Assembly: GCA_963663965.2 (NCBI GenBank)
Contig: CAXXFK010000001.1
Span: forward strand, 192,001 to 256,000
DNA from: Sedimentisphaerales bacterium
GTDB taxonomy: Bacteria > Planctomycetota > Phycisphaerae > Sedimentisphaerales > SM23-30
DNA: 64,000 bases
Direction of reading: 5' to 3'
Made by a program: the position numbers and the translations under genes. Of this stretch, positions 1 to 64,000 are shown one piece after another (the stretch's first letter is position 1; every line of letters begins with the position of its first letter). Under the pieces are notes generated by a model that was not told where the DNA came from, ran no database searches, and saw only the letters and a list, made by a program, of their open reading frames with translations.

Positions 1-23
1 ACCCGCTCAAATTTTTCACTGTC

Positions 24-422
24 ATGTTCTCAAACCAACGGGATGATTTCATCGGCCACGTCTGGCAGGCCGTTCGCGAACAATGCGATAACAAAGAGAC
101 CGCCGATTTCACCGATAAAGACATCAAATTATCCCTTTACAAAATCGAGGGCTACCCGGCCATTATCATCGAAATGCCCCAAGCCTGCGCCATCGCCGAG
201 GCCATTTTGATCGGCATTGTCCTGACCTCATGCCCCGAAGATAGCAACGAAACCGCTAACGCCTATTTTCGCTATTTCGTCCTGGAACAGAGCATCGACG
301 CCCACGGCAAACTCAACCGGACAGTCTTTTGCGAATGGGCCGGCGATTGCCACCTGAACAAAGGTGAAGGTCCCAAAGCTTCTATAGAACCCTTTATCGA
401 GACCATCAAACAATATCTTTAA
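24..422 (+). CDS. hypothetical protein (may extend upstream of the window)
   Basis: 132-aa ORF with consistent C-ending codons; no family recognised. Confidence 0.6.
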   Translation: MFSNQRDDFIGHVWQAVREQCDNKETADFTDKDIKLSLYKIEGYPAIIIEMPQACAIAEAILIGIVLTSCPEDSNETANAYFRYFVLEQSIDAHGKLNRTVFCEWAGDCHLNKGEGPKASIEPFIETIKQYL

Positions 423-612
423 TCCCAACCAGACAACCTGGATAAATTCAAAAATTTGCCCGGCCGGGCAAACCGAAATCCCAACTCATCCTCGCATTTT
501 CTCCATACTACAATCCTTCAACCCTTTGTTTTCTTAGCGAGCTTTTTTCTTATAGGTTATTTTGATGGTCCCGAACTTTTTGTCTTGTCGATCCAGTCTA
601 AATGGCTGTTTT

Positions 613-700
613 TTTCGTGTCTTTCCGTGTTTTTCAGTGGTTATATCTTCTTACATTTTAATAACTTAACTACGTTTTTATCTTCGTCCATCTACAGTTA
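613..700 (+). repeat. dispersed composite repeat, copy 1: (TTCCGTGT-like)n-GGT-TATCT-N15-ACTTA
   Basis: ttttcgtgtctttccgtgtttttcagtggt, then TATCT 644-648 and ACTTA 664-668; aligns with 5286-5340 and 5524-5580. Confidence 0.7.
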
Positions 701-723
701 ATCCCGCTGTCATATCTTTATTC

Positions 724-3700
724 TCATCGTTCCAGCCAATACCCCGCCACTTCCATCAGATCATCCATCCCAAACTCATCCAGCCATTCCGCTGATACTG
801 CCGCGTAATCTTCCATATCCACCCCATACCTCCCGGCAGTATCCCCCGGTATATCCCGTTGCCACCAGAGCATAGGATACCCTGTTGCTTGATAAGGCAT
901 GTGCCAGATATCCGTTACCCCATTTAGTAATTCTCCAGAAAAATCCCACCCAGCCTTAAGAAAAGTATCAATTGTCTGCATCTCGCTTGTCCTCTTGCCG
1001 ATCGCCCCCTTGTCTGTATCTCCAGGAGAACCCGTTTTTGTAGTTTCAACATCCCAGAAACTACTGTTGATCTCACCCCAACACGTATCACATAGACCGC
1101 CAATAGAATTTATTGCATTAACCAAAGCGCCGGTAGCATAACATTGTTCAATCACACCTCGGTTCACACTACATAAACCACCAAGATTACTACCATTAGC
1201 TGACGCGTCACTGGTAGCGTAACACTGTTTAATAATACCATAATCTCCATTGTATCCACATAATCCACCTACATAACCCCCATTGCCCGTTACTGAACCT
1301 GAGGCAAAACTCTGAACGACCATGCCAATATTTCTTCCACTTAATCCGCCAATATAATACCCATCACCAACCACCTCACCCGAAACACTACACATTTGAA
1401 CACTGCCATAATTATATCCAACCAAGCCTCCTACAAAATATCGCCCTGAAATAATACTAGTTTCAACGCATAATCCTTTCACATGCCCCGTAGTACCAAT
1501 ACAACCAAACACCCCGACATAATCGCTTGACGGCATCACCATCGATAGATTCGACAGAATATGACCGCCACCATTGAAACTGCCGGCAAAGGCATTGATA
1601 TCATCGTAACCTATCCGATACATGCTTACATTGGATAGATCCAGATCCCTCATCAACTGATAATGCTGATCCCAGTAATAGCTTCCCATACTAATCTGAA
1701 GTAATTCATCCACACTGTTAATTTGCCAGGGATCTTCCAGACTGCCGCTACCGGATAATGCCACCTCGGGTTCCCGGATCATCTCACCGCCAGTCATTTC
1801 CCAGGCCAGATGGGGATAACTATTTTCGGGTAATAGCCAATCAGCGCCGCCCCATCCATTGGCGCTATAATAGGCCACAGACTGCATCTGGTCAGTAGTT
1901 AATCCTAACCCCCCATAGCTGCCTGATTGCCCGCTGACCTCAATATCCCACAAGCTATCTTTGCATTCTCCTTCATTTGTTCCGCATAATCCACCCACTC
2001 GTTCACCATGTTGGGACACCACACTGGTAGAATAACATTGATTGACTTTGGCGCTATTAACTCCACACAAACCGCCTAGACTGCCGCCCTCATTATTTAA
2101 CAATATGCTGGATACATAACTCTGGTTGATTATACAATTTTCATAATTATATCCGCACAATCCGCCGATAAGTCCAATATTGTTCATTAAGGCACTAGTG
2201 GCATAACACTGGGTTATTGAAGCGTCGGTACCCGTATTCATTCCACATAATCCTCCAACATAACCATAATTCCCCATTAATACGCTGGTCGCATAACTCT
2301 GTTTGATCTTTCCTGAGTTCATTCCGCAAAGACCACCGGCGGCTCTATCGCTATCGGTTATAAATCCAGAACTTGAACTATGACTTATTTCACCGCCATT
2401 ATTATATCCACACAGACCGCCAACATAAGCCCGCCCCGATACGATAGTATCCACTACCCCTAAATTTTCCACCTGTCCCCCATTACCAATAAAACCAAAT
2501 AATCCGACATAATTACTTGCCGGCATCAATAGTAACAGATTCGATATTGTATGGCCGTCACCATGAAATTGACCGGTAAAGGCATTAACGCCATCGTATC
2601 CAATTCGTCGCATCTCGATACCTGTTAAATCCAGATCCGCTACCAGTTGATAATTTTTATCCCAGAAACAACTTCCCATGCTGATCTGCACTAAATCGTC
2701 TTCGCAGGCTATTTGCCAGGGATTCTCCATACTACCGTCGCCTGACATGGTTACGATCGGCTCGCTAATCGGCTCGCCGCCTGCCATTTCCCAGGCCAGA
2801 CGTGGGTAACTATTCAAAGGTTTTGTCCAGATAGTACTACTCCATCCATTAGCGCTATAATAATCCATCGATTGCATCTGGGCCGTAGTCAAACCTATCC
2901 CCCAAAAACATTCTGCCTGTCCGCTGACGTCAATATCCCATATGCAATCTTTATATGTACCGCTATCCGACAATTGACTGGCCATGCGTTCCTCATCACC
3001 CATGATCAGACATGCAGAGTAACATTGATTTACCGTTCCAGAGTTAATTCTACATAAACCACCGGCGAGACCTGCACTCCGCACGATTCCCGTCGTATAA
3101 CACTGGCTAATTGAGCCCGTGCTCCAACCGCATATCCCCCCGGCATAATCAGAAAAAGCGGTAATTTCACCTGAAGCATAACACTGTTCAATACTGCCTT
3201 CATTATATCCACACAATCCGCCAACTATGTCATAACCGGAAATAGTGCTGCTTTTCAATCCCAGTTCCATTACCCGTCCTTCAACTCCGATAAAACCAAA
3301 TAAACCAACATTACTGGAATAAGGCATTGATAATTCCAGGTTTGATATGGTATGGCCGCCTCCATTAAAATTGCCTCTAAAGGCATTGTAGGCATCATAA
3401 CCGATTTGAGGCATAATAAGACCCGATAAATCCAGATCCGCTGTCAGTTGAAGATGTTTATCCCAATAAAAACTCCCCATACCAACCTGAATTAGATCAG
3501 CCTCACAGGTAATTTGCCAGGGTTCTTCGGCGCTGCCATTACCTGACATGGTTACTTCCGGTTCGCTAATCAATTCTCCCCCTGCCATTTCCCAGGACAA
3601 ACGAGGATAACTATTCTCCGCCAATGTCCAGATTTCGCCGGCCCACCCGTTGATGCCGTAAAATACCCTCGACTGCATCTGTGCAGTAGTCAACCCTTTG

Positions 3701-4647
3701 CCGCCAAAACTGAATGCTTGCCCGCTGGTCTCCCTATCCCACAAACAATCTTTAATTATTGAATCGCTCAGCTTATATCCACAAAAACCACCGACACCCA
3801 AGCTACTGCCTGTATAGGTCACCAAACCAGTTGAATAACATTGGTTAATTGTTCCACCAATACTATCACCGCACAGACCGCCTAACCTAAATCTCCCACC
3901 CACTTTACCAGTGGCATAACAATAGGTAATAACACTACGGTTAGATCCACATAATCCACCGACAATATCACCGTCAAAAAATGATAAGGATGAGAAACTC
4001 TGATCGATTAGACCATTATTCCATCCGCATAATCCACCGACATAACGCCCTCCCCATATCTCTTTCGCCCCGGCAGTATAGCAATGGGTTATACTGCCAT
4101 AATTAATTCCACAAAGACCGCCTTTTTCTGAAGTACCGATAACGTTACATTCTTTGGAATAACAGTGACTAATCATTCCGGAATTTCTCCCGCATAAACT
4201 GCCGACATATCGATCGCCTGCCATGATTTTACAATTGACTAAACCCAGATTTCTAATCTTCCCAGACAAACCAACAGATCCGATCAGCCCACGAAAACTT
4301 TGCGTCCCGCCAAATTCATAGATTACGAAGTTTTGTATAACATGTCCTTGCCCATCTAAAACACCATTAAACTCCACTCCCTGCCATTCCTCATCCCTCT
4401 TATCCGTATCGGGAGCGATTGGCTGAATTTCATTCCCATTAAAATCAATGTCAGCGATAAGAATAATATACTTATTCCAATCCTCCGAACTATACTTCAG
4501 ATTTATCCAATCATTTGTGGTTCCTATCTGATACGGATCATCTTCTGTCCCGCTTCCACCTGAATATTTGCCCCAACTGGTGCCACTCAATACAACGGTA
4601 ATAATAACGGCAAAAACAATCCGATTCATCGATAATCCAACCTGCAT
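724..4647 (-). CDS. secreted GLUG-motif repeat protein with C-terminal dockerin-like tail
   Basis: Signal peptide; many GGLCGxN repeats; four SGxGxxxDP(Y/W)QI modules; C-terminal GDTAGRYGVDMEDY...WL. Start set at ATG 4647, 7 nt after AGGAGA (ORF track starts at 4677). Confidence 0.85.
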   Translation of the reverse strand: MQVGLSMNRIVFAVIITVVLSGTSWGKYSGGSGTEDDPYQIGTTNDWINLKYSSEDWNKYIILIADIDFNGNEIQPIAPDTDKRDEEWQGVEFNGVLDGQGHVIQNFVIYEFGGTQSFRGLIGSVGLSGKIRNLGLVNCKIMAGDRYVGSLCGRNSGMISHCYSKECNVIGTSEKGGLCGINYGSITHCYTAGAKEIWGGRYVGGLCGWNNGLIDQSFSSLSFFDGDIVGGLCGSNRSVITYCYATGKVGGRFRLGGLCGDSIGGTINQCYSTGLVTYTGSSLGVGGFCGYKLSDSIIKDCLWDRETSGQAFSFGGKGLTTAQMQSRVFYGINGWAGEIWTLAENSYPRLSWEMAGGELISEPEVTMSGNGSAEEPWQITCEADLIQVGMGSFYWDKHLQLTADLDLSGLIMPQIGYDAYNAFRGNFNGGGHTISNLELSMPYSSNVGLFGFIGVEGRVMELGLKSSTISGYDIVGGLCGYNEGSIEQCYASGEITAFSDYAGGICGWSTGSISQCYTTGIVRSAGLAGGLCRINSGTVNQCYSACLIMGDEERMASQLSDSGTYKDCIWDIDVSGQAECFWGIGLTTAQMQSMDYYSANGWSSTIWTKPLNSYPRLAWEMAGGEPISEPIVTMSGDGSMENPWQIACEDDLVQISMGSCFWDKNYQLVADLDLTGIEMRRIGYDGVNAFTGQFHGDGHTISNLLLLMPASNYVGLFGFIGNGGQVENLGVVDTIVSGRAYVGGLCGYNNGGEISHSSSSGFITDSDRAAGGLCGMNSGKIKQSYATSVLMGNYGYVGGLCGMNTGTDASITQCYATSALMNNIGLIGGLCGYNYENCIINQSYVSSILLNNEGGSLGGLCGVNSAKVNQCYSTSVVSQHGERVGGLCGTNEGECKDSLWDIEVSGQSGSYGGLGLTTDQMQSVAYYSANGWGGADWLLPENSYPHLAWEMTGGEMIREPEVALSGSGSLEDPWQINSVDELLQISMGSYYWDQHYQLMRDLDLSNVSMYRIGYDDINAFAGSFNGGGHILSNLSMVMPSSDYVGVFGCIGTTGHVKGLCVETSIISGRYFVGGLVGYNYGSVQMCSVSGEVVGDGYYIGGLSGRNIGMVVQSFASGSVTGNGGYVGGLCGYNGDYGIIKQCYATSDASANGSNLGGLCSVNRGVIEQCYATGALVNAINSIGGLCDTCWGEINSSFWDVETTKTGSPGDTDKGAIGKRTSEMQTIDTFLKAGWDFSGELLNGVTDIWHMPYQATGYPMLWWQRDIPGDTAGRYGVDMEDYAAVSAEWLDEFGMDDLMEVAGYWLER

Positions 4648-4995
4648 TTTCATGTCTCCTGTTAAAACGTAACACACCCCCGCCCGCAGGCGGATTCCTT
4701 AATTTTCTTAGTTCATCTCTTATAGTAGACAAATACACCCGGCAGACCACTCACCTACCGGACATAAAATAATTATAACACATCTTTATATAAAAACAAA
4801 TATATCTACCATGAATTATAAAATGATTTACAAAAATTTAAACAACTATGAAATAAACAGCCTTCTTGGCTTTTTTCTTCATGCCCGGTTAGCTTAGTTT
4901 GTGTGTACCCCGATTGTTATACCTGGTTTTTTCGATCCTGTAATCCTTACTAAAAGGTCTGGTATATTTTCTTAACCTTCGTGCAGCGCCGCAGG

Positions 4996-5040
4996 TCGAA
5001 AGATCCACCTCAGGAGTGTCGAAGATCCGCCTCAGGCGGA
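4996..5040. repeat. short palindromic element TCCGCC-TCA-GGCGGA with a degenerate tandem copy
   Basis: gtcgaaagatccacctcagg..gtcgaagatccgcctcaggcgga; related CCGCC-CGCA-GGCGG at 4680-4693. Confidence 0.55.
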
Positions 5041-5285
5041 ACGCTCCGTGGTTCAACCAGCTGTTATATTAAATCCAAAATCCCTTTTTTTCAAATCCTG
5101 TCAATGAGCTGAAAGCCCCGGATATTGAGTAAACTGAAATCCCGAGCCATTGGGATCGGGATGATCCCGTCTAAAAAGCCTTTTATTTTCTTCTCTGCTC
5201 TTTGACAACCACCTGCCATTTCCTCTTTGGTAAAATACCGCCCTTATTTTCTAATTTAATAAATTCATTGATCATACCTTATTTT

Positions 5286-5671
5286 TTCCGTGTGTTCCGT
5301 GTGTTTTGTGGTTCTATCTTCTTTTATCATAATCACTTATATTTTTTTCCCGATTCCATCTGCGGATAAACCGGCCGTTAATTCTTCCTCTTAACTTCAT
5401 GCTCTTCACGATCTTCATGGTAAAACCCTGCCTTTAAAAATTTAACTCGTAGCGCAGCCACTCTTTTTTTCATCCCTTTCTCAGTTCTATCTTCTTTATT
5501 TTTAATTGCTTCACCCTGATTCCTTCCGTGTATTCCGTGTATTCCGTGGTCATATCTTCTTATATTTCAATATCTTAACTAATTTTTATCTGCGTCTATC
5601 TGCGTTCATCTGCGGATAAACCGGTCGTTAATTCTTCCTCTTAACTTCATGCTCTTCACGATCTTCATGGT
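5286..5671 (+). repeat. direct repeat pair (65 bp, 250-bp period) plus composite TTCCGTGT/TATCT-N15-ACTTA copies 2 and 3
   Basis: 5357-5421 and 5607-5671 are identical except one base; TATCT/ACTTA at 5315/5335 and TATCT/TCTTA at 5553/5573. Confidence 0.9.
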
Positions 5672-5719
5672 GAAAGTATCTTATATTATGTATTTAATAC
5701 AAATAACATAATATTTTAT

Positions 5720-5748
5720 TTGACTATTATTGAAATATGATCTATAAT
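5720..5748 (+). promoter_or_regulatory. sigma70-type promoter TTGACT-N17-TATAAT
   Basis: TTGACT 5720-5725, TATAAT 5743-5748; AGGAGG RBS at 5799-5804 downstream. Confidence 0.7.
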
Positions 5749-5809
5749 CCCAACAGTCGGCCACCAACGGTCAAACTCAGAACATTACTAAGGTTAAAAG
5801 GAGGCTCCC

Positions 5810-6635
5810 ATGAATCGTTCCATGCAAATTCTCGCCCGTGCCCAATACTACCACCACCCCCGAAATCGATGACATTTTCCTCGCCACCATCAACACCACC
5901 CGCCGCCAGCATCAATATATCATCGACACCCACTCCTACCACTGCGAACTGGCCGGCCTCATCGCATACGACCGCCGCGACTACAAACTCCGCGCCACCC
6001 GCGCCGGCCACCAGGCCCTCCAACGCCTCGTCGTCCAGTCCCGCTCCGACAACAACGTCACCGCCCGCCGCGCCACCGCCCAACTCATCCAGCAATTCAT
6101 CACCGTTTCCAACTCCTTCAAAGATTGCCTCCCCGATGGCCCGCCCACCAACCTGGAATACCAGCAGATCATCCAGCAATCCAAAGAAATCCTCTTCGAA
6201 GCTGGCTACCAGATCACCCCCGCCATCCAGTGCGACCCCAACGCCACCCCCGAACCCGATAAACAACCCGAAACCCCGCCAATGCCAAACGAACCCAATG
6301 TTGCAAATTATGACCATAAAACAAGCAATAACAACAACTTAAAAGCATATAACCCAACCCATAACAACCACCGCAACCCCAACTCCCAGCCCGACAATTC
6401 CCAACCCGATCCACAGAACCCAACGCCCCATCAATACACCCCCAGCCACTCCAACACCCCCCCAGTGCCAAACGTTGAGCACAGCGAAATCCCGATCCAT
6501 CGAGAAACCCAATCCAATCAATTCGCAAATCGAAACGAACCCAATGTTGGCAATTACGACTATAACACCAATTATAAAAACGACTTATCATCATACACTC
6601 CAACAGACACCACAATCAAATGCCGTCATTACTAA
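5810..6635 (+). CDS. hypothetical protein with low-complexity N/P/Q-rich C-terminus; probable +1 frameshift near 5835
   Basis: ORF 5838-6635 (265 aa, GTG start) with strong C3 bias. The RBS-associated ATG 5810 reads only 20 codons but joins the long frame if one C of CCC 5835-5837 is removed. Confidence 0.5.
6287..6587 (+). repeat. two copies of the composite site AAACGAACCCAA-N17-ATAA(C/A)-N15-(A/G)ACTTA
   Basis: Copies at 6287-6341 and 6533-6587; a 12-mer-only half site at 6787-6798. Confidence 0.85.
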
Positions 6636-6867
6636 TCCCCAGAACCAACTTGCTTCCCCGAACCGCTACCGATAGGATTTCATACGAAACGCGAAAGAAA
6701 AACCAGAACCTTCAACACCAAAAATAATGACTTGCTCTTTGAAAACTGAATAATCCCGGCCAGACCGACCACCTGGTGTTTTAAAAAAACGAACCCATGA
6801 GGAAGCGAACCGGATTGTCCATACCCACCAACACAGGACCGCCCAGAAACTATTCATTACCCCAATC

Positions 6868-7942
6868 TCAATCCCATAACACCAGCCGGTCCACATGAAT
6901 CACCGCCTTGGTCCGGCCACGCGGCTTTTCTCCCAACATGGCGCTAAGCAGTTTGGAGGACAGATCGATCACCCCTTTGCCAATAGTACCCACCAGCACC
7001 ACGTCACCCGCCTTGAAATCACCGCTAACGCCTGTGATACCAGGCAATAACAAACTCCGATGCTGACGCAAAGCCTTTTCCCGCCCCCGCGTCGATCTGG
7101 ATCGTTCCTTTCTCCCTGGCATTCAGAATCCAGCGTTTATGATTACTCAACCGCCGCTTCGGTAGAAACAAAGTCCCCACTTCCTCCCCGGCTATTGCCC
7201 TCAAAATAAAATCCGGCTCCCGCCCATGCCCCAATATCACTTTGCATCCCCCCTGCGCCGCGATCTTGATAGCCGCTAGTTTCGTCTGCATCCCTCCCGT
7301 CCCAACCATAGAACCCGCAGTCCCGGCCATCTTCTTAACCGCCTCGGTAATTTCATAAACCACCGATTGACGCGTAGCGTCCGGATTCTTACGCGGATTC
7401 TTGTCATAAAGTCCATCCACATCGGTCAATATGATCAACAACTCCGCGTCAATTTTCGAAGCCACCAGCGCCGAAAGTTTGTCATTATCGCCAAACGCCA
7501 GATCGATCTCCGCGATCGAAACACAGTCATTCTCATTAATAATCGGCACCACCTTCATCGCCAGCAATTCTTCCATGGCGTTCTTGAGGTTGATATAATA
7601 CTTCCGGTTACTCATGTTTGTATCGGTCAGCAGCACCTGCGCGACCACCTGCCCATGCCGGGCAAACGCCTCCTGGTATTCATGCATCAAAATACTCTGC
7701 CCCACCGCCGCGCACGCCTGCCGTCGAACCACGCCATTAACCTTCCCCTTGATCGCCAGCGCGGATGCTCCCATTCCAATAGCGCCGGAAGTCACCAGAA
7801 TCACCTGGCGGCCCTGCCGGATCAATTCTGCGATCTGCCGGGCAATGATTCCCAGGAATTCGACATCGATCTGACTGTTCTTACTCAGCACATTGGTGCC
7901 GACTTTGATAACAACACGTTTAATATGACTGAAATCGCGCAT
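6868..7942 (-). CDS. proB: glutamate 5-kinase with PUA domain; +1 frameshift at about 7080
   Basis: VIKVGT, TSGAI, VPIINEND, FGDNDKLSA and GTGGMQTK motifs. The PUA domain (KALRQHRSLLLPGITGVSGDFKAGDVV) continues in ORF 6868-7122 after an extra G in GCGGGAAAAGG. Confidence 0.9.
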
Positions 7943-7970
7943 ATGACTTTCGCAATCCGATAATTGATAA

Positions 7971-9248
7971 TTAGCTTGTTTTACGATGGATAAATGATTT
8001 TTTGCCACTGGCATAATCCGCCACAATATGCCCTTCTCCCGCCAGACGCCATTTATAAATGACCAGCCCTTCCAGACCCACCGGTCCCCGGGCATGAATC
8101 TTATTGGTACTGATCCCGACTTCCGCACCCAGCCCATATCGGAATCCATCGGCAAACCGGGTCGAACAGTTCCAGAATACATTGGCGCTATCCACCAGGC
8201 TCATAAATTGCCCGGCGTGGTCTTCAGATCGGGTCACAATCGCGTCGGTATGCCCCGATCCATAGGTATTGATATGCCGGATCGCTTCATCAAGCGAATC
8301 AACCACCCGGATGCTTAGTACCAGATCATTATACTCGGTCGCCCAGTCTTCATTGGTAGCAGGGTTGCAATCGATCATGGCCTGGCAAACCTCATCTCCT
8401 CTCAACTCAACGTGATTCGCCCCAAACGCCTCTGCCAGACGCGGCAATAGATCCACCGCTACGGACCGGTGAATCAGCAACGTTTCCATGGCATTACAAA
8501 CCGCTGGATATTGGCATTTCGAATCGACTGCCACGCGGATCGCCATCTCCGGATCGCATGGGTCATCAAGATAAACATGACATATTCCATCCGCGTGCCC
8601 CAGCACCGGGATACGGGTATTATCCATAATATACTTCACAAACGCATTTGAACCCCTCGGAATAATCAAATCGATAAATTCATCCAGAGCCAGCATCGCC
8701 GAAACCTCTTCTCGAGATTCCAGCAAGCCCATCCAACCCACCGGAATACCGGCTTCTAATGCCGCCCGGTTAATAATATCGGCAAGTACTCGATTCGTTC
8801 CCGCTGCCTCCGATCCCCCTTTCAGCAGTACTGCATTAGCGCTTTTCAACGCCAGCGTCGATATCTGCACCAGGGCATCCGGCCGCGATTCAAACACGAT
8901 CCCTAATACACCGATCGGGCAACTCACTTTGCTTAAATTCAATCCGCTATCAAGTTCAGTGGCATCCAGAACCTTCCCCACTGGATCGGGCAGTTGAATC
9001 AAAGAGCGAATCCCATCGATTACCGATTGCAATTTCACGCCGTCAAACTTGAGTCGCTTGATCAATACCGGGCTTATCTGGTCAGCCTGAGCGTTTTTAA
9101 TATCAGCCAGATTAGCCGAGATAATCTGCGACTCCTCCCTGGCCAACGCCTTTGCAATTGCTTCCAGGGCCTGGTTTTTCCGTTCGGTCGGGAGCGAAGC
9201 CATCAGATTCGAGGCTTGCCGTGCCTGTGATGCCAGATCTAAAATCAT
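7971..9248 (-). CDS. proA: gamma-glutamyl phosphate reductase
   Basis: FESRPD, LKGGSEA, CNAMETLL, HTDAIVT, STRFADGFRYGLGAEVGIST, HARGPVGL motifs. Confidence 0.97.
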   Translation of the reverse strand: MILDLASQARQASNLMASLPTERKNQALEAIAKALAREESQIISANLADIKNAQADQISPVLIKRLKFDGVKLQSVIDGIRSLIQLPDPVGKVLDATELDSGLNLSKVSCPIGVLGIVFESRPDALVQISTLALKSANAVLLKGGSEAAGTNRVLADIINRAALEAGIPVGWMGLLESREEVSAMLALDEFIDLIIPRGSNAFVKYIMDNTRIPVLGHADGICHVYLDDPCDPEMAIRVAVDSKCQYPAVCNAMETLLIHRSVAVDLLPRLAEAFGANHVELRGDEVCQAMIDCNPATNEDWATEYNDLVLSIRVVDSLDEAIRHINTYGSGHTDAIVTRSEDHAGQFMSLVDSANVFWNCSTRFADGFRYGLGAEVGISTNKIHARGPVGLEGLVIYKWRLAGEGHIVADYASGKKSFIHRKTS

Positions 9249-9457
9249 AGATAACCTTATTGCTGTTAATTTAGTTAAGTTATGCTTAACAATAGCCTTA
9301 TGATATTTTTTATGGATCAGCTGAATTTTTAGACTTCAAAATACCTTAACAATTTGCTAATAAGTAATTTATTCATAAAGCCGCAAAGAAATTCACTTTC
9401 TTTTCCCCAAAGACGGGAATATAATAACTATGCTATTATATAGGAGTTCTCAAAATA

Positions 9458-9691
9458 ATGTTTAATAGAAAAAATTGGTTCAAAGTAATCACAATATGCA
9501 CCCTGGCTATCGTTTGTACGTTGTATACAAATCAACCGGCTTCCGCTCAAGGCTATAATAATCAGGGAAGCCATAAAATAGCTGATGATAGTATGCCCTG
9601 GAAAGGCTGGCCCTGGCTGGTAGGTGCTTTATTTTCCGCGGGAACGCTGGCTGTAGGTTTTAAAAACGCCAAGCGTACCCATCTTGATTAA
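9458..9691 (+). CDS. small exported/membrane protein
   Basis: GGAG RBS; signal peptide ending ASA; C-terminal TM helix followed by KNAKRTHLD. Confidence 0.7.
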   Translation: MFNRKNWFKVITICTLAIVCTLYTNQPASAQGYNNQGSHKIADDSMPWKGWPWLVGALFSAGTLAVGFKNAKRTHLD

Positions 9692-9758
9692 GAGAGTATT
9701 CATCTTCCTGTCATAAAAATTTAACTTGTTTTTTCCATCATGTTTTTTGGAGGCTTAT

Positions 9759-10040
9759 ATGAAACGATGGAATAATTTCTTTCTGGTTGCATTAATTTGC
9801 GTCAATATCGTTTTAATTGCGGGTATTATTCTGGAAACCACTGGCATGCCCAAAGCCTATGGTCAGGTACGGGCCAATGACTACATTCTCGTACCAGGCA
9901 GTGTTCAAATGGGTCAGCAGATTGTCTGGATTATCGATCTGAAAACCCATCAAATCACCAGTTGCCGGTTCAATGCCAATCGAAATATGATTGAATTTGG
10001 ACAGGTCACCGATGTCAACATTCCAGTTGCCGGCATGTAA
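9759..10040 (+). CDS. small membrane-anchored protein
   Basis: GGAGG RBS before ATG 9759; N-terminal TM helix then a beta-rich domain. Confidence 0.7.
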   Translation: MKRWNNFFLVALICVNIVLIAGIILETTGMPKAYGQVRANDYILVPGSVQMGQQIVWIIDLKTHQITSCRFNANRNMIEFGQVTDVNIPVAGM

Positions 10041-10078
10041 TTAGTACATCCACACCCGTAATTTCAGGAAACTTAACC

Positions 10079-10438
10079 ATGAATGATAATCTTGTAATTT
10101 CGAAAACCAGTGTAATTGCACTATTAGTTATTACTGCGGTTATATTAAGTTGTGCCTGGGCATTAATCAGCGAACAAACGGCTCCAAGCAGTCCGGTTGG
10201 CGCAACTGCCCGGGGTGGATATTATATCATCACCACAACCGCTTCCCCCATGAACGGCCCCGACCAGCTCTGGATTGCTAATGTTGAAACCCAGCAACTT
10301 ATGCTGTTCGACACCCAAGCAGACGGCACGATCACCCCTCTGGCTGCGGCAGATCTTGAAATCGCATTCTCGCCAAGAACAATGAGAAATTTTGGCAATG
10401 CGCCTATTCCCGTTCCCGGCGGCGTTCCTGTTCGTTAA
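10079..10438 (+). CDS. small membrane-anchored protein (possible paralog of the previous gene)
   Basis: N-terminal TM; QLWIANVETQQL resembles IVWIIDLKTHQI of the upstream ORF. Confidence 0.7.
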   Translation: MNDNLVISKTSVIALLVITAVILSCAWALISEQTAPSSPVGATARGGYYIITTTASPMNGPDQLWIANVETQQLMLFDTQADGTITPLAAADLEIAFSPRTMRNFGNAPIPVPGGVPVR

Positions 10439-10465
10439 AACTTATTCCCATAGCAGGTAGAAATT

Positions 10466-10506
10466 AAAAAGAAACAGCCGTAAATTTTCGCGGCTGTTTC
10501 TTTTTT
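10466..10506. terminator. bidirectional intrinsic terminator
   Basis: AAAAAGAAACAGCCG-taaattttcg-CGGCTGTTTCTTTTTT between convergent genes. Confidence 0.85.
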
Positions 10507-10586
10507 ATTATCTTGAACGACGATATCGTTCCATCTCAATGAGCCTTTGGTAAGATAAAGTTCCGGCCCATCAAAGATTATGAATT

Positions 10587-11201
10587 CTAGCTTTTATTCA
10601 CAAAATTAATCCGTCCGGTCTTTTTATCAAAGTTATCCATCATCGCTTCGATAATGCGGGCATCTTTGGGAATATGAATAGCAACCACTTCACCATCTTC
10701 GACCATCTTATAGGAGTGTTCCAGTACGCCATCAAATAAAACGGTCTGATCCGTTTCCAGCTGATAAGTTTCATCCTGCACAGTGAGTTCAACTTTTCCG
10801 GAAAGGACATAGCACAATTCATGGCAATCGTCGTGTAATTCCATATAATGGACGACTTTACCTTTTTCAGCAATGATCCTGATTATTTTGATTTTATCGA
10901 AAGAGGCCATAATGCAATTGTCGATTCCTTCGGCTTTTTTGGGATCGCCAATCTGGGTTATGGTTTTCGCTTTCCGGATCTGAACCATGCGCCTTTCGGC
11001 TAACTGCAGCAGGTTGCTGGCAGATAACTGCAAAATGCCGGCCAGAGAATCAAGTGTTTTCATCGAAGGCAGGCTTTTATTGGTTTCAAGAGCGGCCACT
11101 GTCGGATACGTTAAACTGGCTTTTTGGGCCAGTTGTTCCATTGTCATCCCCAACCGTCTGCGCAATACTCTGATAACGCCAAAGTTGTACTTACTAAACA
11201 T
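10587..11201 (-). CDS. XRE-family HTH transcriptional regulator with cupin domain
   Basis: N-terminal LRRRLGMTMEQLA..LETNKSLPS HTH; C-terminal H..CHELCYVLSG..HSY cupin. Confidence 0.88.
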   Translation of the reverse strand: MFSKYNFGVIRVLRRRLGMTMEQLAQKASLTYPTVAALETNKSLPSMKTLDSLAGILQLSASNLLQLAERRMVQIRKAKTITQIGDPKKAEGIDNCIMASFDKIKIIRIIAEKGKVVHYMELHDDCHELCYVLSGKVELTVQDETYQLETDQTVLFDGVLEHSYKMVEDGEVVAIHIPKDARIIEAMMDNFDKKTGRINFVNKS

Positions 11202-11600
11202 AATTTCGGTCTCACCAATTCCAGGTTAATTTTTGGTATTAAAAAAATCAAAACAATAATAAAATCACGGTTCGCCGCCGACTCCCCTGGTTAGACATCG
11301 ACGCAATAGAACCATGTTTTATAACAAGTTGCCTCCAAGCACTGTAATTTTTACCCCAACTACTATCAATAAATGCACATCTATACTTAAGCAATTATCA
11401 TCAATAAATTACCTTAAACATAGCTTGATTATATAACACTATACACATCAATTATAAAACAATCAATATATAAATTCTTATAAAAAAATAAAATTACCAA
11501 AAAAGAAATCACCCGCGATAAAAGAATGATACTTTAATTAAAGCTAGTTAACAAATTTTGGCATAAATAAGACAATAATAAATACATGATAAATATGTAT

Positions 11601-12089
11601 TTATATCGATAATCGCTGTCCAAATACCTTCCAGCAAATACGATCTAATTGTTCGATCTTATATCCAGCTTTTTTTTTGCTTTGTTTTCTGGTTTTCAAC
11701 CATAAATCACATGATGAACGCAATAAACCGGGACTGAGGAGGCTCATCACCGGAAATTTCAGGTTGGCGCCATGGCTCATTTCCAGGAGGACTTGTTGTT
11801 CTTCTCTTGTTAAGTCAAGATTTCCAAGCAGGTTATGAAATAAGTGATCCGCACGGGTCTTTTGATCGTGCACTAAGTGGCGATTCAAATACCATTGACG
11901 GATAACCAAGGCCATGGCCAGGAGAATGATCGCGCCGAAGAAAAACCAGAATGCTCCCAGATAGCCGCCTGACTGGGTAAATGAATTCTGGAACAGATTC
12001 AGTTTATCCGAGGGCCTGGACAGGGCCAGCGGCAAATTGAAATTATTCAGCCATTGATGGGTCAAAGTCGCAAAATGATCAGTGAACAT
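11601..12089 (-). CDS. hypothetical single-pass membrane protein
   Basis: 162-aa ORF with one TM helix; overlaps the stop of the HEAT gene. Confidence 0.65.
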   Translation of the reverse strand: MFTDHFATLTHQWLNNFNLPLALSRPSDKLNLFQNSFTQSGGYLGAFWFFFGAIILLAMALVIRQWYLNRHLVHDQKTRADHLFHNLLGNLDLTREEQQVLLEMSHGANLKFPVMSLLSPGLLRSSCDLWLKTRKQSKKKAGYKIEQLDRICWKVFGQRLSI

Positions 12090-13983
12090 TGAGGGGCTCC
12101 GGTCTGGGGGTATTCTTTTTCAAAAGATCCTGAATAGAAAAACTGGGAAACCGGACGGGTTCGATGGGTTTATCCGGTTTTTGTGCCTGTGGTCTCAAGG
12201 AGGCCAGTGTCTTATTCAGCAACCAGCGCGCGCTATGCTGATGGGCCGGCCTCTGGTCGGCCAACATGGTTTTGATCGCGGCACGGGCGTTTTCAGATTT
12301 CCATTTCAGCAGTACCTGGATTGCGTTAGCACGGACACGATTGTCTGGGTCATTAATGAGTGAGGCTATGTCGCGGCGGGCTTGCTGGATATTTTTGCGG
12401 CCGATGGCCTCGATGGCATTGGCGCGGACACGATTATCCATATCGTTCAGTGAATCCATAATACACTGCTGGGCCGTCTGGGTCAGGTTGCCCTGGATCT
12501 GGCCCAGGGCGGCGATAGCGCCGCTACGGATACGGGGGCTGGGATCGCGGGCCAGGGTACAGATTTTATCTTCGTGCTGACTGATAAGGCCCAGGGTGCG
12601 AGCGATTTTAAGTGTTTTGAGGCGAATTTCCTGTCTTGGATCAGAAACTTTTTCGCGCCAGCGGTCATGGGCCTGGGGATCGATTTTGAAGACCGCATGG
12701 CCAGCATTTTTTTGTTGCGGGAGGCTTAACCGTTCAAAACTGTTCCAGAAAGAGTCGAACGCGACCTGGCGATAGTAATTGCCAGCCAGTTCGCGAACAG
12801 CGCCATGAGTAGAATTGAGGTTCTGGATGATTAGCTTGCGAAACTGGGGCGGGCGACAATGGAGTAACTGCTTCATGGCCATAACGGCAACACTTTCGAA
12901 AGGTGATTTGAGACAGTAATCCAGGGCCAATAGTGAGAATTCGTCCGGCCGCATGGCCAGGGTTTCAAGAATACGACAGGCGATCGGTTCGGCAACCTGA
13001 TTGAGGTATGGCACCAGATAGGCATCGATATCGTTGGGATTGAGAGAAAAGGATTCGATCAGGTCGATGATCTTGATCTGGTGTTTTTCATTTAGTTTGT
13101 TCAGATCGATGATTTCGGATTTAAGCCAGTTGACTTTCCGGATTTTTTTGAGGGATTGCTCGACTTCTTTATCCAGATGGCCATTAAGCGAATCGGCGAT
13201 TTGCAGGATAAACTGAGGATTGGTTGACTGGGAGAGCGCGCGGATACAGGCCGGGCGGAGGAACGGAACACGGAATGATGATAAGACAAATAATGCCATA
13301 TCTTTATGATCGGCCTGCTGGACTTTTTCACGGATGATCTGGCCCATGCGATTGGTTGGGCGGAAGGTATGTTCCCAGAAAGACTGGCGGTCGGCTGGAA
13401 CTGCGAACATGGCAGCCCGGAGGACCTGATCGTGCTGATGAACCGGCCAGCCTTTGACGGCGGATTTGAGCGCGCGCAGCAGGTATTGACGTTCGGTAAG
13501 CTTACCGGGCATGACCAGGCCCTGTAAAACGCTTTCATCATCGTTGGAGATGAGATGGCGGTCGGCTTTAAAGTGGTGCCGGGTCAGGAGCAGCAGGGTG
13601 TTGGCGGCCATGCGGGCGATTTCGGGGTCATTATCTTTCAGCAGTGCAGCAACCGACTCGGCCAGGGAGGTATGACGGGTTTTCCAGATCAGGGTAAGGG
13701 CGTTGCGCCGGGCCTGGGATTCGGTACTGTCGGCGGCTCGAGCGATACCGCCGGCGATGCTATCGATGCGTTTCTGGAAAAGTTCCTGCCAGACAGGCGT
13801 CATCTGGTGATAGCGCTGGATCAGCTGGGCAACGGTGGCCGGGCGGCCCCGATCAATAATGGTTTCGAGGATCGCCGTGCGGTAGGGTTCTTCGGCCAGG
13901 TCGAGGCCTGTGAGCAGAGCTTCATCAGCGGACTCATTGCGGGTCGTTGCCAGAAATCGATATATTATGTTGGTCTGTTTCAC
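12079..13983 (-). CDS. HEAT-repeat protein
   Basis: Repeated DP.PRIRSGAIAAL / DMDNRVRANAIEAI / DPDNRVRANAIQVL units. Confidence 0.85.
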   Translation of the reverse strand: MKQTNIIYRFLATTRNESADEALLTGLDLAEEPYRTAILETIIDRGRPATVAQLIQRYHQMTPVWQELFQKRIDSIAGGIARAADSTESQARRNALTLIWKTRHTSLAESVAALLKDNDPEIARMAANTLLLLTRHHFKADRHLISNDDESVLQGLVMPGKLTERQYLLRALKSAVKGWPVHQHDQVLRAAMFAVPADRQSFWEHTFRPTNRMGQIIREKVQQADHKDMALFVLSSFRVPFLRPACIRALSQSTNPQFILQIADSLNGHLDKEVEQSLKKIRKVNWLKSEIIDLNKLNEKHQIKIIDLIESFSLNPNDIDAYLVPYLNQVAEPIACRILETLAMRPDEFSLLALDYCLKSPFESVAVMAMKQLLHCRPPQFRKLIIQNLNSTHGAVRELAGNYYRQVAFDSFWNSFERLSLPQQKNAGHAVFKIDPQAHDRWREKVSDPRQEIRLKTLKIARTLGLISQHEDKICTLARDPSPRIRSGAIAALGQIQGNLTQTAQQCIMDSLNDMDNRVRANAIEAIGRKNIQQARRDIASLINDPDNRVRANAIQVLLKWKSENARAAIKTMLADQRPAHQHSARWLLNKTLASLRPQAQKPDKPIEPVRFPSFSIQDLLKKNTPRPEPLNVH

Positions 13984-14183
13984 TGGTCTTCCTTGTATCT
14001 GTATTATCGGCTAAAAGGAATGGGAACCTGAATTAATGGTCCTATAATGAGAGGAAAAACCAGATATCATTGAAGGGATACCAATCCGGCCATGGACTGT
14101 CCAAATATTGAGAAAATCCTGGGGCAGACTGGATCGAAGGGATTTGGATGAGCCGTATTGAAACATGAATTTGAATTTTGTCT

Positions 14184-14616
14184 TAACTTGTTTTATTTAT
14201 TTTAGTTATCGCTGGATTATTTATCGTTGGGTTCGTTTAGTTTCGGGTCGTTGATGGTTACTGATGGCTGATTGGGTGGGATGAATCAAGCAATTCCATG
14301 AATCTTGATTTTGGATGCTCCAGTTATCTGATGGTTCAGGCTGGCTGAGAAAATGGATCTGTAATATTGCCATATATTATTTTATAGTATGTGGTTATGG
14401 TAATATTTTGGCCGATTGGGTTCGTTTGGATTCAGGCCGTTTTTTTAAAGGAAACTGGCCGAACCACGCATTAACTCTAATACACACTAATTTAAGATAT
14501 AAAGCCATAAGCTTGATGTGAACATCGATTGGAACTCAAACCTATTAGAATTTAAACGATATAAGTGGCTTTATGCAAGCTAGATATGATTATTTTTGCT
14601 AAGATTGGGTTCGTTT
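14184..14616 (-). repeat. array of three composite sites AAACGAACCCAA-N17-ATAAC-N15-AACTTA at an exact 189-bp period
   Basis: + strand TTGGGTTCGTTT at 14227, 14416 and 14605; GTTAT/GATAT and TAACTT/TATATT/TAAGTG at invariant offsets. Confidence 0.9.
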
Positions 14617-14655
14617 GGCAGTCCGTGATGGATTTGATGGAGAATCGGAATTAAT

Positions 14656-14678
14656 CTCGGGCAGGATGCCCGAGCCAC
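14656..14678 (-). repeat. REP-like element GTGG-CTCGGGCA-TCC-TGCCCGAG
   Basis: Perfect 8-bp stem preceded by GTGG on the - strand, the REP architecture bound by RAYT nucleases. Confidence 0.7.
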
Positions 14679-14713
14679 GTATTGGGCGGCCCTATTTTTG
14701 CTATTGTATTTGA

Positions 14714-14725
14714 TTGTCAAAGAGC
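14714..14725 (-). promoter_or_regulatory. boxA-like antitermination sequence GCTCTTTGACAA
   Basis: Resembles rrn boxA (TGCTCTTTAACA) about 60 nt downstream of a consensus promoter; similar sites on + at 5196-5208 and 6733-6745. Confidence 0.55.
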
Positions 14726-14788
14726 GTTTTTTTTACGTTAAGAAACGTGTGCTCCGATCTTTTGGGGGGAGGGTAACCAGTCTGGAAG

Positions 14789-14817
14789 ATTATAGGGCAT
14801 GGTTTTGTATTTGTCAA
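14789..14817 (-). promoter_or_regulatory. perfect consensus sigma70 promoter TTGACA-N17-TATAAT
   Basis: - strand reads TTGACA aatacaaaaccatgccc TATAAT. Confidence 0.85.
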
Positions 14818-15046
14818 ATATATTGTTTAGTATTTCATTAGAATAATATTTATAAATTGGGTAGTGATGGATTGGTAGAGTTAGTTATATAAGAGGGGTA
14901 CTGTTCTATGATTGAGGACGTTATATATAAGGTCATTTGGGTGACATCAGTGATCTATATTGACATCAACGGCCGGGGCAGGCAAGCTAATGAGTAGGCA
15001 AGTATGAAAAACGGAACAGCCTTATAATGCGGAGGGGCGAAGAGGC

Positions 15047-15082
15047 AAAAAAGCCGCCTTCGAAGGAGATGAAAGGCGGCTT
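15047..15082 (-). terminator. intrinsic terminator of the FGE/CARDB operon
   Basis: AAGCCGCCTT..AAGGCGGCTT stem followed by a T run on the - strand, 27 bp after the stop at 15109. Confidence 0.8.
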
Positions 15083-15108
15083 GAGAGAAAGCGATAGTTA
15101 GCTTTAAT

Positions 15109-16194
15109 TTAGCGGCATACACGGAATCCTAAATTCACATATGGCAAGCCAGGATTGGTGCCATACCTTAAATCCACCGTACAACTGGCCTGTTTGTCAT
15201 CCCAACTCCCGCCCCGAAGAACAAAGTATTTGTTATCATCGGATTTCGAGCTGGTCCATTCCTCCAGACATTGCCCATCATGTCGCAAATATCATACCCA
15301 AAAACACCATATGAACCAACAGGTGTGGTCCCATGCGGGTGTGTTGAATCAAGATAATTAGCCTGGCTATTATTCGAGGTTGGGCCACAGCCATAGTTGA
15401 AAGTGCCATCATAATCGGCTACAGCCTGCCATTCCCATTCTGTTGGCAGGCGATAACCGTAATAACCACAGAACGCTAAAGCGCCATTCACACTCAGGTA
15501 GGTTACCGGGTGATTCTCAAAACCTGCTGACACAACAAACTTAGAGCCATTAAAAGATATTCTGGCCGCTCCCCCGTTCACCGCACCATTGTAAGTCTTA
15601 CCCGATTGATTCATTACATAATACTTTACACCGATATAGTCCGTACCACTATTGGTACCGCTGGCGCCAAGAATGTTATTCCCTGAAATCACTATATCGC
15701 CAGTAACTTTGGCATCGTTGAGAAATTGACAATATTGAGCGTTCGTTGTTTCATATTTACTGATGTAACCGGTGAAACCTTCATGACCAGCAACACCTGG
15801 ATCATTATTAATGAAAACCCAGACCATACTTAGCGGATCGGTATAGTCATCGGCGGTGACCTTGACGCGATAGTTGTCGCCATAAGCGCCGGGCAGGTCA
15901 GTCTTGCTGGCCCACTGGATTGATCTTCTACCGGAACTGACATTGACCAGGCTGCCCGAAAGAGCGGAAGCGGAAGGAGTGATATCCCAAGTGGAACCCC
16001 CATCGGAACTAACCTGTATAGAAACAGAACAACTATCTCCGTCCATATCGGAAAGGGTATAATAAATATCCACGATCCCACTGCCGTCGGTTCCGCTGGA
16101 AAGAGGAGACATTAGTAACAGAGGGTGATGTGTTGGCCAAAACTGTCGATATGCACCAGCAAGATAACAATATTAATAATGATGAGTATTTCAT
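15109..16194 (-). CDS. secreted FGE-sulfatase (SUMF1-type, CLec fold) domain protein; two frameshifts (about 16092 and 15263)
   Basis: Reconstructed MKYSSLLILL..QRTDGSG..SKYETTNAQY..RLPTEWEW..GNVWEW..RGGSW..GFRVCR*; paralog of 20252-21370. Confidence 0.75.
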
Positions 16195-16238
16195 TTTAAG
16201 TCCCTTTTATATTATTCAAAATCGATCATTGATTATAA

Positions 16239-19200
16239 TCAGTGGAGCCAGTAATGAGCGAACTGTATGAAATCTTCCAGATCTACGAAGTTGTCATGAG
16301 GAATGGGAGCAATGTCTGCTGATGGAGTTCCAGGTATTTGCAGCCATTGTTCGATCAAGACCAATAAATCTATAAAATCCACATCTCCGTCTGGTTCAAA
16401 GTCTGAAGGTGCAAAAAAAATAACACTGGCTGTATCATTGATTAATGTCCACTTCGTCATTGCCCGAAGAATCAGGATTGGCAATAATATCGACTCTCCC
16501 GATGTCTACAGTCTGGGACATGGATATATCAATATCAGCAGAATCGCCTGGATTTAAAGCCGGAATAGAATTTTCGCCCAGATTCATGGCGTTGTACATT
16601 ACACGAACGATATTGGGATCACTGGGCTTGGCACCGACATTTCGAATTGATATCGAAGCAACAGTTCCATTGACTTCAGCACTCCACTGCTCTGCTTGCA
16701 AGTCTGGCAAAACGGGTATTTGACCAGTTTTCGCATTGTCATTTTCCTGCGATTCTTCTACCACATCCTCTGAATCAGCAATAACAAATAAGTCATAGAC
16801 GCCGTCCGCTTCACCGGTTACATCCCACTGGAACTGAACATCAACCGTATCTCCGGTTGATACATTATCAACGGTTGTCGTACAGATTACAGGCCCTGAT
16901 TTATCATCTTTTCGAACCTCGCATGTAAACGAGCCGCTGTCCATAGAACCGATGTTTTTAATGCCAAAGCCAACAATTACATTGTTTTCCGTCGGATATC
17001 CAATGGCAACGGGCTTCTGAACAAGCAGGTTTACAGCAAAGGGCATTGCATACGCTGTATTATTGAAAGTGTCATCTGTTTCAGGAATCGTATTATTTGA
17101 ATCAATCACAACATAAATCGGATGCGGCTGACCATTGCTGGGGACATTCCATAATGTGCTTACCGTAGAGGTCTGCCCAGGAAGCATCTGGTTAATTGTT
17201 TGTACATCAATCAGGTTGCCATCCACAACAGGATTTCCATCATATATTTTCACTTCCACATCTGCCACTGTGAAATCACCACTCAGATGAATACTTGCAT
17301 GAATCACACTATTGGCATCCGGAACAGGTTTCAGGATCAAATGTAATATCATTGGATTTGATATACAAATCTTTGGCCGGTGTATGTTCCATCAGGTAAA
17401 TATCGGATAACCCTATGACTGGAGGATTGTACGGGTCCGATAGATCGATTCTCCGTTTCACATAGGAAGCCAGAATATTTCCTCCGCTTTCTGAAAGCGA
17501 AATCATCGTTTCCGCCCCTTGGTCGTGGGTAATCTGTTGCGGTGAACCCCATTGCATCAACTCCGCATCATAGACGCTGTAATAAATGTCCGAAAATTCC
17601 TGCGACGCTGCAACCCAGAAAAAAACTACCTTCCCAGCTGCATTCTTAAACAATTTTGGCTCCGTAATTCCATCATATTCAAAAGCTATTGTCGGGGTTA
17701 TCCAACGGCCATCTTCGTATTCACTATACCAAAGCTGATCAATATATGTGTCCAGATTCGGATCACTAAAGGTCATAGGAACCATCCGTTTGACCCAAGT
17801 GAGCATTGGCACTCCGGAATCATTTATCACCATTTGAGCCGCACTATCAGACAAGGTGTCATTGCTGAGTCGCTGTTCACTCTCCCAACTCCCTCCTAAC
17901 AACCGTTTATTCACATAAACATCTCGGTCTTCAGCAGTACCAGAATTGTTATCAATATCCTTCAGATATGCCATATATTCGTAGGTCGCATCCTGAGTTA
18001 CTGACGGCGGCGAAACTGCAACTAATTCAGATGCTATCGTATAAGGTGTTCCAAACGATGTGCCGTTCCAGTCAGATGCCATGATGTTAACTAACGGCAT
18101 GATTTCTTCATCATACCAGACTGGAATTGCATTGTTTGGACTGGCAACCCAGCATGCCCGTAGCGTCCCATTTGATTTTGTGTCAAACCAAGGCAGCATA
18201 TCGACATAACTGTTACTGGTGATTTGCTGTGGGGTTTCCCAAGTACCGCCTCCACTATCAAAAGAGGAATATACTATTTCGAGACCTGGTAAAATGTCGC
18301 GGGGACCTGTCTCTGAGCCTGTGGGTTCAGGACCGCTAACCCAGACAGCCAGTTCTTTTCCCGCAGAATCTATTTTAGCAACTGGCTGTATATCCGGATT
18401 GAGGTTGTCAGTCAACGGTGCATGTGCCGTCCAACTTGAACCATTCCATCGAGCATAGTAAATTTCCTGATGTTTTCCTGTAGGTTTAACTGTGTCATCA
18501 TAAACAAACACCAACAGTCCATTGTCATTAGTTGCGGCTATAGAGGGCATCGGTCCGGAACCAACGTTTAGAATCGGATCGGGCAGACCGCCTACGGACA
18601 TTAACTGGAAATATCCCATTGGAGTCAAAATCTTATCTGGAAAGACACAATAACCTTCATTCGCATTCAAATAATCACGATCAACAGGAACAATTTGACG
18701 TTGTCCCGAAGGGCACACCATTGCCATCATGGCTCCTGTTTCGGGACAGGTATATAAATTAAATGTCCAATTCTCTTCCCACTTCCACCAGAAGGACTCA
18801 ACTACGAAACGAGCCTTCAGATCGAAAGCCACCTGCTTGATATATTCATTCATACAACATTGATCAGCATTGGGTGGGAACTGGATTATAACTGAGGGTC
18901 TGCCTCCAATGGTCCCGGCAATATAATAAATACTACCTTCAGATCCTGCGCCCACGGTACCAGATACATTTATCCCCAATTCAAGCTCAACATCTTTAAA
19001 TTTTAATCCAGCAACCAAGGCAGGCTCTCCTTGCTCCATCGAAATTGTACCAATAATTTCAGGTTTTATGCTTGCTTGAAAATATGGACAATATCCTGTA
19101 TGGCAACACCCAGTCCATTGACATAGTAAAGGTACTCGTGGAAACTTAAATTCAAATGCTCCTGCCAATTCAGCCGAAACATCCGTTAGTCTAAACTCCG

Positions 19201-20005
19201 GATAAAATTCGGCATCACCTGATAAAGCGGCAGATATCTCAGCTTTACGTTCTTTCCCGCACGCGAGTTCTGCTCCCCATCGTCCACCAAGACCAAAAGA
19301 ACCAGTAATACCCGCTACACCGTCAAAACGAGGCTGAGCAGCTATCTCCCATTCGAAATTCAACGGGTGTAAAGTAACTCCGTACTGTCCTCCGATCTCA
19401 GGGATACTCTCAGGAATTGAAAGAGGTTTACCAGGACGTTCCTTTAGCAGTTCGACTTTCCCGAATAATGTTAATTTGCCTGAAGTTGGACTAACTGTAT
19501 AGCCTATACCAGGCGAAAATCCTGGTTCTTGGTCATCTTTGAAGCGGTACACCCATTCAGGAAGCATGAAACCCCAAATATTCATTTTTGAAATGGATGA
19601 AACTGTCCCATCTGCTGCAACCGCATAAACCTGCAATTCATTTTTTTCACCGCTAGTAGAATAATTCAGATCTTGGCCCATATCAAATGTTGTTTGAGCA
19701 GTTGTACCGCTTGTCTGAACTGCTTTGGTTTGTCCATTCAGCTTAAATACGACTTTGGATGGTGTTGATACATCCCAATCGACAGTTGCTGTAATGGTGT
19801 TGATGACTTCCAAATCCTTGGGAAAAACTCCCTGATATGTCGCTTCCAGAGAAGTAATCCGCATTCCACTACCGGTTCGATTGTCTATGGTAAAGATATT
19901 AGACACTCCATCCCCTGTTCCAGCTGGGGACAACTCCGTGCGAATTAATACCATCATCAGTAAAATGCTGATTCTCAATCCTGTTTTGGTCCGTAAAGTC
20001 AACAT
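16239..20005 (-). CDS. large secreted protein with CARDB/Ig-like domains and C-terminal dockerin-like domain; split by +1 frameshifts at about 17330 and 16449
   Basis: ORFs 17309-20005, 16435-17352 and 16239-16484 join if one A and one G are removed. CARDB signatures (IDSNNTIPE..NN, ADSEDVVEE..NDN); tail DFEPDGDVDFIDL..WL..VDLEDF..WL. Confidence 0.75.
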
Positions 20006-20251
20006 GGTGTTCTCCTGTTTATTTGAGTATTATTCTATTCTATAATCGCCTCAGGCAATTTTTCTCCGCCAACTGAACAGGGGATTCGGCAATACCCCTG
20101 CTAAACCTGCCTAGCATTGTTACGCGTATTCGGTCGCCAAGCACACGCTTGGCTGGCTCCAGACATCACCGAAGATTTTCCATACCGCATCAATCATTTC
20201 TGTAAATATCATCATTCTGAGCTTGTGGGCTAAATCCAGGCAAGCAACCAC

Positions 20252-21370
20252 TCAACGGCACACCCGGAATCCTAGGCCGTAGTTCCTGCTGTCGGGTTTG
20301 TTGTTGGTCCTGCTCGAAACCGAACATCTGTCGGCGTCGTTGCCCATACTGCCGCCGCGGACAACGCGATTGCTGTTATTGGGTGTACTAGTCCACTCCC
20401 AGACATTGCCGGCCATATCCGCCATGCCATAGCCATAGGTGCCGAAGGCGCCGACAGCGGTAGTACCATAGGGATGGATTGAGCCAGAATAGTTGGCTTT
20501 GCTGTTACTGATCGTCGTGCCGCACCCATAGGTGTAGCTGCCATTATAATCCGCCACCGCCTGCCATTCCCATTCGGTGGGCAGTCGCCAGCCGTAATAG
20601 CTCGCGAATGCAGTCGCACCATACCAACTCACATAAGTCACCGGATGGTTCTCAAAACCGCTGTCTACGGTAAACGCACTGCCGGTCCAGTTGATCCGGG
20701 CGGCGCCGCCGTTGGTCGCGCCATTGAAAGTGTAACCCGATCCGGCAAGGTTGTAATAAACCTGACCGGCAAAGTCAGTGCCGCTATTAGAACCGCTGGC
20801 GCCATTCACATCACTATCGATAACGACAATGTCGCCAGTGGCCTTGGCAGCGTTGAGGAACTGGCAATACTGCGCGTTGGTGGTCTCATATTTACTCATA
20901 TAGCCATTAAATCCCTCATGACCGGAAATGCCAGGATCGTTGATGGGAACCCAGACCAAACCGGCCGGTCCGGAGTTATCGTCGGCGGTGACCTTGACGC
21001 GGTAATTAGTCCCATAAGCGCCGGGCAGATCGGTTTTGCTGGCCCACTGGATCGTGCGGCGGCCGGGGGTGACATTGGTCAGGCTGCCGGTGAGTGCACT
21101 GGCGGTGGGGGTAATCGCCCAGGTGGAACCGCTATCGGAACTGACCTGTACGGAGATGGAGCATTTATCCGCATCGCCATCCGAGAGGGTGTAAGAAATG
21201 TCCACAATCCCGCTGCCGTCAGTGCGTTGCACGGCCGAGACATTGTTGATCGTGGGATCGGAATTGGCCCATAACGAAACAATGGGCAGGAGGCAGAAGG
21301 TAAAAGTGAACAGCCAGAAGCGGGGAGCCGGAAGTAAATGAAAGGAGGCTACCATCGTCTTTTTCATCAT
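20252..21370 (-). CDS. secreted FGE-sulfatase (SUMF1-type, CLec fold) domain protein
   Basis: SKYETTNAQY, HPVTYVSW, RLPTEWEW, DMAGNVWEW, RGGS, GFRVCR motifs; start after AAAGGA. Confidence 0.9.
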   Translation of the reverse strand: MMKKTMVASFHLLPAPRFWLFTFTFCLLPIVSLWANSDPTINNVSAVQRTDGSGIVDISYTLSDGDADKCSISVQVSSDSGSTWAITPTASALTGSLTNVTPGRRTIQWASKTDLPGAYGTNYRVKVTADDNSGPAGLVWVPINDPGISGHEGFNGYMSKYETTNAQYCQFLNAAKATGDIVVIDSDVNGASGSNSGTDFAGQVYYNLAGSGYTFNGATNGGAARINWTGSAFTVDSGFENHPVTYVSWYGATAFASYYGWRLPTEWEWQAVADYNGSYTYGCGTTISNSKANYSGSIHPYGTTAVGAFGTYGYGMADMAGNVWEWTSTPNNSNRVVRGGSMGNDADRCSVSSRTNNKPDSRNYGLGFRVCR

Positions 21371-21711
21371 CAGATCCTTTCTGAGAAGGAGAAAACCTTT
21401 AATAATTCCGAATAGGTGTTTTTTAATTTTATCATCTCTATGAATACAAAACAATCGTGGTAAATACGGTATTGGGAACTTTTTTTGAAAAAAGATTAAG
21501 AAGATAGGGGATATAGATAATTTGGGTTATTTGTTGTTGGGAATTATCAATCAGCTGGCGGTTAGCAGGGAAAAAAGAAGAAAAGGCGAAAAGCCAAAGA
21601 GTTGAAAAGAGAAAATGGCAGGTGAACTGCAGAGAAATCTGAAAGCAGAAGCCCATGGCAAAGGATAAAGCGAGTGTCATACCGCAGAATAATTCGGATA
21701 AGATTAAACGG

Positions 21712-22210
21712 ACTAGCACGGACTCACACGGACCTGCACAGACTGACTCAGGGCGGTCAGGCCGCAACCAAAGAAGAAATAGTTCACACAAAGCCGCGAA
21801 GCCACGAAGGTTAACAGCCGTTTAGACAGGATCACAGGATCAACAGGATAAAAGTTCGGGACCATTAAAATATCTTATAAGATGTAGTAATTACTTTGCT
21901 TATAAAACATAAGAACAAAAAGCTTGCTAAGAAAACAAAGAAATGATGGATTGTAGTACGGACAGGCATAGGGGGTAGACAAGACAGGGAGAAGAGATTT
22001 GATATTTGACATTGCAGAAATCTGATGATGAATGACATTGGTCAGCTGGGATTTGTGTGGATGTAATCATGAGGGGAATGCACGGACAGTGGGGAACAGA
22101 AACGCCCATGAATGGCGCCTGCACGGAGGGATAATAGCAATTGAACTTTTTGTTTTATTAACAGAGGGAAATTATTTATAATAAGGCGACAGGATAACAG
22201 GATTGACAGA
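21712..22210 (+). repeat. cluster of 9-nt-period tandem motifs in purine-rich intergenic DNA
   Basis: cacggactcacacggacctgcacagac; cacaaagccgcgaagccacgaag; acaggatcacaggatcaacaggat; acaggataacaggattgacagaat. A 25-mer at 22064-22088 recurs at 31353-31377. Confidence 0.6.
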
Positions 22211-22382
22211 ATGGTGTAGAAAGAAATGGCAAGAATGATTAAAAATGGTTATTGAAGAAATCGAAGTGATGCATAACAACCTATGATATAACCGCCTTTT
22301 TACCATGAAGATATTGAAAGGCATGAAAAGCTAGAGGAATAATAAGGGAATTTTGATCAAACGTTGAATCACTGCATATTTA

Positions 22383-23771
22383 ATGAAGAAAACGATTTTA
22401 CTTCTATTACCCGATGCCAAAATGCACAAACTCAAGATTGGGACTCATGTTCGATCCATGAGAGAGGCCCCATTGACACTGGCCTCACTTGCGGCTATGG
22501 CCCCGGCTGAATTTGAGTTTAATTTCGTTCTTATCGATGGCAGTATCGATCCGATCCCCTGGGAGATGAATCCTGATTTAGTGGGTATCAGCGTCATGAC
22601 GGGCACCGCGAATGAAGCCTATCGTATCGCCGATCATTTCAGGCAAAAGGGCGTCATCGTGGTCTTAGGAGGGGTTCACACCACCTTGATGCCCCAGGAA
22701 GCCGCTCAACATGCCGACAGCATGGTCATCGGCATGGCGGACACGGCATGGAAAGACCTTTTAACCGATTTCTGTCATCAAAAGCTCAAGTCTTGTTATG
22801 ATGGAACAAAAAGTGAAAACGATTGGCTCTGCGATATTCCATCCCCACGCCTCGATTTAATCCGCCGAAGCGGCTATATGGTTCCGGATTCCGTCCAGGC
22901 CACCCGGGGATGCAGTAAGAAGTGTGATTTTTGTTCGGTCCCCCCGGTCTGGAACCGGTTTCAAAAGAGACCGATAGCGGATATTGTCAGAGATATCCAG
23001 AAATGCCGAGGGCCGTATCTGGCCTTTGGCGATGTCAACTTAATCGACGACCTGACTTATGCCAGGGAACTCTTTACGGCATTGATTCCCTTAAAAAAGA
23101 AATGGGGCGGATTGGCGACCACAGAGATCCTACACGAACCGGAATTACTCGAACTCATGGGAAGAAGCGGATGTCAATTTTTACTGATTGGATTCGAATC
23201 GGTCAATCAGCCATCATTGAATCAGATTGCCAAGGGATTTAACCGCAGTAACGATTACAAAGAACTGGTTTACCGTTTACATCGGGCTGGCATCTCGGTA
23301 CAGGGTTGTTTTGTGTTCGGTTTTGATCATGACGATACCACGGTTTTTTCCCATACCGTGCAGCAGGTTCAGGAGTTGAGAATCGATATCCCCCGGTACT
23401 CAATCTACACGCCCTATCCGGGCACGCGCTTGTTTTCGCGCCTGGAAGCCGAACAACGAATCCTCAGTTACAACTGGGACGATTATGACACTATGCATGT
23501 CGTATTCGAACCGAAAAATATGAGCAGCAACGCGCTTTACACAGGCTTCAAATGGGCCTACCGGGAAACCTTCAGAATGAAGCATATCCTTCAACGGACC
23601 TGCGGTTTTCATGTTTCTTTTCCCATCAATCTGGTCGGGAACATCACATACCGGCAGTTTGTCAAACGTTTATATCGGGACCGCCGTTTCAGATCCCCCT
23701 ATTCAATCCATCATGCCGCGAAGAATTACCACACGGAGCGTATCCGGGCCTTACGATTATGCCACACGTAA
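22383..23771 (+). CDS. cobalamin-dependent radical SAM protein
   Basis: B12-binding N-terminus (DLVGISV..VVLGGVH); CSKKCDFC; GFES; TPYPGT. Confidence 0.92.
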   Translation: MKKTILLLLPDAKMHKLKIGTHVRSMREAPLTLASLAAMAPAEFEFNFVLIDGSIDPIPWEMNPDLVGISVMTGTANEAYRIADHFRQKGVIVVLGGVHTTLMPQEAAQHADSMVIGMADTAWKDLLTDFCHQKLKSCYDGTKSENDWLCDIPSPRLDLIRRSGYMVPDSVQATRGCSKKCDFCSVPPVWNRFQKRPIADIVRDIQKCRGPYLAFGDVNLIDDLTYARELFTALIPLKKKWGGLATTEILHEPELLELMGRSGCQFLLIGFESVNQPSLNQIAKGFNRSNDYKELVYRLHRAGISVQGCFVFGFDHDDTTVFSHTVQQVQELRIDIPRYSIYTPYPGTRLFSRLEAEQRILSYNWDDYDTMHVVFEPKNMSSNALYTGFKWAYRETFRMKHILQRTCGFHVSFPINLVGNITYRQFVKRLYRDRRFRSPYSIHHAAKNYHTERIRALRLCHT

Positions 23772-25108
23772 CATTCATCTATCCCAGTATCGGGCGTTTT
23801 GAAGATACCCGCTATGTCCGTTCCTGGCAAATGCAACCTCTCAGCATCGCATTGCTGGCCGGACTGACTCCCGCCCATTGGGATAAAACTTTTTTTGACG
23901 ACCGACTGGAAGCGATCGATTATCATATTCCAACCGATCTGGTGGCCATCTCCGTTGAAACTTACACGGCCAAGCGAGCCTATCAAATCGCCAGAACGTT
24001 TCGAGACAAAGGGATACCCATCGTTATGGGAGGCTATCATCCGACTCTCTGTCCGCAAGAAGTTCAACACTATACCGACGCCCTTTGCATCGGGCAGGCG
24101 GAAGGGGTCTGGGAACAAATATTAAGCGATCGGGAAAACCAATCACTCCAGAAAACCTATCAAAGCCCGGAAAACACCCCCATATCTTCCCGTTTCGATC
24201 GAACCATTTTTCAAGGCAAAAACTATCTAAGCCTCGGTCTGGTTGAGGCGGGACGAGGGTGTCCTTTTCGCTGTAATTTTTGTTCGATAACCGCCTTTTA
24301 TCAGGCTAAATACCAGCGAAAAAACATTTCAGATCTCGTTAACGAAATCAAGCAATTCCCACACAAACTCATCTTCTTTGTCGATGACAATCTGGTGGCG
24401 GATTTTGAATCCGCCAAAGCGCTTTTCCGGGCGATTATTCCACTCAAGATCAGATGGATCAGTCAAGTAAGTATTAATATTGCTGCGGACCGGGAATTGA
24501 TGGACCTGATGGTAGAAAGCGGGTGTATCGGCGTTTTAATCGGATTCGAATCCCTATGCGCCCATCATATGAAAACGATGAACAAGCAAGTCAACATTGC
24601 CTGCGATTACCCAGCCGTTCTTTCTGATATTCAAACCGCGGGTATTCGCGTCTATGGCACATTCATGTTTGGCAACGAATTTGACAGTCAGGACCTGATG
24701 GATCAAACCTACTCTTTTGCCGTGCAGCACAAGCTGTTTCTGGCCGCCTTCAATCATATCGTTCCCTTTCCAGGCACCTCTTTATATGAGACCTTGAAAA
24801 CGCAAGGATCCCTGACCTATGACAGCTGGTGGTTGAGCGATGAGTACCGTTTTGGACAAATCCCTTATCATCCGAATTGCGACATGGATAGTCTACAGGT
24901 TGAAAATGGTTGTATGGAACTCAGAAAAAAATTTTACAGTTTAGCTTCCATTTTGAAACGATCTTTGGATATAAAATGCAATTGCAAAGACTTGAAAAGT
25001 TTTGCAACCTACTGGATTGTCAATTTACTAATGAGGAAAGAACTCCATCAGAAATTTGGATTACCTTTGGGAGTTCGGCAGAAAATTGACGGAAATGGCC
25101 ATGTCTAA
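23759..25108 (+). CDS. cobalamin-dependent radical SAM protein
   Basis: QPLSIALLA..DLVAIS..VMGGYHPT; CPFRCNFC; FVDDN; VPFPGT; overlaps upstream stop. Confidence 0.92.
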   Translation: MPHVTFIYPSIGRFEDTRYVRSWQMQPLSIALLAGLTPAHWDKTFFDDRLEAIDYHIPTDLVAISVETYTAKRAYQIARTFRDKGIPIVMGGYHPTLCPQEVQHYTDALCIGQAEGVWEQILSDRENQSLQKTYQSPENTPISSRFDRTIFQGKNYLSLGLVEAGRGCPFRCNFCSITAFYQAKYQRKNISDLVNEIKQFPHKLIFFVDDNLVADFESAKALFRAIIPLKIRWISQVSINIAADRELMDLMVESGCIGVLIGFESLCAHHMKTMNKQVNIACDYPAVLSDIQTAGIRVYGTFMFGNEFDSQDLMDQTYSFAVQHKLFLAAFNHIVPFPGTSLYETLKTQGSLTYDSWWLSDEYRFGQIPYHPNCDMDSLQVENGCMELRKKFYSLASILKRSLDIKCNCKDLKSFATYWIVNLLMRKELHQKFGLPLGVRQKIDGNGHV

Positions 25109-26213
25109 ATACGAATTCAGCCTGGCTAATCCTGCTGATGAATCTCAGCTTCGTGAATTGATCAAAACCATCATTATGGACGGCGCCCTGCGCATATCGT
25201 ATCAACGGGAACCCGATTTTTTTCTCGCTTCCCAAGTGGAAGGACGATCGGTTCAAACCATTGTTATGCGCGAAAAAACGACGGGGCAAATTGTCGGCAT
25301 GGGCAACCGATCTGTCAAGGACGTGTATATCAATGGCCATAAAAGCTCAATCGGCTATTTAAGCAGTTTAAGAGGACGGCATGAACATCGGAAAAGCACC
25401 GGACTCGTAAAAGGGTATCGTTTTCTTAAGCAATGTCATGACCAGGATCCCCAAACGCGTCTCTATCTATCCACCATCCTAGAAGACAACAACTACGCCC
25501 GAAACATTCTGGAATCGGGACGGTGTGGATTGCCATGTTATCACGATATTGGCCGGTTTTATGCGTGTGCGGTCGGTTTGAGACAGAAGACTATTTTTAA
25601 CCCCTCTAACAACTATATGGTACGCCAGGCATCTCCTGAAGACGCGGTCTCAATCGCAACCTTTTTGAATCAAGAAGGGAAACAGAAACAATTTTTTCCC
25701 TGTTACACCCTGGAAGACCTCATTGGAGACAGTGGCTTGCTGCCAGGTTTGCCACCTGACCATATTCATCTGGCTTTTCAGAATGAAAGGCTGGTTGGAG
25801 TTACTGCCGCCTGGGACCAGAAATCGTTCAGGCAATCTTTCTTCCTGGGGTATCGTTCCAAGCTTAAATTTATCAAACCCCTAGTCAATCCTATTGCCCG
25901 GTTTCTGGGGTATCCCGTCCTGCCCGCCGAGGGTCAACGCCTGAACTATCTCAACCTGGCCTTAGTGTGTGTGGTCAATAACCAACCTGACATCTTTGAG
26001 GCCTTGCTCTGCCATATTCACCAGACCTACCAAAGGCATTATTCCTTTTATATGGCGGGATTGCATGAATCGGATCCTTTATTAAGCGTGATCTTTCAAT
26101 TGAAACATATACCCTATCCCAGCCGATTATATCTAGTCTGCTGGGAGGACGGCGAGGATCATTACCAAACACTGGATACACGAATCCCCTATCTCGAGAC
26201 AGGCGCTTTATAA
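25101..26213 (+). CDS. hypothetical protein, putative tandem GNAT-fold acyltransferase
   Basis: GNAT-like segments (IVGMG..VYING..IGYLSSLR; VRQASPED..LVGVTAAWD); family assignment inferred. Confidence 0.6.
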   Translation: MSKYEFSLANPADESQLRELIKTIIMDGALRISYQREPDFFLASQVEGRSVQTIVMREKTTGQIVGMGNRSVKDVYINGHKSSIGYLSSLRGRHEHRKSTGLVKGYRFLKQCHDQDPQTRLYLSTILEDNNYARNILESGRCGLPCYHDIGRFYACAVGLRQKTIFNPSNNYMVRQASPEDAVSIATFLNQEGKQKQFFPCYTLEDLIGDSGLLPGLPPDHIHLAFQNERLVGVTAAWDQKSFRQSFFLGYRSKLKFIKPLVNPIARFLGYPVLPAEGQRLNYLNLALVCVVNNQPDIFEALLCHIHQTYQRHYSFYMAGLHESDPLLSVIFQLKHIPYPSRLYLVCWEDGEDHYQTLDTRIPYLETGAL

Positions 26214-26923
26214 TGAATGTAACGGGAATTCTTTTAGACATCAAACACCTCACTCCAGATCAGATACATATCCTGTATACTCTGATGACAAAATATTATG
26301 ACGGCATCGACCTGGTTCGTTTTCGCCAGGATCTATTTGCCAAGGATAAAATTATTCTTCTACTTAATAAACAAGATGAACCGATCGGATTCTCGACCCA
26401 ACAATTCATTTCGCTCCAGTACCGGTCAAAGGAGATCCAGGTCGTATTTTCGGGTGACACTATTATTGATAAAGCCTATTGGGGCACCACTGCCCTGCCT
26501 GTCACCTGGGGCCAGATGATGCTTGATATCCAATCGCAGTTTCCCACGAAAGATTTGTATTGGTTTTTAATCAGCAAAGGATATCGTACCTATCGTTTTT
26601 TACCCGTTTTTTTCAAGGATTACTACCCCCGGAGAGACCTGCCGACTCCGGTCTATGAGAAAAATATGATTGCGTTATTATGCCAAACGTTGTTTCCGGG
26701 ACGATATGATTCCGAACGCCAAATCATACGCGGCGCGGAAGAACCGCAGCGGTTAAAACCAGAGTATGCTGAAATTGCATCCGAACGCTTAAAGCATCAG
26801 GATATCCAATACTTCGTTCAGTCAAATCCCAATTATGGCAATGGAGATGAACTGGCCTGTATTGCCAAATTTGACACATGGAATCTCAGTCCTTTTTTAC
26901 TTAAGCGGATTCTTGCCAAATAA
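26213..26923 (+). CDS. hypothetical protein, possible GNAT-like fold
   Basis: IGFST..VFSGDTIIDKAYWG..YWFLISKGYRTYRFLP; translationally coupled. Confidence 0.6.
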   Translation: MNVTGILLDIKHLTPDQIHILYTLMTKYYDGIDLVRFRQDLFAKDKIILLLNKQDEPIGFSTQQFISLQYRSKEIQVVFSGDTIIDKAYWGTTALPVTWGQMMLDIQSQFPTKDLYWFLISKGYRTYRFLPVFFKDYYPRRDLPTPVYEKNMIALLCQTLFPGRYDSERQIIRGAEEPQRLKPEYAEIASERLKHQDIQYFVQSNPNYGNGDELACIAKFDTWNLSPFLLKRILAK

Positions 26924-26928
26924 GTTTT

Positions 26929-28521
26929 ATGATGGTTTTTACCTGTTTAATCAATCATTTCTGGACGGGCCTCATGAAAGGCGCCTGTCGGCAGTTTCTT
27001 CATGCGACTCATCATACCGAACACTGCCAACGCGTTTATCTGAAACAGCTTCTCCAACGCAACCAAAGCAGCGAATATGGGATAAAATTTTCGTTTGACA
27101 AAATCACCTCTGCCGAAGCGTTTCAACAATCGATCCCTTTAACCCATTATGAAGACTATCTACCCTATATTGAAAAGATATCGAACCAACAGAATGCCAT
27201 CCTGACTCATGATCCAGTGATCCTATTCGAACCCACCAGCGGGAGCAGTTCCGCCTCAAAATACATACCCTATACAAATTCATTGAAGCAGGAATTCCAG
27301 CAAGCCATTCATCCCTGGATTTTCAGCTTATTCAGAGAGAATCCTACTCTCTACCGATCGCGGTCATACTGGTCCATTTCACCAAAACTGAATGAAGAAC
27401 GGAGGTATAATCAATTGAGAGTGGGTTTCGAAAATGATAGCGATTACCTGGGGACTTTGGGAAAATATTGTCATCATCGGGTATGTGTATCCGATTCGAG
27501 TCTATCCACACCCCAGGATCTCAATACGTTCAGAAACATGACCCTGATACTTTTACTGGAAGCTTCCGATCTGGGATTTATATCCATCTGGCATCCAACC
27601 TTTTTGACACTCTTACTAGACCATTTCCATGCCAATCAAGAGGTTATCCTCGAAAAATTATATGTTAAAAATATAGCCAGATATCGATTTGTAAAAAAAT
27701 GTCTACGCGAATCACCCGGCAGACTATTTCAGGAGATATGGCCGCAGCTAAAGGTCATCAGTTGCTGGCAAGATGGCAATTCGACTGGAGCCACTCGTGA
27801 ATTAATGACTTATTTTCCTGATGTTTATTTTCAACGCAAGGGATTAATCGCCACGGAAGGAGTCGTTTCTTTCCCTTTAGAGCCATATCCCGAGCCGATA
27901 CTGGCAATTCGTTCACATTTTTATGAATTTATCGATCAATCAGACGGGAATATCCGATTCGCCCATCAATTGGAAAAAGGGAAATATTATTCTGTTGTGA
28001 TTACAACGGCCGGTGGCTTTTATCGATATCAACTTAAAGATATTGTTGAGATTACCGGTTTTATGCACTCGGCTCCGACCATGCGTTTTGTCGGCAAAGA
28101 GGAGTCAACAATCGATTTGTTTGGTGAGAAGCTGAATGAGGCCTTTGTGGGAGAGTGCCTGAAAGATTTATTTGCCCAATATCAAATGAATCCCTCATTC
28201 CATATCATATCCCCAATGAAAAAAGCCGGGGGATCGGCTGCTTACGTTCTTTTTCTGGTTGAAGAGAAATTATCGGACGAACAGGCACAGCAATTTATCC
28301 ATAAACTGGACAATAAGCTTCGAGAAAATTTTCACTACCATTATTGCCGCAAACTTGGACAGCTTGCCCCGATCAGGTTGTTTCGAATACGAGAAAAGGC
28401 AGAAGAAATCTATTGGGGTAAAAAATTTGAACAGAAGATAAGACTGGGAGATATCAAAACACCCCTGCTGGATAAATGTGAATATTGGCAGGACATATTT
28501 AATGGTTATTTTATAGATTAA
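26929..28521 (+). CDS. GH3-family acyl-adenylate/amido ligase
   Basis: IPLTHYEDY, TSGSS..KYIPYT, ATEG, FYEF, TTAGGFYRY..DIV, GEKL motifs. Confidence 0.9.
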   Translation: MMVFTCLINHFWTGLMKGACRQFLHATHHTEHCQRVYLKQLLQRNQSSEYGIKFSFDKITSAEAFQQSIPLTHYEDYLPYIEKISNQQNAILTHDPVILFEPTSGSSSASKYIPYTNSLKQEFQQAIHPWIFSLFRENPTLYRSRSYWSISPKLNEERRYNQLRVGFENDSDYLGTLGKYCHHRVCVSDSSLSTPQDLNTFRNMTLILLLEASDLGFISIWHPTFLTLLLDHFHANQEVILEKLYVKNIARYRFVKKCLRESPGRLFQEIWPQLKVISCWQDGNSTGATRELMTYFPDVYFQRKGLIATEGVVSFPLEPYPEPILAIRSHFYEFIDQSDGNIRFAHQLEKGKYYSVVITTAGGFYRYQLKDIVEITGFMHSAPTMRFVGKEESTIDLFGEKLNEAFVGECLKDLFAQYQMNPSFHIISPMKKAGGSAAYVLFLVEEKLSDEQAQQFIHKLDNKLRENFHYHYCRKLGQLAPIRLFRIREKAEEIYWGKKFEQKIRLGDIKTPLLDKCEYWQDIFNGYFID

Positions 28522-28754
28522 TCACATTGTGAACAAGATATCACAAGCGAGAGTGATAAAAAATGTACAAAAAAACGCTTTATGTGAATCAGGTGGGAGG
28601 AGTAACGTAGGAGGAGTGTGGATTCTGCCCCTGACTTGGAGTCAGGGCCGGATTCTCATTATTTCTGTGAAAATCGAGGAGCACAGAGAAAATTAAAAAA
28701 AGCCTTTTAGGAAAGAATGATTTTTGTCTGTCAAATGGAACAAAAGTACTTTTA

Positions 28755-30890
28755 CTAATAGATACAGGCAGGTTCGGAGGTTTCGATGGTCAGCTGGTAA
28801 TAATCCACGCCAGTATCGTCTTCGACGATGACATCCAGGCTGTTGTGGTGTTTTAGAAGATGCCGGATATCTATGGTGCTGCCGTCGGGCATGGGCAAGG
28901 CGGACAGATCCAGTTCAAAGACCACATCGGGGCTGTCAAAGGAGACGAAACCATCCTCCACGGTTTTGATACACTCCCAGGGATAATCCAGCAAACCGCT
29001 GTCGCCGGGGGCTCCGTTTTCGGTACCGAAGGGGCGGGACCAGATAATCTGATCATCGAGCGGCCAGCCAGGATCGGAAACAAAGCCCAGACGGATCCGG
29101 TCTGTTTTTTCACCGCCGTTGTTATAGCCGCACTTGGCATGGAACTTCAGAGTGGCTGAGGTGATCTCCGCATCAGCAGGTATATCCGTCAGCAGGAAAG
29201 TGTGGGCGATCCGCTGTTCAGTGGGGTAATAATCCTGACCGTTAATGCCGTACCAGGTCATGCCGGGGATCAGGTCGGTGTCTGTGACGTTCTGCTGGTT
29301 TAATGCGTCGAACAGTTCGTTACCAGGGATAGCATCATCGTTGGGAGTCTGGCCGAAATCAGGATCGAAGATGAAATTGTCTTCATCGCCGACCTGGTAT
29401 TGATAGGATCCTGTGATGGTCGTGTTGAAATCCCGCAACCAATAGGAAGCCAGGATAGCGAAGTCCTTGAGGTTGACGATCTGGTCCAGATTCAAATCGG
29501 CGGATAAATCAGATGAACCAGAGGGTACATTGTAGAGATACTGGATTTCATCTACAGATAAGGCACGATTATAGATACGGACTTCGTCAATGAGACCATG
29601 GAAAGCAGTAATTGCATATGGTATTGGGCTATTGGCGCCAACTATTAACGTAAGTTTATCTTTATCCAAGGCACCGCTGACTGCCTGAGAAATGGTTTCA
29701 TTGCCATTTTCATAAACACTGATATTGCTGCCATCATACATAAATACAATATGTTGCCATGCATTAGCCGTTAACCTATTAGTTGAATACAACTGCCTTG
29801 GCGATAAGCCGGGCAAATCAAACCATAATTGATAGTCAGAATTTATTATTGGTGCCCAGGCTTCGCCCTTATTTATAACAATCATATAATTACCATTAAA
29901 ATCATAGACTTTTACCCAACAGGAGAAAGTAAAAGGAGGATAACTATTTAAGGATTCATCATAAGGAATCTCGACATGATCCTCTACCCCATCAAAACTT
30001 AAAGCTGATCCAGAAACACCATTGGTATAGGCAGCTCCGTATATTGCTCCATGATTACCATAGCCAGATTTATCATAAGCTACTTTACCTTCACCTTCAT
30101 CAAAGCTCCAGTAACCGATTAAATCCGAATTGATACCAAGCGTACTCTCAAGAAGCCATTGATCGACCATTCCCTGCAGGTCGAATTTATCCAGTATGCA
30201 ATCTCTATTGATGTCTGCATCTAAATTATCCGTATATTCAATTTTCAAGTTATAGATATCGACAAATTCAGCATAGCCCCCATGCCATGAATATAAACCA
30301 CCATATAAATCCTTTTTGTTGAAATAATCAAGCATACTTGAGGACAGAACGGTTTGGTTATCAATAACGACTTGAATTAACTCGGTGTTTTTACAATAAT
30401 CAATTATGATGCTATGAACAGTACCATCACTGACATTGATTCCAAAAGGATAAAGGTCAATCTCAACTATTTCCGCACCATCCAAAGATAATTTTATATT
30501 ATTATCACTTACATCATCGGCTTCACCTGCAGGGGTATTATTCCAGGTATCCAACCAGATCGATAATCCTTTCGAAGGAACAAGACTCGTCGCTCTATCA
30601 GGCACACATTGAAAAACCAGACCATCCGCTCCTCCACCGGTCCAATTTCTTATACTAAACTCAAATTCCACTCTAAAATCCTCTGACACATTTATCGGTT
30701 TATCATACCAGACAGATCCCCAAACCCCAGATACCGGGCTAGTATACATCCTTATATTATTGCCATTTTTTGTTGCCTGACCATAAAATACTAGATTCTC
30801 TATTGAGTTAAAATCAGGATATTCCACTAAAATAGCAAATGAATTCAAGGTGACAATTATAAACCCAAATATGACTAAATAAATTTTCAT
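28755..30890 (-). CDS. secreted L-type lectin + LamG (concanavalin A-like) protein with dockerin-like repeats
   Basis: GSVWYDKP..GADGLVF (lectin); YWSFDEG..FDG..WQH..G.IDEVRIYNRALS (LamG); ADINRD..WL and ADLNLD..WL. Confidence 0.85.
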   Translation of the reverse strand: MKIYLVIFGFIIVTLNSFAILVEYPDFNSIENLVFYGQATKNGNNIRMYTSPVSGVWGSVWYDKPINVSEDFRVEFEFSIRNWTGGGADGLVFQCVPDRATSLVPSKGLSIWLDTWNNTPAGEADDVSDNNIKLSLDGAEIVEIDLYPFGINVSDGTVHSIIIDYCKNTELIQVVIDNQTVLSSSMLDYFNKKDLYGGLYSWHGGYAEFVDIYNLKIEYTDNLDADINRDCILDKFDLQGMVDQWLLESTLGINSDLIGYWSFDEGEGKVAYDKSGYGNHGAIYGAAYTNGVSGSALSFDGVEDHVEIPYDESLNSYPPFTFSCWVKVYDFNGNYMIVINKGEAWAPIINSDYQLWFDLPGLSPRQLYSTNRLTANAWQHIVFMYDGSNISVYENGNETISQAVSGALDKDKLTLIVGANSPIPYAITAFHGLIDEVRIYNRALSVDEIQYLYNVPSGSSDLSADLNLDQIVNLKDFAILASYWLRDFNTTITGSYQYQVGDEDNFIFDPDFGQTPNDDAIPGNELFDALNQQNVTDTDLIPGMTWYGINGQDYYPTEQRIAHTFLLTDIPADAEITSATLKFHAKCGYNNGGEKTDRIRLGFVSDPGWPLDDQIIWSRPFGTENGAPGDSGLLDYPWECIKTVEDGFVSFDSPDVVFELDLSALPMPDGSTIDIRHLLKHHNSLDVIVEDDTGVDYYQLTIETSEPACIY

Positions 30891-31557
30891 GAGTTCCACC
30901 TTTAGGATAATAATACTCGAAATATCAATTCAATTTGAAATAGATTTTTTTCGACTCAGGTATTATGTTACTAGACATGACAGCAGGTCAAGAAAAATTG
31001 TTTTCAGTGGAAATTAATTGCGACAAACTGTAAAGAGAGGCAGAATAGCAAAGACAGGCAAGACACAATTAATGTATCAGTTAAAGTTAGATGGTGGGTT
31101 CATTAAACATCTGGCCAGATGAATTAACGAGATATGGGAAATCATTAAAATGAAACTATTTCTTTTAGTACTTGGTTAAACGCCTTGGAAAAGCTTTAGA
31201 AGTTTTTCAAGACATAATAAAGAAAATTGATCAAAACACGTTGTTTACAGACGGACAAGAGTTGTTAAAAAGATGTAGATTTGAGACTTTAAAATTGCAA
31301 AGCTCTGATTACGATAATGGATGAAATTGGATAGCGGGGATTCATGAGGATTTAATCACGAGGGGAATGCACGGACATCGCGGAGGTGTAATGGGTAGTG
31401 GGCGAAATAGTGTGTGAACGGATCAATAATGAGAAGTACGTTCAGCGGAGACTCCGTACGGGTGTGGAATTTTCGCTTGATCGGGTATTTGGGGGGAAGT
31501 ATATTATTTGACGTGCCAGATTGTTATTTGGTATTTGAATTTGTGAATGAAATAAAT

Positions 31558-31645
31558 CACGCTGAAGCGTGTACTCCATACGGACTCCATATGAACTTCA
31601 TACAAACTACGTCCGTAAAAAAACACGCTAAAGCGTGTACTCCAT
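31558..31645. repeat. two REP-like palindromes CACGCT-NN-AGCGTG-TACTCC with 11-bp ACTCCATACGG tandem repeats between them
   Basis: Palindromes at 31558-31571 and 31624-31637; degenerate copy near 31437-31462. Confidence 0.75.
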
Positions 31646-31680
31646 ACATATTGAGTCGATGGATTCAGTTTGAAAGGATA

Positions 31681-33030
31681 ATGTTGATGAACAAGATGAA
31701 AATGCTGGTAGCAACCGGGATGATGGCGATGGCGGTGAGTTGTTGGGGGGCGGAGGCGCCGTCGGAGTTGACGGGGGCGTTGAACGATGCGGGGCGATGT
31801 GAGGCGTTTATGGACTGGGGGCTGGGGATGTTTGTGCATTGGAGTATGGATTCGCAGCTGGGATGTGTGATCAGTCACAGCATGGTGGGCGCGTCGGAAG
31901 ATTACCTGGAACGGTATCTCCATGAGCTGCCGAAGACATTCGATCCGGATGAGTACGAGCCGGCAAAGTGGATGAAACTCTTCAAGCTGGCGGGGTGCCG
32001 GTATGTGGTCTTTACGACGAAGCATCACAGCGGGTTTTGTATGTGGCCGACAGCGACGACGGATTTCTGTATCCGCAATACGCCCTGTGAACAGGATATC
32101 GTGGGGCGTTATGTGCAGGCGTGCCGGGAGGCGGGATTGATGGTGGGATTTTATTTTTCGCCGGAAGATTTTTATTTTCTGCACGGCCAGGGGCAGGTGA
32201 TCCGGCGGCGGGCGGATTATGCCAATATTTCGCAGAACAAAGCGCTATGGGAGTATGACAAAAAACAGCTGACCGAGCTGCTGACGCAATACGGGCCGAT
32301 CGACGTGATTTTTCTGGATGGATTCGATAACGAGCCGGCGCGGCAATATGTCCATGAACTGCAACCGAAATGCCTGGTGACGCGCGGGGAGATGCATACG
32401 CCGGAACAGAATATTCCGGACGCGCCGATGCCCGGGCCGTGGGAGGCGTGTTATACGCTGGGAACGCAATGGCAGTTTAAACCGACCAACGAAGATTACA
32501 AATCGGGGACAAAATTGATCCAGATGCTGATCGAGATCCGGGCCAAGGGGGGGAACCTGCTGATCAACGCGGGGCCGGAACCGAACGGGCGGATCCCTTA
32601 TGAGCAGGAATGCCGGTTTCGGGAGCTGGGATTGTGGATGTTTGTGAATGGTGAGGCGATCCATGATATCCGGCCCTGCCCGACGATCCGGGAGGGGGAT
32701 CTGTGGTTTACGCGGTCGAAGGATGGCCAGGCGGTTTATGTGTTTATTACGGGGCAGGAGGACTGGACCCGGGGCAGCCGGCGGGAATTCGAGTTGAAAA
32801 CGGTGCGGGCGACCGAGACGACGACCATTGCGGTACTGGGGCAGAACGACAAGGTGGTGGAATATCAGCCGGATCGGGACGCGACCTCACGGTTTAAACA
32901 GCAGGAGGATACGCTGACGATTTCGGTAGTACGCGCCCAGCGGTTGTATAATGACCATCAATGGCCGAATCCGGTGGTGGTGAAGTTGACGAATGTGGAA
33001 TTTGTGAGTGAGGCACAGACGGTGGAATGA
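31681..33030 (+). CDS. alpha-L-fucosidase (GH29), secreted
   Basis: GMFVHW, YVVFTTKHHSGFCMW, IFLDG, GGNLLINAGP, NGEAI motifs; AAGGA before ATG 31681. Confidence 0.92.
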   Translation: MLMNKMKMLVATGMMAMAVSCWGAEAPSELTGALNDAGRCEAFMDWGLGMFVHWSMDSQLGCVISHSMVGASEDYLERYLHELPKTFDPDEYEPAKWMKLFKLAGCRYVVFTTKHHSGFCMWPTATTDFCIRNTPCEQDIVGRYVQACREAGLMVGFYFSPEDFYFLHGQGQVIRRRADYANISQNKALWEYDKKQLTELLTQYGPIDVIFLDGFDNEPARQYVHELQPKCLVTRGEMHTPEQNIPDAPMPGPWEACYTLGTQWQFKPTNEDYKSGTKLIQMLIEIRAKGGNLLINAGPEPNGRIPYEQECRFRELGLWMFVNGEAIHDIRPCPTIREGDLWFTRSKDGQAVYVFITGQEDWTRGSRREFELKTVRATETTTIAVLGQNDKVVEYQPDRDATSRFKQQEDTLTISVVRAQRLYNDHQWPNPVVVKLTNVEFVSEAQTVE

Positions 33031-33038
33031 GTTTATTT

Positions 33039-33075
33039 CACGATAAATCGTGAACTCCATACGAACTCCATACGG
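33039..33075. repeat. REP-like palindrome CACGAT-AA-ATCGTG followed by AACTCCATACG x2
   Basis: Same family and orientation as 31558/31624, with compensated stem changes. Confidence 0.7.
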
Positions 33076-33078
33076 GTG

Positions 33079-34254
33079 TCAGCGCTGGACGCGGGCCCAG
33101 GTGACCTTTTGGCGGCCGGTGAGGAATTTAAGGAAGCCGATGAAGATGGCGAAATTCATGGCGATAAAGTATTTGGGGACGGTGAGGAGTTTGGCGGCGC
33201 CGTGGAAGTCTGGCAGGAGGACACTGGCGAATCCGAAGCAGTAGAAGATGGCCTGGGCCAGCAGGGTACTGCCGTAGAAGGGTTGGCCGGCCAGGATGAT
33301 ATTGCTGGCGAGCATGGCCATGAGGAAGAACGGGACCAGCCAGCGGAGCAGTTTGTGGCTGAAGAAGGCGAAGCTGACGCGGCCGCAGAAGGGATTGAGG
33401 ATGCGCGGGACCAGCAGCAGGGACTGGAAGTTGCCGGCGCTGATGCGGATACGGCGGCGGAGTTCGCCGGACCAGCTGGCGAGCGTTTCGTAGGCAACGG
33501 CGTCTTCGACAAAGACGCAGCGGTGGCCTCGGGTCATGATTTTCATCCCGAGGACCTGGTCTTCGGTGACGGAATTAGCGGGGATGGGTTCGTAAAGTTT
33601 GCGGCGGATGGCGAAGATGCCGCCGTTGATGGTGGGAACGGCGCCGAGTTTGCTTTCCTGGCGTTTGAGGAAGTTTTCGTAGCGCCAGTACATGCCTTCG
33701 GGCCGGCAGGGATGGGATTCATCGGGTCCGGCGATCAGGTCGAGTTTGCCGATGGCGCAGCCGACAGATGGATCACGAAAGCCGCGGATCAGTTTGAGGA
33801 TAGCGTCGGTACGAAAAATGGTATTGGCGTCGGAAAAGATGACGATTTCGCCGTCGGCCATATCGATCATCCAGTTGAGCATCTGGACCTTGCCGCTACG
33901 GACCGGGACATGGATGGTCTTGAAGCGGGGATCGTCGATTTTCTGGAGGATGGGCCAGGTCTGGTCATCGGAACCGTCGGAACCAAAAATAAAGCGGAGT
34001 TTGTCGTGAGGATAATCAATGTTGCGGCAGTTGGCGATTTTTTCAGGCAGGACCTTTTCTTCGTTCCAGGCGCTGACGATCATGGTGACCCTGGGCAGGC
34101 CCTGTTCGGGCCAGGAAGCCATATCATCACTGTGATGATGACGCAATCGATTCAGCGCGGTCAGGAACAGGGGATAAAGAAAATAGGTATAGATTGTCGC
34201 TGACAGGCTCAGCCAGAAGAGGATTCGCCACAGTTCGCTTGTTGTCATGTTCAT
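33079..34254 (-). CDS. GT2 glycosyltransferase (IcaA/CESA-like, membrane)
   Basis: SAWNEE, SDGSDD, FSDAN, TED, RRIRI motifs; TM helices. Confidence 0.92.
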   Translation of the reverse strand: MNMTTSELWRILFWLSLSATIYTYFLYPLFLTALNRLRHHHSDDMASWPEQGLPRVTMIVSAWNEEKVLPEKIANCRNIDYPHDKLRFIFGSDGSDDQTWPILQKIDDPRFKTIHVPVRSGKVQMLNWMIDMADGEIVIFSDANTIFRTDAILKLIRGFRDPSVGCAIGKLDLIAGPDESHPCRPEGMYWRYENFLKRQESKLGAVPTINGGIFAIRRKLYEPIPANSVTEDQVLGMKIMTRGHRCVFVEDAVAYETLASWSGELRRRIRISAGNFQSLLLVPRILNPFCGRVSFAFFSHKLLRWLVPFFLMAMLASNIILAGQPFYGSTLLAQAIFYCFGFASVLLPDFHGAAKLLTVPKYFIAMNFAIFIGFLKFLTGRQKVTWARVQR

Positions 34255-34343
34255 AGGTTCAACCTTAAAAGTAGCGGTTCCACCGCAATGTTCTCAATTC
34301 TCCAAAGATGTTATTAATCGCTAACGCATCACTCCCGATTCAA

Positions 34344-35306
34344 TCATTCAGAAGGAACGGCGGATGGTTTTTTACTGAGCGGTTTTCGACAATAGACTTC
34401 CAGATTACCGGGGATGCAACCGGTGGTTTTATAGACGGCGTTGAAAGCGGCGCCGCAGACTTTTTTCAAGTTGTCACGCATCGAGCCGGTCGATCCGAAT
34501 TCCATGGGAGTCAGGCGGAATTCCAGTGGTTCAAGGCCGGATTCGACGGCGAGTCGGCTGAAGGTTTTCTGGCTGAAAAAAAAGAGGTGCATGGCCGGAC
34601 CGAATGACCATTGGCGACAGCCGGGGATCATGTGGTAAACCGTGGCCTTGAATTTCTGCCAGTTGGCGGAAGGAAACCGCAAAGCCATCATGCCTCCCGG
34701 GCGCAGCCAGGAAACGCAACGCTGGAGAACCGCTTTGGGATCGGTAACGTGTTCGATCACATCAAACGCGGTAATCGCGTCAAAGCTATCGGGCGGCAGG
34801 TCGGTTTCTTCGATGGTTGACTGAAAGATTTCCAGGCCGAAATGGCGATGGGCGTAGGCAGCCGGCTGGGGCGCGGGCTCGATTCCGGCGACATTGAAGC
34901 CCTGCTGCTGAGCCAGTTTCATAAAATGCCCCCCCCCGCAACCGATATCCAGCAGCATGTGGCGATTTTCGGAACCATTGCCATGCAATAACGATTGCAG
35001 GTGTTCGAGCGCGGTCCGAAAGACCGGTTCTTTGGCCCGGGCATGGTCTTCGATATCCTGATCGGTGTAGTCTTCATCCAGCAGATAGACGGCATTGGCG
35101 TCACTCAGGCGGGGATTGGTATAGACCAGACCGCAATGGGAACAACGGACGACCTGGAACTCGAGTTCGGTATCGAAATAGGGCACCCGTTCCCGTTCAT
35201 AAACCTGCGGTTCATCATGGCCGCACAGGTTGCAGGGCACCTGTTCCCATTGAATAGGAGGCGCCGACTGGCTGTTTTTGTGATGCGTTGACAACGAGGT
35301 ATTCAT
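34344..35306 (-). CDS. class I SAM-dependent methyltransferase with N-terminal Zn ribbon
   Basis: CNLC..CSHCGLVYTNPR; LLDIGCGGG; FDVIEHV; LRPGG. Confidence 0.9.
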   Translation of the reverse strand: MNTSLSTHHKNSQSAPPIQWEQVPCNLCGHDEPQVYERERVPYFDTELEFQVVRCSHCGLVYTNPRLSDANAVYLLDEDYTDQDIEDHARAKEPVFRTALEHLQSLLHGNGSENRHMLLDIGCGGGHFMKLAQQQGFNVAGIEPAPQPAAYAHRHFGLEIFQSTIEETDLPPDSFDAITAFDVIEHVTDPKAVLQRCVSWLRPGGMMALRFPSANWQKFKATVYHMIPGCRQWSFGPAMHLFFFSQKTFSRLAVESGLEPLEFRLTPMEFGSTGSMRDNLKKVCGAAFNAVYKTTGCIPGNLEVYCRKPLSKKPSAVPSE

Positions 35307-36766
35307 GACGCACGAACCACCAGGTGACGGGCCAGGTGCAGAAACGCCTTGACATTGCGGCGGGCCTCATGCACACTGGTCAGGGATTGGCCGATTTTTC
35401 GCATAACGTAATTGTTTCGCAGATAGAACACGCGTCGCGCCTGGTCACAGCCGTTCATGACTTCGCGGGCGCTGAGCTGGGGCATATCGATCACGCTGTT
35501 ATGCAGTCCTTTTTCGTTGAGCCAATGCTCAAAGTTGGAAGTATTCAAATAACCGTTATCCACGGCCCACTGATAGGTGAGGGTGCCGGGGTAGGCGATC
35601 ACCGGGAAAAACTGGGCGGTATCAGGATTAAGCTGGATGGCCAGATCGATGGTTTTCTGCATGGTCTGGGTCGTTTCGCCGGGATTGCCCAGTACGAAGC
35701 AGCCATGCACAATCAGGCCGGCCCGGCGGGCATTGGCCATAAAATCGAAAGAGGCCTCCACCTTGGTGCCTTTATGAATGGTATCGAGCAGGGTCTGATC
35801 GCCGCTTTCGAAGCCGACAATCAACAGTCGGCAACCGGCGGCTTTCATCAGCCGCATGGTTTCGTAATCGAGATCGACCCGGGTATCGCACCAGAACGGA
35901 ATCCGGTTGTCCTGGGCAATGAGCAGTTCGCAGATCCGGTGCAGGCGTTGTTTATCACCGGTAAAGAGATCATCTTCAATCCCGATTTCCCGGACCGAGG
36001 GCATATTTTCGCGAACCCAGGCGAATTCTCCGGCGACATTTTCGGGACTGCGCTGGCGATATTTGCCCCGGTGCATCACCTGGGGATAGAGGCACCACTG
36101 GCAGCGGAAGGGGCATCCGCGCGAGGTCATGGTCATGATCATGGGAAAACGTGCCGCGGCAAAAAAGTAGTTGTTGATATTCAGGAAATCGCGATAGATT
36201 TCACTGACAAAAGGCAGGCTGTCGAGATCTTCAATTAAGGGCTGATCGGGAGTGGTAATCAGTTCATCACCGCTGCGAAAGGTAATTCCCCGGACCTGAT
36301 CCCAGGGAGACCCGGTCTGGATTGCCTGGATTAATTCGACCAGGGTACGATCGTATTCACCCCGGGCAACGACATCAATCCGCATATCGGCGTTGAGTAC
36401 TTCACCCGGCAGCGCGGTGGCATGGGTCCCGGTCATGACAACAACACAATCGGGCCAGGCTTCCTTGATGGCTCCGGCCGTTTTGATATCTTCATAAATA
36501 CTGGGAGTCGTGGTTTCACAGACGATCAAGTTGGGTGAAGATCCGTTAGTCAGATAACGGATCAGATCGTCCTGATCCCACTTATGCGCGACGGCATCGA
36601 CCAGTTCGATATCCACCGAATCGGCCAGGCAGTCGCGCGCGTAACCGGCGGCATAGGCCAGCCAGATCGGGTAATAGATCGTTCCGCTGCGCGTGACGGC
36701 GGGAGACCGGCTGCAGCGCGAATAATCCTGTTTTTTGTAAGGTGCATTCAGATATATGGCTCTCAT
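35303..36766 (-). CDS. cobalamin-dependent radical SAM protein (HpnJ-like)
   Basis: RCSRSPA..YYPIWLAYA; CPFRCQWC; EDDLF; GFESG; YPGT; AAGGA before ATG 36766. Confidence 0.9.
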   Translation of the reverse strand: MRAIYLNAPYKKQDYSRCSRSPAVTRSGTIYYPIWLAYAAGYARDCLADSVDIELVDAVAHKWDQDDLIRYLTNGSSPNLIVCETTTPSIYEDIKTAGAIKEAWPDCVVVMTGTHATALPGEVLNADMRIDVVARGEYDRTLVELIQAIQTGSPWDQVRGITFRSGDELITTPDQPLIEDLDSLPFVSEIYRDFLNINNYFFAAARFPMIMTMTSRGCPFRCQWCLYPQVMHRGKYRQRSPENVAGEFAWVRENMPSVREIGIEDDLFTGDKQRLHRICELLIAQDNRIPFWCDTRVDLDYETMRLMKAAGCRLLIVGFESGDQTLLDTIHKGTKVEASFDFMANARRAGLIVHGCFVLGNPGETTQTMQKTIDLAIQLNPDTAQFFPVIAYPGTLTYQWAVDNGYLNTSNFEHWLNEKGLHNSVIDMPQLSAREVMNGCDQARRVFYLRNNYVMRKIGQSLTSVHEARRNVKAFLHLARHLVVRAS

Positions 36767-36791
36767 GGTTTTGTTCCTTTGACGGCATCCA

Positions 36792-38225
36792 TCAGGCAGT
36801 GGCCGGTTTGACTGGCGGGGTTTCCAGCGGCGGGGTCCACCCCCCCTGCCACCAGGGTATCCATAACGCCGGCGCCACCGGCCGGGCCCAGGCACGACTG
36901 CCCGCCACCAGCATACCCAGTATAAACCAGTAATTTAAACCACCGCCGGGCAGGAAATAGGTATTGTTAGCCAGCCAGATAATGAACTGGCCCATCAGCC
37001 CGATCGTACCACCGAGTAAGATCGCCTTGACGCGCGGATTATCGATCGTTCGGACATTTTTAAAGATGTACCAGAACAGCGATAACAGCAGTACAATAAA
37101 ACTCAAAAGTCCCAATGGTCCCAGGCGGCAAAGAATATTCATCCAGTAGGAATTATAGCCGGCCCATACGGTATTGGCAGACTGGATACGGAACGCCCAT
37201 TCCGCGCCGTTGGGATACACCGTGACCATACGCCCGAATCCGCTGCCGAACGGAATAATCTGCATGAGTTGCATAACAATCGCGGGATATTGAAAACGCG
37301 GATCACCGGCAACCCGGGCAAACTTGGGATTAACCGAAACCAGCAGGGTATCCATGACCCCTTGACCGGTCATCACCAACGCCAGCAATAAAACCGGTAT
37401 TGCCAGCAACAACCATCGATTGCGGATACTCAGCAGGATGATTCCCGAGAGAATGAGGCATATCCAGCCGGCACGCGATCCGGTTGCGATAATACAAATT
37501 GTATTCAAGATCAGCAGGGTAAAGCCGATCAGGCGGGTTTTGAAGTCAACGCCCTTCCAGACACTTAACGCCAGAGCGATCGAGCCAAAAACGATCATCT
37601 GTCCGGCCAGTACATTGGGATCACCGTAGGAGGACAGGACCCGGCGGCCGGCAGCCGTATCGACCTGGAGGTAAGACAGCGCCAGATCGGTATTGGAATT
37701 GTAGGTCAGGCCCCGGACCAGAATATGATCGCCCCAATAGATCTGGGCAATGCCATAAACGCTCACCACAGCCGAAGCCAGCAGAAACAGATACATAAAG
37801 GAATCGAAATGATGTTTCTGATCGAAAGATTCGTTGACATAAAAGAAGATGCCAATGGTAAACAGGTAGAAAAAGGTTTCGAGCAGGGCCAGTTGGAACC
37901 CCCCGCCGGAACTCAGGCCGATGACCAGCCCGACGCAGGCAATGGCAGTATAGACCAGGAAAAATTTGCCATAAAATTGATGGCTGCCCCGATGCTGACG
38001 TTTATGGAAAATCAGCCAGTAAAGAATCGCCAGGCAGGCAATGATATGCGCCGCCGGCAAAGGCAGATTCATACTTTTAACGACGATACCGGCGCGCGGG
38101 AATACGAAAAAGAGGGTAGTCATGACCGATAACCAGACCATCAGATTACGGCCCGGATGCAGTACGTGCACCAATCCTACAATCGCCAGCACTCCCAGAA
38201 TCAGAATGATCCAATCAATTACCAT
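36792..38225 (-). CDS. O-antigen ligase/polymerase-family membrane protein
   Basis: About 12 TM helices; SYGDPNVLA, TGSRAGW, GSGFG, NSYW motifs. Confidence 0.85.
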   Translation of the reverse strand: MVIDWIILILGVLAIVGLVHVLHPGRNLMVWLSVMTTLFFVFPRAGIVVKSMNLPLPAAHIIACLAILYWLIFHKRQHRGSHQFYGKFFLVYTAIACVGLVIGLSSGGGFQLALLETFFYLFTIGIFFYVNESFDQKHHFDSFMYLFLLASAVVSVYGIAQIYWGDHILVRGLTYNSNTDLALSYLQVDTAAGRRVLSSYGDPNVLAGQMIVFGSIALALSVWKGVDFKTRLIGFTLLILNTICIIATGSRAGWICLILSGIILLSIRNRWLLLAIPVLLLALVMTGQGVMDTLLVSVNPKFARVAGDPRFQYPAIVMQLMQIIPFGSGFGRMVTVYPNGAEWAFRIQSANTVWAGYNSYWMNILCRLGPLGLLSFIVLLLSLFWYIFKNVRTIDNPRVKAILLGGTIGLMGQFIIWLANNTYFLPGGGLNYWFILGMLVAGSRAWARPVAPALWIPWWQGGWTPPLETPPVKPATA

Positions 38226-38579
38226 TTTCTTAACAACTCATTTATTTGTTGCAGTCCATATAGTTTAACAGGTCACGTCATCTTCACTATCGGTCAGTCC
38301 AGTGGGTGGTTGCAGTGGATTTCTAAAATTCCAGGAGCAAATTCCAAGTTAAAAGAAACCTGTTTCCGGATGGAGTCTGCTTATAGGACGTCGGCGTTGT
38401 TCAGCGGCCTTCAAAATGGGGATTTTGATACTATAAACTTAAAAAACAGTTATCGGCCGCGACTAGAAATGGCTTCGCCGGATAGGATAATTTTTAATTA
38501 AATATCGAATTCAGCGGGAATTCGGGCCGATAAAATCAGTAAACTTGATCGTTTATAACGAATACAGGGATTATCAGTA

Positions 38580-40007
38580 ATGTCATTTGCCTCGCTCGAC
38601 TTCATCATCTTTATTCTGTTATTCTTCATTGCCTGGCCGCATTTGAAGAAACACCGACAGTCTCGGTGGGCGTATCTGACGCTAGCCTCTTTTGTCTTCT
38701 ATGGCTGGTGGGACTGGCGGTTTCTTTTTTTGATAGTGATCAGCGGATTAATTGATTTTTGCGCGGCCCTGGCCATCCGCCGCTGGTATCGCTATCGCAA
38801 AGCCTGGCTGCTGGCGTCACTGGGAGGGAACCTGGGGATATTATTCGCTTTTAAATATCTTGATTTCATCCTGACCAGCCTGCAATCGCTGGCAACTTAT
38901 CTGGGACTACCAATCCATATTGGAACCGTGGGGTGGATCTTACCGGTTGGCATCAGTTTTTATACCTTCCAGTCCATGAGTTATACCATCGATGTTTACC
39001 AGGGGCGCCTGCGACCCACCCGGAATCTGCTGCATTTCTTTGCGTACCTGTCGATGTTTCCGCAACTGGTCGCGGGTCCAATCGTCCGCGCCCGGGACAT
39101 CCTCGATCAACTGCGCGAGCAGCCCCGCACCAGTGAAGCCATCCGGTTCGACGGTTTTCAGCTGATAGTCATGGGCTATTTTAAAAAGGTGGTGATCGCG
39201 GATAATATCGCCCCGATTGTCAATAGCGCCTTCAACGCTACCCACCGCGCGGAGTGTCTGTTCTGGTGGACCATGATCCTGCTGTTCGCGATACAGATCT
39301 ATTGCGATTTCAGCGGCTACAGCGATATCGCCATGGGACTGGCGCTCTGGATGGGTTATCAATTCAAGCCAAACTTCAATCATCCCTATATCTCCGGCAG
39401 TTTCAGTGAATTCTGGACCCGCTGGCATATTTCGCTGTCCAGCTGGTTTCGGGACTATGTGTATATTCCGCTGGGCGGCAACCGTCATGGGACCTGGCAA
39501 ACGCATCGTAACCTGTGGATTGCCATGCTGCTGTCTGGGTTGTGGCATGGAGCGGCCTGGAATTATGTGATCTGGGGTGGGATGCATGCCGCGCTGTTGA
39601 GTTTCGAAAAGGTAACTCACTGGCCCGAGCGGTTAAAGAAACTACCGGGTGGAACCACCTTAAGCATCATACTGGTATTCGCGACAACATTAATTACCTG
39701 GGTTTGCTTTCGAGCCCAGAGTTTTGAACAATGTCTGGCCATCCTGAAATCGATGTTCGCTTTTAATACTATCGAACACTGGAATATCACGTATTATACC
39801 ACACGTCGCAGCCTGGTACTGACTGTCCTGTTACTGGCGCGACACGCCTGGTTTTTGCCTGTGGCAGTCAGCGGCCGGCAACGGTTACCCGAATTGAATC
39901 TGGGGGGTCTGGCCTGGTCGGGAAGACTGGCCTGGACCAGCTTTATTCTATTTACCTGTATTATATTACGAGGACCCGGTAGTGCGTTTATTTATTTTCA
40001 ATTTTAG
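38580..40007 (+). CDS. MBOAT O-acyltransferase (AlgI/DltB-like)
   Basis: LPVGISFYTFQSMSY, FPQLVAGPI, IYCDFSGYSD, FWTRWHISLS, SGLWHGA. Confidence 0.95.
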   Translation: MSFASLDFIIFILLFFIAWPHLKKHRQSRWAYLTLASFVFYGWWDWRFLFLIVISGLIDFCAALAIRRWYRYRKAWLLASLGGNLGILFAFKYLDFILTSLQSLATYLGLPIHIGTVGWILPVGISFYTFQSMSYTIDVYQGRLRPTRNLLHFFAYLSMFPQLVAGPIVRARDILDQLREQPRTSEAIRFDGFQLIVMGYFKKVVIADNIAPIVNSAFNATHRAECLFWWTMILLFAIQIYCDFSGYSDIAMGLALWMGYQFKPNFNHPYISGSFSEFWTRWHISLSSWFRDYVYIPLGGNRHGTWQTHRNLWIAMLLSGLWHGAAWNYVIWGGMHAALLSFEKVTHWPERLKKLPGGTTLSIILVFATTLITWVCFRAQSFEQCLAILKSMFAFNTIEHWNITYYTTRRSLVLTVLLLARHAWFLPVAVSGRQRLPELNLGGLAWSGRLAWTSFILFTCIILRGPGSAFIYFQF

Positions 40008-40041
40008 ACCGCTTAGCATTACGAATTTGACTATTTGAACC

Positions 40042-41058
40042 ATGAACTCAGATATGACGGTCACACCATTAAAAAACAAATTGGATGGTTCCATCACCGA
40101 AAACGACAAGCGCGCTGACCTGGTTGAACAGGCCATTCAATATCCCATTAACCATACTCGGCGGGAAATCCGGTCAAGTGTTCAGACCTTACCGGCGATT
40201 CTGAAAGAAAGAACCATTCTGGTTGTAGCAGGGGCATTATGTCTGTTAACGGTTTTCAATCTGATCCGAGGCAGCCGGGGGGTGTCTTATTATCAGTATC
40301 AAGCCATTCGCAACCGCTGGCAGGGAGTTGCGGATATTGTATTTGCCGGTGATTCCAGAACCCAGTTTTCAGTCTGCCCCCAGGCGGTGCAACAGGGTAT
40401 CACCGCGCGTGCCCTGAATTACGCCTGTGGCGGATTGCAATACAATAGCGCCTATTTTGATAGGCTGCGCCGTATTGTCGACCCCCATTCCTCCATGCGC
40501 CAGATTGTTTTTGGGATTACTCCGGTAAATTTTTTCGCGCAAGAGATGATAGAAGAAGACGCGCCGGTTGCTACTTCACGGATGGAACCCATGCTACATC
40601 GGATCATGCCGGCCTTATTTGAGCTGACCAATCCATTTTTCGCGGCGAAAAACATCTTCCATCCCGATGGCTGGGTGTACAGTCTGGAAAATACCGAAAC
40701 CTTAAGTGGCGTGACCTATTATCGAGATTTTTTATACGCTCACAATCAGGTCTCACAAGCGAAAATCAATCTGTTTCTGGATGAGATTCGCCAAATGGTT
40801 CAAGAGGGGTATCATCCCTGCGCCTATCGCGCGCCGGCATCGGATGAACTTTTCGAGGTCGATACCCGATACAGTGGTTTTAATTATGCCCTTTTCCGGC
40901 AACAGTTTATCGAAGCCGGGGGTCGGTGGCTGGAAGCGCCTCAATCGAGATGGAAAACCATTGACGGCATTCATATGCAAAAAGAGTCGGCAGAATCTTT
41001 TTCCAGGGAATTGGGAAAAATACTGGCTGATCAAGCAACGGACGAAAGATATAACTGA
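40042..41058 (+). CDS. SGNH-like periplasmic acyltransferase partner
   Basis: TM anchor; GDSR and C-terminal DGIH motifs; follows MBOAT. Confidence 0.7.
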   Translation: MNSDMTVTPLKNKLDGSITENDKRADLVEQAIQYPINHTRREIRSSVQTLPAILKERTILVVAGALCLLTVFNLIRGSRGVSYYQYQAIRNRWQGVADIVFAGDSRTQFSVCPQAVQQGITARALNYACGGLQYNSAYFDRLRRIVDPHSSMRQIVFGITPVNFFAQEMIEEDAPVATSRMEPMLHRIMPALFELTNPFFAAKNIFHPDGWVYSLENTETLSGVTYYRDFLYAHNQVSQAKINLFLDEIRQMVQEGYHPCAYRAPASDELFEVDTRYSGFNYALFRQQFIEAGGRWLEAPQSRWKTIDGIHMQKESAESFSRELGKILADQATDERYN

Positions 41059-41177
41059 TTGTTATAACGCCTTTTATCAATTATACGATTTTGTTCAGGA
41101 TTCCTTCTGTATCTTCGCCAGCCTTTTGAAGGCAAGCCGGTTAAGATTGTTCCGGTCTATTACCGATAACTAAAACT

Positions 41178-42167
41178 ATGAAGAATCCATATTTAACCCG
41201 TACGCGTCCCTATCCATTAAAGATGATTGTGGATATCCATTCCTATTGTAACGCGCGCTGTACCATGTGTCCCTATCCCAGGTATGCCCGGATTCAGGAA
41301 CAGGGCGTGATGGCCTGGGATGATTATCGGACGATCATTGACGATCTGGGTATACTGGCTGAGATATACGGCTATACCCCGCTATTGACGTATTGTTATA
41401 TGGGGGAGCCATTCCTGGCGGAAGACCTGGGACGTTATATCCATTATGCCCGTCAGAAAAAGATCAAGGTCTATCTCAATACCAACGCGTCGCCGATGAC
41501 TCCGGCGAAAGTGGATAATCTGCTGAAAAGCGGCTTTGACGGGAAGATCCATATCAGTGTGCATGGCGCGACGCCATCCACCTATGAACGGATCACCGGT
41601 CTCAACTATGAACAGACGTTACATCATATCCAGTATTTATTAAGCAAATATGATCGGGGCAAGGTGGTTATCCGGGGTGTCAATGACGGCTGGCCGGTGG
41701 AGGAAGTGACCCGCTGGCATGAGATCTGGGAGCCCAAAGGGGTCCAGGTGGAATATCTCAAGCCGATCAGCCGCTGTGGTTCGGTTAAACGTTTGTTTCA
41801 TGGGGCATCCGATGCCCAGGGAGCAATTCGTCTGTATGGCTGTAAATTTAATCATCCTTTGGTGGAAATGGTGGTCTTGTTCAACGGTCAGGCCGTAATG
41901 TGCTGTCAGGATATGGGGCGGGAAGTAAACTGGGGTAATGTTCTGGTCGATGGCATCGAAGCGGTCTGGAACGGCCCAATCCGCCGCCGGCTGGTGGAGA
42001 AACTGTATAACGGCGAGTTGATCGAAGGGGATTTTATCTGTCGCCGGTGCGAGCAGGCCCTTCACCTGGCAGGTATGGTACAAAATATTTTCAGCGATTC
42101 CATGCGTAAAACCGGTCAGATTGCCCGTCGCACGGTTAGATCTCTGGTCAATCACAACCCTGAGTAA
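41178..42167 (+). CDS. radical SAM/SPASM domain protein
   Basis: CNARCTMC; C-terminal C..G...CC.D..GN..C..C. Confidence 0.9.
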   Translation: MKNPYLTRTRPYPLKMIVDIHSYCNARCTMCPYPRYARIQEQGVMAWDDYRTIIDDLGILAEIYGYTPLLTYCYMGEPFLAEDLGRYIHYARQKKIKVYLNTNASPMTPAKVDNLLKSGFDGKIHISVHGATPSTYERITGLNYEQTLHHIQYLLSKYDRGKVVIRGVNDGWPVEEVTRWHEIWEPKGVQVEYLKPISRCGSVKRLFHGASDAQGAIRLYGCKFNHPLVEMVVLFNGQAVMCCQDMGREVNWGNVLVDGIEAVWNGPIRRRLVEKLYNGELIEGDFICRRCEQALHLAGMVQNIFSDSMRKTGQIARRTVRSLVNHNPE

Positions 42168-42585
42168 CACTACATTGTCTTTAGCGGCCGCGCCAGTCTC
42201 TTACTTACGAGGCGGTGTATAAACCCGATTGAAATGCCATAGATAACTATCCGGATACATTCTGAAAATATCAAAAACCAACTGTGTCTGAAAATCGAAA
42301 CCGGTCTCGACGATATGATATTAATACGGCTGATTTCCTGATTGTCAAAATAATTATACTTTAAATATCGTCTTTGAGTTTTAACCGGCTAATTTACCAA
42401 ATATTTTTTGAGACCGGGCTTACCCACACCCGGCAACCGTATTTATTGTTATGGTAACTGCCAGGCAATAAGTTAAGACATAGCATTTAATCATGTTATG
42501 AACAAATCAAGTTGGTTGGTTTCTAATTGAAAGCTAATGAGCTTATGCTATTTTTTGCATAGCAATCAGGTAAAATGTAATGTGG

Positions 42586-42603
42586 TTGTGAAAAAAATCA
42601 CTC
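42586..42603. promoter_or_regulatory. Rex- or CRP/FNR-like operator upstream of the hydrogenase operon
   Basis: TTGTGAAAAAAATCACTC (TGTGA-N6-TCAC); second palindrome TATGC-N8-GCATA at 42544-42561; TTGACT-17-AATAAT at 42610-42638. Confidence 0.4.
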
Positions 42604-42949
42604 CTAAACTTGACTCGACCTGATTATCGGGCAATAATACAAAAAGAATTTAGCATAAGACACATTGCAAAAGACGGTATTTGAAAATCAGAACAATAAC
42701 GCCCAAGGAGGTAATATGGCTGTAACACGCCTATAAATAACCTTGGCGAGATAACGTTTTTCTGCGACCGACTGAAAATTTCAAGATCACAATATCAAGA
42801 TCAAACACTGATGATCCTATCGGGCGAGGTAAAAGTACCAGGCCTGAAGGGGTTGTTGAGTGTGTCTGAATTTCTGGCCGGTTGTTGATAGAACTCAAAT
42901 ATTATGCCGCTATTTTCAAATTGATTCTCTCGATGGGGAGAGTACACTC

Positions 42950-44002
42950 ATGGAATCCGTTCAGTATTATTTGAACGGGAGAGAAGGGATAGAGTTCCTT
43001 AACCGGATCAGCCGGGGTACGGTATATGCGACTATCGAGCATAACGGTCAGATCGGATATGAAAAAATAGTTTCCCTGTTATCCATCCAACCTGAGTTGA
43101 CCGGGTTGCCGCCTATTGAATCCGTTAAGAGTTTTTATTTTCCGGCGCGGGAACGGGTCGCTGTTTATGGGAATTGTGAGTATTCAACCCCATCAGAGGC
43201 AGAGCCGGAATCAATCGGCTATCAGACGATTATTGGTGCGCGTACCTGTGATTTGAGCGCGTTGAAGGTCATGGATCGCATCTTTCTGGATCAGGAGTTC
43301 CATGATCCGTTTTATGAATCCCGACGGAAAAACACCCTGCTGGTAACGGTCGATTGCGTCCAGCCGGGCGAGTATTGTTTTTGCAATCTGGTGGGCGGCC
43401 AACCCTGGCCGCTGGATGGGTATCAGGTTCATTTATCGCCGATAGAGGGTGGTTACCTGGTCAGTTTTGGCAATGGCGTTGAAACTTTCCTGCTGGATTC
43501 GGTAAAAACGATGCTGTCCATGGCCACAGACCATCAAATTGCGCAAAAGGAATCCAACCGGGCCGGCGCGCTGGAACGACTGAAGACATGGAATCGCGGT
43601 TTTACCCCATTGACATCCATGAATGACATTGGCGCTATTGAGGACTGGGGCGAGTTATCCTGTTCGTGTGTGGAATGTGGAGCGTGCAGTTATGTCTGTC
43701 CAACCTGCCACTGCTTTCTGTTATTCGATCAGAGGGCACGCAGCGTACCTGAGATTCATATCCGCGAGAAGTCCTGGGACAGTTGCCTGCTGGCCAATTA
43801 CGCCAAAATGGCCGGCGTTGGCGGTATGAAACCCACCCCGCGACCGGAGTTACGGAACCGGTTTGAAAATCGTATTCGCCATAAATTCGAATGGATGGTC
43901 CAAAATCTCGGGTTGATCGGATGTGTGGGATGCGGCCGGTGCCGTTCAGCCTGCCTGGGGGGATCGGATATCCGGGCCGTTATTGAGGAGTTACACACAT
44001 GA
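42950..44002 (+). CDS. AsrA/HydB-like 4Fe-4S subunit
   Basis: RTCD, VDC..CFC, CVECGACSYVCPTCHC, HKF, CVGCGRCRSAC. Confidence 0.9.
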   Translation: MESVQYYLNGREGIEFLNRISRGTVYATIEHNGQIGYEKIVSLLSIQPELTGLPPIESVKSFYFPARERVAVYGNCEYSTPSEAEPESIGYQTIIGARTCDLSALKVMDRIFLDQEFHDPFYESRRKNTLLVTVDCVQPGEYCFCNLVGGQPWPLDGYQVHLSPIEGGYLVSFGNGVETFLLDSVKTMLSMATDHQIAQKESNRAGALERLKTWNRGFTPLTSMNDIGAIEDWGELSCSCVECGACSYVCPTCHCFLLFDQRARSVPEIHIREKSWDSCLLANYAKMAGVGGMKPTPRPELRNRFENRIRHKFEWMVQNLGLIGCVGCGRCRSACLGGSDIRAVIEELHT

Positions 44003-44817
44003 TCCAGGCGAATCCCTATCAACCGATAGAAACGATACTGCTCGAGGTCATTACGGAAACCCCGACGATCAAGACGCTGGTACTGAAACCCAATGAGCCG
44101 ATCCCTTTTCGCGCCGGTCAGTTCATGCAACTGACCTGTCCGGGTATGGGGGAAGCGCCCTTTACCCCGTCATCCAATCCCCGTGACGCCGATATCCAGA
44201 CGATTACCATTTTAAAGACCGGCAAAGTCACCGATCAACTGCATGAATGCCGGGCGGGCGACACCCTGGGCTTGCGCGGCGCGTTTGGCAAGGGATATCC
44301 CATTGACAAGTTCTATGACAAAAACATTCTGCTGGTGGGCGGAGGCGTCGGGTTGGCGCCACTGCGGGCCCTGATTTACGCCTTGTTTAATGAAATCGAC
44401 CGGTTTAAACGAATCTCGATTAAATACGGCGCCCGGTCTCCGGAAGAGCTGCTGTTTAAGAATGAATTCAAACGCTGGCAGCAGATGGATCGGGTTGATT
44501 TTACCGCAACCGTGGACCGTGCCTCCAATGGGTGGCAGGGACCAGTAGGCGTTGTGACGACTCTATTGGATGACCTCGATCTGGATATCGCCAATGCGTA
44601 TGTGGTATCCTGCGGCCCGCCGATCATGCTCCGGTACGTTACGTTAAAATGCCTGGATCTGGGTTTCAAGCCCGCCCAGATTTATTTATCCATGAATCGC
44701 AAGATGAGTTGCGGCGTGGGGGTCTGCGGACGGTGCAATATCGGGCCGTATTACCTCTGCAAGGATGGCCCGGATATGTGTTACGAGAAGATTAAGGATT
44801 ATGACAATGTCTTTTGA
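43999..44817 (+). CDS. AsrB/HydG-like FAD/NAD(P)-binding 2Fe-2S subunit
   Basis: GQF..GEAP, GGGVGLAP, CGPPIM, MSCGVGVCGRC..CKDGP. Confidence 0.92.
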   Translation: MIQANPYQPIETILLEVITETPTIKTLVLKPNEPIPFRAGQFMQLTCPGMGEAPFTPSSNPRDADIQTITILKTGKVTDQLHECRAGDTLGLRGAFGKGYPIDKFYDKNILLVGGGVGLAPLRALIYALFNEIDRFKRISIKYGARSPEELLFKNEFKRWQQMDRVDFTATVDRASNGWQGPVGVVTTLLDDLDLDIANAYVVSCGPPIMLRYVTLKCLDLGFKPAQIYLSMNRKMSCGVGVCGRCNIGPYYLCKDGPDMCYEKIKDYDNVF

Positions 44818-44831
44818 AACAAGGCCCGACA

Positions 44832-46565
44832 ATGGATGGTAACCTATCGAGATGTCCTTATTGTTCTTTGATGTGCCCGGTCGCCATCGAACGGCGCGCT
44901 CATGGCGTGACATTGCCGGCATACACAAACCCCGATGAATATTCCGGCGGACACCTGTGTTATCGCGGGCATTACCTGGCTCCCCTGCTCTGTCATCCCA
45001 ATCGCCTGATCGAAGCGACCCTGCAATCCGCCCCGGAACAACAAACGCAATCGGAGATCCATCACCAGGCGGCCCGGAAACTGCAAGAAGCCAGTAGAAA
45101 CAAGACTTTGGGGACACTGATATCGGGTAATCTGCCGGTGGAAGAAATCCACGCCGGCGGTCATTTTTTTCAGTCGATTTTGCCGGCCAGATCGACCAGT
45201 ATTTTTCTACCTCCTGCCGATGAAGCGATGATGCGTCAATTACGCGGTGGCCGGTATAAACCCGGTTTGCCGACCGCACTGGAAAAAGCCGATATCATTC
45301 TGGCCGTTGGCGATGTGCTGGGAACCCATCCGGTACTGGCCGGGCGGTTGATGGATCGGCTGGAAAGCAAGAAGCCCCCGATACTGATTAACCTGGACAG
45401 TATGAAGGGACGCACGATGCGCTTCGCGCGGATTGGACTGACTACCCAAACCGGTATGGAATGCTGGGGCATCGAAGCCCTGTTAACCTTGGTTAACCAT
45501 TCTAAAAAACCTGAGACGAAGGCCTGTTATCATGACGCACTGGCGGTCTGCGAACTGGAGGACGCGGCGGTTAAGGAGGCGGCAGAGGCCATCCGTCCGG
45601 AAAAAGGCAAGACGGTAGTCCTGCTGTTAACGATCCCACAAGGGCATTGCCGCCGTCCAAATGAACTGGCAACGTTAACCGGGCTGCTGGCGCGTACGAT
45701 CAAAGCCACACTGGTTCCATTATTGACCTATGCCAACGCGCCTGGCGCGTTCGCGGTCAGTCATACCCTGGGAACGACCCCACCGGCCCACTGGTTGAAA
45801 CAGGCCATGGATGGATCCTTCACGACCTTGTTTATTGCAGATGTCGATCTGTTCGGGATGTTGCCAAAAAACACCATCCAGACTATTCGCGCGAAAGTCG
45901 AAACCCTCATTACGGCCGCAGCGATGCCCGGACCCACCACTGAACTTTCGGATATTGTGCTGCCTCTGGCATTCGGCTTTGAAATGACCGGGCATTATAT
46001 GAATTGTCAGGGGACATTGATCAAACGTCAACCGCTGGGCATGCCGCCGGGACATGCCGTGGCATTAAGCGCGATGCTGCATCAGATCGACAAGCTATTG
46101 CTCCTGCCAGAAGTCACACGAATGCTCCCTGACGAATTTGCCTTGGAACTGGCTTCGGTTTCGGCGGCAGACCGGACCAAGCCGGAATTGTTGATACCGG
46201 AACCGGCTAATTCCTATACTTTGACGGCGCGTACTGAAACACTGGACCTTTATGAAGGAGCCGTATCCCGTCAGATGGACTGGCCGCTGGGTATCGAACC
46301 GATTCCAGTTGTGCTAATTCATCCGGAAAAGGCGCGGGCATTAAAACTGGCCGGCAATGACCGGATCCTGCTGACTCGAGGCACGCATGAGCAGGAATTT
46401 CTGGTAAGGATCAGCGACGCGGTCTGGCCGGACACGCTGGCTCTATCCGCGACTATACCGGAGACGCGTCATTACTTCCAATGGGAATTGAATGATGATG
46501 GTATCGAAATCACCCCTGTGCCGGTCGAAATCCGGCCGGCGGTTTGCGAGGTGGCCTGTGGCTGA
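44832..46565 (+). CDS. molybdopterin-oxidoreductase-fold subunit (FdhF/NuoG-like, apparently non-catalytic)
   Basis: CPYCSLMC..LCYRG 4Fe-4S motif; SDIVLPLA..E..G..N; C-terminal IHP..A..L domain; no Cys/Sec-His ligand evident. Confidence 0.75.
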   Translation: MDGNLSRCPYCSLMCPVAIERRAHGVTLPAYTNPDEYSGGHLCYRGHYLAPLLCHPNRLIEATLQSAPEQQTQSEIHHQAARKLQEASRNKTLGTLISGNLPVEEIHAGGHFFQSILPARSTSIFLPPADEAMMRQLRGGRYKPGLPTALEKADIILAVGDVLGTHPVLAGRLMDRLESKKPPILINLDSMKGRTMRFARIGLTTQTGMECWGIEALLTLVNHSKKPETKACYHDALAVCELEDAAVKEAAEAIRPEKGKTVVLLLTIPQGHCRRPNELATLTGLLARTIKATLVPLLTYANAPGAFAVSHTLGTTPPAHWLKQAMDGSFTTLFIADVDLFGMLPKNTIQTIRAKVETLITAAAMPGPTTELSDIVLPLAFGFEMTGHYMNCQGTLIKRQPLGMPPGHAVALSAMLHQIDKLLLLPEVTRMLPDEFALELASVSAADRTKPELLIPEPANSYTLTARTETLDLYEGAVSRQMDWPLGIEPIPVVLIHPEKARALKLAGNDRILLTRGTHEQEFLVRISDAVWPDTLALSATIPETRHYFQWELNDDGIEITPVPVEIRPAVCEVACG

Positions 46566-47082
46566 ATTATCGACAGTATCAACGGAACCCAAACCTGATC
46601 CAGCTGAACAGGAACGCGTGGTATTGAATCTGGACCGATGTATCGGATGCCGGAGTTGTTCGGCAGCCTGTTTTTACGGGCATCTGGGCATGCCGAATAT
46701 CACCTTTGGGGCACTGGTCGAGGGCACTTTGCCGGTTATCTGCCGTCAGTGTGACGACCCGGCCTGTGAAGAGGCCTGCCCCGTGAACGCATTAAGACGA
46801 GATGACCAAGGCATAACCGCACGCAGCCGGATGCTGTGTATTGGATGTAAAAACTGCGTATTTGCCTGTCCATTTGGTGTTTTGAGCCCCAGCCTGACAT
46901 TAAGGCAAGTAGCCAAATGTGATTATTGTCAAGATTTAGTAGACCAGGAAGAACCGCCCCGCTGTGTTCAGGCCTGTCCGGCGGGAGCATTGAGCTATGT
47001 CAGATATCATGCCGACGAGAAAAAAGCGCCCATACTATTAAGCGGGCGAACGATCGGCAAACACCCTTACAAGAGACGATGA
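46558..47082 (+). CDS. 4x[4Fe-4S] ferredoxin subunit (HycB/CooF-like)
   Basis: CIGCRSCSAAC, CRQCDDPACEEACP, CIGCKNCVFACP, KCDYC..CVQACP. Confidence 0.9.
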   Translation: MAELSTVSTEPKPDPAEQERVVLNLDRCIGCRSCSAACFYGHLGMPNITFGALVEGTLPVICRQCDDPACEEACPVNALRRDDQGITARSRMLCIGCKNCVFACPFGVLSPSLTLRQVAKCDYCQDLVDQEEPPRCVQACPAGALSYVRYHADEKKAPILLSGRTIGKHPYKRR

Positions 47083-47095
47083 AAGGAACCCGGCC

Positions 47096-48013
47096 ATGAA
47101 TCTGATGGCAATTCCGGCACTGGCCGGCGCGACGATGGGAACGATTGCGATCGGATTTCTATCCAAATGGATCGATCGCAAAGTGACCGCCCGCATTCAG
47201 TGGCGCGTGGGACCGCCCTGGTATCAGCCGCTGGCCGATGTGATTAAACTGATGGGCAAAGAAACTCTCTTGCCCGAGAGCGCGCGTGGCACCGGATTTC
47301 TGATGATGCCGCTGGTTGGGTTTGCGGCGGCTGCGGTAGCCGCAACGATTTTATGGTGGGCTACTTTTAATCCCGGTTCCGGATTTGTGGGCGATACGAT
47401 TGTCGTACTTTATTTACTGACGATTCCGGCCCTGATGACCATTCTGGGCGGGTCGGCCTCGGGTAATCCCCTGGCGGCAGTCGGGGCCGCGCGCGAGATG
47501 AAACTGGCGCTGGCCTATGAATTGCCATTATTGATTTCGGTCCTGGCGGCGGTCATGGCACGGTCCGGAGATTTTCGCCTGGGCGGCCTGATCGAAACGT
47601 CGCCGCAAGGTGTTTTCAGCAGCCTGGCCTGTGTGCTGGGATTCTTAGTGGCGATTTTGTGTATCCAGGCCAAACTGGGATTGGTGCCCTTCGACATTGC
47701 TGAAGCCGATTGTGAAATTGCCACCGGTCCTTTCATTGAGTATTCCGGGGTGGCGCTGGCGATGATTCTGCTGACCCGAACCATTCTGTTCGCCCTGCTG
47801 CCCATCTTCCTGATTACTATTTTCTGGGGTGGTTTGAATTTCTATTCGATAACGGGTGTGCTGGCAACCATCGGCAAATATGTTCTGATTATTGTCTTAA
47901 TGGTATTGATCCGAAATACCAACCCGCGGGTACGTATCGATCAAGCCATGAAATTTTTCTGGTTTGGCATGACGCCGATCGCGCTGATCGCGCTGATGCT
48001 GGCTTTAATATAA
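47096..48013 (+). CDS. hydrogenase membrane subunit (NuoH/HycD/MbhM-like)
   Basis: RKVTARIQWRVGPP..QPLAD..KL..KE; PFDIAEA; EYSG; PRVRIDQ. Confidence 0.92.
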   Translation: MNLMAIPALAGATMGTIAIGFLSKWIDRKVTARIQWRVGPPWYQPLADVIKLMGKETLLPESARGTGFLMMPLVGFAAAAVAATILWWATFNPGSGFVGDTIVVLYLLTIPALMTILGGSASGNPLAAVGAAREMKLALAYELPLLISVLAAVMARSGDFRLGGLIETSPQGVFSSLACVLGFLVAILCIQAKLGLVPFDIAEADCEIATGPFIEYSGVALAMILLTRTILFALLPIFLITIFWGGLNFYSITGVLATIGKYVLIIVLMVLIRNTNPRVRIDQAMKFFWFGMTPIALIALMLALI

Positions 48014-48027
48014 GGGAGAATTCGAAC

Positions 48028-48477
48028 ATGAATCTGAAAACCTGGGCCCTGAAAAAATCGATCTGGCTCTATCATGCCAATGTGGGCGCCTGTAACAACT
48101 GCGATATCGAAGTGGTCGACTGCCTGACGCCGCGATACGATATCGAGCGATTCGGGATGATGCTGGTAGGCAGTCCCCGTCATGCCGACGCTCTGGTTGT
48201 TACCGGTATCTGCACCATGCAGGCCCGGCCACGGTTGCAGGAACTGTACCAGCAGATGCCCAGACCCTGCCTGGTTTTGTGTATCGGGTCTTGTGCCTGT
48301 TCGGGTGGAATTTTTCGGTCCTGTTATCACTTTGCCGGCCCGGTTGACGAGGCGATCCGCGAGGTGGATCCCGCGGCGATTATCGCTTATGTGCCGGGTT
48401 GTCCACCCAAACCCGAGGCGATTATTGCCGGCGCGGTCAAGGCGCTGGGCGCTATTCCGGATGAAGCGATCGCGTAA
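48028..48477 (+). CDS. group 4 [NiFe]-hydrogenase small subunit (HycG/MbhJ-like)
   Basis: GACNNCDIE, SPRHAD, GSCA..GG, PGCPPKP. Confidence 0.93.
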   Translation: MNLKTWALKKSIWLYHANVGACNNCDIEVVDCLTPRYDIERFGMMLVGSPRHADALVVTGICTMQARPRLQELYQQMPRPCLVLCIGSCACSGGIFRSCYHFAGPVDEAIREVDPAAIIAYVPGCPPKPEAIIAGAVKALGAIPDEAIA

Positions 48478-48489
48478 AGGAAGTCTGTT

Positions 48490-48993
48490 ATGAATAATAA
48501 TGAGTTATTGAAAATGATTGAACAGAAACTGGGAGAAATATCCGAATCGATAACCGTCCGCAAAAGCCGGCGCATCTATATCGATGTGCCGCCGGAGTTC
48601 AGTCTGCAAGCGAACCGGATTTTATTTGCAGAGTTACAGGCCAGACTGGCCACCGCCACCGGCATGGATACTCCTGACCGCATCGAGGTATTGTACCATT
48701 ACTGCTTTGATTCTTCAGGCGTTGTTGTGTCAATTCGTACCTGGGCGCTCAAACCGGAGTGTGTGCTGGATTCTGTCGCGACGCTATTCCCGGGAGCCAA
48801 CTTTATCGAACGGGAAATCCAGGACCTGCTGGGGGTACGTTTTGAAAATCATCCCGATCCGCGCCGGCTCCTGCTGGCGGATAACTGGCCTGAAGGCAAA
48901 TATCCGCTCCGCCGCGATCAGGCCCTGCGGCGCGAACGGACCGAAACTCCTGAATTAAAACGACAGGCTTGTACAAAGGCGACCACACCATGA
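48490..48993 (+). CDS. NuoC/MbhK-like 30-kDa subunit
   Basis: ANFIEREIQDLLGVRFENHPDPRRLLL..WP..YPLR. Confidence 0.92.
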   Translation: MNNNELLKMIEQKLGEISESITVRKSRRIYIDVPPEFSLQANRILFAELQARLATATGMDTPDRIEVLYHYCFDSSGVVVSIRTWALKPECVLDSVATLFPGANFIEREIQDLLGVRFENHPDPRRLLLADNWPEGKYPLRRDQALRRERTETPELKRQACTKATTP

Positions 48994-50174
48994 AAAAAAC
49001 CATCATACCGATCGGGCCCTTTCATCCGATTCAGGAAGAACCGGAATTTTTCCAGCTGACGGTGGAAGGCGAGACGGTGGTCGATGTTGACGTACGGCTT
49101 TCCTACAACCACCGGGGGATCGAGCGGCTCTGTCAGGATCTGACCTACGATCAGATTCCTTTTTTACTGGCCCGGATCTGCGGTATCTGTTCGGCGAGCC
49201 ATCCAATGGCGTTTTGTCAGGCGTGCGAAGATCTCTGCGGCGTGGAAGTTCCCATACGCGGACGGCATTTGCGCACCATCATCTGCGAAATGGAACGGAT
49301 CCACAGTCACCTGCTCTGGGCGGGATTGGCGGGTCACTTTATTGGATACAATACCGTGTTCATGTGGGCCTGGAAATATCGTGAACCGGTGCTCGAATTG
49401 TTTGAACGGCTGCTGGGCAACCGCAACCATTACGAAAACTTTTGTGTGGGCGGCTGCCGGCGCGATATCCCGCAGGAACATATGCCGGATATTCTCAAGA
49501 TGGCGGATGAACTGGAAGGACCGGTGGAAATGCTGACCCAGGCCGTACTGGATGATCCCGTATTAAAAGCGCGGTTGGGCGGCATCGGCGTCTTGACCTA
49601 TGAACAAGCCCGGCAATGGTGCACCACCGGCCCAACCGCGCGCGGGTCCGGGTACGATATCGATGTCCGGCGGGATGAGCCATACGCTTCTTATGATCTG
49701 CTGGACTGGCAGGTTTATACCCAGCCGGCCGGTGATGTCTTTGCCAAGGCCGTTGTTCGACTCCTGGAGGTTCTGGAGGCGATCCGGATTATCCGTCAGA
49801 CTGTTGCTCAGATCGAGCCGGGCGACATCCGCGCTGAAGTGCTGGAGATGCCGGAAGGTGAAGGCATCGGTCATGCCGAAGCGCCGCGTGGTGAGACCTT
49901 TCACTACGTCTGCTCGGATGGTTCCAATTATCCTCAACGCTATAAAGTACGCGCGCCCACTTATGTCAACCTGCCCAGTTTTAAGGCCTGTGTGGTGGGC
50001 CAGGAACTGGCAGACGCCATGTTGAGTGTGGCGGCGATGGATCCCTGTTACAGTTGTACCGAACGGGTGGCAGTGGTAAGGCCGCGACAAGGTCATCGTA
50101 AAGAGCGGTTCGACCAGAAAGCGTTAATAAAAATGAGCTGGGATAAAACCCGGCGTATCATGCAAAATGTATAA
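48990..50174 (+). CDS. group 4 [NiFe]-hydrogenase large subunit (HycE/MbhL-like)
   Basis: GPFHP; HRGIE; L1 RICGIC; L2 DPCYSCTER; C-terminal extension after the Arg. Confidence 0.95.
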   Translation: MKKTIIPIGPFHPIQEEPEFFQLTVEGETVVDVDVRLSYNHRGIERLCQDLTYDQIPFLLARICGICSASHPMAFCQACEDLCGVEVPIRGRHLRTIICEMERIHSHLLWAGLAGHFIGYNTVFMWAWKYREPVLELFERLLGNRNHYENFCVGGCRRDIPQEHMPDILKMADELEGPVEMLTQAVLDDPVLKARLGGIGVLTYEQARQWCTTGPTARGSGYDIDVRRDEPYASYDLLDWQVYTQPAGDVFAKAVVRLLEVLEAIRIIRQTVAQIEPGDIRAEVLEMPEGEGIGHAEAPRGETFHYVCSDGSNYPQRYKVRAPTYVNLPSFKACVVGQELADAMLSVAAMDPCYSCTERVAVVRPRQGHRKERFDQKALIKMSWDKTRRIMQNV

Positions 50175-50268
50175 CAGGTTACTGGATAACCACTGACTTG
50201 AATTGTCAGACATCAAGTCAAGGCCTGGCATTTTCTGATCGCCAATCCGATCAGAAAGGATATCGGCA

Positions 50269-52149
50269 ATGAATGAAACGACATTGATCTGGATGTTAAT
50301 AATCCCCAGCATCGCCGGCCTGCTGGCGTATCTCTGGCCGCGCCAGGGACAGCCGGTCGTACGACTGCTGGCGCTGGTGGCGACGGCAATGCTGGTTTTC
50401 CTGGCGATTATCCCGATTTATCATTCGGACTGGCAATGGCAATGGACCTGGCTGCGAACGGGTCAACTCGCTATCGGTATCGACCTGACGGCCAGACCTT
50501 TCGCAAGTGTGATAAGTTTGATGATCGCCCTATTCGGTTTTCTGATTACCCTTTACGACGTCGCTTATCTCCGGGGAGCAATCGGTCGTCATTATGCCTA
50601 TATGCTCTGGACCCTGGCCGGTGCTATTGGTGCGGCGCTGGCGAATGACCTTATTTTTCTACTATTCTGCTGGGAAATTACTACCCTGATGCTTTTCCTG
50701 CTGATCAATCAATCCGGGCCTCAGGCGCGTACCGGGGCGGCCAAAACCCTGGCCATGCTGGGTTTCAGCGATTGCGCGCTACTGCTGGGTATTGGTTTGA
50801 TCATCACACGGCCGGATATGAGCTCGCCGGCGATCGATCAAATCCACCTGAGTACCAATACGCCGCTGATGGCCATCTGTTACCTGCTCTTTATGATCGC
50901 GGGGCTGGCCAAGGCCGGCGCGATGCCGTTTCATACCTGGATTCCTACTGCCGCGGAGGCGACGACCTGCGATGTGATGGCGCTTCTGCCCGCAGCGCTG
51001 GATAAACTGCTGGGGATCTACCTGCTGGCACGGGCCTCACTCGAACTGTTTGTTCTGACTGACGGATTGAAGATGCTGCTCATGATTATCGGTGCGGTAA
51101 CAATTATTGGCGCGGTAATGATGGCAATGGTCCAGCATGACTTAAAGAAACTGCTTTCGTTTCATGCGGTCAGTCAGGTCGGTTATATGGTGCTGGGAAT
51201 CGGAACCGGCAGTGTTCTGGGTATCGCCGGTGGGTTGTTTCATATGTTCAACAACGCGATCTATAAAAGTTGCCTGTTTCTGACGGCCGGCGCAGTGGAA
51301 AAGCAGGCGGGCACGACCCACCTCGACCGGTTGGGCGGGCTGGCCCGAACCATGCCATTGACTTTTACGGCCTGTCTGCTGGCCGCATTGGCTATTTCCG
51401 GGGTGCCGCCCATGAATGGATTCAGCTCCAAATGGATGATCTACCAGGCCGTACTGGATGTGCCTTCACGCTGGGCGCCGATCCTGACGGCGGCGGCCAT
51501 CTTTGGCAGCGCCCTGACCCTGGCGAGTTTTGTCAAGGTACTGCACAGTGTCTTTTTGAGCGTGCCCGCACCGGACCAGGCCCCGGCAGTCGAGGGCGAA
51601 GTATCGGGTTGGATGACGGTACCAATGCTGGCGCTGGGCGTAACCTGTATTGTATTTGGAATCTGGGTGGCGCTGCCGCTGGGCGCGTTGATCATCCCGT
51701 CGATGACATCGATGGGGCAGGCCGGTACTGACACCATTCTACAGGCCAACCAGATCGATGCGGCGGCCCGGTTGTGGAATCCGGGACTGGCGACTTTGCT
51801 GCTGCTGGGGGGGCTGCTTATGGGGCTGATTATCTATTTCCTGGGCAAAGGTTTCAAAGTACGCCGGACCCGCACTTATATTGGCGGCGAAAAGATCACT
51901 CCTGAGCTGGTTCATTACAATGGTACCGGCTTCTATACCACCCTGCGAAACCTGCCCGGTATTCACGCCCTTTATCGCGACGCAGAGCGCCAGGTCTTTG
52001 ATATCTATCACCTGACCGGACGACTGGGCCATACCCTGGTCGAAGGCCTGCGCCGAACCCAGACGGGTATTCTATCGCTGTATATCAGTTGGGTCATTTT
52101 AGGGCTGGTGGTGATATTAATCTGTTTTATCAAGCTCCACAGCGGATAA
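50269..52149 (+). CDS. antiporter-like proton-pumping subunit (NuoL/MrpA/HyfB-like)
   Basis: WE, KAGAMPFHTWIP, DLKKLLSFH..SQVGY, KSCLFL, GVPPMNGF.SKW. Confidence 0.9.
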   Translation: MNETTLIWMLIIPSIAGLLAYLWPRQGQPVVRLLALVATAMLVFLAIIPIYHSDWQWQWTWLRTGQLAIGIDLTARPFASVISLMIALFGFLITLYDVAYLRGAIGRHYAYMLWTLAGAIGAALANDLIFLLFCWEITTLMLFLLINQSGPQARTGAAKTLAMLGFSDCALLLGIGLIITRPDMSSPAIDQIHLSTNTPLMAICYLLFMIAGLAKAGAMPFHTWIPTAAEATTCDVMALLPAALDKLLGIYLLARASLELFVLTDGLKMLLMIIGAVTIIGAVMMAMVQHDLKKLLSFHAVSQVGYMVLGIGTGSVLGIAGGLFHMFNNAIYKSCLFLTAGAVEKQAGTTHLDRLGGLARTMPLTFTACLLAALAISGVPPMNGFSSKWMIYQAVLDVPSRWAPILTAAAIFGSALTLASFVKVLHSVFLSVPAPDQAPAVEGEVSGWMTVPMLALGVTCIVFGIWVALPLGALIIPSMTSMGQAGTDTILQANQIDAAARLWNPGLATLLLLGGLLMGLIIYFLGKGFKVRRTRTYIGGEKITPELVHYNGTGFYTTLRNLPGIHALYRDAERQVFDIYHLTGRLGHTLVEGLRRTQTGILSLYISWVILGLVVILICFIKLHSG

Positions 52150-52167
52150 CTTCCCAGGGAGAATATT

Positions 52168-52692
52168 ATGTATCCATTTATCATTGTGTTAACACTGTTT
52201 CTCATGCTGGCGGCGTTTGTGGCGATTGAAGCCAAGGGATTGCTTTCCACAGTCGTTTCAGTAGGGGCGGCCGGACTGGCGCTGGCGGTGATTTTCATGC
52301 TGCTGGGTGCGCCCGATCTGGCCATTACGCAAGTTGTCGTTGAGGTCCTCTGCCTGGTATTATTGATCCGGGCGGCGGTGATGCGGGAAGATTCAACCTT
52401 TGGCACACCGCAGAGCAGCTTTGTACTGGCGGCTGGATTGATCGGAGGGGGCATATTTCTAACGCTGGTCTATTTTGCTTTACAGACCTTGACGCCGTTT
52501 GGAACCCCGCTGATGAATCTGTCGGAAGGCTATCTGCAAAATGGTTTAACACAGACTGGTGCAGTCAATTATGTCATGGCCATCCTGCTGGATTACCGCG
52601 CTTATGATACCCTGGGGGAAGCCACGGTGATTTTTGCCTCGATTATCGGTGTTTACGCCGTGATGCGACGGCTCGGGAGGAAGAAATCATGA
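52168..52692 (+). CDS. MbhD/MbhE-like subunit (MrpA C-terminal part)
   Basis: APDLAITQ..VE; N.V..ILLDYRAYDTLGE. Confidence 0.88.
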   Translation: MYPFIIVLTLFLMLAAFVAIEAKGLLSTVVSVGAAGLALAVIFMLLGAPDLAITQVVVEVLCLVLLIRAAVMREDSTFGTPQSSFVLAAGLIGGGIFLTLVYFALQTLTPFGTPLMNLSEGYLQNGLTQTGAVNYVMAILLDYRAYDTLGEATVIFASIIGVYAVMRRLGRKKS

Positions 52693-53138
52693 AAGGAATG
52701 ACGCTTATCGTTAAAGAAGTGACCAACCTGGTTATCGGATTTATTTTGCTGTTTTCGATCTATCTGGTGTTATACGGCCATCTTTCGCCCGGCGGTGGAT
52801 TTGTGGGCGGGGTCATGCTGAGTTGCGGCCTGATCCTGCTGATCCTGGCGCACGGCAAGGAAACGTTCAATACCCTGATCGATGACCGAGCCATGACCCT
52901 GTGGGATTGTATCGGAGCACTGCTGTTTCTGGTCCTGGCTTTGCTGGGGTATAGCGCCGGTATATTTTTCGCCAATATTTTTTCGGCCTGGGGCAGACCG
53001 TTCACCCTGGTCAGTGGCGGGACAATACCTCTGGCCAATATTGCCATTGGCATTAAAGTCGGTGCGTGTCTGGCCGGGGCCTTTATCGCGCTGGTGGTGA
53101 CGGGCAAAGCCAAACAATCGCTATCCGGAGATCTGTAA
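52689..53138 (+). CDS. MrpB/MbhF-like subunit
   Basis: GHLSPGGGFVGG; IGIKV. Confidence 0.9.
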   Translation: MKGMTLIVKEVTNLVIGFILLFSIYLVLYGHLSPGGGFVGGVMLSCGLILLILAHGKETFNTLIDDRAMTLWDCIGALLFLVLALLGYSAGIFFANIFSAWGRPFTLVSGGTIPLANIAIGIKVGACLAGAFIALVVTGKAKQSLSGDL

Positions 53139-53140
53139 TC

Positions 53141-53503
53141 ATGAACACTGGAATGATACCTTACTTTCTTGCCATGCTGGTTATCGGGATCGGTCTGTAC
53201 GCGATCATCGCCAAAAAGAACATTATCAAAATCATCGTCGGGTTGATCATTCTCGACTACGGCGCCAATCTGTTTTTGATATTATGCGGGTATCGTCATG
53301 AGGGCATTGCCCCGATCCGGACACCGGATATGGCCGCGGATTCATTTGTCGCCACATCGGTCGATCCGGTGCCACAGGCATTGATTCTAACCTCGATCGT
53401 GATCGGTTTGGGACTGGTAGCCCTGATGGCGGCAATTGCCATACGAATTTATGAAAAATACCGAACCTTCGATATTACCCGGATTCGCCAGTTGAAGGGA
53501 TAA
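53141..53503 (+). CDS. MrpC/MbhG-like subunit
   Basis: KNIIKIIVGL; DPVPQALILTSIVIG. Confidence 0.92.
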   Translation: MNTGMIPYFLAMLVIGIGLYAIIAKKNIIKIIVGLIILDYGANLFLILCGYRHEGIAPIRTPDMAADSFVATSVDPVPQALILTSIVIGLGLVALMAAIAIRIYEKYRTFDITRIRQLKG

Positions 53504-53508
53504 TTATT

Positions 53509-55035
53509 ATGAATGCTATTCTGCCTTTGTTTGTTGTGATTCCGCTGGCGCTGGCTTTTATTCTGCCGTTGCTTGAGAAGCGCTCATACGGTTCGTTCCT
53601 GAGCCGGGCACTCGCCGTGCTGGCTTCAATAGTCCTGCTGATTCTGGCCGTCAGCCTGCTGTTCAGCCCATCTTCGATCAGTTGGATCGGAGGGTGGTCG
53701 CCTTCCAAAGGTTCGATAGGAATCAGTATGGTGCTGGATCCGCTCAGCGCCATGATGATGGTGATCGTTACGGTGGTTGCCCTGGCCGCGACACTCTATT
53801 CGCTGAATTACATGAAACGCTTTACCTCAGAACCACTCTTCTACTGCCTGTTCTTTCTGATGATCGCCGGTATTCATGGCGTTGTCCTGACGGGCGATAT
53901 TTTCAATCTGTATGTCTTCCTGGAAGTCGCCGCCATCGCCAGCTATTCGCTGGTGGCATTCGGATGCGAAATGGAGGAGTTGGAGGCCTCTTTCAAGTAC
54001 CTGGTGCTGGGATCGATCGGCTCAATCTTTATCTTTCTGGGGATCGGAATTATTTATAACCAGACCGGACATCTCAACTTGCAGTTCATTCGCGCCAATT
54101 TGCCGCCTGACAATGGCGCGGTTATGATCGCGGCGGCCTTTTTCCTGACCGGTTTCAGTCTCAAAGCCGCCATGGTGCCGTTTCACGCCTGGCTGCCGGA
54201 CGCCCATCCATCGGCGCCGGCCCCCATCTCTGCCATGCTGTCGGGGATACTCATCAAAGCCCTGGGAGTTTATACCATGATCCGGGTCTTCTTTACGACC
54301 ATGATCCTTAATCGCGAACTGGTCTGGGTACTGATCACCCTGGGGGCAGTCAGCATGGTGATCGGGGTTTTTCTGGCCGTGGGACAATGGGATTTCAAAC
54401 GGTTGTTGGCTTATCATTCGATCAGCCAGATGGGCTATGTCGTTCTCAGTCTGGGCGTGGCCGGTGAGATGCTGCTGAACAATAATTGTACGGTCGCGTC
54501 ATTGGCTTTGCTGGGCGGATTGTTTCACATGGCCAACCATGCCACCTTCAAATCATTGCTGTTTCTCTGTTCCGGCGCAGCGGAGTATGCGACTGGAGTA
54601 CGTCAGCTCAAACTGCTGGGCGGTTTAAAATATCGCATGCCGGTTACTGGCGCCTGCCTGCGTATCGGGGCCTTGAGCATTTCGGGAATCCCGCCCTTTA
54701 ACGGATTCTGGAGCAAACTGATTATTGTAATCGCCGTCCTCCAGGCCGGGCATCCACTACTGGGCGCCATGACCGTACTGGTCAGTTTTATGACACTCCT
54801 GTCATTTATCAAAGTACAGCGCTATATTCTCGATGGCGAACCCTCCGAACGAGTTACTCAGGCCCGTGAAGTGCCGGTTGGTATGCAACTGGCAATGGTC
54901 TTACTGGCAGTGATCTGCCTGGGGGCGGGTTTGTTATTGCCTGTTTACAAAGACATCTTTTTCGAAAACGCCGGTCGGATCGTGACAGACTCCATAACGA
55001 GTACGATTCAACTTCTGGCTGGAAGCGGAGGCTAA
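53509..55035 (+). CDS. MrpD/MbhH-like antiporter subunit
   Basis: DIFNLYVFLE, EASFKY, KAAMVPFHAWLPDAH, KRLLAYHS, GIPPFNGF.SK. Confidence 0.92.
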   Translation: MNAILPLFVVIPLALAFILPLLEKRSYGSFLSRALAVLASIVLLILAVSLLFSPSSISWIGGWSPSKGSIGISMVLDPLSAMMMVIVTVVALAATLYSLNYMKRFTSEPLFYCLFFLMIAGIHGVVLTGDIFNLYVFLEVAAIASYSLVAFGCEMEELEASFKYLVLGSIGSIFIFLGIGIIYNQTGHLNLQFIRANLPPDNGAVMIAAAFFLTGFSLKAAMVPFHAWLPDAHPSAPAPISAMLSGILIKALGVYTMIRVFFTTMILNRELVWVLITLGAVSMVIGVFLAVGQWDFKRLLAYHSISQMGYVVLSLGVAGEMLLNNNCTVASLALLGGLFHMANHATFKSLLFLCSGAAEYATGVRQLKLLGGLKYRMPVTGACLRIGALSISGIPPFNGFWSKLIIVIAVLQAGHPLLGAMTVLVSFMTLLSFIKVQRYILDGEPSERVTQAREVPVGMQLAMVLLAVICLGAGLLLPVYKDIFFENAGRIVTDSITSTIQLLAGSGG

Positions 55036-55038
55036 GCG

Positions 55039-55524
55039 ATGAAATACCTGGCTTCGTTTATTATGTTGTTACTGCTCTGGCTGATACTGGCTAATCCGGA
55101 TTCAGCCTGGGAGTGGCTTACCGGCGCGGCAGTGGCATTGCTACTCTCTGTTGTGTTAGGGCGGCTCTATCGCCCTGTTCCAATCGCCATCCTCGATCCG
55201 GTACGCTGGCTCTGGTTTGTAGTGTATGCTCTCTATTTCATTTACTACTGTATCCGCGCCAATCTGGATGTGGCCTATCGGGCGCTGCATCCGGATATGC
55301 CGATTCGTCCCGGGATTGTCAAAGTCCAGACCCGATTAAAAAGCGATATTGCCAAAACCTTCCTGGCCAACTCGATTACTCTGACGCCCGGCACACTCAC
55401 CATAGACATCATGGGCAACTCGCTGTTCATACACTGGATCAATATCGTCACTGACGACCCGGACGGGCAAACGGATATTATTGTCAGACGTTTCGAAACC
55501 CTTTTGGAAAGGATCTTCGAATGA
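55039..55524 (+). CDS. MrpE/MbhA-like subunit
   Basis: ANLDVA; ANSITLTPGT. Confidence 0.92.
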   Translation: MKYLASFIMLLLLWLILANPDSAWEWLTGAAVALLLSVVLGRLYRPVPIAILDPVRWLWFVVYALYFIYYCIRANLDVAYRALHPDMPIRPGIVKVQTRLKSDIAKTFLANSITLTPGTLTIDIMGNSLFIHWINIVTDDPDGQTDIIVRRFETLLERIFE

Positions 55525-55778
55525 TTACCATAGGAATGTGGATACTGATCATCGCCAGTTTTCTGTGCCTTTACCGGATAGCCGCGGGGCCAACCGCGCC
55601 GGACCGCACAGTTGCCATCGATATACTCGGTACCCTGATGATCGGCTTTGTCTGTCTGTTCGCTCTGCTGCACAAGCAGGATTTTTATATGAATATCGCG
55701 CTGGCCTGGGCCCTGCTCAGTTTTATCGGATCCATTGCCCTGGCCAAATATCTGGAAGGCAGGCATTTCCATGAATGA
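55521..55778 (+). CDS. MrpF/MbhB-like subunit
   Basis: RIAAGPTAPDRTVAID..AKYL. Confidence 0.92.
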   Translation: MITIGMWILIIASFLCLYRIAAGPTAPDRTVAIDILGTLMIGFVCLFALLHKQDFYMNIALAWALLSFIGSIALAKYLEGRHFHE

Positions 55779-56121
55779 GTTGATTGGATCCATCCTGATT
55801 GGAATCGGACTGGCTTTTGACCTGGTCGGCGTCATTGGCCTGGTTCGCTTCCCTGATATCTACAATCGGTTACAGGCCGCCACCAAATGTGTTACACTAG
55901 GCACCGCCACCCTGTTGCTGGGTGTGGCCGTTTATGACGGTGGTTTTGCCCTGGGCGCCAAGGCTTTGCTCTGTGCCGTTTTCATTCTGCTCACCTCGCC
56001 CGTCGGGGCACACGCCATTGCCCGGGGCGCACATATTTCCGGCATCCGGCTTTGGGAGGGCAGCGTCTGCGACCGTTACCGGGAGGTACCCAAACAGGAG
56101 TCTGGCCATGAAGAAGCCTAA
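55771..56121 (+). CDS. MrpG/MbhC-like subunit
   Basis: GLVRFPDIYNRLQAATK; SPVGAHAIARGA. Confidence 0.92.
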   Translation: MNELIGSILIGIGLAFDLVGVIGLVRFPDIYNRLQAATKCVTLGTATLLLGVAVYDGGFALGAKALLCAVFILLTSPVGAHAIARGAHISGIRLWEGSVCDRYREVPKQESGHEEA

Positions 56122-56725
56122 ACTGCGAGAACTCGGCGAAGCCATTCGCTCACTGCTGAGTCCGGCTTTTACCACGCGATTTCCAGCTGTTCCAGCGCCG
56201 GCCCCGCCGGCTTATCGGGGTAAAGGCAAGTTCCACGATGAACAGTGTATTGGCTGCGGCGCCTGTGCCGAGGTCTGCCCGGCCGACGCTATCGAAGTGA
56301 TCGATAATATCACTGATGATACACCAATGCGTACCTTGATACGGCATGATGATATCTGCATTTTCTGTGGCCAGTGTCAGTCTTTATGTACAACGGAACA
56401 AGGCATTGAATGCACACCCGAATACGAACTGTCCACCTTTGATCGTGCCACTTGTGCGGTATCGGTGCAAAAAGAGCTGGTTTTATGCCGGCTCTGCGGC
56501 GAGACGATAACCACCAAAGACCACCTCCGCTGGCTGGCGGATAAACTGGGCACCAAACGTTACGCCAATCCAACTCTGATACTGATTAAAGAAGCACAAC
56601 TCGGGTTGCTTCCGCCGGAAACCGCGCCGCCACCGCGTCCTCATGAACCGGATCGGGGTGATACCATGCAGGTTTTATGTCCGCATTGCCGACGACAGGT
56701 CATTTTAAAGGAGATTTGGGGATGA
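56108..56725 (+). CDS. NuoI/HycF/MbhN-like 2x[4Fe-4S] subunit with extra CxxC pairs
   Basis: CIGCGACAEVCP, CIFCGQCQSLC, CRLC, CPHC. Confidence 0.9.
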   Translation: MKKPKLRELGEAIRSLLSPAFTTRFPAVPAPAPPAYRGKGKFHDEQCIGCGACAEVCPADAIEVIDNITDDTPMRTLIRHDDICIFCGQCQSLCTTEQGIECTPEYELSTFDRATCAVSVQKELVLCRLCGETITTKDHLRWLADKLGTKRYANPTLILIKEAQLGLLPPETAPPPRPHEPDRGDTMQVLCPHCRRQVILKEIWG

Positions 56726-57261
56726 CCATTCATGATATGCTTGCCCGGAACCTTGACAAAGAATCGCTCATTCTGGGGGTGGGCAACCGCCTTTTTGGCG
56801 ATGATGCTTTTGGACCGGCTGTCATCGACGGCCTGCGTGACCGGACATCGCTGGCATTGCTCAACGGAGGCATTGCCCCGGAAAATCTCTTCGGGCCCAT
56901 CTCCCGCCTGGCGCCTACCCGTGTCATTATCGCCGATGCCGTTTCGCTAAATGCTCCCTTTGGCAGCCTGCACTGGCTCGAACCGGATGAGCTGGATGGC
57001 GCCGCCATTTCTACCCACGGCCCGCCGCTTGACCTGGTGGTGGCGATTATTACGCAGTATATCAAAGCCCGGGTACATATCATCGGAGTGGTGCCCGCGA
57101 CTCTCGGGTTAAATCAGGCCATGTCACCGGAAGTGCAAAAAGCTACCCAAACGGTCGTTGCCTCCATCGCCGATCTGTTTCCGGCCGATCCCTCAGTCAT
57201 ACAATCGCTTGATTCCGACCCAATTTCGCACCGGACTCACAGGCGTACCGAACCCAAATAA
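56722..57261 (+). CDS. hydrogenase maturation protease (HycI-like)
   Basis: LGVGNRLFGDDAFGP, PEN, DA, STH motifs. Confidence 0.88.
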   Translation: MTIHDMLARNLDKESLILGVGNRLFGDDAFGPAVIDGLRDRTSLALLNGGIAPENLFGPISRLAPTRVIIADAVSLNAPFGSLHWLEPDELDGAAISTHGPPLDLVVAIITQYIKARVHIIGVVPATLGLNQAMSPEVQKATQTVVASIADLFPADPSVIQSLDSDPISHRTHRRTEPK

Positions 57262-57279
57262 CCTGATCAACAACATTAC

Positions 57280-59712
57280 TCAGCCGATTAAGGTATCGTA
57301 GGGCCACATTTCCAGCCCCCCTTCCAGCACCCGTACCTGATCAAAACCGGCCGCATCCAGAATCAGGGAGGCTTCATACGCGCGCAAACCGGAATTACAA
57401 AGCGTAACAATCAATTTGTTACCATCCAATTCGTTGGCTCGTTCACGTAACACACCCAGGGGGATATTCCGGACATAAGGCAGATGATTATGTTCCACTT
57501 CCATGGCGGTTCGCACATCAAGCAGAATCATATCCGCCCCTGAGCGGATCAGGTCGTATAGCTCCGCAGCCCCAATTCCTTTTAAATAGCCATCCAGCTT
57601 ATTGCACGCGATATTGGTGGCTGTAATCAGGTTATCCATGACCGGTGAAAAACTGGGCGCGTAACAAAGATCCAGATTACTCATGTCATCGACAGTCATA
57701 TGATTGGTAATTGCCAGCGCCGCCAAATTGACCCGGGCAACCGCGCTACCAGGCCCCACCGCCTGGGCGCCCAGCAAACGACGGCTGGCTTTATCAACCA
57801 CCAGTTTCAGTTTAATAGTAGCCGCTCCGGGCGCGAAATGTTCACGATCCGGCGCCGGATTTAATACGGTGATAGTATCATAGCCCCGCTCGCGGGCCTC
57901 CCGTTCGGTAAATCCGGTCCGAGCGATCTCGTAGTCGAACACCTTACAGCCGATACTGCCAATCACGCCCCGATAGGCCTTATCGCCGCCACAGACATTG
58001 ACAGCCACTACACGCCCCTGCTTATTGGCCGTTGAACCCAGTGGGATATGACAGCCCTGACCGCTGATCAGATGAATGGATTCGACACAGTCACCTGCGG
58101 CAAAAATATCCGGATCGGAGGTCCGAAGTTGTGCGTCCACTTTGATCCCCCCGGTCTTACCGAGTTCCAATCCGGCCTGGCGCGCCAATTCGGAATTGGG
58201 GCGTACCCCGGTCGATAAGATCACCATATCCGCCGGGAGAATCCCCCGACTGGTAGCCACCGCTTCAACCTGATCGCCGCCGATCAGCCGTTTTGTTTCG
58301 GTTTGGGTCAGAACTTTAACGCCATGCGCTTCCAGATAATTCTCCACCAGACGGGCAATCTGGTCATCCAGTATCCTCAGGATCTGAGACCGTTTCTCGA
58401 CGATACTGACCCGGCAGCCTTTACGCGCCAGCGCTTCTGTCACTTCGATTCCTACCAGGCCGCCCCCTAAAATAACGACATCGTGGGCCCGGCCGCGCTC
58501 CAACTCGGTCTTGATCCCTTCAGCGTCGGCGACACCCCACAAAGTAAATACATTGCGCAAACGCAATCCTTCGATATCCGGCATGACCGGCCGGGCGCCG
58601 GTGGCCAGAACCAGTTTATCATAATCCAGCCAGGTCTCTTTTTTGCTGACGTAATCACGCACCAGGATTCGTTTATGAGCGCGGTCAATCTCCAACGCCT
58701 CGGTCTGATTCATGATATGAACGTTCTTGACTTTCTGAAAGAAAACCGGGTCGCGAACGATACCCGCTGAAGAACTCATTAATTCGTATTGGTTTTTTAC
58801 TTCACCTGAAATGTAATATGGCAGACCGCAGCCGGCATAAGAAAGTAACTTCCCTTTTTCGATAATCGTCACGTCCGCTTCCGGAATCAGGCGGATAATC
58901 TTGGCGGCCACCTTGGGACCAGCAGCCACCCCGCCGACGATAATCACTTTCAATCGTTGTGCCATGGGCATATCCCCACTTTTCTGGATATGAGAGGGTT
59001 TTATTACGGGAAATTGTATAATGAATTCTGCCCCACCATAACGTGAACGGTCCACCTCGATCGTTCCACCCGCCGCATCGATTACTGCCTTCACAAAAGC
59101 CAGCCCCAGCCCAGAACCTGTGCGGGCAGCATTACTGCTGGATTGCGACCGGAAAAAAGGCATCAGTACCAGATCTCGCTCGGATTCAGCAATACCCGGC
59201 CCGGAATCTCCCACACGCAAACGAATGCGTTCGGAGGATTCAGTGTATTCGACAACGACATCGATATGGCCATGATCCGGTGTGTACTTTAACGCATTGT
59301 TAATCAGCGCTTCGATGGCCTCGATCAGCGCTGGTTCGTGGCTTTTTACCCAATCCTGTCCGGACATGGTGTTGTTATGTAGATTCAAATGGATGTGATG
59401 GCTTCTGGCAAGATCGTGATAACGGCCGGCGGCCTGTTCAACTGCCTTTACCAGGCTGGTATTGCCACGCAGGCTGTCGGGATTATGAATGGCCCGTGCG
59501 ATAGACAGCAATTGCTGGGCAGTCTGGATCGATTCATCGCAACGAAGTATGGCCTTTTCCAATAATTCTTTTTGTTTCGGGGTTAAAGGCCCGGCAAATT
59601 CACCCAATAGAACTTTTAGCAGACTGGCCACTGCGCTGACCGGTGTTTTTAATTGATGCGCGATCACAGCGGCATATTGCATCGGATCGGTTGGATCGAA
59701 TCGGGTTCCCAT
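57280..59712 (-). CDS. histidine kinase (HisKA-HATPase) in frame with CoA-disulfide/persulfide reductase and rhodanese domains
   Basis: H box AHQLKTP, N box NNALKYT, DSGPGI, GSGLGL; then GGVAAG, SYAGCGLPY, GGGLVG, AGDC, YAP; rhodanese DVR..CNSGLRA. May be two genes (see findings). Confidence 0.75.
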   Translation of the reverse strand: MGTRFDPTDPMQYAAVIAHQLKTPVSAVASLLKVLLGEFAGPLTPKQKELLEKAILRCDESIQTAQQLLSIARAIHNPDSLRGNTSLVKAVEQAAGRYHDLARSHHIHLNLHNNTMSGQDWVKSHEPALIEAIEALINNALKYTPDHGHIDVVVEYTESSERIRLRVGDSGPGIAESERDLVLMPFFRSQSSSNAARTGSGLGLAFVKAVIDAAGGTIEVDRSRYGGAEFIIQFPVIKPSHIQKSGDMPMAQRLKVIIVGGVAAGPKVAAKIIRLIPEADVTIIEKGKLLSYAGCGLPYYISGEVKNQYELMSSSAGIVRDPVFFQKVKNVHIMNQTEALEIDRAHKRILVRDYVSKKETWLDYDKLVLATGARPVMPDIEGLRLRNVFTLWGVADAEGIKTELERGRAHDVVILGGGLVGIEVTEALARKGCRVSIVEKRSQILRILDDQIARLVENYLEAHGVKVLTQTETKRLIGGDQVEAVATSRGILPADMVILSTGVRPNSELARQAGLELGKTGGIKVDAQLRTSDPDIFAAGDCVESIHLISGQGCHIPLGSTANKQGRVVAVNVCGGDKAYRGVIGSIGCKVFDYEIARTGFTEREARERGYDTITVLNPAPDREHFAPGAATIKLKLVVDKASRRLLGAQAVGPGSAVARVNLAALAITNHMTVDDMSNLDLCYAPSFSPVMDNLITATNIACNKLDGYLKGIGAAELYDLIRSGADMILLDVRTAMEVEHNHLPYVRNIPLGVLRERANELDGNKLIVTLCNSGLRAYEASLILDAAGFDQVRVLEGGLEMWPYDTLIG

Positions 59713-60117
59713 TTTAAACTGACGTTATTGCTCCATTTGATTAAATACTATCTTAATTTCCAGATCAACGTATTTCAATCTTTTTCCTCTTTTTAATATA
59801 CACAGTGTTTTTTATTTTGTTGACAAAATAAAAAGCTATGCGTTTTTGTTCAAAATGAATACCGACTTTCCCGTCTATCTGGCTAATTCTGCTATTTTAA
59901 CTGTTATGATTTATATGCTTCTATAATTAAGCCTCATAGTAAAAGCAGCATAATGGATCAATATTAATGCCTTTAGTGATATTTATTGATGTCTATGTTT
60001 CAACAGAGCTTGTTAAAGATACGTATCATCTAAATTCTTTTCAAATCTACCATAGATTCAAATACTAAGAATAATCTGGTTAATCCATATATTATAAATT
60101 GCGTATATTACGACTGA

Positions 60118-61069
60118 TCAATAGCTGTGGACGGCTTTGAGGGCGAAGAGGCCGGTGGGGAGGGGGATGGGGTTGGTGCGGCGGTGGTATTGGCCGGTTT
60201 GTCGGAAGGTTTGGAGTTGCTGGCGGATGTAGGTTTCGGAGCCGATGGCCAGGCCGTCGATGAAGTGTTTGAACTGTTGCAGGAAGAGGCCGGGGTGGGC
60301 GAAACCCAGGGAGCGTTCGTTTTCGAGGATGGCGGCGGGGATTGGGGGGTGCTTGGCTTGGGAATCGGCGTCTGAGGGTGCGAGGTTGCCGCGGTAGGTG
60401 AGGCGGTGGGTGTAATCTTTGAGGGCTTGGGGCTCGGTGGTGCGCTGGTCGAAGAGTTGATGGAGGGGGCAGCAGCCAGGCGGCGGCGTGGCGGTTTTGG
60501 GTGCGCTGATGGTGGGAGCAGAACTCGTAATCGGCGGGGTGGGCGGCCTGGCCGGCGCGGACGGGGTTGAGATCGACGTAGAGCATGCAGTCGCGGACGG
60601 CGCGTAAGTCTTTGAGGAATACAGACTTGAAGCGCGTGGCCCAGAAGCGGCCGCGGCGTTCGAAGGTCTGGTTGTACCATTTGGCGAAGCGGGCCTGGAG
60701 GTTGCGGAGGAGCTCGGAGAGGTCGAAGAGGCGGTCGTTGAAGCGCTGCCATTGGGCCGGGGACCAGTTGGCGATGATTTCCTGGGAATGGGGGCCGGGG
60801 TAGAGGAGGTGGGCGCGGCGTGCGAGTTCGGCGGGCGGGAGCTGGGATTTGGGGTCGAAGCGGAGGATGAGGTGGTAGTGGTTGCCCATGAGGGCGAAGG
60901 CGGCGACTTCGCAGCAGTAGGCGCGGGTGTAGTGCTGGATGAGGGCGAGGAGTTTGCGGCGGCAATTGGGCTGCTGGAGCGGGCGGTCGGCGGGTGAGCC
61001 GGCGATGCGGCTGTAGACGTGGTAGAAGGCGGCGAACCGGGTCTGCTTGAAGCGAAGGCGGCATGACAT
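60118..61069 (-). mobile_element. RAYT/IS200-like Y1 (HUH) transposase; +1 frameshift at 60465-60469
   Basis: YHVYSR, MGNHYHL (HUH), RGRFWATRFKS, YVDLNPVRAG. Removing one C restores the tail ..FKHFIDGLAIGSETYI..SY* ending at 60118. Confidence 0.85.
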
Positions 61070-61255
61070 AACGTAACTCCTTTTATATAAATACGATATA
61101 CTAATTAATGATTGGTATGAGGGCTTTGGATAGTTGAAGGATAATGGGTGAAGAAAGAGTTGTCAACCAAATAATATACACTGTGTATAAAAAATAGTGT
61201 TATAGAATTATAATAAAAAAGGTTATGGGTGTGATATAATTTTCCGGAGCTTTAT

Positions 61256-62521
61256 ATGACATCCAACGAAAATGTATGCCAAATTGTATCAGACCTTATC
61301 GATCTTAAGGACCGGGCGCTGGCCGCTACGGATGAAGGGATTACCATATCCGATCCGAGCCAACCGGATAATCCAATTATTTTTGCCAATCGCGGTTTTG
61401 AATTGATCACTGGATATAGCATTGATGAGATACTGGGGCAGAATTGCCGTTTTCTTCAGGGGCCAGAAACAGATCACGCCACCAGCGACCTGATTCGTGA
61501 CGCACTAAAAAATGAAGTTCATTGTACCGTTGAAATTCTTAATTATCGCAAGGACGGCACCCCGTTCTGGAATCGCCTGTCAATTAATCCTGTCCGTGAC
61601 CAAACGGGAAATACGACTCATTTCATCGGGATTCTATCTGATGTCACTCGCCGGCGCCTGGCTGAAGAGGCTCTCCAACAAACTAATGAGCAACTTCAAC
61701 TGGCTAATCAGCAGATGAAAGAGGATCTACACCTGGCTGCCCAGGTCCAGCAAACCCTGCTACCGGACAAACTACCGGTTGACAGCCGTATCCGTTTCGA
61801 CTGGCGTTTTTTGCCCTGTCGCGAACTGGCCGGTGACATACTGAATATCATTCAACTCGATTCCGATCATATTGCATTTTACGTCCTCGACGTCGCCGGT
61901 CATGGCGTTTCCGCCGCCCTTCTATCTTTTACGCTCAGTAACTATCTTAATGGTAATCCCGACGATTCCTGTTTATATTATCCCGATCCCAGCGGTTGCG
62001 ACTATCTGATCTGTTCTCCCAAACAGGTGGTTGAGCGCCTGAACCGCAATTTTCCCATGAATATGCGCACGGGACAGTATTTTACTATTGTATATGGTTT
62101 GATTAATCTAAATAACCAGACCCTGCAGATCGTTTCCGCCGGTCATCCGTGTGGCATTATGATCAAGCATAACCGCCCTGCCGAACTTCTTTCAATCTAT
62201 GGTTATCCTCCCGGAATTGTGCCTGACGCAGAATACGAGCAGACAGAAATACTGCTGACACCAGGCGATCGATTTTATTTTTACACGGATGGCGTTACCG
62301 AGGCCATCAATCACCAGAACGAACCATTTGGCATTAATCAATTGCTCGGCGTACTAAACCAGTCCCAACCGCAATTCCTGGATAAAATCATGAATCAGGT
62401 GATTACGAAAGTACAAAACTGGTCAAAAGGCCATCATCCCTCTGATGATATTTCCATAATCGCCTTTGAATACCAGCCGGACAACTTCAATTTTTCCGAG
62501 CAGGGTATGTATTATGTCTAA
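61256..62521 (+). CDS. LOV(PAS)-coiled coil-PP2C (SpoIIE/RsbU-type) phosphatase
   Basis: GQNCRFLQG, NYRKDG..FWN; PP2C motifs GD, DVAGHG, AGHP, TDGVTE, DDI. Confidence 0.92.
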   Translation: MTSNENVCQIVSDLIDLKDRALAATDEGITISDPSQPDNPIIFANRGFELITGYSIDEILGQNCRFLQGPETDHATSDLIRDALKNEVHCTVEILNYRKDGTPFWNRLSINPVRDQTGNTTHFIGILSDVTRRRLAEEALQQTNEQLQLANQQMKEDLHLAAQVQQTLLPDKLPVDSRIRFDWRFLPCRELAGDILNIIQLDSDHIAFYVLDVAGHGVSAALLSFTLSNYLNGNPDDSCLYYPDPSGCDYLICSPKQVVERLNRNFPMNMRTGQYFTIVYGLINLNNQTLQIVSAGHPCGIMIKHNRPAELLSIYGYPPGIVPDAEYEQTEILLTPGDRFYFYTDGVTEAINHQNEPFGINQLLGVLNQSQPQFLDKIMNQVITKVQNWSKGHHPSDDISIIAFEYQPDNFNFSEQGMYYV

Positions 62522-62538
62522 ATCTACTAATCATATCT

Positions 62539-63573
62539 TCATGGATGCCGGGCATAATTGCCGGTAATTCGGTGTACCAGTAAATCGTTGAAACCATTCA
62601 AATCCTTCCAGGCGGTTGCGACATTCATCTGTTTGGCGTTGGGATCGATTCGGGTATAACCTTCATTATCGACCCGGATACCGATGGTTTCCATCTGGCA
62701 GGCCTGTTCATTGAAAACCAGATAAACCGCCACGGTATCAAACAAAATACTACTTTGAGTCTCAGCCACTTTGGGATCCTGGGCCCAGACACGATAGTTC
62801 TCAATTATCGCCCGGGCTACCGGATGCAAAGAGTCCTGAACCTCGCGATAAAGGTTGCCTTTTAATTGCACCAGTCCACAGGTATCCAGAGGCGTGATCG
62901 TCACCGGCCAAGCCGCGCTTAAGGCAGCCTGACAAGCCGTCACATCAGCCCGCACATTATATTCGGCCGAAATCTCTTTACTGCCACCATATCCCAGCCG
63001 CACACTGCCATGCATCCCGACAAAACGCACCCTGGTCGCAATGCGAGGCTCGCGTTTCAGAGCCTCTTGAATATTGGGCAGCGGCCCCACACACAACAGG
63101 GTCATCTGTTCTTCAGAGGCCATAATCATATCGATCATTGCCTGCACACCATCATTATAAATCTTACCTGGATAGCTTTCCAAGTCATAATCCCCAATCC
63201 ATTTCGATTGCCGGCCTTTTTTGTCCACCCGCTCCCCCACACCAATGCCGACAGGAATATCGGCGTGCCCCATTCGTTCCAGCAATTTAGCCAGCAGTTT
63301 GGCGCGATATAAACAATTCTGTTTGTCGCCAACAACCAGTTTTGCCTCGATTTCCGGACACATCAACATGAAACCCAGCGCCCAGGTATCATCGATATCA
63401 TCCCCAATATCCGTATCGAATATGACCGGTATTTTTTTGACAACTATCGACCTCTGAGAGTCAGAAACAGGCGATGCATTCACTGCGGATAGTTGAATAG
63501 TCAGATGACCAGTCAACCACATAAAAGCCACCATTGATATCCAATAACGCGTACCGGTGCGATCGATTTTCAT
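62539..63573 (-). CDS. nucleoside hydrolase-family protein with N-terminal signal-like segment
   Basis: DTDIGDDIDD, GPLPN, EYNV, PLD motifs. Confidence 0.88.
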   Translation of the reverse strand: MKIDRTGTRYWISMVAFMWLTGHLTIQLSAVNASPVSDSQRSIVVKKIPVIFDTDIGDDIDDTWALGFMLMCPEIEAKLVVGDKQNCLYRAKLLAKLLERMGHADIPVGIGVGERVDKKGRQSKWIGDYDLESYPGKIYNDGVQAMIDMIMASEEQMTLLCVGPLPNIQEALKREPRIATRVRFVGMHGSVRLGYGGSKEISAEYNVRADVTACQAALSAAWPVTITPLDTCGLVQLKGNLYREVQDSLHPVARAIIENYRVWAQDPKVAETQSSILFDTVAVYLVFNEQACQMETIGIRVDNEGYTRIDPNAKQMNVATAWKDLNGFNDLLVHRITGNYARHP

Positions 63574-63620
63574 TCAAACATCCTTTCCAAAAGCCAAGTC
63601 GTCTGTTTGCATAAATCCAG

Positions 63621-64000
63621 CTAATAATGCCGATTCACAATATTCTTTAACCGCTCCAGCCTGGCGAGTTCTTCTTTTCGTTGTTTCCTTATACTGATCA
63701 TCAGAAATACACTTGACAATGCTCCGGCCAAAGGAATGGCGCCTAAAATCAGAACATCAAGCAATTCTTCCCCCCCCCAATGGTCCTCCTGCGGCTCGCT
63801 AACATTCAGGGATAACCCGCTGGTTTGAGGCAAGGTCAATTCTTCATCAAAATAGTAATCTGGAATTAAGTCATGTGGGAAATAGCTGAATGGATATTGG
63901 TTTTCCGATAACCAAGGATAACGGGGATAATTCATTTCTGAATCGATATTACCAACTGCGCCTGTAATCAACAGGCCTAACAGAATTGGCCAATATCTTA
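63621..64000 (-). CDS. hypothetical membrane protein, partial (5' end beyond the window)
   Basis: Frame is open to the window edge; C-terminal TM helix plus basic tail. Confidence 0.6.
   Translation of the reverse strand, partial: RYWPILLGLLITGAVGNIDSEMNYPRYPWLSENQYPFSYFPHDLIPDYYFDEELTLPQTSGLSLNVSEPQEDHWGGEELLDVLILGAIPLAGALSSVFLMISIRKQRKEELARLERLKNIVNRHY

Follow-up and report, generated by a model that had tools for sequence, protein, structure and literature searches.

In Ralstonia/Cupriavidus, the HoxBC-HoxJ-HoxA system uses a cytoplasmic redox enzyme as the sensor of a kinase that governs hydrogenases. Its sensor is a separate [NiFe] protein that reads H2 and its regulator binds DNA (PMC6978683). 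In Thermococcales, redox control by SurR ties sulfur availability to the Mbh and SH hydrogenases and to Nsr; SurR is a one-component CxxC transcription factor with no kinase (PMC12162507). The known Npsr, CoADR-RHD and CoAPR enzymes (6PFZ, 3NTA, 3ICR and 8A56) are stand-alone proteins, none of them linked to a kinase. AfNpsr prefers per- and polysulfides as substrates and also has NADH oxidase activity, and its host A. fulgidus cannot respire sulfur (PMC7969121). For HisKA kinases, autokinase activity is described as needing an acidic residue at H+1 together with the first N-box Asn (Asn356 in CpxA), which pairs with the H+1 residue (PMC3904827, PMC8292422).

We examined a gene that joins these two kinds of protein, located in a window of 64,000 nucleotides (the whole stretch of DNA analysed here). 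Unlike WalK/YycG, VicK, HK853, SrrB and CpxA, its kinase half has neither transmembrane segments nor an N-terminal sensor and carries its accessory module at the C-terminus. It differs from HoxBC-HoxJ-HoxA in that its flavoenzyme is fused to the kinase and its candidate partner is a receiver-only protein, and it is not homologous to SurR. In our leading reading, to which we give a probability of roughly 0.4, the redox or persulfide state of the enzyme would drive the kinase and tune hydrogenases.

The fusion gene and its conservation

The preliminary description had reported a kinase without an input domain that runs in frame into a flavoprotein and a rhodanese, with SYAGC and CNSGLR motifs. 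Each of these points was borne out: there is one open reading frame of 810 codons, Pfam placed no domain N-terminal to the H-box helix, and both motifs (Cys295 and Cys772) were found in the translation (Table 1). The AlphaFold2 single-chain model of the fusion reached a pLDDT of 87.8 and a pTM of 0.70, with low confidence at residues 243-249 of the linker, whose length ranges from 18 to 30 residues among homologues.

Table 1. Features of the fusion gene and the adjoining operon, in window coordinates.
Feature	Position	Strand	Basis
Fusion gene, HisKA-HATPase-linker-CoADR-type flavoenzyme-rhodanese, 810 aa	57280..59712	-	Single ORF, Pfam
DHp (HisKA) helices, residues 13-74	59491..59676	-	Pfam HisKA, 29 bits against a cut-off of 26.9
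His19-Gln20 pair	59653-59658	-	Alignment of 80 rows
HATPase_c, residues 126-236, with G1, F and G2 boxes	59005..59337	-	Pfam, alignment
HATPase_c residues Glu131, Ala135, Asn139	59320-59322, 59308-59310, 59296-59298	-	Alignment
Linker, unconserved	58951..59004	-	Alignment, structure model
Internal ribosome-binding site GGGGA (58973-58977) and in-frame ATG (Met250, 58963-58965)	58963..58977	-	Sequence
FAD/NAD-binding domains (Pyr_redox_2), residues 255-549	58066..58950	-	Pfam
Redox Cys295; NADH-selecting Glu439	58828-58830; 58396-58398	-	80/80 rows each
Dimerisation domain (Pyr_redox_dim), residues 589-693, YAP motif	57634..57948	-	Pfam, alignment
Rhodanese domain, residues 715-803; Cys772 at 57397-57399	57304..57570	-	Pfam, alignment
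Group 4 [NiFe]-hydrogenase operon, adjoining the fusion gene	42860..57261	+	ORFs, Pfam
Rex-like operator ahead of the hydrogenase operon	42586..42603	+	3 mismatches to the consensus

It had also been suggested that two co-transcribed genes appear joined here through a single extra C introduced by assembly error. The signals behind this suggestion are all present: CCC at 59008-59010, a TAA TAA double stop once one base is deleted, and a ribosome-binding site followed by ATGs ahead of the enzyme half. The junction was nevertheless free of indels (CCC rather than CC) in contigs from two runs of one sample, which are assembled sequences rather than raw reads and are not independent of the window assembly, of which they may be the source. 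Of the best 120 matches in a search for full-length homologues, 79 had the same architecture, with 35-48% identity in the kinase part. The fusion was encountered in 35 of the 121 genomes of the order Sedimentisphaerales and in records from Verrucomicrobiota, Lentisphaerota, Thermodesulfobacteriota and Myxococcota; one carrier, Anaerobaca lacustris (P0033), is in culture. Because dozens of independent genomes carry the same in-frame fusion, the frameshift reading is refuted and an assembly error has a negligible probability; the 810-aa fusion is confirmed as a real, widely conserved gene. Among the best 120 matches and the short forms, no family member had any other sensor domain. In searches mainly of literature outside subscription journals, we found no paper on a histidine kinase fused to a CoA-disulfide reductase and a rhodanese, and none linking a persulfide reductase with a histidine kinase. 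Searches for a kinase fused to a pyridine nucleotide-disulfide oxidoreductase sensor returned only papers that are unrelated by title and the start of the abstract.

The internal GGGGA-ATG signal, also pointed out earlier, is real and conserved. Its spacer to the Met250 codon is 7 nt, a second ATG lies at 58969-58971, and a start at Met250 would give a 561-aa product comprising only the enzyme. Of 50 genes, 21 had a ribosome-binding site with an in-frame start within the linker, compared to 36 of 2650 background windows (1.4%), and the linker glycine codon was GGA in 17 of 18 cases against 166 of 1030 in the background. This conserved signal implies a second, enzyme-only product, which is probably made from the internal start. 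An unconserved, flexible linker that retains the start signal of the downstream gene would also suit a tolerated read-through join, with the halves independent, the bulk of the enzyme initiated at the internal ATG, and the kinase cued by another protein. Kinase-only proteins of 238-239 aa (one cluster has 3 members) and kinase-less enzyme orthologues (in 6 genomes) point the same way. However, the halves are in frame across several phyla within a narrow range of linker lengths, the internal start is missing from 29 of 50 genes, whose enzyme is thus made only as the fusion, and in none of the fetched loci did an intact enzyme gene of its own follow a stand-alone kinase of the family. From these observations, we consider a read-through join improbable.

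A metagenome scan with a 239-aa kinase-only protein (P0271) returned 80 loci, each matching part of the query with no more than 48% identity. In the best tree, from which 5 near-duplicate rows were dropped and which has a long outgroup branch, the 40 fusion rows formed one clade with the 5 kinase-less orthologues outside (SH-aLRT 99 in the quick tree; 93/85 in the careful tree). A tree grouping the kinase-less genes with the clade of the window was not rejected (p-AU 0.227), and thus both an ancestral stand-alone enzyme and a later loss of the kinase are compatible with the trees.

Catalytic residues of the two halves

Residues of both halves were counted over a family alignment of 80 rows, 3 of which have no N-terminus. 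The kinase half shares the DHp and HATPase fold, the phospho-accepting His and the N, G1, F and G2 boxes with its best solved matches, WalK/YycG, VicK, HK853, SrrB and CpxA (E 1e-29 to 1e-26). The preliminary description had called this half intact, which holds for the histidine and the ATP pocket and fails for the catalytic pair. His19 was found in all 77 rows with an N-terminus, in a DHp helix with Pro24 at H+5 (78/80), and the pocket residues Asn139 (80/80), Asp169 (79/80), Phe186 (77/80) and the G2 glycines (80/80) were retained. His19, Asn139, the KYTP, DSGxG and GxGLGL motifs and the F box are near-invariant in a domain whose mean identity is just 45-51%. In place of the acidic general base at H+1 stands Gln20 (77/77), and the first N-box Asn is replaced by Ala in 72 rows (Ala135 in the window protein), Ser in 6 and Glu in 2.

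Glu131, at N-8, was near-invariant (79/80). The WalK/VicK motifs HELRTP and TQV[LI]DNI[IL/M]xNA correspond to HQLKxP and TEVLEALIxNA in the family, which thus has Gln at H+1, Ala at N-4 and Glu at N-8 where WalK-like HisKA kinases have Glu, Asn and Gln. Relative to WalK, this alignment is read as a reciprocal Glu/Gln swap between H+1 and N-8. Outside the family, 11 of the 33 kinase domains that have Gln at H+1 also had Glu at N-8, compared to 24 of about 389 others. In literature mainly outside subscription journals, no paper printing any of six HQ H-box motifs was found.

The replacement of both canonical catalytic partners in 75 of 77 family domains favours the main rival reading, in which signal flow is reversed: a module that is not an autokinase (a pseudokinase, phosphotransfer relay or phosphate sink) would switch the reductase, on a cue from ATP/ADP or from the phosphorylation state of a receiver set by another kinase. 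The H+4 residue also favours it, being Thr23 in the window protein but mostly Ser (46), Gly (17) or Ala (9) rather than Thr or Asn in the family, so that the phosphatase motif does not appear to be kept throughout. At one locus (L012), the fusion stands in a row with a receiver and a distinct GAF kinase. However, a new near-invariant Glu131 beside an intact His and intact N, G1, F and G2 boxes resembles a rebuilt active site, and Gln at H+1 is found in many unrelated kinases. We regard reversed flow as unlikely.

In the enzyme half, residues 255-803 matched AfNpsr (6PFZ) with 43% identity and a TM score of 0.96, pairing Cys295 with Cys42, Glu439 with Glu183 and Cys772 with Cys519; the AfNpsr lid loop 60-66 (PMC7969121) has its equivalent at residues 313-320. 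The single redox Cys of CoADR-type FAD/NAD-binding and dimerisation domains and the acidic residue selecting NADH were both invariant. The rhodanese domain occurs in all full-length members, and its sulfur-accepting Cys772 was present in 69 of the 78 rows covering the site and absent from 9. Scores against CoA-disulfide reductase models fell below the curated cut-offs (TIGR03385, 398 against 578.8 bits; PRK09564, 390 against 458 bits). The earlier assignment to the Npsr, or CoADR-rhodanese, type is supported by the retention of all Npsr catalytic residues and by the likeness to 6PFZ.

Hydrogenase neighbourhood and a candidate receiver

The adjoining group 4 operon encodes a sulfhydrogenase beta/gamma-like NAD(P)H module, a NuoG-like subunit, membrane and Mrp-type subunits, a hydrogenase large subunit with both CxxC motifs and a maturation protease (56677-57261, plus strand). 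The distance from the fusion stop codon to the protease gene end is 19 nt, and the genes are therefore convergent, as had been stated. The proposed tie to hydrogenases draws its support from conserved neighbourhood and co-occurrence and not from the convergent layout of this locus. Hydrogenase genes of four types (Hox, group 4, the hyp cluster and [FeFe] HydABC) flanked 11 of 41 family loci compared to 3 of 49 control kinase loci; in these counts related family loci are not independent cases, and the control loci belong to other taxa. The 3 control matches were weak and none was NiFe-specific. Hydrogenase genes also occurred at 4 of 15 further family loci, while 1.4-2.4% of the genome of the window lies equally near such genes. 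In the fetched flanks of the other 30 of the 41 loci, many of them on short contigs, hydrogenase markers were lacking. Seven loci, the window included, were syntenic with this group 4 operon. A specific genome-level tie to the group 4 enzyme was not supported, as 9 of its 29 carriers have the fusion, in line with the expectation from 35 of 121.

A Rex gene adjoined 3 of 41 family loci compared to 0 of 49 control loci, with 2 further loci. Rex-like boxes were at chance level window-wide and stood ahead of 4 of 13 hydrogenase operons, as opposed to 2% of random windows; ahead of fusion genes they were at background (1/48). Such boxes alone could explain hydrogenase regulation. Promoter and terminator scans around the fusion gene gave results near chance (7 against 4.5 and 4 against 3.5). 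NAD(P)-linked hydrogenases and Rex as neighbours, the absence of a recurring sulfur-respiration gene from the clustered neighbours of family loci, and members without the rhodanese Cys would fit a sensor enzyme whose cue is O2 or NADH/NAD+, in a system by which NAD-linked, O2-sensitive hydrogenases are protected or kept in balance. The closest solved relative, AfNpsr, oxidises NADH in a host unable to respire sulfur, but it prefers per- and polysulfides (PMC7969121). The rhodanese domain of all full-length members, mostly with its Cys, argues against such a cue too, and we find it distinctly unlikely.

Across the 121 genomes, in which kin are not independent cases, 27 had both the fusion and Hox, 8 the fusion only, 7 Hox only and 79 neither. 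The hox operon ends with a stand-alone receiver gene (genome contig C1, 4529-4912) with no DNA-binding or output domain. Of the 33 genomes in family f6, 2 hold the fusion, and it is these 2 that hold Hox and the receiver; the 6 genomes with a kinase-less orthologue matched neither Hox nor receiver. A close Hox or Hox-receiver match was missing from 8 of the 35 fusion genomes, 7 of which make up one whole family. These patterns suggest that the hox-operon receiver is the likely phosphotransfer partner of the fusion kinase. The predicted complex of kinase dimer and hox receiver, the one receiver modelled, gave slight support at 0.39 (best control 0.00). Among solved pairs 116 of 157 attain the mark for a complex, and among mismatched pairs 2 of 215; those attaining it at 0.60 or below are only 18 solved pairs and both mismatches. 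Runs agreed in at least 88% of contacts with a partner pLDDT of at least 76, and kinase-receiver pairs are of a kind with solved structures. A receiver beside the fusion in one genome (G024) was not matched in any of the other 120 at 1e-28. Regulators next to family loci were receiver-only proteins. HoxJ has a PAS domain, and Pfam found none in the fusion kinase; with its receiver-only neighbours, the likeness to HoxJ/HoxBC is one of working principle only.

Proposed signalling route and its meaning

In the leading reading, the protein would be a soluble dimeric histidine kinase whose sole input module is an NADH-dependent persulfide reductase fused behind it. The enzyme would turn over NADH against per- or polysulfide through Cys772, CoA and Cys295, as in AfNpsr, and its redox or ligand state would reach the ATP-binding domain by way of the shared dimer and the short linker. 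His19 may still be autophosphorylated, the role of base passing from the usual glutamate at H+1 to Glu131 on the N-box helix, and the phosphoryl group would go to a stand-alone receiver, most likely that encoded by the hox operon. Because this receiver has no DNA-binding domain, it would work by contacting proteins, with hydrogenase activity, maturation or a regulator further down as its target, alongside transcriptional control by Rex. Extra subunits consisting of the enzyme alone would arise from the internal start, and one gene could thereby serve both bulk catalysis and sensing. As had been proposed, the enzyme may be the sensor and the output may be a switch between H2 and sulfur. The complete picture, a phosphorylation-based counterpart of SurR in anaerobic PVC bacteria and deltaproteobacteria that combines an active persulfide-reductase sensor, a base moved from H+1 to Glu131, a receiver-only hox partner, an enzyme-only isoform and hydrogenase use set by sulfur or redox state, is more doubtful.

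The family offers a natural experiment on whether HisKA domains need an acid at H+1. An active kinase would represent an alternative catalytic arrangement, perhaps valid for many other HQ-type kinases, and an inactive one would be a conserved pseudokinase that controls an enzyme. Should the enzyme be the sensor, the fusion would be a compact soluble kinase that reads reactive sulfur or NADH state through catalysis. As the fusion often lies beside hydrogenase genes, it may link the redox or sulfur state of anaerobes to hydrogen metabolism, and would then provide a handle on how electrons are shared between H2 and sulfur in sediment and digester anaerobes.

The fusion gene and its recurrence

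The fusion gene of the window lies convergent with a group 4 [NiFe]-hydrogenase operon (see the table). In its AlphaFold2 model (68-row alignment; mean pLDDT 87.8, pTM 0.70) every domain was folded, with low confidence at linker residues 243-249.

Coordinates of the fusion gene, its protein domains and associated features
Feature	Location	Detail
Fusion gene	window 57280-59712, minus strand	single 810-codon open reading frame
HisKA	residues 13-74	Pfam
HATPase_c	residues 126-236	Pfam
Pyr_redox_2	residues 255-549	Pfam
Pyr_redox_dim	residues 589-693	Pfam
Rhodanese	residues 715-803	Pfam
Group 4 [NiFe]-hydrogenase operon	window 42860-57261	sulfhydrogenase beta/gamma-like (NAD(P)H module), NuoG-like, Mrp-type antiporter subunits; maturation protease
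Rex-like box	window 42586-42603	upstream of group 4 operon
Rex-like box	locus L104 near 10167	about 175 nt upstream of hoxF
IS200-like (Y1) transposase	window 60092-61069	just upstream of fusion
IS200-like (Y1) transposase	locus L104 3460-4404	just downstream of hox-operon receiver
PAS-SpoIIE phosphatase gene	window 61256-62521	divergent from fusion, past transposase; not among the recurring neighbours found
Family copy L021	15752-18164	one frame break inside/before enzyme part
Family copy L034	4679-7113	many such breaks
Kinase-less orthologue (genome G004)	locus L020 9312-12484	behind adjoining ArsR-type regulator gene
Distant CoADR-rhodanese	contig C38, about 94600-96240	34-35% identity

The preliminary description suspected a frameshift joining two genes. 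For a single sample, the contigs assembled from two runs span the kinase-enzyme junction without difference or gap; these are contigs, not raw reads, and may themselves be the source. Homology was decisive. Among the best 120 matches to the kinase part (proteins of 445-1418 aa), 79 combine kinase, flavoenzyme and rhodanese, the last missing in two truncated members, and their kinase parts are 35-48% identical to that of the window protein. Within the window's order the kinase-bearing form turned up in 35 of 121 genomes, counting one frameshifted inside the enzyme and some cut by contig ends, and the kinase-less orthologue (the enzyme part alone) in six. A GTDB contig scan gave 31 family loci among the 80 listed, with named sources in Phycisphaerae/Sedimentisphaerales, Verrucomicrobiota, Lentisphaerota, Thermodesulfobacteriota and Myxococcota; 30 stay in frame well past the kinase, and L034 is broken in many places. 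To judge by the closest homologues with a name, the window probably comes from a Sedimentisphaerales-type planctomycete. Judged by this homology the kinase-reductase fusion is a real gene; since the in-frame fusion recurs and the contigs have no junction gap, the two-gene suspicion was dropped, and an artefact joining kinase and enzyme genes is vanishingly improbable. No description of the fusion was found in the open-access literature searched, closed journals lying outside that coverage.

The enzyme half as candidate input

Our main and simplest reading, given a probability of roughly 0.4, is that the flavoenzyme serves as the kinase input: NADH and persulfide would set its state, the kinase would pass that state to a receiver, and hydrogenase use would be tuned through this receiver. 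The flavoenzyme is proposed as input because the family lacks any further module and each half forms a dimer, as is established for both the kinase and the flavoenzyme families; that the two halves are instead independent appears quite improbable.

The closest solved structure to the enzyme half is the NADH-dependent persulfide reductase (Npsr) of A. fulgidus (6PFZ; E 1e-139, 43% identity, TM 0.96), whose Cys42, Glu183 and Cys519 align with Cys295, Glu439 and Cys772. Cys295 and Glu439 occur in 80 of 80 rows each, and Cys772 in 69 of 80 (78 rows reach its position). On account of this match, the aligned residues and a score short of the NCBIfam cut-offs for CoA-disulfide reductase, the enzyme half is by sequence an Npsr and is predicted to work like one. 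In PMC7969121, the A. fulgidus enzyme uses only NADH to reduce per- and polysulfides, leaves CoA-disulfide unreduced and also oxidises NADH with O2; O2 or NADH as the cue of the fusion is considered improbable.

A second, distant CoADR-rhodanese was noted on C38 and at loci L125-L128, L131 and L133, where the reading frames span about 780-850 aa and include a C-terminal extension of some 210-280 residues. The G004 orthologue adjoins an ArsR-type regulator gene; such a regulator with a persulfide reductase is the usual one-component arrangement.

Kinase active site and internal start

The HisKA/HATPase pair had been described as intact. In an 80-row alignment, the phospho-accepting His19 is followed by Gln20 (position H+1) in 77 of 77 rows having the N-terminus, and Asn139, KYTP, DSGxG, the F box and GxGLGL hardly vary. 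Glu131, eight residues before the N-box Asn139 (N-8), occurs in 79 of 80 rows, and position 135 is Ala in 72 of 80. According to PMC3904827 and PMC8292422, the general base of autophosphorylation is an acidic residue at H+1, which pairs with the first Asn of the N box; PMC11371814 treats the H+1 acid as a proton relay. Both residues are absent from the family, so that "intact" holds for His19 and the ATP-binding motifs only. The nearest solved kinases, WalK/YycG, VicK and HK853, have Glu at H+1 where the family has Gln, and the three solved-kinase alignments shown have Gln at N-8 where the family has Glu. Outside the family, N-8 is Glu in 11 of 33 H+1-Gln domains versus 24 of about 389 others, hand-counted from lists of related sequences. 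The catalytic base has possibly been relocated from H+1 to Glu131. The Gln20/Glu131 pattern could equally mark a pseudokinase, and a regulatory pseudokinase is an unlikely, if serious, account of the kinase half; a pure phosphatase role is not favoured because H+4 is other than Thr/Asn in most rows.

To judge from the alignments, Gln at H+1 is a natural variant that recurs among unrelated kinases. ASHQL[RK]TP H-boxes were seen in such kinases, many from Patescibacteria (loci L063, L064, L066, L070, L074, L087, L096, L097; proteins P0131, P0135, P0139), some with Glu at N-8 and the first N-box Asn lost. HQ-type H-boxes went undescribed in the open-access literature searched (closed journals outside coverage), and PMC5457438 concerns a degenerate kinase of a different kind. 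Kinase-only relatives of 238-239 aa (P0126, P0271, P0272, P0127, P0169, P0232) stop directly behind their ATP-binding domain; in P0169 the H+1 residue is His and the N box is degenerate.

The GGGGA-ATG signal noted earlier is present, and a comparable SD motif, with a start codon in frame and no more than 9 codons from the enzyme core, was found in 21 of 50 linker-covering genes versus 36 of 2650 windows of equal size taken within the enzyme (four family loci unparsed or dropped as broken, three duplicates removed). Its two-gene meaning fails, since homologues stay in frame. Nineteen of the 21 starts lie 5-6 codons from the core with roughly 7 nt of spacer, and GGA encodes the linker Gly in 17 of 18 cases versus 166 of 1030 elsewhere in the same genes. 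Since the linker sequence around the signal is not conserved, selection appears to act on the RNA signal. The start is found mainly in the window's clade (by a looser rule, 15 of 19 rows), and 29 of the 50 genes lack it. In the window it would yield Met250-Gly810 (561 aa), and a single gene probably gives two products, the full fusion and the enzyme alone. The best tree places one fusion clade with kinase-less genes outside, which fits a retained start of an ancestral stand-alone gene; the tree test does not reject later loss of the kinase.

Hydrogenase neighbourhood and candidate receiver

Marker searches placed hydrogenase genes beside 11 of 41 family loci (window left out, one locus fetched twice dropped): Hox-type group 3 (four), group 4 operons (three), hyp maturation clusters (three) and [FeFe] HydABC (one). 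Among 49 control loci with unrelated kinases, taken from the same scan, three were positive, all via generic NuoF/G-like or flavin subunits, and stretches no more than 8 kb from a hydrogenase marker make up only 1.4-2.4% of the window's genome. Many of the 30 negative family loci are on short contigs. Rex adjoins 3 of 41 family loci versus 0 of 49 controls. Four of 15 further loci, chosen before their flanks were seen and including two repeats of earlier negatives, were positive, among them fusion-Rex-group 4 operon (two) and fusion-receiver-group 4 operon (one). Genome G014 has two fusion copies, each adjoining a different hydrogenase. The proposed hydrogenase tie is supported by neighbourhood but not, for the group 4 enzyme, at genome level, where co-occurrence was not found (of the order's 121 genomes, 29 encode a close orthologue of the large subunit, and nine of the 29 have the fusion).

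Receiver-only proteins of about 124-150 aa adjoin or lie near the fusion at L011, L012, L018, L023, L045, L047, L052, L113 and L124, and at L011, L023 and L047 the order hoxFUYHW-receiver is convergent on it. The window's genome also has this hox-receiver operon, some 240 kb from the fusion along one contig; its receiver and the L011 one share 70% identity. Of the 121 genomes, 34 have a close HoxH orthologue and 33 the receiver; 27 have fusion and Hox, eight fusion only, seven Hox only and 79 neither, counts inflated by kinship. In family f6, fusion, Hox and receiver share the same 2 of 33 genomes; family f7 (seven fusion carriers) departs from the pattern. Genomes with the kinase-less orthologue have neither Hox (0/6) nor receiver (0/6). 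Complex prediction for kinase and receiver (0.39 versus 0.00 for the best control) weakly supports a pairing, and the hox-operon receiver is a candidate partner of the fusion kinase. In calibration the mark was attained by 116 of 157 solved pairs and 2 of 215 mismatched ones, but those scoring 0.60 or less comprised just 18 solved pairs and both mismatches; kinase-receiver pairs are among the solved kinds.

Rex-like boxes lie upstream of both hydrogenase operons in the window's genome, and precede 4 of 13 operons examined versus 2% of random windows, scored with a Rex consensus. Given these boxes, Rex may control hydrogenase transcription and the receiver may act post-translationally. Contigs carry variant copies of the IS200-like transposase (1-nt difference at 60465), and rearrangement between copies might have parted the fusion from the hox operon.

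The fusion would work like HoxBC-HoxJ (PMC6978683), yet lies outside that system, and would address the same choice as SurR (PMC12162507) while not being a SurR system. By its sequence the fusion is a variant two-component kinase of predicted activity, and its candidate enzyme sensor and atypical active site make it surprising among two-component kinases.
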